A stretch of DNA of 32,000 nucleotides from Demequinaceae bacterium (lineage in GTDB: Bacteria > Actinomycetota > Actinomycetes > Actinomycetales > Demequinaceae). A program made the position numbers and the translations under genes. Positions 1-32,000 of the stretch are shown piece by piece. Position 1 is the stretch's first letter, and every line of letters starts with the position of its first letter. The stretch covers positions 60,001 through 92,000 of the forward strand of contig OZ252279.1 in the NCBI GenBank assembly GCA_965250005.1. Direction: 5' to 3'. The notes under the pieces were generated by a model. The model worked only from the letters and a program-made list of their open reading frames with translations, had not been told where the DNA came from and did not search any database.

Positions 1-195
1 CGTAAACACCGCGAAACTGGCCACCAGACCCGTTACCACCAGCACCGGGCGTCTCCGAGACGTCGCGCCATCCTGCACGCTTGACGTGAGGATTGCCGGG
101 AGCACAGGCAACACGCAAGGGGATACTGCGGTGATGATTCCGGACACGAGCCCAACAACGATGAGAGTGGTCACGTCTTTATCTTCGCGCTCCAA
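1..195 (-). CDS. ccdA: Cytochrome c biogenesis CcdA/DsbD-family membrane protein, N-terminal part only (gene runs off the left edge)
   Basis: My own minus-strand translation reads (L)EREDKD-VTTLIVVGLVSGIITAVSPCVLPVLPAILTSS...RRRPVLVVTGLVASFAVFT. SPCVLPxLP after a first TM helix is the CcdA/DsbD signature. The start is ambiguous (TTG at 195 or GTG at 174). An in-frame stop lies upstream at 220-222. Confidence 0.55.
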   Translation of the reverse strand, partial: MEREDKDVTTLIVVGLVSGIITAVSPCVLPVLPAILTSSVQDGATSRRRPVLVVTGLVASFAVFT

Positions 196-241
196 CGCCG
201 GGTGGATTGCTCCGGCGCCTCAATGGGTCGCTACCATCCGG

Positions 242-1531
242 CTACGCGTCCCGGGCGATGGGAGCAGTCATACAGTGGGCACCTCCCCGGCCGCGGCCCA
301 GTTCTGCGCCTGGGATCTCAATCACTTCGATGCCAGCAGCCCTCAATGCCGCATTGGTGTATGTGTTGCGGTCGTACGCGATGACGACACCCGGTTCGAG
401 GACAAACACGTTGTTGCCAGCGTCCCACTGCTCGCGCGCGGCGGTAGCCGGACTGCTACTTGCTGCGGGCCCGCCGGTCTCAACGACACGCAGTTTCTTC
501 ATGCCGAGCGCCTCGGCCACGACGCCGGCGAGCGGGCGACCCTCCGGCGTCTCCTCGATGCCTCCAGTATCCGTGGGCCGCAGGGAGAACGGTTCGATGG
601 CGTCCACGATGGGCGCGTAAGCGGTCGCGAGGTCACGGTCCGCGAGCGTGAACACCATGTCGAGATGCATGGCGGACCGCAGGCGCGGCAGGGGCGCGAC
701 GATCATGCGGGTGGCGGCGCCCGCGGCGAATAGCGCCGCTGCGGCCGACCTGGCGCCATGGAGACTGGTCCGTTCGGACGTGCCTATCAGCACAACGCCG
801 TCGCCCAGTACGAGCAGGTCACCACCCTCGAGAGTCACGGCGCCGGACAAGCCGTCGGCTCCCAATCCGGCCTCGCCCGCTGCCTGGCCAGTCTCGTGCC
901 CGGGCGCGTCCGCCTCGCTGCTACGCCACCATTCCTGTAGGCCGCCAGCAAGTCCCGGGTGGTACCGGTAGATGGCTGCCATCAGCGAAGACTCAGGCTG
1001 GCGCGCGGCGAAGTGGAATCTGTTGAGCATGATGCCGCCGTAGATCCAAGACGCGATATCGCGCGGGTACAGTGCATTGGGCAGCGGCGGAAGCACAAAC
1101 GGGTCCTTTGGGCGGCGTGCTGCGCGCAGGTCGCCAGGCAGTTCCGCCGTCGCTAGCCCGCCGACTACGTGGCGCGCAAGGGTGGCGGCGGGCATCTCGG
1201 TCAGAAACGCGCGAAGTTCGTCAGTGTCAGTGTCAGCAAGCGCACGGTCGAGCACCCGGGCGCGGGCGTTTGCGACCGCGAGGGTCTCCGCCAGAACGTC
1301 TTCGAACTCGAGCACCGCAATCCTGCGTTCGCGCATCGCGCCAACGAACGCCGCGTGATCTTTCCGCGCGCGATCCACCCAGAGGACGTCGTCGAACAGC
1401 AGGCTTTCGCAGTTGGCGGGAGTGAGGCGTTCGTGTGCCAGACCCGGCGCATTCACGAGCACGGTCCGCAGGCGCCCGACCTCGCTGTGCACGCCGAATT
1501 CGTGTGTGCCAACCCGCTCCGCTAAGGGCAC
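242..1531 (-). CDS. arcA: Arginine deiminase
   Basis: 429-aa ORF. The N-terminus [19 protein letters not shown] and the C-terminal catalytic block [15 protein letters not shown] are typical of arginine deiminase. GTG start at 1531 follows GAGAGGAGG (minus strand) with a 5-nt spacer. Confidence 0.9.
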
Positions 1532-1606
1532 TGGCGCCTCCTCTCGACCTGTGCCGCGAGGGTATCATCGCCCGGCGCGTTCGCTGCAATGGCGACGCGG
1601 CTACAT

Positions 1607-3091
1607 CTAGCCAGCACCGTTGGGTGCCATTGCGTCGACGAGGTCGTTGACGCCAACCGAGGCAACCCTGACTCGACTGTCGCCAACGCCGTAGGGGATC
1701 CACAGCAGGTCGTCGTGCACAATCCCGCCGCATGAGTAGACAACATTCGGTACGTACCCTTCGCGGTCGCCGTCACCGTCAGGCTTGAGCAGCGGCTGCT
1801 TAAGGGACGCAATAACACGAGACGGATCGTCAAGGTCGAGCAGAATCGCGCCGATGGAGTAGCGGCGCATCGGTCCCACGCCGTGTGTCAGAACCAGCCA
1901 GCCGTGCTCAGTTTCTATCGGTGAGCCGCAGTTGCCCGTCTGGATGATCTCCCACAGCATCGTTGGGACGCGAAGTGGCTGAGGCTCGTCCCAGACGCGG
2001 CCGTGCAGTGACCGTGAGATGCCAAGGGACTCGCCGTCCGACCGCGTAAGGGCGAGCAACTCTCCCCCGACATGCCGTGGGAACAGTGCCATGCCCTTGT
2101 TCTTCGCGGCCGCTCCGGTGAAACGGTGGAGCTCAAACGTCACGAGGTCAGGGGAAACGATAAGGCGTGGAGATATGGCTCTGCCGTCGTAAGCGGTGTA
2201 GGTCGCCCGGTAAGCTGTTGTGCCGTCGGGGTACGTGCACAGCGTGAACCTTGCGTCCTCCATCCCGTTGATCTCGTCGTCGGCAAAGGGCATGAGCACC
2301 CGTTGCGACAACTCGCTGTCCGCTGGAAACGTCGCCTTGTACGCCGCTGACGCCAGGGCGCGCAGCCGGTCCAGGTGGCGGGCCGCGTCGTAGCGGTGCA
2401 GGAGCTCATGGGGCAAGTCACCAATGGCCCTCTCGAGATCACTTGCCTGGAAGAGTTCGGGCAGGGCACGCGCGACGGCGTGCGTGATCTCGCTCATTTT
2501 GCCACCCAGCTCCGCCTTCAGGGTGTGCATGAAGTGGTCCCGCACCCAGTGGGCGTTGCCGATGAGTGGCATCACTAACGGCAGGCGGCGCTCGCCGAAC
2601 TGCCACAGTGGTCCCGGCCCGATGACGGCGGAGATGAACTCCACCGACGAAATGTGGCCCTCGCCGATGCCCCTGAGCGCCACGGCGACGCGCAACTGCC
2701 CGGGCTCAAGGTCGGACTGGTCGGGGTGAGGGACGGCGCTCGGATTGCACAGCGCCGCGCCCTCGACGGCGTACTCCCTGGTGAATGCTGCGCCCATGAC
2801 TAGCTTGCGCGCGCTACTGAGAGTGAGCGCCTCTTCGCGATGGTAGGCGATGCTGTCCGCGTGACGGTGAAGTGCATCCGTGAAGTGGTCAACGCCGCCT
2901 GTGAACGAATCCACGATGTGCTTTGCCTCGGCCTCGGCCTCAGGTTCGGAGAGGGCGAGCACCCGTTCCGCGATCTCGGAGACACGGGAGACACCCTCGT
3001 GGGTTTCCTCGCCTGGCAGGAACAACCGCAGCGCGATGCGTGTCGTGTCAGGGACGAGAAGCTGCCCGGAGTCGCTTGTGTGAACGGTCAT
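1607..3091 (-). CDS. GH130-family glycoside phosphorylase/hydrolase-like protein (DUF377-type beta-propeller) with a ~190-aa N-terminal extension
   Basis: 494-aa ORF. The C-terminal ~300 aa (FADDEINGMEDARF...YTAYDG...NKGMALFPR...GWLVLTHGVG...YSIGAILLDLDDPSRV...VPNVVYSCGG...YGVGDSRV) match my recollection of GH130/DUF377 proteins. Its ATG (3091-3089) overlaps the upstream TGA (3090-3088) as ATGA. Confidence 0.75.
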   Translation of the reverse strand: MTVHTSDSGQLLVPDTTRIALRLFLPGEETHEGVSRVSEIAERVLALSEPEAEAEAKHIVDSFTGGVDHFTDALHRHADSIAYHREEALTLSSARKLVMGAAFTREYAVEGAALCNPSAVPHPDQSDLEPGQLRVAVALRGIGEGHISSVEFISAVIGPGPLWQFGERRLPLVMPLIGNAHWVRDHFMHTLKAELGGKMSEITHAVARALPELFQASDLERAIGDLPHELLHRYDAARHLDRLRALASAAYKATFPADSELSQRVLMPFADDEINGMEDARFTLCTYPDGTTAYRATYTAYDGRAISPRLIVSPDLVTFELHRFTGAAAKNKGMALFPRHVGGELLALTRSDGESLGISRSLHGRVWDEPQPLRVPTMLWEIIQTGNCGSPIETEHGWLVLTHGVGPMRRYSIGAILLDLDDPSRVIASLKQPLLKPDGDGDREGYVPNVVYSCGGIVHDDLLWIPYGVGDSRVRVASVGVNDLVDAMAPNGAG

Positions 3092-4182
3092 GGTGCGGTC
3101 CTCGCTATGCCAATGCGGCGCGCGTGCTGGCGGGTGGTGAGCGCGGCAAGTGTGGATTCAGCCCCGCAGTTGGTATTCGGCCCGGTGGGGGTGAGGCCGT
3201 CGAAGCCAGCGCCGGTGGAGGTGTTCACCATGGGCGTGGAGGAGTCGTTGTGGCCAAGGAACCAGTCCCACGCAAGGCCGACGGCATCCCGCCAGCGGGC
3301 CTCGCCCGTCACCGCGAACGCGCGCGCGCACGCGCTCGCCAGAGACTCGACCTCGATGGGCTGCTGGTCGAACTGGGGGCTCGCGTGGCCGGGATCCCGG
3401 CCGTTGCAGCCGGTGACCGACAGGCGGCCGTCGGCGGTCTCCACCTCGAGGAGAAAATCTAGTAAGTACACTCCGTGCTCGACCGCAAGCGCGTTACCTG
3501 TGGCGGTGCCGCCCGCGATGAGCGCCTCCGGGATCGCGCCGTTCGCGTAGCGAAGCCGGGCTTCGGGCCACGGCCAATCGGGCGTGCGGACACGTGGAAC
3601 GATGGAGGTGGCTTGCGCTGCGATGTACCTGGCGGCCATCGTGGTCGAGTAAGCAGCGACCGCTTCTGCAGCGCCGATGCTGGCGTACATTTGCGCGCGG
3701 AGGTCGGCCGTTTTCCAACGTGCGGCGCGCTTGAACGCGTGGAGCGCGCGCACCCGCGCGGCGCTGCCGTGAGCGTGGGCGGCGGCAACACCTAGCCCGT
3801 AGACGGCCCTACCCCACCAGTCGCCGCCGGCGGGGACGTCGGTCCAACTTCCGCGCGGACTCATCCTGTTGTGCGCGCTCCCGTCGCCACGGATTGCGGA
3901 TGCCACGAACGTCAGGTACGTGTCCGTGAGCGCCTTCAACTGGCTGACTACTTTGGGGTCTGTCTTGCCTCTTGCCGTGCCGTCCGCCGTGCCGTCGTTC
4001 GCACCGGTGATGTCGGCGCACTCGCGCACCGTGTAGACGAGCGCACGAGCAGCGTCGTCTACGCAGTAACCGTGCGATTTGTTCGGTCGTGTACCGATTG
4101 CGTGCTCAAAGATTCCCCGGCTGTCGGTGAGCCGGGTCAGGTGATCGAGGGGGAGTTCTGCCATCCTTAGTGCGGCGTCCAC
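3088..4182 (-). CDS. Hypothetical protein, middle gene of the GT4-GH130 operon; function unknown, possibly an alpha/alpha-toroid-like glycan-processing protein
   Basis: 364-aa ORF overlapping both neighbours: TAGTG with the GT4 stop at 4182, and ATGA at 3088-3091. No catalytic motif recognised. Alternative start ATG at 4164. Confidence 0.65.
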   Translation of the reverse strand: MDAALRMAELPLDHLTRLTDSRGIFEHAIGTRPNKSHGYCVDDAARALVYTVRECADITGANDGTADGTARGKTDPKVVSQLKALTDTYLTFVASAIRGDGSAHNRMSPRGSWTDVPAGGDWWGRAVYGLGVAAAHAHGSAARVRALHAFKRAARWKTADLRAQMYASIGAAEAVAAYSTTMAARYIAAQATSIVPRVRTPDWPWPEARLRYANGAIPEALIAGGTATGNALAVEHGVYLLDFLLEVETADGRLSVTGCNGRDPGHASPQFDQQPIEVESLASACARAFAVTGEARWRDAVGLAWDWFLGHNDSSTPMVNTSTGAGFDGLTPTGPNTNCGAESTLAALTTRQHARRIGIARTAP

Positions 4183-5333
4183 TAGGCCACCACGTGTGCT
4201 GTCAAAGTCTGCGCGAGCTTTCGGTAGCGTTCACCCACACGAGTCCACCGAGTGTGCTGTGCACCGAGAGTCCCCGCGCGGGCCATGCGTTCAGCGGTTC
4301 CCGGCCCCGTGAGAACCTCCCGTATTGCCCGGCTCATCGCGCTCGCGTCCCGATGGGGGACCACTATGCCCGCGCCAGATTCGAGCAGCTCGATCGCGTG
4401 TGGGAAGCCAGTCGCGACAACTGGTTTGCCGGCCGCGACGGCTTCCGCCAAGACTCCCGACGTCACCTGGTTGGTCGAGTCGTAGGGGAGGAGCACCACG
4501 GCTGCTCCGTTCACGGCGCGGGCGAGCGCCTCGCTATCCAAGTACGTGTCGTCGATATGGATGTGGCTGACCAGGCCGAGTGTGTGCACCATTTGGTGGA
4601 GGTGATGGCGGTAGGCGTCGCCGTCATTCGCGAGCACCTTGGGGTGGGTTTCTCCCAACACCCGGTAGATCGGCCGTGGCTCGATGTCGCCCAGGCTAGC
4701 CATGGCGAGGATGCCCCATTCGATCCCCTTGCCGGGACCGAGCAGGCCCCACGTCAGCACTACTGGCGCCGACGGCTCGTCGGTTGCTGCTGCGCGCGTG
4801 GTCTTCGTGCCGGACACCGCCGCCACGGTGGTAGCGCCGTGGGGAATGACGCGGACGTGGTGGGAGCCCACGCCGTAGAGGTCTGTCAGCAAGTGCCGGG
4901 CAGCGTTGGTCATCACCACGGTCGCCGACGCGAGACTCGTCAATTGCTCGAGAACTTCGCGTTGGTGCGCCGAAGGATCAGCTAGCACCGTGTGCATGGT
5001 GACGATGGCCGGCACGTCCAGACGCCGGATAACGTCAACGACCTCATCCCCGTCCGGGCCACCGTAGATTCCGTATTCGTGCTGTATCACTGCGACGTCG
5101 GCCGTGTTGAGGGCGGTGATCGCGTGGTCTCGGCTGCGTGCGTCGCCTCGGCGCATCGACGCGACGACCGGAAGGGTGGGGTCACCGGCCGTGCGCTCCT
5201 CGTCCTGCTCTACCAAGCGGACGATGAACGAGTGGTCCCGGGGGGTAGTCATGGACGTTGCGAGCGCGGCCGTGAAGGTCGCAATGCCGCATCGTGTTGG
5301 CGGAAATGTGCCAAGGAACCCGAATCGCGCCAT
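4182..5333 (-). CDS. Glycosyltransferase family 4 (GT-B, group 1)
   Basis: N-terminus MARFGFLGTFPPTRCGIATF and the C-terminal half (VVLLPYDSTNQVTSGVLAEAVAAGKPVVATGFPHAIELL) are typical of GT4. I place the start at ATG 5333 because GGGAGG (5345-5340, minus strand) sits 6 nt upstream. The ORF track begins at TTG 5348, inside that SD. Confidence 0.85.
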   Translation of the reverse strand: MARFGFLGTFPPTRCGIATFTAALATSMTTPRDHSFIVRLVEQDEERTAGDPTLPVVASMRRGDARSRDHAITALNTADVAVIQHEYGIYGGPDGDEVVDVIRRLDVPAIVTMHTVLADPSAHQREVLEQLTSLASATVVMTNAARHLLTDLYGVGSHHVRVIPHGATTVAAVSGTKTTRAAATDEPSAPVVLTWGLLGPGKGIEWGILAMASLGDIEPRPIYRVLGETHPKVLANDGDAYRHHLHQMVHTLGLVSHIHIDDTYLDSEALARAVNGAAVVLLPYDSTNQVTSGVLAEAVAAGKPVVATGFPHAIELLESGAGIVVPHRDASAMSRAIREVLTGPGTAERMARAGTLGAQHTRWTRVGERYRKLAQTLTAHVVA

Positions 5334-5444
5334 CGCAGTACCTCCCAATGCTGGGGAACGCCCCAGTGCACTTGGCCAGCGGGGAGAATCCCGCTCGCCA
5401 AGTCGCGCTCCGCGTGTGCAGCGCGATAGATGCGCTTCGCTTTC

Positions 5445-5493
5445 GAGTCTAGACTCCAGCCGCCGCCGGCGCGACCGGAACTACGACCGGAAC
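5445..5493. promoter_or_regulatory. Candidate operator region: perfect 12-bp palindrome plus a 12-bp-phased direct repeat
   Basis: GAGTCTAGACTC at 5445-5456. CGACCGGAAC at 5472-5481 and again at 5484-5493. All lie in the 192-nt gap between the MBL hydrolase stop (5526) and the GT4 start (5333). Confidence 0.3.
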
Positions 5494-5525
5494 CGGGGCC
5501 CCGAGTAGCGTGTGCCGCGCGGCAG

Positions 5526-6323
5526 CTAGACCGAGACCGTCTCTCCCAGAGGGGCAACAATTCGCGTCGCGGCGACGGGAGGCTGGGCGAACGCGCGGGC
5601 TATGTCCGGCTCCGACTCCTTGAAGTGGCTCCAGCCGTCTGAGTGAACCACAAGCGTCTTGGGAAGCCCAAGTGTCGCGACGGCCCGAGCCACCTGGATG
5701 GCCGTCATGCAAAACGGGATAGGGCCGGTGGCGCCAAAGCGCGGGTTGCCCGCGTGCATGATGGCGACGTTGACGGAGAAGCGCTCCGCCACCTGCCTGG
5801 TCGCCTTGGATGAGACGTTATCGCCGCTGACATACAGCGTCGGGTGGCCGGGCGCTTGAAGAACGAAGCCAGTGACTGGCCCCGTGATGAGCGCCACCGG
5901 TCCGTGCGCGTGGCGAGCAGGGGCAGCAGTGACGGTGACGGTGACCCCGCCAGGCGCGTCGAGCGTGGTGGTTTCCCATGTAGCGAGCCCTACCGAGCCG
6001 GGCAGGTGCTTGGCGGCCGAGGGATTGGTGACGACTTTGCCGGCGCCGTCGGCGATCAGGCTCTTGGCTAGGGCGCGGCCAGCCTTGTCGAAGTTGTCCG
6101 CATGGGTGTCGTGGGACACGAGCACCGCGTGGACGTCGCCTAGGGCGTCGGCGGCGATCGCGGTCTCGGTGGTTTTGCTCACCGGGAGCAGTCCGCTGAC
6201 TTTGTACTTGCTGCCAGCCGGATCGAACGCGGGATCGCTTACGATGCGCAGCCCGGCGTAGTCGACGACGACCGTGGGGCCACCCAGGTGGGTGAGGGCT
6301 ACCTGCAGTTTCTTTGAGGGCAT
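5526..6323 (-). CDS. MBL-fold metallo-hydrolase
   Basis: MPSKKLQVALTHLGGPTVVVDYAGLRIVSDPAF...VHAVLVSHDTHADNFD...VHSDGWSHF follows the beta-lactamase-fold pattern (a degenerate HxHxD region plus a late His). I chose ATG 6323 rather than the upstream 6392 start, whose extra 23 aa look non-coding. Confidence 0.7.
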   Translation of the reverse strand: MPSKKLQVALTHLGGPTVVVDYAGLRIVSDPAFDPAGSKYKVSGLLPVSKTTETAIAADALGDVHAVLVSHDTHADNFDKAGRALAKSLIADGAGKVVTNPSAAKHLPGSVGLATWETTTLDAPGGVTVTVTAAPARHAHGPVALITGPVTGFVLQAPGHPTLYVSGDNVSSKATRQVAERFSVNVAIMHAGNPRFGATGPIPFCMTAIQVARAVATLGLPKTLVVHSDGWSHFKESEPDIARAFAQPPVAATRIVAPLGETVSV

Positions 6324-6425
6324 GCGAAGGATTCTACTGGCACCGCTGCCGCCAGTGTGGGTGCCCCAATAAGATGTGGCACCGCTAAGCATGCGCCTTG
6401 CCCTCGCTGACGATAGCGTTGTTAT

Positions 6426-6830
6426 ATGGGACTTTTCAGCCGAAGTGGACGTGGCCGACGCTCTAAGGAATCAGCAAAGTTCGAGCGCTCGAGGCTCGAC
6501 GGGATCCGCTATAAGGAGATGGAGGTGGTGGCCGCTTTGCAGGGCATGGGCGCGGATATCCACGCCCCTCGGCACGTGATGTTCTTCCTGCACATGCCGA
6601 CTGAGGCCGCGAGTCAGGTGTGCGTGGCCAACCTTAGCGCGCGTGGGCATCAGGTGCGAACCATCGTGCCCGAGGGCAGGGTCAGGTACTGGACGTGCGT
6701 CGCGGAGACCCGCAACCGGGCGATCATTCCTGACTTCCTGCGCGACACCGTGGACTACTGCGAGGCGTTGGCGCTAGAGCATGGCGGCGAGTTCAACGGC
6801 TGGGAGGCGGGCCTGGCCGCTGATGAGTAG
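6426..6830 (+). CDS. RraB-like (regulator of ribonuclease activity B family) protein
   Basis: 134-aa ORF. HVMFFLHMPTEAAS...LSARGHQV...YWTCVAE...LALEHGGEFNGWEAG resembles the RraB/DUF1260 fold, with the terminal GGxYDGWE-like motif. Confidence 0.6.
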   Translation: MGLFSRSGRGRRSKESAKFERSRLDGIRYKEMEVVAALQGMGADIHAPRHVMFFLHMPTEAASQVCVANLSARGHQVRTIVPEGRVRYWTCVAETRNRAIIPDFLRDTVDYCEALALEHGGEFNGWEAGLAADE

Positions 6831-6881
6831 GCCGCCAGCCACGCGAACAGTTCGGCCTAGGTACTCACGATTGCGGCCTAG

Positions 6882-8309
6882 CTACGCACGGTTGCGAATC
6901 CCCGCCCACGAGACGGCCCCGGCTGCCACCAGCGCGACCGCCGTGACTACTGCAGCTCGGTGGAACCCGTCCAGATCCAGTTGCCCGCCAACGATGCTGC
7001 CCACGAGCGCGACCACCACCAGGCCAGCGACGCGTGACACGGCGTTGTTGATGGCCGATGCGATGCCGGATCGGGCCGTGTTGATCGCGCCTAGGATCGC
7101 CGACGTCAGTGGCGAAACCGTGAGCGCCATGCCTACGCCCACCAGCAGCACGCCGGGGAACACCTGGGTCCAGTAGTTGAAGTCCTCGGCCACGCTCAGC
7201 GTGAGCAGCACGCCCGCGGCGGCCACGATGGGCCCTACCGTCATGAAAATGCGCGGTCCGAAGCGTCTCGCCAACGCGCCCACCGGGGAGCTCAGCATGA
7301 TCAGCATGACGACGATCGGCAAAGTCGCGAGTCCGGCATCAACCGCGCTTAGGCCCGCGCCCTCCTGCAGGTATACGGCCATGACGAACGACACCAGTGA
7401 GAGCCCGCCGTATACGAGTGCGGTCGCCACGTTGCCCCAGCCAAAGTTGCGGATGCGGAATAGGCCTAGCGGCATCATCGGGTGTGCGGCGCGGGCTTGG
7501 TGGACAAGGAACGCGATGATCGCGGCCACGCCGATCGCACCGGGGATCCAGATGGTGGGGTCGCTCGCGCCGTGCGTTGGCAGCTCGATGAGCGCGTACA
7601 CGGCGCCGCCCAGGCCTACGGCGCCGAGTACGGCACCCAAGAAGTCGATGCGCGTATCGGCCAGGCGAGTGTCGCGCTGGGTGAGGCGCGGGAGCAGCCA
7701 GATCACGGCCGCGGCGGGAATCAGGTTGATCACGAACGCCCATCGCCAAGACGCATGTTCCACAAACAGTCCGCCCAGAATCGGGCCGAATACGAACGCG
7801 GCCGAGGTGATTGCGGTCCACGTGCCGATGGCCTTCGCCTGGGCGGCGCCGCGGAAACTCGACATGATCAGGGCGAGCGAGCTGGGAACTAGCAGGGCGC
7901 CCGCGGCGCCCTGGAGCAGCCGCGCCACGATCAGCAGTGGCGCCGACGGCGCGACCGCCACCGCGAGGCTGGCGAGCCCGAACGCGATGGCGCCGATGCG
8001 CAGCACCCGGATGCGCCCGTACACGTCGCTCACGGACCCCGCGACCAGGATGAGCGCGCCCAAGGTAATGAGGTACGCGTCCACCACCCATTGCTGCAGG
8101 GCGATGCCGCCGCCCAGCTCGTCGGCGATCGCCGGCAGCGTCACATTCACCACGGTGCCGTCGAGGAATGTGACGAACGAGGCCACGATCGCGATGATGA
8201 GGACGAGGCGCTGCTCGCGGGTGGGGGAGCGCTTTGTGGGCGGCTCGGTTGCGGGCTTCTCTTCCGGTCCGGACTTGGGCGCGGCGGATTCCGTGGGCGA
8301 GGGCATCAC
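6882..8309 (-). CDS. MFS transporter, DHA2 (EmrB/QacA-like, ~14 TMS) family
   Basis: 475-aa, very hydrophobic ORF. LDGTVVNVTLPAIADELGG...WVVDAYLITLGALILVAGSVSDVYGRIRVL is the classic DHA2 N-terminal signature. Confidence 0.9.
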   Translation of the reverse strand: MMPSPTESAAPKSGPEEKPATEPPTKRSPTREQRLVLIIAIVASFVTFLDGTVVNVTLPAIADELGGGIALQQWVVDAYLITLGALILVAGSVSDVYGRIRVLRIGAIAFGLASLAVAVAPSAPLLIVARLLQGAAGALLVPSSLALIMSSFRGAAQAKAIGTWTAITSAAFVFGPILGGLFVEHASWRWAFVINLIPAAAVIWLLPRLTQRDTRLADTRIDFLGAVLGAVGLGGAVYALIELPTHGASDPTIWIPGAIGVAAIIAFLVHQARAAHPMMPLGLFRIRNFGWGNVATALVYGGLSLVSFVMAVYLQEGAGLSAVDAGLATLPIVVMLIMLSSPVGALARRFGPRIFMTVGPIVAAAGVLLTLSVAEDFNYWTQVFPGVLLVGVGMALTVSPLTSAILGAINTARSGIASAINNAVSRVAGLVVVALVGSIVGGQLDLDGFHRAAVVTAVALVAAGAVSWAGIRNRA

Positions 8310-8580
8310 GTCAGGTTACGTCGGAAGTGAGGATCGGTAGTCCCGCTCATGGCCGTCTGGTTTCCACTGGGGCCTCGAATGGGAGCATGCAGAAAGGTGG
8401 AGGCGATGGGCTCTGCGGGACGCGATGCCTAGGACGAAAAACGGGGCGCGTTGGCCGGGGCGCGCGGTGCGGGGATGGGCCCTCTTTCGGGACGGCCACG
8501 CGGCCGTCGTCAGCGTGCACGGACAAGTCGGCTAGCGGGCACGGAACTCAGGGCGGCCCACCCAACGCTCGCGCTCCGCT

Positions 8581-9537
8581 ATGCGTCTACCTAGTATGAA
8601 CACTATGAACACTATGAACACAGGTATTGACACCGCCCCGCGCCGCACCCGCCGCGCCGCCGTTATCGCCTCACTAGTCGCCGTTGCGGGAGTGCTGGCA
8701 GGTTGCTCCGCGGGCAGCGGCGATTATGCAGACGCCAACTATGCAGACTTGGCAGGCGGCGCGGCCTACGCCGATGAGGCGGCCGCCGAGGTCGCCGACG
8801 TCAACCGTTCATCGACCGACAACCGCTCCGTGATCATCACGGGCACCATGTATATGACCGTCGAGGACCCGATCGTGGCAGCCGACCGCGCAGCGGGCAT
8901 CGTTCAGAACGCGGGCGGACGCATCGACGCACGCAGCGAGACCGCGCCCGATGAGCATTACGCCGGCTCGGCCTCGCTCACGCTGCGGATCCCCTCGGAC
9001 CACCTCGACGCGGTGGTCAACAGCCTGCGCAAGCTGGGCACGGTGGACCAGTTCAGCACCGACTCCTACGACGTCACGGTCGAGGTGACAGACCTCGAGG
9101 CCAAGATTTCGACGCTGCGCGCCTCGACCGAACGCATCGAGGCCCTGCTGCTGGAAGCCAAAGATATTTCCGACATCATCACGCTCGAAAACGAGTTGGA
9201 CGGCCGACAAGCGGAGCTCCAGAGTCTCGAGGCGCGGCAGCGAGGCCTCAACGACCAAGTGTCGATGTCCACGATCGGCCTTTCGCTCACTACCGAGCCG
9301 GTCGTGATCATCGACGACGCGCCTGAGACGTTCTGGGACGCCCTAGAGTCCGGCTGGGACTCGCTCGTGGCATTCCTCTCGGGTGCGCTGATCATTGTCG
9401 GGGTGCTACTGCCCTCGATCGCACTGATCGCACTCGTCACGGCCGCGGTGGTCGCCGCGCTCCGCGCCAAGAAGTCCAGTGTCGCTCGCCGAGCCGCCGC
9501 GTCGGCCCCCAAGCCCGCCACCAGCAAGGGCAAGTGA
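8581..9537 (+). CDS. DUF4349-domain lipoprotein
   Basis: Signal/lipobox VAGVLAGCSAG, then a coiled-coil core (DLEAKISTLRASTERIEALLLEAKDISDIITLENELDGRQAELQSLEARQRGL) and a C-terminal TM segment, which is the DUF4349 layout. The start is uncertain: four in-frame ATGs lie between 8581 and 8616. Confidence 0.7.
   Translation: MRLPSMNTMNTMNTGIDTAPRRTRRAAVIASLVAVAGVLAGCSAGSGDYADANYADLAGGAAYADEAAAEVADVNRSSTDNRSVIITGTMYMTVEDPIVAADRAAGIVQNAGGRIDARSETAPDEHYAGSASLTLRIPSDHLDAVVNSLRKLGTVDQFSTDSYDVTVEVTDLEAKISTLRASTERIEALLLEAKDISDIITLENELDGRQAELQSLEARQRGLNDQVSMSTIGLSLTTEPVVIIDDAPETFWDALESGWDSLVAFLSGALIIVGVLLPSIALIALVTAAVVAALRAKKSSVARRAAASAPKPATSKGK
8596..8622 (+). repeat. Three tandem copies of a 9-bp unit ATGAACAC(T/A), encoding (MNT)x3 at the DUF4349 N-terminus
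   Basis: Read directly: atgaacact (8596-8604), atgaacact (8605-8613), atgaacaca (8614-8622). In frame with ATG 8581. Confidence 0.95.
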
Positions 9538-9621
9538 CCGCCGCCAGTAGTTTTACTTTGCGCGCGAGTACTGGGAGCACGGCACACGCATGCGCCCTCT
9601 GCCCCCTATTGAGGAAAGTGA

Positions 9622-11661
9622 TTGACCGTGGCGAACCGTCTAGCTTCTGAGACCAGCCCTTACCTGCTGCAGCACGCCGAGAATCCAGTCGACTGGTATT
9701 CGTGGGGGGCCGAGGCCTTCGAAGCTGCCCGCGCGCAAGACAAGCCCGTCTTTCTGAGCGTCGGCTATTCGGCGTGTCACTGGTGTCACGTGATGGCGCA
9801 CGAGAGTTTCGAGAACGAGGCGACTGCCGCGCTCATGAACCGCGACTTCATCTCGGTGAAGGTTGACCGCGAAGAACGCCCAGACGTTGACGCCATCTAC
9901 ATGAAGGCAGTGCAGGCGATGACAGAGCATGGGGGATGGCCCATGAGCGTCTTTCTGACGCCGGAGGGTGAGCCGTTCTACGGTGGCACCTACTTTCCCG
10001 ACAAGCCGCGTCATGGATTGCCGTCTTTCGCGCAGGTGCTTGAGCGCATCGCTGAGCTGTGGAAGACACAGCGGAGCGATCTGGTCGATTCGGGAAATCG
10101 GCTGTCGGCCGACCTCGTTCAGAGCGTCGGCTCGTCGAGCGCGACTGCGCTCACGGCAGCCGACGTCTCAGTTTTCGATGCCGCCATGAACGGATTGAGG
10201 CGCACCTTCGATTCCACGAACGGCGGCTGGGGCGGGGCGCCTAAGTTTCCCCAGCCGGCAGTCATCGAGTTTGCCTTGCGCCGGCACCTCGCCACGGGTG
10301 ACCTGTCGCTGCTCGACATGGCGACCTCGAGCCTCGATGCGATGGCGCACGGAGGCATCTATGACCAACTCGGCGGTGGGTTCCACCGTTATGCGGTCGA
10401 TGACATTTGGCTTGTGCCTCACTTCGAGAAGATGCTCTACGACAACGCCCAGTTGGCTCGGGTGTACCTGCATGCCTGGCAGGTCACCGGCAAGCCTTTC
10501 TATCGACGCATAGTCGAAGAGACGCTCGACTACGTGGCCCGTGAGATGCGCGAGCCGAGCGGCGGCTTCTATTCGGCACAGGACGCTGACTCTGAGGGGG
10601 AGGAAGGGCGATTCTTCGTCTGGACTCCGGCCCAGATCGTAGAAGTGACCGGCGACGCTTCCCTCCTGATGGTGGCCTACGGCGTCACCCAAGGCGGCAA
10701 CTTCGAGGGCAAGAACATCCTGCGCGTTGTGAAGTCGGCTGAAGACCTGGCGCTTGAGTTTGGCATCGCGGTGGATGACGTCAACGCGCGGATGCGCCGG
10801 GCACGCGAGCTGTTGTTGGCCGCTCGCGGCACTCGGGTGCGGCCGAGTACCGACGACAAGGTGCTCGCCGGCTGGAATGGTCTGATGTTGACCGCATTCG
10901 CGGAGGCGGCTCGCGTGCTGGATCGCGAGGACTACCGGCTGATCGCCGAGGCAAACGCTGAGTTTGTGCTGTCACAACTGACGGGGACGGGCGGCCGCCT
11001 TCTGCGCACATGGAAGGGCGGCGAGGCGAAGCTCAACGGCTATCTCGAAGACTATGCGCTCTATGCTGAAGGCCTCCTTGAGCTCTACCAGACGACTTTC
11101 GACCCGGTGTGGTTCGATGCGGCCGTCGAGTTCGCAAACCTGATTGTGGCCCACTTCGCTGACCCTGCATCCGGCTTTTTCGATACGAGCGATGACCATG
11201 AGCAGCTGCTGTTTCGCCCTAAAGAGACGCAGGACGGAGCCATGCCGTCGGGCGGGTCAGTGGCAGCTATGGTTCTCGCCAAGCTCGGCGCGTTCACCGG
11301 CGACACCGGCTACTCTGACGTGGCCGAGGTGGCTCTAGCCTCGATGCGCGCAGAGATGTCGAAAGCTCCTCTCGGCTTCGCGAACTGGCTGTCGGCACTC
11401 GACTTCGTGTTGTCTGAGCCGAGCGAACTAGCGATTGTGGGCGCGGATGCTCTGCCGATGCTGCGCCTCGTGCGATCCACTTACCGACCCAATCTGATCG
11501 TCGCCGCCAAGGTGGGGGATGATGATAGCAGCGTGCCCTTGCTCACAGATCGAGACGCCGTCGACGGGGCGACAACCGCTTACTTGTGTCGGCAATTCGC
11601 GTGCGAACGCCCTGTCACCTCTGCGGATGACCTAGCCGCACTCCTTCATGCAAAGCTCTAG
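9622..11661 (+). CDS. Thioredoxin-domain protein of the DUF255/YyaL family (thioredoxin-like N-domain plus alpha/alpha-toroid C-domain)
   Basis: 679-aa [56 protein letters not shown] is the hallmark DUF255 N-terminus. GAGGAA lies at 9611-9616. The start is TTG 9622 or GTG 9628. Confidence 0.85.
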
Positions 11662-11750
11662 TCGTTGCCGCAGCGTCGGGAACCAGCGGTTGCTTCGAAC
11701 CTAGCGGGTTGGACGGTGTCGCGCGCGGGAAAATGCCGGTGAGACTCGCG

Positions 11751-12341
11751 TTACCGTGAGGTAGGTGTTGTGACGGTTGATTTCGACCGCCGCACCCACC
11801 AAATCGCGAGGCCCGCCAAGGCCGCCGCGGAGAGGAACCAGCCACCGTTTGCGGAGAAGGTGAAACCAATCAAAATGGCTGCGAGGAAGGCGCCCGCCAT
11901 TCGCAGGGGGCTGCGCGGAACCAGCAAGAGGACCGCGGAGATTGCCATCGCGATCCCGCCTGTCTGTATGCCGAAAACGAACGGCCACCCGCCCCACGCC
12001 AATCCAAACGCGTCCTCAAGCAAGTTCCCGAGTGCTCCCGCCGCCCATCCGACGGCACTGAGCCATAAGAAGATCTGCGTCGCTCGGTGGGTTGCTGCGC
12101 GGGCGAGAATGGCCATGACCACTGCGACTGCGGTCCATACGAGCGTCGCGGTAATGACGGCTGAATAGTCGAGCAACGTCACCGGATCCCAGTAGGCAGG
12201 CTCCGCGAACTCGATTGCCGAGCGGACCACGAAGAGAGCGCCGGCTGCGAGCGACCATTTTGCAAGCACGCCGCGCCTCCTGCGGCGAGGGGCGCTGGAG
12301 TCAGAGGCGGTTGCAGCGGTGGCAGTCGGTTCAGAGTTCAT
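11751..12341 (-). CDS. Hypothetical integral membrane protein
   Basis: Several hydrophobic helices (LAAGALFVV, VITATLVWTAVAVVMAIL, IFLWLSAVGWAAGALG, GGIAMAISAVLLLV, AFLAAILIGF, LSAAALAGLAIWWV). I chose ATG 12341 (MNSEPT...); the upstream 52 aa of the track ORF look non-coding. Confidence 0.55.
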   Translation of the reverse strand: MNSEPTATAATASDSSAPRRRRRGVLAKWSLAAGALFVVRSAIEFAEPAYWDPVTLLDYSAVITATLVWTAVAVVMAILARAATHRATQIFLWLSAVGWAAGALGNLLEDAFGLAWGGWPFVFGIQTGGIAMAISAVLLLVPRSPLRMAGAFLAAILIGFTFSANGGWFLSAAALAGLAIWWVRRSKSTVTTPTSR

Positions 12342-12405
12342 ATGGGCGATGCTACTTCGCGGCCCGTACGTTCGAGGCGCGGGGCGCCTCACACCCGGCG
12401 TCGAG

Positions 12406-12543
12406 GTGCTCGGACACTCGCGCGAGGCCGACGTGCTCGAGGTGGTCGACTGGGTCACCATGAACGACCCCGCCGCGTTCCACGAGGGCGTCGCCATGAT
12501 GGGTGATGGGCTGATGCCGCCGGCGCCGGACCAGATCCGCTAG
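12406..12543 (+). CDS. Possible small ORF of unknown function
   Basis: The frame of track ORF 12319..12543 shows almost all G/C at codon third positions from about 12400 onward (gtc gag gtg ctc ... gac cag atc cgc tag). That bias is typical of real coding sequence in this genome. The start is not determinable and no family was recognised. Confidence 0.3.
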   Translation: MLGHSREADVLEVVDWVTMNDPAAFHEGVAMMGDGLMPPAPDQIR

Positions 12544-12800
12544 CGCTCGTCCTTGATCGGCTCGCCCATCCTTTCGACGATCCGCTTGCGCGCCGCCGCG
12601 ACTTGCTCGAGGTAATCCGGCTGGAACGGTTCAACCAGAACCCGCTCGAGCGAACAGAGTGCGTCATTGAGCGCCCAGTACTTCGGGGTCGCGCCAGCAA
12701 CAGTGCGCAGCCTGTTCGTGTCGTCGTGCTGCGACAGCCACTCGAACAATACGAGGGCGGCGTCGGCAACGAGCCGGATCTCAGTCTCCTGGCGCTTCAT
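12540..12800 (-). CDS. Hypothetical small protein (86 aa)
   Basis: ORF with ATG start and no recognisable motif. It lies at the left border of the accessory region. Confidence 0.45.
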   Translation of the reverse strand: MKRQETEIRLVADAALVLFEWLSQHDDTNRLRTVAGATPKYWALNDALCSLERVLVEPFQPDYLEQVAAARKRIVERMGEPIKDER

Positions 12801-12911
12801 GCGTCCGGGATAGGCGCCGTGCGCGCACGCCGGTCGTCGACGGCGGCAGCTGCGCTCGCGCGCTTACGCCCAGGCATCGCCCCACCGCGCGGCCTCGAAC
12901 AGCGCCTCAAC

Positions 12912-13076
12912 CTACCGGGGACTGTCGCCCACGGGCCGCTTGCGAAACCACTTCGGGGTGTTCCAGTTGGGGAGCAACGTGACGTCGTCGGGCATCTGCT
13001 TGTCGTTGACAGTCGAGATCAGGCTTCCGGTGAGGACGATCAAGCGTGAGCGCGCCGGGATCGGGGCGCTGGCCCC
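12912..13076 (-). other. Orphan gene 3'-end fragment, paralogous to 14942-15110
   Basis: The translation GASAPIPARSRLIVLTGSLISTVNDKQMPDDVTLLPNWNTPKWFRKRPVGDSPR* aligns with IGAPIPVRSCVVVLTWSRVPEINYEHMPDDVSVLHKRNTPRWFRKQP at 14942-15110. The 16-nt core TGACGTCGTCGGGCAT is identical at 12980-12995 and 15028-15043. Nothing homologous precedes it in frame. Confidence 0.55.
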
Positions 13077-13960
13077 TGGGTCCACGCTCGAGTGCTGGGA
13101 TCCCATGTGCCGGCTTCGACGGCCCCGCTCATCACGGGGTCCACGAACTCACGGGTGGACGTGACGGCGCTGTCGAAGTCCGCCGGGACGGAGCTTTCGT
13201 TTCCAAACCCGCGGTGCAACGAAGCCCAGTCGCTTCGCCACGAATCGACGGGCTCCAGGTACGAGGCGGGAACGAGCTTTCGCCGCAGTTGCTCCAACGC
13301 GAGGGCCTCTGCCAGGTGAGCCGCGTTCACCCGTGCTGCCGCGGCGATCGCGCACAGGTCGTAGAGGTCACGGGGCCGGCTGCTCTGACCGCTTCCGTAG
13401 GAGGCCATGACTGCACAGACCTTGTCGGCGATGTGGTCCTCGATAGGGAAGACGGCGACGCCGACCGGCGACGCGCCTGCGGCCTCGAATGGCGGTGGCT
13501 TGGCGACGGTCGTCACGTGCCCCGTCGGCTCCCTCGTCACCACCACGTCGATCTTGAGCTTCGCCATGAACGTGGCAGAGATCGTCACGTCAAACTTGAC
13601 CGTGAGCCCCACGTATCCGCCGGTCTCGCTCGCTCGAAGGACGCGCGGCTCACCGCTGGTCGTGAACGTGAGGCCGTCGCCAAGGTCGAACGCGGCGGCC
13701 TGATCGAGCGCCTCCGCGGCTTCGCGCGAGGAACGGGCATCGCCACGAACGTCGAGGTCGTGGGTTTTGCGTGTCGTGATGCCGCGCGCGGCAAGGGCCT
13801 GGCCACCCTTGAGCATAAACATCGCAGAATGGGTCCGGGCGACGCGTTGGAGGAGCTGATGCACAGCGGCGTCGAGTAGTGCGCGGGTACCGTCGACGCC
13901 CTGTGCCTTCGCCTGGTTGAGGATCTCCTGGCGATCGAGCCGTACTGGCGCGCTACTCAT
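13040..13960 (-). CDS. abiEii: AbiEii/AbiGii-family nucleotidyltransferase toxin (DUF1814), type IV TA
   Basis: 306-aa ORF. FMLKGGQALAARG...RKTHDLDV (NTase G-G...DxD region) and RPRDLYDL are family hallmarks. Its ATG (13960-13958) overlaps the end of the upstream antitoxin gene by 8 nt. Confidence 0.85.
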   Translation of the reverse strand: MSSAPVRLDRQEILNQAKAQGVDGTRALLDAAVHQLLQRVARTHSAMFMLKGGQALAARGITTRKTHDLDVRGDARSSREAAEALDQAAAFDLGDGLTFTTSGEPRVLRASETGGYVGLTVKFDVTISATFMAKLKIDVVVTREPTGHVTTVAKPPPFEAAGASPVGVAVFPIEDHIADKVCAVMASYGSGQSSRPRDLYDLCAIAAAARVNAAHLAEALALEQLRRKLVPASYLEPVDSWRSDWASLHRGFGNESSVPADFDSAVTSTREFVDPVMSGAVEAGTWDPSTRAWTQGPAPRSRRAHA

Positions 13961-14909
13961 CGTGTGTGTCCTGCGTCAGTTCTGAGATGCTCGCCACGTC
14001 CTGCAGGGTCAGCCACGGAATGGTCGCGAGTATGTTGGCGCGCTCCGCGTACGCGGCGCTGATGGGCTCAATTATTCGAGACACCTGCTCGATAATCATC
14101 GCGTGCTTGCGGACCTCGTCGACGGCCGCGGCGCCGAGTGCGGACGTAACCTCAGCGAGCATGGGTGCCGTGATGCGGCGGTATTCCTCGAGCGCCGATG
14201 CGGTGATGGAGTGGGCCACCTCCACCATCGCGTCGGCGCCAATCGCGGACTCCGCGAGCCGTGCCGCGAGGGCTTTGGTGTCGATGCCGTTGTAGGCAAG
14301 CATGCGATCTACGGCGCGCTCGCGTTCAGTCAGGGACCTACCGGGCAGGCGCGCTACTACCTTGTCCCGCGTCGTCTTGCGCGCGTCGATGGCGTCCCCC
14401 AGCACATCGGCGACGTGCGACTCGTCTGGCTCGGTTCGGGCGAGGTCGGCGATGGTGCGTTCCGGCGTCGTGACGAGCATTCCGGCCTCGACGCGCACGT
14501 CTGATACTCCGAGGGGCCGGTGCGAGAGCTTGACGCCGTCGCGTGTCGATTGCTTGCGGTAGTTCGCGGTGTACCTATTGTCATCCGCATACAGGTTGCC
14601 GATGCCGTGCACTTGAGCGGCGCTGCGATGCGAGACGGCAATCATGTGCTGCTTGTCGGTGAGGCGTTCTGCAGCGGTGCGGCCAGGGTCGAGGGCTAGC
14701 CAGTTGGCGCGAAGGAGTTCGTGCTCGTCACGCGGCGCACCGCCCATTCGGTAAACGGCGTGGGTGATGCGGTCGAGCGTGCCGGCGTCCTCGAGGCGGG
14801 CGAGCGTGAGCCGGGGCACGCCAACGAGCGCGGCCTGTCGTGATGTCACGAGGCCGCGCTGCGATTCGGCGATGCCCGAGAGTGCGACAGCCGCTTCCTG
14901 CGCTTTCAT
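13953..14909 (-). CDS. abiEi: AbiEi-family antitoxin/transcriptional regulator (N-terminal wHTH, AbiEi_4-like)
   Basis: 318-aa ORF. GLVTSRQAALVGVPRLTLARLEDAGTLDRITHAVYRMGG plus ...VTTPERTIADLAR is the AbiEi pattern. It sits directly upstream of, and overlaps, abiEii. Confidence 0.85.
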   Translation of the reverse strand: MKAQEAAVALSGIAESQRGLVTSRQAALVGVPRLTLARLEDAGTLDRITHAVYRMGGAPRDEHELLRANWLALDPGRTAAERLTDKQHMIAVSHRSAAQVHGIGNLYADDNRYTANYRKQSTRDGVKLSHRPLGVSDVRVEAGMLVTTPERTIADLARTEPDESHVADVLGDAIDARKTTRDKVVARLPGRSLTERERAVDRMLAYNGIDTKALAARLAESAIGADAMVEVAHSITASALEEYRRITAPMLAEVTSALGAAAVDEVRKHAMIIEQVSRIIEPISAAYAERANILATIPWLTLQDVASISELTQDTHDE

Positions 14910-14941
14910 ACTGTTATTGTTGCATTAATTGCGATACTTTT

Positions 14942-15184
14942 CTAGATCAGAGCGTCCACTTGCTCGGCGTTGTAGATGGCCGGCTGCTTGCGGAACCACC
15001 GCGGAGTGTTCCGCTTGTGCAACACGCTGACGTCGTCGGGCATGTGCTCGTAGTTGATCTCCGGCACGCGCGACCAGGTGAGCACCACCACGCACGAGCG
15101 CACCGGGATGGGCGCCCCGATCTTCGCGCTCAGCAGCGTGGATGCCCGCGCGGCCTCGTGCCGCGCGTTGCGCCGCAGCGCGCG
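14942..15184 (-). pseudogene. In-frame continuation (80 codons) of the 15185..15901 frame beyond its TAG. Either the cut-off C-terminal domain of an inactivated gene or a replacement 3' end.
   Basis: My own translation immediately after TAG (15187-15185), in the same frame: RALRRNARHEAARASTLLSAKIGAPIPVRSCVVVLTWSRVPEINYEHMPDDVSVLHKRNTPRWFRKQPAIYNAEQVDALI*, with the stop at 14944-14942. It is homologous to the fragment at 12912-13076. Confidence 0.5.
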
Positions 15185-15901
15185 CTACGCAAACGCCAGC
15201 CGCGTCCCACCGATCAAGGCGCCGACCAGCAGGAGCCAAGCGGCCCATATCGATGGGGTGCGCGTAGTGATGTCAACCACGACTGCCGCGAAGCGCTGTG
15301 CGCGAGCTTCCTGTGCTTGGAGTCGCTCGCGGCGTCTCTTGATTTTGACCGCCTCGCGGGGGCGCTTCTTCGGTGGGACCGGTACCCAGTTCACCCAAGC
15401 GAGTTCCGCCGCCTTGCGGCCATCCTCGCCGATCTCTCGGACGCGATTCGCTGTCGCGGACGCGCCTCCAACGAGTGCGACCACGCAAGCTACAAAGAAA
15501 GCCCACCAGAGCGTGTAGCCTACATTCGTGGAGACGTCGTCGCTTTCGAGCGAGCCGTCCGTAAACCCTGCGAGCACTGTCGCCGCGATAATCGCGAACG
15601 GCCAAATGAAGAGACTTGCGGCGCGGGCGAGGCTGGGTTCGAAAGCGTTGCGCCCACCAGCGGTGGCATGAAAAGGCTGGCGCCACGTTGGCAGAACGAC
15701 GGCAAGCGCGACGACTCCAAGAATGACTGCGGCGACGTGGCCAGCGTCCGACGCCCACGGCCAACCCGTGACGCGGAAGGCGGCTCCGGCGATCAGCGCT
15801 GGGAGCCAGCCCCGCACGTAACCTGCGCTTGATCGATCGATCAGTCGGATTAGGTTGTCTGGATCAAGATGCCACATGCGTGCTGGTGCCTTGTTGGACA
15901 T
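15185..15901 (-). CDS. Hypothetical multi-pass membrane protein, possibly truncated by a nonsense codon
   Basis: 238-aa ORF. ATG 15901 is preceded by GAGAGGAA (minus strand). It has 4-5 hydrophobic segments and a basic linker (PPKKRPREAVKIKRRRERLQAQEARAQR). It ends at a TAG, after which the frame stays open for 80 more codons. Confidence 0.55.
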   Translation of the reverse strand: MSNKAPARMWHLDPDNLIRLIDRSSAGYVRGWLPALIAGAAFRVTGWPWASDAGHVAAVILGVVALAVVLPTWRQPFHATAGGRNAFEPSLARAASLFIWPFAIIAATVLAGFTDGSLESDDVSTNVGYTLWWAFFVACVVALVGGASATANRVREIGEDGRKAAELAWVNWVPVPPKKRPREAVKIKRRRERLQAQEARAQRFAAVVVDITTRTPSIWAAWLLLVGALIGGTRLAFA

Positions 15902-16001
15902 CGGTTCCTCTCAGGATCACGTGGTGGCCGCCGCGCCGCGCGAGTTGCGGGCGCGACCACTAGTATCCAAGAAGGGCCTGACAATCGCGCGGGGAGACTC
16001 A

Positions 16002-19000
16002 ATGACGGCAGTCACAACGCTCGACGACGTCCTCGACGACCTGCGCGCCAACGCCACCGGCATCCGCGACAAGGGCACAGCGTTCGAGAACCTCACCCTC
16101 GAGTTCTTCCGCACCAACCCCCTCCACCAGTCCGAGTTCGCCACGGTCCAGACCTTCGCCGACTGGGCGCCCCAGGGTGGCAAGCGCGACACCGGTATCG
16201 ACCTCGTCGCGACTCGCCACGACGGCGGGATCACCGCCATCCAGTGCAAGTTCTACGACGAGGGACACACGGTCCAGAAGTCGGACATCGACTCGTTCTT
16301 CACTGCGTCCGGCAAGAAGCCGTTCACAGAACGCATCATTGTCAGCACCACCGACAAGTGGAGCGACAACGCCGAGGCGGCGCTCGAGAACCAGCATCTC
16401 GACACCACGCGCTTCGGCCTGGACGACATGCGCACCAGCCCCGTCGAATGGGCGATTCTCAAGAACCTCACCGAGGCGCCCAAGCTCAAGAAGCGGAAGC
16501 CCAAGCAGCTGCGCCCGCACCAGCGCGCCGCGATCGACGACGTCGTCGCAGGCTTCGCGACCTCGGCTCGCGGCAAGCTCATTATGGCGTGCGGCACGGG
16601 CAAGACGTTCACGTCCCTCAAACTTGCCGAGGAGATGGTCAAGCCCGGCGGAAGCGTGCTGTTCCTCGTCCCGTCGATCTCGCTCCTTTCGCAGTCCCTT
16701 AAGGAGTGGGGAGCGGAGCGCGAGGCGGAGATGCGCTTCTTCGCCGTCTGCTCCGACACGCACGTGGGCCGCACGCGCAAGCAGAAGGAACTCCACGAGG
16801 ACATCAGCGCGCATGACCTCGAGATCCCCGCGACCACCAAGTCCGAAAAGCTCGTCGACGGCGCCAGCGCTACCTCAAAAGGCGCCATCACGGTCGTCTT
16901 CGCCACGTACCAATCCATCGACGTGGTCAGCGCCGCCCAGCGCGCAGGCCTTCCCGACTTCGACCTCATCATCTGCGACGAAGCGCACCGCACCACCGGA
17001 GTCACGCTCACGGGGGAGGGCGACAAGGAGTCCGCGTTCGTCAAGGTTCACGACAACGCGAACGTCGCCGCCAAGCGTCGCGTCTACATGACGGCGACGC
17101 CGCGCGTGTACGGCGAGGACGCGAAGAAGAAGGCCGTCGAAGGCGCCGCTGTGCTCGCGTCGATGGACGACGAGGAGGTGTTCGGCCCGGAGTTTCACCG
17201 CCTCGGCTTCGGGGAGGCGGTAGACGCCGGCCTGCTCGCGGACTACAAGGTGCTGATCCTTAGCGTCGTCGAGGACTACGTGGCGCACGCGCTCCAGACC
17301 GTGCTGGCGAGTGACGGAAACGAAATCGACCTCACCAACGCAGCCAAACTGGTCGGCTGCTGGAATGCGTTGGCCAAGCGCGGCGACGTCGAGCAGTACG
17401 GCGATGACCCGGGCGCGATGCGCCGCGCAGTGGCGTTCTCGCAGACCATTAAGGCGTCCAAAGGTGTGACTGCCGCGTTCGAGGAGCTGAGCGACGCGCT
17501 CGTGGGTGCGGCGGCGGACGGGACGCGCCTGAGCGTCGAGGCGAACCACGTGGACGGCACCCAGAACGCCCTATACCGAAACGAGCAACTTGCCTGGCTC
17601 AAGGCGGAGGCGCCGGACGATTCGACGTGCAGGATTCTCTCAAACGCGCGCTGTCTGAGCGAAGGAGTAGACGTCCCGGCACTCGACGCGGTGCTGTTCC
17701 TGAACCCGCGGAACTCGATCGTGGACGTAGTCCAGAGCGTGGGCCGTGTGATGCGCAAGTCGGAAGGGAAGAAGTTCGGCTACGTCATCATCCCGGTCGC
17801 GGTGCCCTCGGGCCTTGAGCCGCACGAGGCGCTCGACAAGACGGACCGCTACAAGGTCGTCTGGGAGGTTCTGCGCGCGCTGCGGTCTCACGATGAACGG
17901 CTCGAGGCGACTGTCAACACACTCGATCCGACCAAGCCAAACGATCGCATCATCCCGGTCAACATTGGCGCCGGGGGCTCAGGGAGCGATCGGAACGATG
18001 ACACGCCGGATGGCACCCCCGTCGAGACTCAGGGCTCACTTGACCTTCGGGACTCGCCGGTTTGGCGCGAAGCTATCTTCGCCCGCCTGGTCAAGAAGGT
18101 TGGCCAGCGGATGTATTGGGACCGCTGGGGCAAGGAAGTCGCTGACGCCGTCGCCCGGACTACTTCGCGCATCAACGCGATCCTCGCGCGTGACAAGGCA
18201 GCCCAGCGCGAGTTCGACACGTTTCTCGAGGGCATCCGCCGCAACCTAAATGACAGCATCAGCCGCGACGATGCGGTGAGTATGCTTGCCCAGCACCTCG
18301 TGACGGAGCCCGTGTTCAACGCAGTGTTCCGCGAGTTCGAGTTTGTCGAACACAACACCGTGGCGCGGACGATGCAGAACATGCTTGACGTCCTCAACCA
18401 AAAGAACCTCGAGACCGAGGGCAGCGAGCTCGACGAGTTCTACAAGGCGGTGAGAACACGGCTCGACGGAGTCGATGACGCCGGCCGCATGCAGTTTGTC
18501 AACGAGCTCTACGAGAAGTTCTTCAAGCGCGCCTTCCCCACGGTCGCGGGTCAGCTCGGAATCGTATACACGCCCGTCGAAATTGTCGACTTCATCATTC
18601 GCAGCGTGGAGCACGTGCTTAACGAGGAGTTCGACGCCTCGCTGAGCGACAAGGGTGTGCACGTGCTCGATCCGTTCACGGGGACGGGCACGTTCATCGT
18701 GCGGCTGCTCCAGAGCGGCCTGATCAAACCCGAGGACCTGCTTTACAAGTACACGCACGAGCTCCACTGCAACGAGATCCTGCTGCTCGCGTACTACATC
18801 GCGGTGGTGAACGTCGAGGCGACGTTCCACTCGCTGCGCGGCGGCGAGTACGTGCCGTTCGAGGGGGCGGTACTCGCAGACACGTTCCAGATGACGGAGG
18901 ACGGCGACACGCTCGACGGCGACGTGTTCACCGCGAACAGCGAGCGAATGAAGCAGCAGCGGGAACTCGACATACGCGTGATCGTCGGCAATCCGCCGTA

Positions 19001-20798
19001 CTCAGTGGGCCAGGGCAGCCAGAATGACGGCGCGGCAAATCTCAAGTACCCGACGCTCGACAGGGCGATCGAGACGACCTACGCCGCACAATCCTCGGCG
19101 ACCAACAAGAACTCGCTCTACGACTCCTACGTCCGCGCGATCCGCTGGGCATCCGACCGTATCAAGGACGACGGGGTGATCGGCTTTGTCACGAACGGCG
19201 GCTTCATCGACGGCAACACTGCCGACGGAATCCGCAAGTCGCTTGCAGGAGAGTTCAGCGAGATTTACGTGTTCAATCTTCGAGGTAATGCCCGGACCGC
19301 CGGAGTGCAGCGCCAGAAAGAGAAGGGAAACGTCTTCGCAGAGGGAGGGCGCACTACCATCGCCGTGACGTTCCTTGTCAAGCGTTCAGCAACGAGGAGC
19401 ACCGCACGGATCAAATACCGAGACATCGGTGACTACCTGACGACGGATCAAAAGCTTGAGATCATTAAATCCAGCGAGGTTGACTCGATCGAGTGGGAGG
19501 TGATCGAACCAAATGGCTCGGGCGACTGGCTCAATCAGCGCAACCCGGAGTTCGATGCATTCACCCCGATTGGCTCCAAGGATGACCCCAACCGCGCTAT
19601 CTTCGCTGTGCACTCGGGTGGACTTAAGACCAATCGGGACGCTTGGGTCTACAACTCGTCTCGGGCTGTCGTCGAGGCAAACGTGCGCGGAATGGTCGGC
19701 TTCTACAATTCCCACGTGGACAAGTTCGCTGCTCAGAGCGGCGATCCGGGCGCGAAGACCGTGGAGCGCCTCATTGACTTGGATCCCACCCATTTCAGTT
19801 GGAACCGCGCTGACAAGACGCATCTCGCTCGAGGCCGGAAGTACGTCGTGCGCGACGACGCGTTCCGGGTCGGCGGGTACCGGCCGTTTCACAAGCAGCG
19901 AGTCTGCTTCGACCGAAATCTCAATGACATGGTCTACCGCTTGCCGAGTCTGTTCCCGCCTGGCTCCGAAAACTTAGGCTTCTACCTCGACGGAACTCAC
20001 GCCGAGAACCACGGCGTCGTGCTTGCCATCAGCGAAGTTCCGTGCCTCGACTTGTTTGGAAGGGGCGGTCAATTCTTTCCCCGCTACTCGTACGCGGAGA
20101 AACCGGCAGACGACCTCTTCGCCGCCGCTTCGGATGAGACCTACACCCGCGTCGACAACATCACCGACGAGGCGCTCGCGGACTACCGGGCCAAGTACGG
20201 CCCCGAGGTCTCGAAGGACGACATCTTCTACTACGTGTACGGCCTGCTGCACTCGCCGGACTACCGCACCAAGTACGCTGCCGACCTCAAGCGCATGCTC
20301 CCGCGCATCCCGATGGTCGCGCCGGCCGACGACTTCCGCGCCTTCGCCGACGCGGGCCGCAAGCTCGCCGACCTGCACATCGGCTACGAGACTGTCGAGC
20401 CGTGGCCGCTGCACGTCGCTGGCGAGCCGGCGTCGTCCGTGAAGGGCGACGCGCTGTACGACTGGTACCGCGTGGAGAAGATGCGCTTCCCAGGCAAGGG
20501 CAAAGAGAAGGACCGATCGACGGTGATCTACAACTCGCACATCACGGTGAGCGGCATCCCTGACGAGGCGTACGAGTACAAGCTGGGCTCGCGCTCGGGT
20601 GTTGAGTGGGTGCTGGACCGGTATCAGGTGAAGATCGACAAGGCCTCGCAGATCAAGAACGACCCGAACGATTGGTCGCGCGAGGTAGAGGACCCGCCCT
20701 ACATCCTGGATCTGTTGGGGCGGGTAGTGCGGGTGAGCGTGGAAACTATAGGGATTGTGAGCACACTTCCGCCGTTGAGGGCTGCGGGTGGCAAATGA
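16002..20798 (+). CDS. Type ISP restriction-modification enzyme: a single polypeptide with Mrr-like nuclease, SF2 translocase ATPase, gamma-class N6-adenine methyltransferase and a target-recognition/C-terminal domain
   Basis: 1598 aa from ATG 16002 (GGGGAGA at 15991-15997). Nuclease: GIDLVA (D at 16200-16202) ...ITAIQCKFY (QCK at 16242-16250). ATPase: Walker A MACGTGKT (16584-16607), DEAH in ICDEAHRT (16977-16988), and motif VI QSVGRVMRK. MTase: motif I VLDPFTGTGTF (18669-18695) and motif IV NPPY (18990-19001). A variable region follows, then the conserved tail DDIFYYVYGLLHSPDYRTKYAADLKRMLPRIP. The order and size match the characterised LlaGI/LlaBIII architecture. Confidence 0.9.
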   Translation: MTAVTTLDDVLDDLRANATGIRDKGTAFENLTLEFFRTNPLHQSEFATVQTFADWAPQGGKRDTGIDLVATRHDGGITAIQCKFYDEGHTVQKSDIDSFFTASGKKPFTERIIVSTTDKWSDNAEAALENQHLDTTRFGLDDMRTSPVEWAILKNLTEAPKLKKRKPKQLRPHQRAAIDDVVAGFATSARGKLIMACGTGKTFTSLKLAEEMVKPGGSVLFLVPSISLLSQSLKEWGAEREAEMRFFAVCSDTHVGRTRKQKELHEDISAHDLEIPATTKSEKLVDGASATSKGAITVVFATYQSIDVVSAAQRAGLPDFDLIICDEAHRTTGVTLTGEGDKESAFVKVHDNANVAAKRRVYMTATPRVYGEDAKKKAVEGAAVLASMDDEEVFGPEFHRLGFGEAVDAGLLADYKVLILSVVEDYVAHALQTVLASDGNEIDLTNAAKLVGCWNALAKRGDVEQYGDDPGAMRRAVAFSQTIKASKGVTAAFEELSDALVGAAADGTRLSVEANHVDGTQNALYRNEQLAWLKAEAPDDSTCRILSNARCLSEGVDVPALDAVLFLNPRNSIVDVVQSVGRVMRKSEGKKFGYVIIPVAVPSGLEPHEALDKTDRYKVVWEVLRALRSHDERLEATVNTLDPTKPNDRIIPVNIGAGGSGSDRNDDTPDGTPVETQGSLDLRDSPVWREAIFARLVKKVGQRMYWDRWGKEVADAVARTTSRINAILARDKAAQREFDTFLEGIRRNLNDSISRDDAVSMLAQHLVTEPVFNAVFREFEFVEHNTVARTMQNMLDVLNQKNLETEGSELDEFYKAVRTRLDGVDDAGRMQFVNELYEKFFKRAFPTVAGQLGIVYTPVEIVDFIIRSVEHVLNEEFDASLSDKGVHVLDPFTGTGTFIVRLLQSGLIKPEDLLYKYTHELHCNEILLLAYYIAVVNVEATFHSLRGGEYVPFEGAVLADTFQMTEDGDTLDGDVFTANSERMKQQRELDIRVIVGNPPYSVGQGSQNDGAANLKYPTLDRAIETTYAAQSSATNKNSLYDSYVRAIRWASDRIKDDGVIGFVTNGGFIDGNTADGIRKSLAGEFSEIYVFNLRGNARTAGVQRQKEKGNVFAEGGRTTIAVTFLVKRSATRSTARIKYRDIGDYLTTDQKLEIIKSSEVDSIEWEVIEPNGSGDWLNQRNPEFDAFTPIGSKDDPNRAIFAVHSGGLKTNRDAWVYNSSRAVVEANVRGMVGFYNSHVDKFAAQSGDPGAKTVERLIDLDPTHFSWNRADKTHLARGRKYVVRDDAFRVGGYRPFHKQRVCFDRNLNDMVYRLPSLFPPGSENLGFYLDGTHAENHGVVLAISEVPCLDLFGRGGQFFPRYSYAEKPADDLFAAASDETYTRVDNITDEALADYRAKYGPEVSKDDIFYYVYGLLHSPDYRTKYAADLKRMLPRIPMVAPADDFRAFADAGRKLADLHIGYETVEPWPLHVAGEPASSVKGDALYDWYRVEKMRFPGKGKEKDRSTVIYNSHITVSGIPDEAYEYKLGSRSGVEWVLDRYQVKIDKASQIKNDPNDWSREVEDPPYILDLLGRVVRVSVETIGIVSTLPPLRAAGGK

Positions 20799-21946
20799 GA
20801 CTGACACGGCTAGGACTTGATCGCGACCTCGATACTGTCGTCGTGCTTGGTGCAGGCGCCACAGCAGGGGCGCGCGTCTCGACAACTCCGCCGCTAGGTC
20901 GGGCGTTTGTAGACACCGACTTCTTTGATCAATTGACCTACTTTTCGGCGAATGCAGCGTCGGACAGCTTCCGCGCTGACGCGTCAGACTTCCTCGGTTT
21001 CCTGAGGAGTCGGTACGGCAACGTCCCGCACGGACTCGAGGAAATCTTCGCAGAGTTGGACGTGACGAACCAATTCAATGAGGCAACTCGCGCGCGCAAG
21101 CAAGGCAGACCCCCGCGGGAGTTTGATCGCCGTGCGGAGCAGTTGAAGCGGCTCATCGTACTGGCCCTGCGGGAGAGCCTGGGGGCGTCTGAAGCAAACC
21201 TCCCGGTCTGTGATCTGCACCTGGCGGTGCTGCGCACGCTCGGCGTCAAAGATGCGGTCGTCTCATTCAACTACGACCTGCTCGCCGACCGAGCGATGTC
21301 CTCGGGCCTTGCCTCGAAGTTCAAGCCCGGTGTCAGCTATGGATTTGAGCCGAGCGCCGTTTCTGGAGAGTGGGCGCCCCCGCCGAAGCTCGGGAGTCCA
21401 TTTCGGAACCACACCAAACTGTATAAGCCTCACGGGTCGTTGCATTGGCGGGACACTGGCGAAGCCGTCGAGATCGCGGCGAGTGAAGTATCCATCAATG
21501 CGGACGACGTTGCGATCGTTCCGCCGCAGTTGATCAAGAGATTCGACGCGGAGCCTTATGAGTCAATCTGGCGAGGAGCACGAAAGGCAATCGCAGGAGC
21601 GCGCGCAATCATCCTCGCTGGGTATTCACTCCCCTCTTCGGATATTGCAACGACCGCCGCCCTTCGACTGGAAGCGGAAGAACTCCAACTTGTTTGCATC
21701 GCTAACCCCGACGACGCTGTTGTGCGACGGACGTTGGATGTGTTGAGAACCGCAATTACAGACAAGACGATAGTCGTGAGGCTCCGCACCTTCTCAGAGC
21801 TCGCACTTCGCTTCGGTGTACAAAGTGATCGGGCGCTCGCAGAGGAGCAACAAGACTTCTCATGGATGGAAAATGTCATCGATCAACGGGTGTACGACCT
21901 CGTGCCTGAGGCGTACGACCGGGCGGTGAACCGGTTGTTCGAATAG
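20795..21946 (+). CDS. SIR2-like (SIR2_2 family) protein, a putative NAD+-consuming effector translationally coupled to the Type ISP gene
   Basis: 383 aa from ATG 20795, which overlaps the RM stop as ATGA (20795-20798). The SIR2_2 hallmarks occur in order: VVVLGAGATAG (GAG at 20849-20857), VVSFNYDLLADR (Asn at 21269-21271), LYKPHGSLHW (HGS at 21431-21439) and IILAGYSLPSSD. The upstream part of track ORF 20606.. is just the out-of-frame RM 3' end. Confidence 0.8.
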   Translation: MRLTRLGLDRDLDTVVVLGAGATAGARVSTTPPLGRAFVDTDFFDQLTYFSANAASDSFRADASDFLGFLRSRYGNVPHGLEEIFAELDVTNQFNEATRARKQGRPPREFDRRAEQLKRLIVLALRESLGASEANLPVCDLHLAVLRTLGVKDAVVSFNYDLLADRAMSSGLASKFKPGVSYGFEPSAVSGEWAPPPKLGSPFRNHTKLYKPHGSLHWRDTGEAVEIAASEVSINADDVAIVPPQLIKRFDAEPYESIWRGARKAIAGARAIILAGYSLPSSDIATTAALRLEAEELQLVCIANPDDAVVRRTLDVLRTAITDKTIVVRLRTFSELALRFGVQSDRALAEEQQDFSWMENVIDQRVYDLVPEAYDRAVNRLFE

Positions 21947-21954
21947 CAGCGCGT

Positions 21955-22671
21955 CAGCGGATGGAGGGTGAGTCGTCAAGTGCCTTGGCGCCAACAATTA
22001 GGAATCTCGTACTCCCGAGCCTTGCGCCCCTTGCCCGAGTTCGAACCCTCGTCTTGCGCGATCACCGCTGCGACTCCCTTCTCGACGCCCGGGTGCACCA
22101 CGAGACCACGCGCCTCCGCAAGCGCCCGCAGCTCCGCTTTGCGTGCCTCTGGGAAGCCCGTGAGCACGATCAGGTCGCCGGGCTGAGCTCCAGCCCGTCG
22201 TGGCCACTGCGACCTGATCCTCAGCCTCGAGGTCCGCGAGGTCCAGCAGGCCAGCGAACTGAATCACGAGGGCGCGCTCGCCGCGGGTTAGCTGGTCGCC
22301 CGCGCAGACCGCGTCCACCACGCCCAGCATGTAGTGGCGGTTGAGGCGCGCCACGTCGTCGGCGCTTAGCGAGAGTTGCTCTGCGAGCCCGTCCAGCGCG
22401 CGGGTACCGATATCTTGCGGTCCAGGAGTACCCGGTCGAGCAGCTCCAGGTACTCGTCGGCGCCCTCGAGGCCCACGACGCATGCGGCCGTAGCGTCGAT
22501 GCCGTGTATGTGCTGGGCGCCGAGGTCGCGTTGCGGGTTCACGAGCGTGCCGTAGGTGGCCTCGCGCTCGCCGTTCGCGTCGAGCAGGACCACGCCGATC
22601 TCGCACGTGGGGTCTGTGCCGTTGTAGGCGAAGCCGGTAGTCTCGAGGTCGATGACTGCGAAGCCGGACAT
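21955..22671 (-). pseudogene. Decayed DEDDh exonuclease (DnaQ/epsilon-like) plus BRCT-domain gene
   Basis: Three frames are needed to read it. (a) 22671->~22409: MSGFAVIDLETTGF (Exo I) ...IHGID, then straight into ...EYLELLDRVLLDRKIS; the Exo II and Exo III motifs are absent. (b) ~22411->~22187: TRALDGLAEQLSLSADDVARLNRHYMLGVVDAVCAGDQLTRGERALVIQFAGLLDL. (c) ~22200->21976: AQPGDLIVLTGFPEARKAELRALAEARGLVVHPGVEKGVAAVIAQDEGSNSGKGRKAREYEIP (BRCT-like). A further shift near 21985 restores IVGAKALDDSPSIR*, with the stop at 21957-21955. Confidence 0.75.
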
Positions 22672-22769
22672 GTTCGCAACGTAGATCCGGCTCGCTGAAG
22701 CCGCAAACGGAACTGCACTTTTGTCGTTCTCACCAAGCGAAGTGCGCCTTGCGCGCGTAGCGTTGCGGA

Positions 22770-23459
22770 ATGGCGACTTCGCGCAGTGACGAGTTCAAAG
22801 TTGGTCGCGTCCAAGTGCCGCTCGCAACGGCGCTCAAGTGGCTAGCGGGCTATTTGAACCAGGAGCTCAACGAGACCGCAAAGAAGCCATTTGCGTACCC
22901 CGCGTACGACCACTACGAACCGGGCGCGGTTGACGCGAACGAGATTTCAGACGGAGACCTGCTCGCTCCCATGCTTCTCAACGTCAAGGTGTCGGTGAGA
23001 TCCCTCTACGCGTTGCAGGCGGTGAGATCCAAGATGGAGGCGGCTCTAGAGAAGGTCAAGCCGGAGACGGAATTGGCGCACGCCCGTGATGATGAAGTCC
23101 GTGCGCTCGTCGGACCGCTCTATGCAGTTCTCGACCCCGAGATGTCACGCCCGTCTGGAGTCAAGGCAACGACGCTGTCGAAAATCTATCATCGAAAGCG
23201 CCCGAAATTCGCCCTCCTTCACGACCGGTGGGTACGCGCTTGCTACGTCGGCTCGGGCGCGCCGGTGCGGGACGACCCGGATCGCACTTGGGCGGAGTAC
23301 ATGATTTCGCTCTCGCTGGAGGTCCGCAACGATCTTGTAGCGAACGCAGATGTGCTGGGCGATCTGCGGGAGCACCCTGGGATTGGCGACCGCGTGAGCG
23401 ACCTGAGGATTCTCGACATCTTGGCCTGGAGTTCGCGCGGAGGTGCGCGCATCAGGTGA
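22770..23459 (+). CDS. DUF6308-like hypothetical protein
   Basis: 229-aa ORF. AYPAYDHYEPG...ISDGDLLAPMLLNVKVS... and GVKATTLSKIYHRKRPKFALLHDRWV match my recollection of the actinobacterial DUF6308 family. The assignment is from memory only. Confidence 0.5.
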   Translation: MATSRSDEFKVGRVQVPLATALKWLAGYLNQELNETAKKPFAYPAYDHYEPGAVDANEISDGDLLAPMLLNVKVSVRSLYALQAVRSKMEAALEKVKPETELAHARDDEVRALVGPLYAVLDPEMSRPSGVKATTLSKIYHRKRPKFALLHDRWVRACYVGSGAPVRDDPDRTWAEYMISLSLEVRNDLVANADVLGDLREHPGIGDRVSDLRILDILAWSSRGGARIR

Positions 23460-23810
23460 GGGTTTCCCGGAACCGGCGGCCTCTCGAGCAGTCCCGGCAC
23501 ATGCCGGGCCTGCCAGCGTTGTCCACAACCGTGTTCAACGGCGCGTGCGAATCCCGCTGCTAGCATCGCAAACATGCGCTTTCCGAAGGCAGCTTCTCTC
23601 GCTGTGGCCGCCGCGTTGTGCCTGGCCACGGCGTCGTGCCAAGCGTCCACCCTAGTGGTCGATGGGGTCCTCTACCCGCTCACCAGCCGCGATCGCCGCC
23701 ACCGCCGCAGACCACACCGAGCTCTTCGCCTAGACCCACGCCAGGCGCCTTCGCGTGGAGCCTGCCTCCGGGCGCTTGACGGGGGCACTCGTTCACACTA
23801 GGTTCGCCAC

Positions 23811-24581
23811 GTGACAACGCCGACTACACCGAGCGCCGAGGCGCCACTGCCCGGAACCCCTCCCGTGCACGGCACTAAGCCGTCACATGGTTACGGGGAA
23901 CTCCTCGGGTCGATGCCCGCGCCCGTCGAGGTGAAGAGGCGCAACGCGACCAGCATCGTGCGGTGGATGTCCGGCGGCATCGTGCTCCTCGTGGTACTTC
24001 TGATTGCTGGCGCGGTGTTCCTTTTCAAGTCGAGCTTCTCTGACGAATCTCCGAACTATGCGGACGAGCCCGTGTCCGCACAGGTTGCGCCCGCTGTTGG
24101 CTGGGTGCAGGTCACCGATTCTCAGTCCCGCCTCGCCTTCGACGTGCCCGCCCACTGGCGCGACGCGACCGAGGTAGTGCCGGGATCCGACGCACTGATT
24201 GATTCCTCTCCAGACGTGGAGCAGGTGCGCGCGTGGCTCGCCGGTGACGGCGTCAGCGAGCCACTGATGCTGGTCTCGGTTTTTGCCAGCACCGACCCAG
24301 TGCCTCTTCCAGGCAAAATCCACGCAGAATCCTTCCTGCTCGGGGTCGAGGCAACCGCAGGTCCCCTGACCGTTGAAGATTCCGCGGCGATCACTACGTC
24401 AAACGGGCTGGTGGGTCATTGGATCACCTATCGAATCTCGGTATCGGGGGATGACGCGGACGGCGCGGTAGTGGCATTGACCCACGGAACAACCGCGTTC
24501 ATTCTCTCGGTAACTGCCTACGAGTCGGACGTGGACCCCGAACTCATCAACGAGATAGTCGAGACTGTTCGCATCGACTAG
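23811..24581 (+). CDS. Hypothetical single-pass membrane protein with an extracytoplasmic domain
   Basis: 256-aa ORF with a GTG start. It has a Pro/Thr-rich N-terminus, one TM helix (WMSGGIVLLVVLLIAGAVFLF) and a ~170-aa soluble domain with no recognised motif. Confidence 0.55.
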   Translation: MTTPTTPSAEAPLPGTPPVHGTKPSHGYGELLGSMPAPVEVKRRNATSIVRWMSGGIVLLVVLLIAGAVFLFKSSFSDESPNYADEPVSAQVAPAVGWVQVTDSQSRLAFDVPAHWRDATEVVPGSDALIDSSPDVEQVRAWLAGDGVSEPLMLVSVFASTDPVPLPGKIHAESFLLGVEATAGPLTVEDSAAITTSNGLVGHWITYRISVSGDDADGAVVALTHGTTAFILSVTAYESDVDPELINEIVETVRID

Positions 24582-24797
24582 ATTGCGCAACTCACGCGCG
24601 AACGAGGGCGGCCCCCGCGTTGTTGGCTCGCGCCTGGACGCGCGCAGGTCTAAGTAGCCGAAAAACTAGGTCTGCGTCCCGAACAGGACGATGCTCAAGC
24701 CCGCGAAGCCCCAGATGGTGGCGACACAGAATGCTGCTGTAAGTGAGTCCATGATTCAGCGTGGCACGTCGGCCGGGACTTCGCGCAGTGGCGGCGC

Positions 24798-25316
24798 CTA
24801 GCCGCCCAGCGACTTGCGCAGGTCCTTCACTAGCGTGACCAGGTGCAGCGGATCCGTAGGCGAGGGCTCGAACTCCGGAAGCGCGTGCAAGTAGAAGCGA
24901 CGGGCGGCGTCCCCCTCAGCGTGCACGAGCAGTCCCCGGAAGCCAATCCGTTCTGAAACCTCCACGGTCCGCGAGATCACATCGGCGACAAGCGCGTGGC
25001 CCAGGCCCTGGCCCTCGTGGTTCTTGTCCACGGCGAGGCGCGCCAGGAGCGCGAACGGCTGCGGGTGCCGCCCCACCCCCACGCGAGCGCGCGCCGGTAG
25101 CTGCGACGGTGCGACGCCGGCCATGGTCCACGCGAAGTAGGCGACCACGCGGCTGCTCGCCTCGGGCGTCGCGACCAGCACGCGTGCGGTCCGCGCACCC
25201 TGCGCTGCGCGGGCGTGGCGGACAGCCCACTCGGTCTGCTCGGGGGAGCGAGAGTTGAACGCAGTGATGTCGTGGTCCGCCCCAAGGAGCACGGGCCTCA
25301 AGTACACGGCGGGCAT
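24798..25316 (-). CDS. GNAT-family acetyltransferase toxin (TacT/KacT-like) of a type II TA pair
   Basis: 172-aa ORF. Acetyl-CoA site LAVDKNHEGQGLGHALV (Q/RxxGxG/A) and ...AARRFYLHALPEFEP. It sits 27 nt downstream of a DUF1778 gene. Confidence 0.85.
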   Translation of the reverse strand: MPAVYLRPVLLGADHDITAFNSRSPEQTEWAVRHARAAQGARTARVLVATPEASSRVVAYFAWTMAGVAPSQLPARARVGVGRHPQPFALLARLAVDKNHEGQGLGHALVADVISRTVEVSERIGFRGLLVHAEGDAARRFYLHALPEFEPSPTDPLHLVTLVKDLRKSLGG

Positions 25317-25343
25317 CCCTCAGGTGAAGGCGGGGCGACGGGG

Positions 25344-25631
25344 CTAGTCGGCCCAAGGCGACGGCCGCTCCATGAGGCGGCGCAACCCGGGAAGGTCCCG
25401 CGCCGGGCGGTCCAGAAGCTCCTGCCACGCCTCCCACTGCTGCTCGTCGAGCAGGAACTCGGTGCGGTCCGCGAGGATTCGTTGCGCGGCGATGCGCAGG
25501 TGCTCGTTCGCGAACCCGGTGACGTCTGTGCCGGTGGCCTCTGCGGCGCGCGCGAAGAGCTCACGGTCAGCGGAGGTGGTGCGGATTTCAAGGCGCTTGT
25601 CCTTCTTCCGTGCCGGTGTCGATGTGCTCAT
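25344..25631 (-). CDS. DUF1778-family (TacA-like, RHH) antitoxin
   Basis: 95-aa ORF. KDKRLEIRTTSADRELFARAAEATGTDVTGF...A..ILADR is the typical DUF1778 N-terminal pattern. It is paired with the GNAT toxin. Confidence 0.85.
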   Translation of the reverse strand: MSTSTPARKKDKRLEIRTTSADRELFARAAEATGTDVTGFANEHLRIAAQRILADRTEFLLDEQQWEAWQELLDRPARDLPGLRRLMERPSPWAD

Positions 25632-25650
25632 GGGGCGCCCTTTCGCTTTC

Positions 25651-25670
25651 GTACGGCCAGTGTACGGCCA
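25651..25670. promoter_or_regulatory. Candidate TA operator: GTACGGCCA direct repeat with an 11-bp period
   Basis: gtacggcca (25651-25659), gt, gtacggcca (25662-25670), 20-39 nt upstream of the antitoxin ATG (25631). On the coding strand this reads TGGCCGTACACTGGCCGTAC and contains a TANNNT-type hexamer, TACACT. Confidence 0.4.
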
Positions 25671-25950
25671 CTCGTGGGCCGGGGCAACGTGCTCATCTGA
25701 ACGATGCCACGCGGGCGGCGCGAGGCGACGTTATCCACAGGTGACGGGTGCAAGCCTGGCGTGCGCTCCTGCCGGGTGTTCGCGCCCGTTCGACCCGCGT
25801 GCAAACCGGCCCACCGAGAACAGCCACGAATACTCTCGACACGAACTAATCGGGCAAATCCGCGTCATACTGGCGTAGTTCGAGAGTCTCATATGTGAAG
25901 CCGCGCGGCGGCTAGGGTCTTTGTACATCTCTGAGGGATTGGAGCCGCGT

Positions 25951-28900
25951 GTGCGGTACCGAGTGGACCGTTTGACTTCACCGGCTCTTTCCCGCGAGTC
26001 GAGCGCGGTGCCCGCAGCCAGGATGCTGGGCGTGTTGCTCCTGCTGTTGGCCATGCTAGCTCCGGTCGCGGCTCATGCCGCGGGCTCTCCCACGGGCGCT
26101 GTAGCCGCCGCGTGGCCGGCGACCTGGAACAACTACCTGCTCGCAAGCGGCGACATCATCGGCGACAACAACACCGACCAGAACCCCAGCACGCTCGACC
26201 TCGCGAGCGGCCCGTGCGCCGGCAATTGCGTCGGCCCCGACTCGAGCGTCCTCTATTACTCCGACGGCACCACCGCGTTCTTCCGGATGCGGCTCGCCAC
26301 CGACCTCACAGACAACAGCAAGGGCGGGCTCGTCGGAGGCGCGTTCCTTGTCCAGCTCGCCGACGCGAGCGACAACGTGCTCGCGGTCGTCGGTGTGGAC
26401 GGCAAGTCCTCGTCCGTAGACTACGTGTACGTGGCCGACGCGCCCGGCAACAACGTCACCCCCATCTACACCTACCCGTTCGACAACAGCGGGTCGGAGA
26501 CCTCGGGCGGCATGCGCATGCTGTCCGCCGGCGACGGCTCCGGCCAGTACTTCCTCGACTTCCAGGTGCCGGTGGCCACGATCACGACCGTCTCGGGCGG
26601 CGCGATCACCACGTCAACGCCGATCAAGATGTACTACGGCTCCTCGGCCGCCGCGAACCTCGCGACTATTAACAAGGATTTCATGCTCGGCGACGTTTCG
26701 AGCGCCGACTTCTCAGGGATCGCGATCGTCACGCTCACGCCCGCGTCGCTGACGCTGTCGTCCGGCGCTGTCAGCGCGACCGGCCCCAACCCTCCCGCCG
26801 AGACCGCCACGTCCACCTACACGGTGACTCTCACCGCGTCGAACCCGGGCGGATCGCAGCTCACCTCGACCACGGTCACCGTCCCGATCCCGTCCGGCGC
26901 GACCGCGAGTTCGCTGAGCACCGCGGCCGGCACCTTCACCGGGGGTGGCACCTCTGAACTCACGTGGACCATCGGCACCATCCCCGCGGGTGGCTTCGTG
27001 GAGGCAACCTTCACTGTGTCGGTCACTCCCGGCACCAGCACCGCTGGCAGCACCATCACGCTCGTGAGCCTCCAGAGCGGCTCGGGCAGCGACGTGCCCG
27101 CAGCGGCCACGCGCACGGCGACCGCGGCCGCAATCACGGTCGGCCCGGTTGCGGTCGCCCCCAACTGGACCGTGGACTTCGACAGCCAGGGCGGCAGTGC
27201 CGTGTCGAGTCAGTCCGTCGCGAGCAACGGTAACGCCAGCACACCCACGCCGCCCACCCTCACCGGGTACACGCTCGACGGCTGGTACACCGCCGCATCC
27301 GGCGGATCACTCTGGACGTTCGCGACGGACACTGTCACCGCCGACACCACGCTGTATGCGCACTGGACCGCGATCGACTACACGGTCAGCTTCGACTCGC
27401 AGGGCGGCTCCGCCATCAGCAGCCAGACGGTCGCGTACGACGCCTACGCGGCGATCCCCGTGTCGCCGCCCACGCTCACCGGCTACACGTTCGCGGGCTG
27501 GTTTGACGCGGCTTCCGGCGGCAGCGGCTGGGACTTCCCCGGCACTGCAATCACGGGCGACACGACCATCTACGCGCAGTGGACCGCGATCGACTACACC
27601 GTCACGTTCGACTCGCAGGGCGGCTCCGCCATCAGCAGCCAGACGGTCGCGTACGACGCCTACGCGGCGATCCCCGTGTCGCCGCCCACGCTCACCGGCT
27701 ACACGTTCGCGGGCTGGTTTGACGCGGCTTCCGGAGGCTCCGCGTGGAACTTCGGCGCCGACGCAATCACGGGCGACACGACCATCTACGCGCAGTGGAC
27801 CGCGATCGACTACACCGTCACGTTCGACTCGCAGGGCGGATCCGCCATCAGCAGCGAAATGGTCGCGTACGGCAACTACGCCACGCTTCCGGCATCACCG
27901 CCGACCCGCGCCGGATTCAGTTTCGACGGCTGGTTCACGCTCGACTCGGGAGGCTCCACATGGAACTTCCCCGGCACCGCAATCACAGGCGACACCACCA
28001 TCTACGCGCACTGGACCCCCCTCGGCTACACGGTGACCTTTGACAGCCAGGGCGGTAGCGCCGTCGGCGCGCTAACCGTCGCGAATGGCGAGTACGCCGC
28101 CGAGCCGAGCCCGCCCACCTACGCGGGGCACACGTTCAACGGCTGGTTCAGTGCTGCGTCCGGCGGCACGGAGTGGGACTTCGGTACAGACGCGGTCACC
28201 GGCGATGTCACGCTCTACGCCCAGTGGACGACGCTTAACTACCCCGTGACGTTCGACAGCCACGGCGGTAGTTCGGTCGCCACCGAGAACGTTCCCTACG
28301 GCGACTACGCCACTGAGCCCGCCGACCCCACCCGCTACGGCTACGACTTCGACGGCTGGTTCACGGCCGAGTCGGGCGGCACCGCGTGGGACTTCGGCGC
28401 CAACGCGATCACCGCCGCCACCACCATCCACGCCCAGTGGACGCTTGCCGACTTCACCGTGAGCTACGACAGTCAGGGCGGCTCCGCAGTCGGCAGCGAG
28501 ACGGTCACCTTCGGCAACTACGCTGCCGAGCCGTTGGACCCCGCGCTCACCGGCTACACGTTCCTCGGCTGGTACACGCTCGCGTCCGGCGGCACCGCGT
28601 GGGACTTCGGCGCGACCGCGATCACCGGCGATCTCACCCTGTACGCGCATTGGGCGCCCATCGACTACGCGGTCACGTTCGACACACAGGGCGGCTCGGC
28701 AGTCGCCGGCGCGACCGTCGCCTACGGCGAGACCGTGCCGAGCCCCTCCGCGCCGACGCTATCCGGCTACGCCTTCGACGGTTGGTTCACTGCCGCATCC
28801 GGCGGAACGGAGTGGGACTTCCTCGCCGACACGATCACAGGCGACACCACGATCTACGCGCATTGGACCCCCATTGACTACACCCTGACGTTCGACAGCC

Positions 28901-31900
28901 AGGGCGGCAGCGCGGTGGTCGGCCAGGTGGTGGCGTTCGGAGACCTCGGCACCGAGCCCACCGACCCCACCAAGTACGGCACCACGTTCGACGGCTGGTA
29001 CACGTCCGCCTCGGGCGGCACACTATGGGACTTCGACGCAGACGTCGTCGCGAGTGCGACCACCCTTTACGCGTACTGGACGCCGGTGAACTACCCGGTG
29101 ACGTTCGACAGCCAGGGCGGCAACGCCGTCGGCGGGCAGAGCGTCGCATACGGCGGCTACGCGTCGGAGCCCAGCGACCCCACCCAGTCCGGGTACACGT
29201 TCGACGGATGGTTCACTTCCGCGTCCGGCGGTACACTGTGGGACTTCGGCACGGACGCCATCGCGGGCGCGACCACCCTGTACGCGCAGTGGACCCCCGT
29301 CGACTACACGGCGACGTTCGACAGTCAGGGCGGCACCGCCGTCGGCTCGCAGACGCTGCCCTACGGTTCGCTCGTCGCCCAGCCGACGCCGCCAACGCAG
29401 TTTGGCTACACTCTCGACGGCTGGTACACCGCCGCGTCCGGCGGCACCCTGTGGGACTTCTCCGCCGACACAATGACCGGCGACATCACGCTGTACGCGC
29501 AGTGGATCGCTAACACCAACACCGTGACGTTCGACGGGCAAGGCGGTAGCTTCACCGCCGGTGAGACCGTCGCGACTGGAAACCTTGTCACCGAGCCGGC
29601 CGACCCCACTCGCTATGGCTACACGCTCGACGGCTGGTACGACGCCTCGACCGGCGGCTCGCTGTGGGACTTCGGCGCCGACACGGTGCCCGGCGACATG
29701 ATCCTGTACGCGCAGTGGACCATCGTGAACTACCCCGTGACGTTTGACAGCCAGGGCGGCAACGCCGTCGGCGGACAGAGTGTGGCCTACGGCGACTACG
29801 CGTCGGAGCCCAGCGACCCCGCGTTCGCGGGCTACACGTTTGACGGTTGGTACACGGCCGCATCGGGCGGAGCACTGTGGGACTTTGGTGCGGATGCGAT
29901 CACCGCGGCTACCACGCTCTACGCGCAGTGGACCCCCGTCGACTACACCGCGACGTTTGACAGCCAGGGCGGCACCGCCGTCAGCTCACAGACGCTCCCG
30001 AACGGGTCGCTCGTCACTCAGCCCGCCCCGCCCCCGCGCGCCGGTTACGCGTTCGACGGCTGGTTCGACGCCTCGAGCGGCGGCTCGGCCTGGGACTTCG
30101 GATCCGACACCCTCACCGGCAACGTGACTCTCTACGCGCAGTGGTCCGCTATTCCGTACACACTGGCCTTTGACAGCCAGGGCGGCACACCGGTGACCGC
30201 ACAGACGGTGCCGTACGACACGCTCGCCACCGAACCCACCGACCCCACGCGTGGCGGCTACACGTTCGACGGCTGGTACACGCTCAGCTCCGGCGGCGTC
30301 GTGTGGGACTTCACGACCGACACCGTGGTCGCGGACGCCACCGTTTACGCGCAATGGACGCCTGTGGACTACACGCTCACGTACGACAGCCAAGGCGGCG
30401 ACGCCGTGTCGAGTGAAACCGTCGCGTACGGCGCGCTCGCGACCGAGCCCGTTGACCCGACGCGCACGGGCTATACCTTCGACGGCTGGTCCACCGCCGT
30501 ATCCGGCGGAAGCGCGTGGAACTTCGCGACGAACACCATGACGGGTGACCGCACCCTCTACGCCGCGTGGACGCCCGCGTCCTACACCGTCACCTTCGAC
30601 ACCCAGGGCGGCAGTAGCGTCCCGGACGAGACCGTCGACTACAACGAGTTCGCGACCGAGCCGAGCGCGCCGACCCGCACAGGTTACGCGTTCGACGGCT
30701 GGTTCGACTCCGCCTCCGGTGGGACCGCGTGGGACTTCGACGCGACCACGATCACCGATGACACGACCATCTACGCGCAGTGGACCATCTTGACCAACGT
30801 CGTGTCGTTCGATAGCCAGGGCGGCGGTACGGTGCCGAACCAAACCATCGACTACGACGACACTGCCACCGAGCCGACCGAGCCCACCAAGTCCGGCTAC
30901 ACCTTCGAAGGCTGGTTCAGCGCTCCGACCGCCGGTACCGAGTGGGACTTCACCACCGACACCGTGGTGACCAGCCTCACGCTGTACGGCCAGTGGACCA
31001 TCGTCACGTACACCGTCAGCTACGACAGCCAAGGTGGTTCCGCCGTGGCGAGCGAGTCCGTCAACTACGGTGGCCTCGCCACCGAGCCCACCGACCCGAC
31101 GCGCACCGGCTACACGTTCGATGACTGGTATTCGGCGTCGTCGGGCGGCTTCGTGTGGGACTTCACCAGCAACACCATCACCGCCGACAAAACGCTCTAC
31201 GCCGCGTGGACCCCGATCGATTACTCCGTCACGTTCGACACGCAGGGCGGCACGGTGGTGTCCGGCCAGACCGTCAGTTACAACACCTTCGCGGCGACGC
31301 CGGCGACACCCACCCGCACCGGCTACACATTCGACGGCTGGTTCGACGCGGCGTCCGGAGGGTCCGAATGGGACTTTGGCACCGACGCGATCACCGATGA
31401 CACCACGATCTACGCGCAGTGGACGATCATCACTAACCCCGTGACGTTCGACAGCCAGGGCGGCAGCGGCGTGTCGAGCCAAACCATCGACTACGACGGC
31501 CTCGTAGTAGAGCCTGTCGACCCGACGTTCACCGGCTTCACGTTTGACGGCTGGTTCGACGCGGCGTCCGGCGGCACCGCATGGGACTTTGGCGCCGACA
31601 CCGTCACGAGCCCGGAAACCTTGTACGCGCAGTGGACAGCGATCACGTACAACGTGACGTACGACAGCCAGGGCGGCTCGGCTGTCAGTTCCGAGACCGT
31701 CGGGTACAACGCACTCGTCACCGAGCCCGCCGACCCGACGCTCACCGGCTACACGTTCGACGGCTGGTTTGACGCTTCGTCGGCCGGGGCGCCGTGGGAC
31801 TTCCCATCCGACTCCGTGCTCGCGGACACGACCCTGTACGCGCAGTGGACAGCAATCGACTACACCGTGTCGTACTCGAGCCAGGGCGGTTCCGCCGTCG

Positions 31901-32000
31901 CGAGCGAGACCGTCGCGTTCAACGGCATGGCGACCGAGCCGTCCGACCCGACTCGACCCGGCTACACATTTCTGGGCTGGTTCGACTCGGCGTCCGGTGG
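25951..32000 (+). CDS. Giant secreted/cell-surface repeat protein (5' part only; more than 2000 codons in the window, no stop reached)
   Basis: This frame is open from 25879 to the window end, so it is absent from the ORF track, which lists only closed ORFs. GGAG (25941-25944) precedes GTG 25951; ATG 26023 is an alternative start. Signal peptide ...RMLGVLLLLLAMLAPVAAHA|AGSP. An unknown ~230-aa domain follows, then a DUF11-like domain (~26806-27060: YTVTLTASNPGGSQLTSTTVTVPIPSGA...WTIGTIPAGGFVEATFTVSV), then tandem Listeria-Bacteroides (Flg_new-type) repeats. Confidence 0.9.
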   Translation, partial: MRYRVDRLTSPALSRESSAVPAARMLGVLLLLLAMLAPVAAHAAGSPTGAVAAAWPATWNNYLLASGDIIGDNNTDQNPSTLDLASGPCAGNCVGPDSSVLYYSDGTTAFFRMRLATDLTDNSKGGLVGGAFLVQLADASDNVLAVVGVDGKSSSVDYVYVADAPGNNVTPIYTYPFDNSGSETSGGMRMLSAGDGSGQYFLDFQVPVATITTVSGGAITTSTPIKMYYGSSAAANLATINKDFMLGDVSSADFSGIAIVTLTPASLTLSSGAVSATGPNPPAETATSTYTVTLTASNPGGSQLTSTTVTVPIPSGATASSLSTAAGTFTGGGTSELTWTIGTIPAGGFVEATFTVSVTPGTSTAGSTITLVSLQSGSGSDVPAAATRTATAAAITVGPVAVAPNWTVDFDSQGGSAVSSQSVASNGNASTPTPPTLTGYTLDGWYTAASGGSLWTFATDTVTADTTLYAHWTAIDYTVSFDSQGGSAISSQTVAYDAYAAIPVSPPTLTGYTFAGWFDAASGGSGWDFPGTAITGDTTIYAQWTAIDYTVTFDSQGGSAISSQTVAYDAYAAIPVSPPTLTGYTFAGWFDAASGGSAWNFGADAITGDTTIYAQWTAIDYTVTFDSQGGSAISSEMVAYGNYATLPASPPTRAGFSFDGWFTLDSGGSTWNFPGTAITGDTTIYAHWTPLGYTVTFDSQGGSAVGALTVANGEYAAEPSPPTYAGHTFNGWFSAASGGTEWDFGTDAVTGDVTLYAQWTTLNYPVTFDSHGGSSVATENVPYGDYATEPADPTRYGYDFDGWFTAESGGTAWDFGANAITAATTIHAQWTLADFTVSYDSQGGSAVGSETVTFGNYAAEPLDPALTGYTFLGWYTLASGGTAWDFGATAITGDLTLYAHWAPIDYAVTFDTQGGSAVAGATVAYGETVPSPSAPTLSGYAFDGWFTAASGGTEWDFLADTITGDTTIYAHWTPIDYTLTFDSQGGSAVVGQVVAFGDLGTEPTDPTKYGTTFDGWYTSASGGTLWDFDADVVASATTLYAYWTPVNYPVTFDSQGGNAVGGQSVAYGGYASEPSDPTQSGYTFDGWFTSASGGTLWDFGTDAIAGATTLYAQWTPVDYTATFDSQGGTAVGSQTLPYGSLVAQPTPPTQFGYTLDGWYTAASGGTLWDFSADTMTGDITLYAQWIANTNTVTFDGQGGSFTAGETVATGNLVTEPADPTRYGYTLDGWYDASTGGSLWDFGADTVPGDMILYAQWTIVNYPVTFDSQGGNAVGGQSVAYGDYASEPSDPAFAGYTFDGWYTAASGGALWDFGADAITAATTLYAQWTPVDYTATFDSQGGTAVSSQTLPNGSLVTQPAPPPRAGYAFDGWFDASSGGSAWDFGSDTLTGNVTLYAQWSAIPYTLAFDSQGGTPVTAQTVPYDTLATEPTDPTRGGYTFDGWYTLSSGGVVWDFTTDTVVADATVYAQWTPVDYTLTYDSQGGDAVSSETVAYGALATEPVDPTRTGYTFDGWSTAVSGGSAWNFATNTMTGDRTLYAAWTPASYTVTFDTQGGSSVPDETVDYNEFATEPSAPTRTGYAFDGWFDSASGGTAWDFDATTITDDTTIYAQWTILTNVVSFDSQGGGTVPNQTIDYDDTATEPTEPTKSGYTFEGWFSAPTAGTEWDFTTDTVVTSLTLYGQWTIVTYTVSYDSQGGSAVASESVNYGGLATEPTDPTRTGYTFDDWYSASSGGFVWDFTSNTITADKTLYAAWTPIDYSVTFDTQGGTVVSGQTVSYNTFAATPATPTRTGYTFDGWFDAASGGSEWDFGTDAITDDTTIYAQWTIITNPVTFDSQGGSGVSSQTIDYDGLVVEPVDPTFTGFTFDGWFDAASGGTAWDFGADTVTSPETLYAQWTAITYNVTYDSQGGSAVSSETVGYNALVTEPADPTLTGYTFDGWFDASSAGAPWDFPSDSVLADTTLYAQWTAIDYTVSYSSQGGSAVASETVAFNGMATEPSDPTRPGYTFLGWFDSASG
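27178..32000 (+). repeat. In-frame tandem array of at least 23 units of 213-216 nt (71-72 aa), Listeria-Bacteroides repeat type
   Basis: The unit-start motif (T/V)FDSQGG recurs at 27178, 27391, 27607, 27823 and 28039, then every 213 nt through 31873. Consensus: v(T/S)FDSQGGsaV..q.V.yg..a.eP..PtrtGYtFdGWftaasGGt.WdF..d.itgDtTlYAqWt.i.Y. The array continues past position 32000. Confidence 0.95.

Follow-up and report, generated by a model that had tools for sequence, protein, structure and literature searches.

A Type ISP restriction-modification gene coupled to a stand-alone SIR2 gene in a Demequinaceae bacterium: a candidate restriction-plus-cell-suicide unit

In a window of 32,000 nucleotides from a Demequinaceae bacterium (contig OZ252279.1), a complete Type ISP restriction-modification (RM) gene is followed, with overlapping codons, by an intact stand-alone SIR2 gene. 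The same pairing is conserved and recurs in unrelated samples; chance adjacency is therefore less likely, and the pair is probably an undescribed restriction-plus-cell-suicide unit. We assign a probability of about 0.5 to the reading that the two genes form an operon in which restriction by the ISP enzyme is combined with a SIR2 abortive-infection effector as a guard-type second layer. Sequence comparison shows what the two genes are and that both are intact and coupled, that the pairing is conserved, and that the SIR2 family is repeatedly embedded in ATP-dependent restriction operons; from this we infer that SIR2 depends functionally on the RM enzyme, which would act as sensor with SIR2 as back-up.

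Restriction enzymes are the commonest defence against phages, which regularly disarm them. To our knowledge, only a few restriction-tied back-up mechanisms are understood, namely PrrC, PARIS, Ronin and EcoR22I.

Results

The Type ISP gene (16002-20798; all features with coordinates given here lie on the plus strand) sits within the ORF 15855-20798 and encodes a single polypeptide of 1598 aa, as identified by Pfam, PADLOC and phmmer against PDB. The ATG at 16002 as the start agrees with the LlaBIII alignment, in which residue 5 of the query corresponds to residue 13 of LlaBIII, and is compatible with the full-length PADLOC model, which covers residues 5-1597. The match to PADLOC REase_MTase_IIG extends over the full length (2088 bits), and among PDB entries LlaBIII (4xqk) matches residues 5-1592 with 1214 bits and LlaGI (5ffj) matches with 1160 bits. 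All five Pfam domain classes are present, in the order Mrr_cat_2, ResIII/Helicase_C, ISP_coupler, N6_Mtase/Eco57I and Type_ISP_C. The first is an Mrr-type PD-(D/E)xK nuclease domain (aa 38-154, 16113-16463; Mrr_cat_2 4.8e-41) with IDLVA...IQCK in the translation, followed by an SF2 helicase-like ATPase motor (aa 169-586, 16506-17759; ResIII 2e-24, Helicase_C 2e-7) with GTGKT and DEAH, and by the Type ISP coupler domain (aa 705-827, 18114-18482; 9.8e-42). The gamma-class N6-adenine methyltransferase domain (aa 833-1082, 18498-19247), matched by N6_Mtase and Eco57I, contains DPFTGTGTF and GNPPYS, and the C-terminal target-recognition domain (TRD; aa 1199-1571, 19596-20714) matches the whole Type_ISP_C profile (1-342, 1.1e-101). 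The catalytic motifs of Type ISP enzymes (Walker A GxGKT, DEAH, NPPY, FxGxG and the nuclease D...(E/Q)xK) were all found in the translation. By sequence, the product is thus a complete LlaBIII/LlaGI-type enzyme, as its original assignment to Type ISP had it, with the domain order of these prototypes (Mrr nuclease, SF2 motor, coupler, N6-adenine methyltransferase, TRD), and it is apparently active. As LlaGI and LlaBIII illustrate, ISP enzymes function without accessory proteins. These prototypes are described as self-sufficient single genes, whereas the ISP gene in the window and those at three or more other loci have a SIR2 gene translationally coupled at the 3' end.

The downstream gene (20795-21946) encodes a stand-alone, SIR2_2-like protein of 383 aa, a predicted NADase effector according to Pfam, PADLOC, AF2 and Foldseek. 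Although its Pfam SIR2_2 match is borderline (24.8 bits, where the cut-off is 24.5), its identity as SIR2 is accepted because PADLOC models, AF2/Foldseek and invariant motifs back that match. The best PADLOC models are named SIR2 (PDLC04087, 1.1e-12), and the AF2 model (pLDDT 90, pTM 0.86) has as its top PDB matches by Foldseek the SIR2 of SIR2-HerA (8uae, 8wld and 8sxx; E 5e-11, TM ~0.5), at a sequence identity of ~15%. ThsA and Avs5 rank next, and CobB and sirtuin deacylases are weaker matches (E 1e-4 to 1e-3). The Gly-rich NAD-binding loop GAGAT (aa 19-23, 20849-20863) is found as GAGA[TS] in nearly all homologues covering the N-terminus. The catalytic Asn159 in the SFNYD motif (21269-21271) and His213 in the KPHGS motif (21431-21433), exactly the two residues singled out in the original prediction, are invariant among 17 homologues. 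A second domain was found neither by Pfam nor in the AF2 model, and that model shows neither a zinc-ribbon nor a substrate-binding module such as deacylases typically have. The fold and motifs thus support the earlier reading of this ORF as SIR2_2-like, and indicate a catalytically intact, defence-type SIR2 with its nearest fold in SIR2-HerA; its NADase activity and defence role are predicted on the same grounds.

The two genes meet at ATGA (20795-20798), in the sequence ...GGCAAATGAGACTG..., where the SIR2 start ATG (20795-20797) and the RM stop TGA (20796-20798) overlap by 4 nt; this overlap, also read in the original prediction, is directly visible in the letters. Such an overlap is by itself common in operons, and the junction in the window exceeds chance because similar junctions recur in homologous loci from other samples. 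The gene arrangement fits the co-transcription and translational coupling that had been proposed, and supports the view that the ISP and SIR2 genes are arranged for both. The region is an island of lower GC content (59-63% versus 65-69% in the flanks) with AbiE upstream. Scanning 14800-22900 for promoters and terminators returned a single promoter-like site and three terminator-like ones; all of them lie on the minus strand, in numbers no higher than expected from shuffled sequence.

Of the six nearest SIR2 clusters, four follow a Type ISP gene at a distance of 0-4 nt; of the other two, one adjoins an ISP remnant and one a methyltransferase and a GHKL ATPase. The SIR2 of P0003/L009 (57% identity) overlaps its ISP gene as ATGA, that of P0005/L004 (41%) follows after a 4-nt gap, and that of P0006/L170 (36%) overlaps as TAATG. 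The original prediction was to be given up if the adjacency proved unique to this genome; with pairs in L009, L004 and L170, it is not. The SIR2 of P0004/L002 adjoins a 157-aa C-terminal ISP remnant, and a search for further ISP remnants 5' of SIR2 in L002 and L001 found none. The ISP-linked SIR2s form a single clade. When the flanks of the window were compared with L001, L002, L004, L009 and L010 by tblastn and blastn for a conserved third gene, similarity was confined to ISP and SIR2, and the unit therefore consists of two genes. A co-divergence test gave no support for a co-evolving ISP/SIR2 pair: the ISP C-termini are 81-86% identical and their SIR2s 36-57%, and an equally close ISP (L091, 82%) has no SIR2. 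In sequence terms, the two genes do not co-diverge, which looks like cassette exchange.

The wider SIR2 family comprises 241 clusters, all of bare proteins that are about 340 aa long, in a range of ~330-440 aa, and have no sensor domain, and the trigger must therefore come from elsewhere. An ATP-dependent restriction gene is the immediate same-strand neighbour of SIR2 in 19 of 93 distinct loci and such a gene lies within 7 kb in about 28 of the 93, counts that are approximate, the greedy ORF caller having mis-called some neighbours in high-GC loci such as L002, and that are lower bounds because many contigs are short. About two thirds of the family loci have no recognisable restriction neighbour, and the genes around these vary in kind (Shedu, GmrSD, AAA_21, integrases and housekeeping genes). 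Besides ISP, the hosts are Type I, Type III, an Mrr-helicase, and large-methyltransferase/SNF2-PLD/DruE operons, often with overlapping codons. SIR2 follows a Type III Res gene in L008 (GTGA) and a Type III Mod gene in L055 (≤4 nt); in Type I-like settings it follows HsdS in L049 (ATGA), where it is placed between hsdS and hsdR, an HsdS-like gene in L060 (TGATG), and an HsdR-like gene in L032 (≤4 nt). In L031, L053, L058, L061 and L064 it stands between a large Eco57I/MmeI-type methyltransferase and DruE, again with junctions of ≤4 nt. Altogether, junctions of ≤4 nt with a restriction gene are found in the four ISP pairs and in at least 10 other operons. The label 'DISARM-like' for the large-methyltransferase/SNF2-PLD/DEAD-MZB sets was dropped, since the DEAD-MZB protein matches DruE (1e-101), and these sets are now termed Druantia/DISARM-like. 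Split or frameshifted SIR2 copies occur in L055, L057 and L064. No relatives of the SIR2 were found in IMG/VR viral contigs or in PLSDB plasmids. The family is restricted to poorly studied, mostly uncultivated lineages, and may have been overlooked for this reason.

SIR2 is rare among ISP enzymes, occurring in one of the ~70 ISP-type loci sampled, and other genes can occupy the same position. In L094 a full-length ISP gene is followed, with a TGATG overlap, by a TIR protein (PF10137 7e-38, PDC-S35 2e-70), and in L167 an ISP gene is followed by a 963-aa protein with C-terminal membrane helices (ATGA overlap). TIR and membrane proteins are typical abortive-infection effector classes. Restriction operons also carry evidently autonomous defence genes, two GmrSD-like genes in L049 and PD-Lambda-3_B-like/Hypoth_Ymh genes in L020 and L026.

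Discussion

In the mechanism that we propose, the ISP enzyme would methylate host DNA, and would translocate along and cut unmodified invading DNA. The SIR2 protein, made from the ISP transcript by translational coupling, would be an NAD+-hydrolysing abortive-infection effector that is silent without infection, and would become active once the ATP-dependent restriction motor is engaged or put out of action by a phage, for instance by way of an anti-restriction protein or through stalled or futile translocation. NAD+ would then be depleted and the infected cell would cease growth. Such a guard-type layer would act like PrrC with EcoprrI, and, as in SIR2-HerA, an ATPase partner would activate the SIR2. 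The guard concept itself is established for restriction systems by PrrC, PARIS, Ronin and EcoR22I (10.1101/2023.04.06.535777; PMC12707154).

SIR2-HerA resembles the pair in combining a bare SIR2 of ~380 aa with an ATPase partner, and in that system the nucleic-acid-dependent ATPase binds SIR2 and allosterically activates its NADase (PMC11514289). However, SIR2-HerA has a HerA (FtsK/HerA-type) gene, whereas the gene upstream of the SIR2 in the window is an ISP; the partner here is an SF2-helicase restriction enzyme and the ATPase gene comes first, the reverse of the order in SIR2-HerA. The pair was not placed in SIR2-HerA, as a HerA domain is absent from every neighbouring ORF of the window. 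With PrrC and EcoprrI (Type IC) the common feature is an effector gene inside or coupled to a restriction operon, which is seen here in the ATGA overlap with the ISP gene and in homologues inside Type I (the L049 SIR2 lies between hsdS and hsdR), Type III and Druantia/DISARM-like operons. PrrC, which the EcoprrI restriction enzyme holds latent as long as no phage inhibitor is at work (PMC12707154), is an anticodon nuclease of proven dependence, whereas the effector in the window is a SIR2 of putative dependence, for which the indirect evidence from sequence points both ways. In Ronin, EcoR22I and PARIS, restriction-type proteins or guards cause cell death on encountering anti-restriction proteins (10.1101/2023.04.06.535777), but none of their effectors (a 61-aa membrane peptide, Res itself and AriB) is a SIR2 and none involves a Type ISP enzyme.

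DSR1/DSR2, Thoeris ThsA, SIR2-APAZ/pAgo and Avs5 have in common with the SIR2 of the window the catalytic core and, given its predicted NADase role, the logic of NAD+ depletion. Unlike it, they all possess a sensor that is either fused or dedicated (a large C-terminal domain, SLOG, APAZ with pAgo, and STAND, respectively). Thoeris was rejected because ThsA needs a SLOG (or TM) sensor and a ThsB TIR gene, and the SIR2 here has no second domain and no TIR gene among the scanned neighbours. DSR1/DSR2 were rejected because these proteins measure ~1000 aa, with SIR2 at the N-terminus and a large sensor at the C-terminus, in contrast to the 383 aa here. No HerA, ThsB or pAgo partner is present in the window. 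PADLOC 2.0 protein models gave separate RM and SIR2 matches only, at the protein level, and no named defence system matching the ISP-SIR2 pair was found. Consistent with the earlier statement that no characterised system pairs the two, no description of a SIR2 linked to Type ISP or any other restriction system was found in the literature searched, in which subscription sources were partly covered and an earlier account may exist.

The serious rival, which we consider quite possible though short of even odds, is that SIR2 is an autonomous single-gene defence, self-sensing or acting via its own oligomerisation, that is lodged in restriction operons at their 3' end for constitutive expression and co-mobility and works independently of the RM enzyme. 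Several observations speak for such autonomy and against RM dependence: the lack of a restriction neighbour at most family loci, the uncoupled identities of ISP and SIR2 together with the close ISP that has no SIR2, the rarity of SIR2 among ISP loci, and independent defence genes in the same positions (the two GmrSD-like genes of L049, those of L020 and L026, and the PDC-S35 TIR of L094). The partner genes are also non-homologous, and with a partner that varies among ISP, Res, Mod, HsdS, HsdR and a large methyltransferase, it is hard to imagine one conserved interface between the proteins. A bare domain without the sensor module of DSR1/DSR2, ThsA or Avs5 is difficult to reconcile with self-sensing, however, and the closest solved relatives require an ATPase partner. 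Furthermore, the recurrence of ≤4-nt junctions with the last restriction gene goes beyond simple co-location in an island, and the ISP-linked clade retains its linkage down to 36% SIR2 identity.

It seems improbable that SIR2 is instead an NAD+-dependent deacylase or ADP-ribosyltransferase that acts on the RM enzyme, tuning its activity or protecting the host during establishment. The SIR2 fold does include protein deacylases, as the CobB and sirtuin matches recall, and translational coupling would fix the stoichiometry with the RM enzyme; but by fold and by PADLOC the protein clearly matches defence NADases better, the deacylase module is not seen in the model, the family occurs also without any restriction gene, and LlaGI and LlaBIII need no accessory proteins. 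An accident of a recent defence island, with no selected relationship and a gene possibly decaying, would fit the lower-GC setting with AbiE upstream and the remnants elsewhere (the ISP remnant of L002 and the split SIR2 copies), but is very improbable and largely refuted by the conserved junction that four independent ISP-SIR2 pairs have in common, and by invariant catalytic residues and intact ORFs in both genes.

If the guard-type reading of the ISP-SIR2 operon is true, the short list of PrrC, PARIS, Ronin and EcoR22I would gain a widespread class of effector, a SIR2 NADase tied to restriction motors, and Type ISP enzymes would have their first accessory function. The pair would also serve as a simple system of two genes in which to ask how a DNA-translocating enzyme could signal failed restriction to a suicide enzyme. 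Since the SIR2 family is also found in Type I, Type III and Druantia/DISARM-like operons, and ISPs are found with alternative effectors, the unit in the window is one case of a broader pattern. More tentatively, and with considerable doubt, we suggest that restriction motors driven by ATP, those of Type ISP enzymes as well as those of Type I, Type III and Druantia/DISARM-like systems, may carry a swappable 3' effector slot for a bare SIR2, a TIR or a membrane protein, in which the translocating enzyme would sense infection or anti-restriction and license the suicide effector. If so, these would be integrated restriction and abortive-infection systems with modular effectors, analogous to effector swapping in CBASS or Avs. 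The PDC-S35 TIR candidate of L094 occupies the same overlapped position after a full-length ISP and also has an NAD+-directed effector domain, although its fold is unlike SIR2 and PADLOC classes it as a single-gene candidate. The broader pattern, with other restriction operons and alternative ISP effectors, did not figure in the original prediction.

The Type ISP gene and the SIR2 gene

The window carries, within a long plus-strand ORF (15855-20798), a 1598-aa gene whose ATG lies at 16002. Its product contains, in this Pfam order, Mrr_cat_2, ResIII/Helicase_C, ISP_coupler, N6_Mtase/Eco57I and a complete Type_ISP_C (1e-101), and scores 2088 bits with the PADLOC full-length model REase_MTase_IIG. 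Residues 5-1592 align to the prototype LlaBIII (4xqk) with 1214 bits and LlaGI (5ffj) gives 1160 bits, and the translation carries GTGKT, DEAH, DPFTGTGTF and GNPPYS along with the nuclease motif IDLVA...IQCK. Judged by its sequence, this product is an intact Type ISP restriction-modification (RM) enzyme, an ordinary member of its family.

The ISP stop codon TGA (20796-20798) overlaps the ATG (20795-20797) of a 383-aa ORF ending at 21946, and the GGGTGG directly upstream of this ATG is a putative ribosome-binding site. The 383-aa protein scores 24.8 bits with Pfam SIR2_2, barely above the cut-off of 24.5, and PADLOC SIR2 models match it at 1e-12. Its AF2 model, with 17 homologues as input, is confident (pLDDT 90, pTM 0.86). 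The top Foldseek PDB matches of the model are the SIR2 subunit of SIR2-HerA (8uae, 8wld, 8sxx; E down to 5e-11, TM about 0.5), followed by ThsA and SIR2-STAND Avs5 and only then by CobB and sirtuins, and a profile search of PDB sequences recovers the same SIR2-HerA proteins. Nearly all sequences of the family alignment have the GAGA[TS] loop, and SFNYD (N159) and KPHGS (H213) are invariant; the Asn and His codons singled out for mutation in the original prediction are exactly these two. No second domain was found in the protein, and its short helical tail (residues 340-383) is confined to the closest relatives. The gene product is a real SIR2, a member of the superfamily's defence-NADase branch, with NADase activity predicted.

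Close relatives adjoining Type ISP genes

Close relatives of this SIR2 are few, with only 22 matches among 5.8 billion proteins in a word-seeded search. Among the clusters of homologues, the SIR2 gene overlaps an ISP gene as ATGA in locus L009 (cluster P0003, 57% identical to the window SIR2), starts 4 nt past it in L004 (P0005, 41%) and overlaps it as TAATG in L170 (P0006, 36%). In L002 (P0004, 54%), SIR2 is followed by a 4-nt-overlapping 157-aa remnant of an ISP C-terminus, 77% identical to aa 1456-1596 of the window ISP, and no further ISP fragment is present in this locus. In L001 (P0002, 59%), the genes downstream of SIR2 encode a methyltransferase and an 871-aa GHKL (HATPase_c_3) ATPase. 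In a neighbour-joining tree, five clusters, the four ISP-associated ones together with P0002, group with the window in a single clade; P0006 was identified only later and is absent from the tree. Between the window and L009, nucleotide similarity continues straight through the ISP/SIR2 junction. Given the contexts of these nearest clusters and their clade, the adjacency is not unique to the window genome, and the conserved linkage to Type ISP genes on which the original prediction depended is borne out by the relatives in L009, L004 and L170, with their junctions of an overlap or 4 nt. Gene order in L002 (3655-6963; also in L003) is opposite to that of the window, running from SIR2 through the ISP remnant to DarT and a Macro-domain gene (DarTG).

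Among 80 ISP-type loci from the metagenome scan with an ISP C-terminal alignment, only L090, which has the same sequence as L004, carries this SIR2 downstream, and none follows the ISP of L091, though this enzyme is as close as the SIR2-linked ISPs (82%, last 160 aa). Thus, SIR2 is an occasional add-on of ISPs, and its rarity is consistent with the self-sufficiency of these enzymes. At L094 (1776-7492), the stop of a full-length ISP gene (1615 aa) overlaps, as TGATG, the start of a gene for a 290-aa TIR protein (PF10137, 7e-38; PADLOC PDC-S35, 1.7e-70), predicted to be a second kind of NAD+-directed effector at the position of SIR2. At L167 (1830-9547), a full-length ISP gene has an ATGA overlap with a 963-aa ORF without Pfam or PADLOC match, whose product, with apparent C-terminal membrane helices, may be a membrane effector, and in L092 and L133 the gene of an unannotated 241-aa protein overlaps the ISP gene (GTGA). 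SIR2, TIR and membrane proteins are classic abortive-infection effector types and, since they share the overlapped position, there is a hint that ISP genes have a downstream effector slot.

The wider SIR2 family

An exhaustive profile search at E<=1e-30 gave 241 clusters (50% identity), all of stand-alone proteins of about 330-440 aa, and scanning 185,579 species genomes added 80 loci (23-33% identity), nearly all from metagenome-assembled genomes. Neighbouring ORFs were called locally and classified by phmmer panels and Pfam/PADLOC. SIR2 homologues occur within several kinds of ATP-dependent restriction operon. In Type III operons, SIR2 follows Res with a GTGA overlap (L008), follows Mod (L055), precedes Mod-Res (L029) or follows Res-Mod-UvrD (L043). 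The Type I operon of L049 (4253-15754) reads hsdM-hsdS-SIR2, two GmrSD-like genes and hsdR, with an ATGA overlap between SIR2 and hsdS; in L020 (1689-12519) and L026, SIR2 stands inside the operon directly behind a Hypoth_Ymh/PD-Lambda-3_B-like (HEPN-like) gene, with a 1-nt overlap. TGATG junctions are found in L032 and L060, and Type I genes lie within 7 kb of SIR2 in L027, L044, L074 and L075. The operons of L049, L020 and L026 hold several nested defence genes alongside SIR2.

At L010, SIR2 lies 160 nt downstream of the gene for an Mrr-helicase-HA-repeat protein without methyltransferase. This 1273-aa protein (4019-7840) combines an Mrr nuclease and an ISP-type helicase, is 36% identical to the N-terminal half of the window ISP, and carries nine HA (helicase-associated) repeats where the ISP has its methyltransferase and TRD. 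Eight Druantia/DISARM-like loci (L024, L031, L045, L053, L058, L061, L062 and L064) share the order SNF2-PLD (about 1100 aa), large Eco57I/MmeI-type methyltransferase (1200-1760 aa), SIR2 and DruE-type DEAD-MZB helicase (about 1800 aa), a mixture of DISARM-like and Druantia-like parts that may be an undescribed system variant.

With start codons refined, SIR2 and the preceding restriction gene overlap or are separated by at most 4 nt in at least 12 loci. An ATP-dependent restriction gene is the immediate same-strand neighbour of SIR2 in 19 of 93 distinct loci and lies within 7 kb in about 28; with so many short contigs, both figures are minimum values. The restriction-partnered SIR2s are scattered over the SIR2 tree. 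The remaining loci have heterogeneous neighbours, including Shedu, GmrSD, AAA_21, integrases and transposases as well as housekeeping genes (AsnRS, a TPP enzyme and others). Searches of IMG/VR phage contigs and PLSDB plasmids gave no relatives. One defence island, L005, has two divergent SIR2 paralogues 0.5 kb apart (6431-7525, minus strand; 8001-9014, plus strand), adjoining a DruE-like helicase, a SNIPE/T5orf172 nuclease and a Bil-like (JAB/ThiF) cluster. In L055, L057 and L064 the SIR2 homologue is in two ORFs, reflecting a frameshift/pseudogene or an assembly error.

Interpretation and relation to known systems

The reading with the best support is that the two genes, co-transcribed and translationally coupled, make up a two-layer unit, in which restriction by the ISP motor would be the first layer and NAD+ depletion by SIR2 the second. 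We put the probability that SIR2 is functionally coupled to the ISP, either activated by its partner or kept latent until a phage inhibits the enzyme, at about 0.5. The SIR2 protein is a bare catalytic domain without a sensor, its closest solved relatives, those of SIR2-HerA, depend on an ATPase partner for activation (PMC11514289), and SIR2 is repeatedly joined by tight junctions to the final gene of restriction systems that contain a motor. Furthermore, guards of restriction systems are already established in PrrC, PARIS, Ronin and EcoR22I (10.1101/2023.04.06.535777; PMC12707154). However, the partner genes adjoining SIR2 are not homologous to each other, restriction neighbours are lacking for most of the family, and obviously independent defence genes are also housed in restriction operons. 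ISP C-termini are 81-86% identical whereas their SIR2s are only 36-57% identical, a gap more in keeping with exchange of cassettes than with co-evolution. Alternatively, SIR2 may be an autonomous defence gene nested in a restriction operon, a serious possibility at somewhat under even odds. The remaining weight is shared by two improbable readings, namely that SIR2 regulates the RM enzyme and that the adjacency is due to chance.

The coupled unit differs from known SIR2 systems in their defining parts: it has no HerA, in contrast to SIR2-HerA; no SLOG domain and no ThsB, in contrast to Thoeris; and no sensor domain, in contrast to DSR1/2. PADLOC models match RM and SIR2 separately, at the protein level only. 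The full-text literature searched yielded no paper that links SIR2 to a Type ISP, Type I or Type III system, although an earlier comparative-genomics mention is possible, and a 2025 review of RM biology does not mention SIR2. ISP plus SIR2 is predicted to be a restriction-linked abortive effector, an undescribed but recurrent combination; the concept will be unsurprising to specialists, and the combination is easy to test.

The island around the pair

The pair sits in a small island with a GC content of 59-63% at 18-22 kb versus 65-69% in the flanks. Upstream, on the minus strand, is an AbiEi/AbiEii toxin-antitoxin pair (13040-14909), bracketed by an imperfect 116-nt direct repeat (12894-13009 and 14942-15057; 71% identity, spacing 2048 nt). 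Both copies, in minus-strand translation, resemble the C-terminus of a NERD-domain protein which in L004 adjoins the ISP-SIR2 pair; it looks as if the AbiE cassette, on inserting, had duplicated or split the end of a gene. A gene for a DUF6308 protein (22770-23459, plus strand; 5.6e-37) without PADLOC match lies a short way downstream of the ISP-SIR2 pair of the window. A 202-aa ORF (21998-22606, minus strand), convergent on SIR2 and overlapping a competing 127-aa plus-strand ORF (21961-22344), has a partial match (2.9e-9) to the PADLOC candidate PDC-S48, covering positions 250-335 of the 411 in the model, and may be what is left of a further defence gene. Left of about 11.7 kb, the window holds ordinary metabolic genes.
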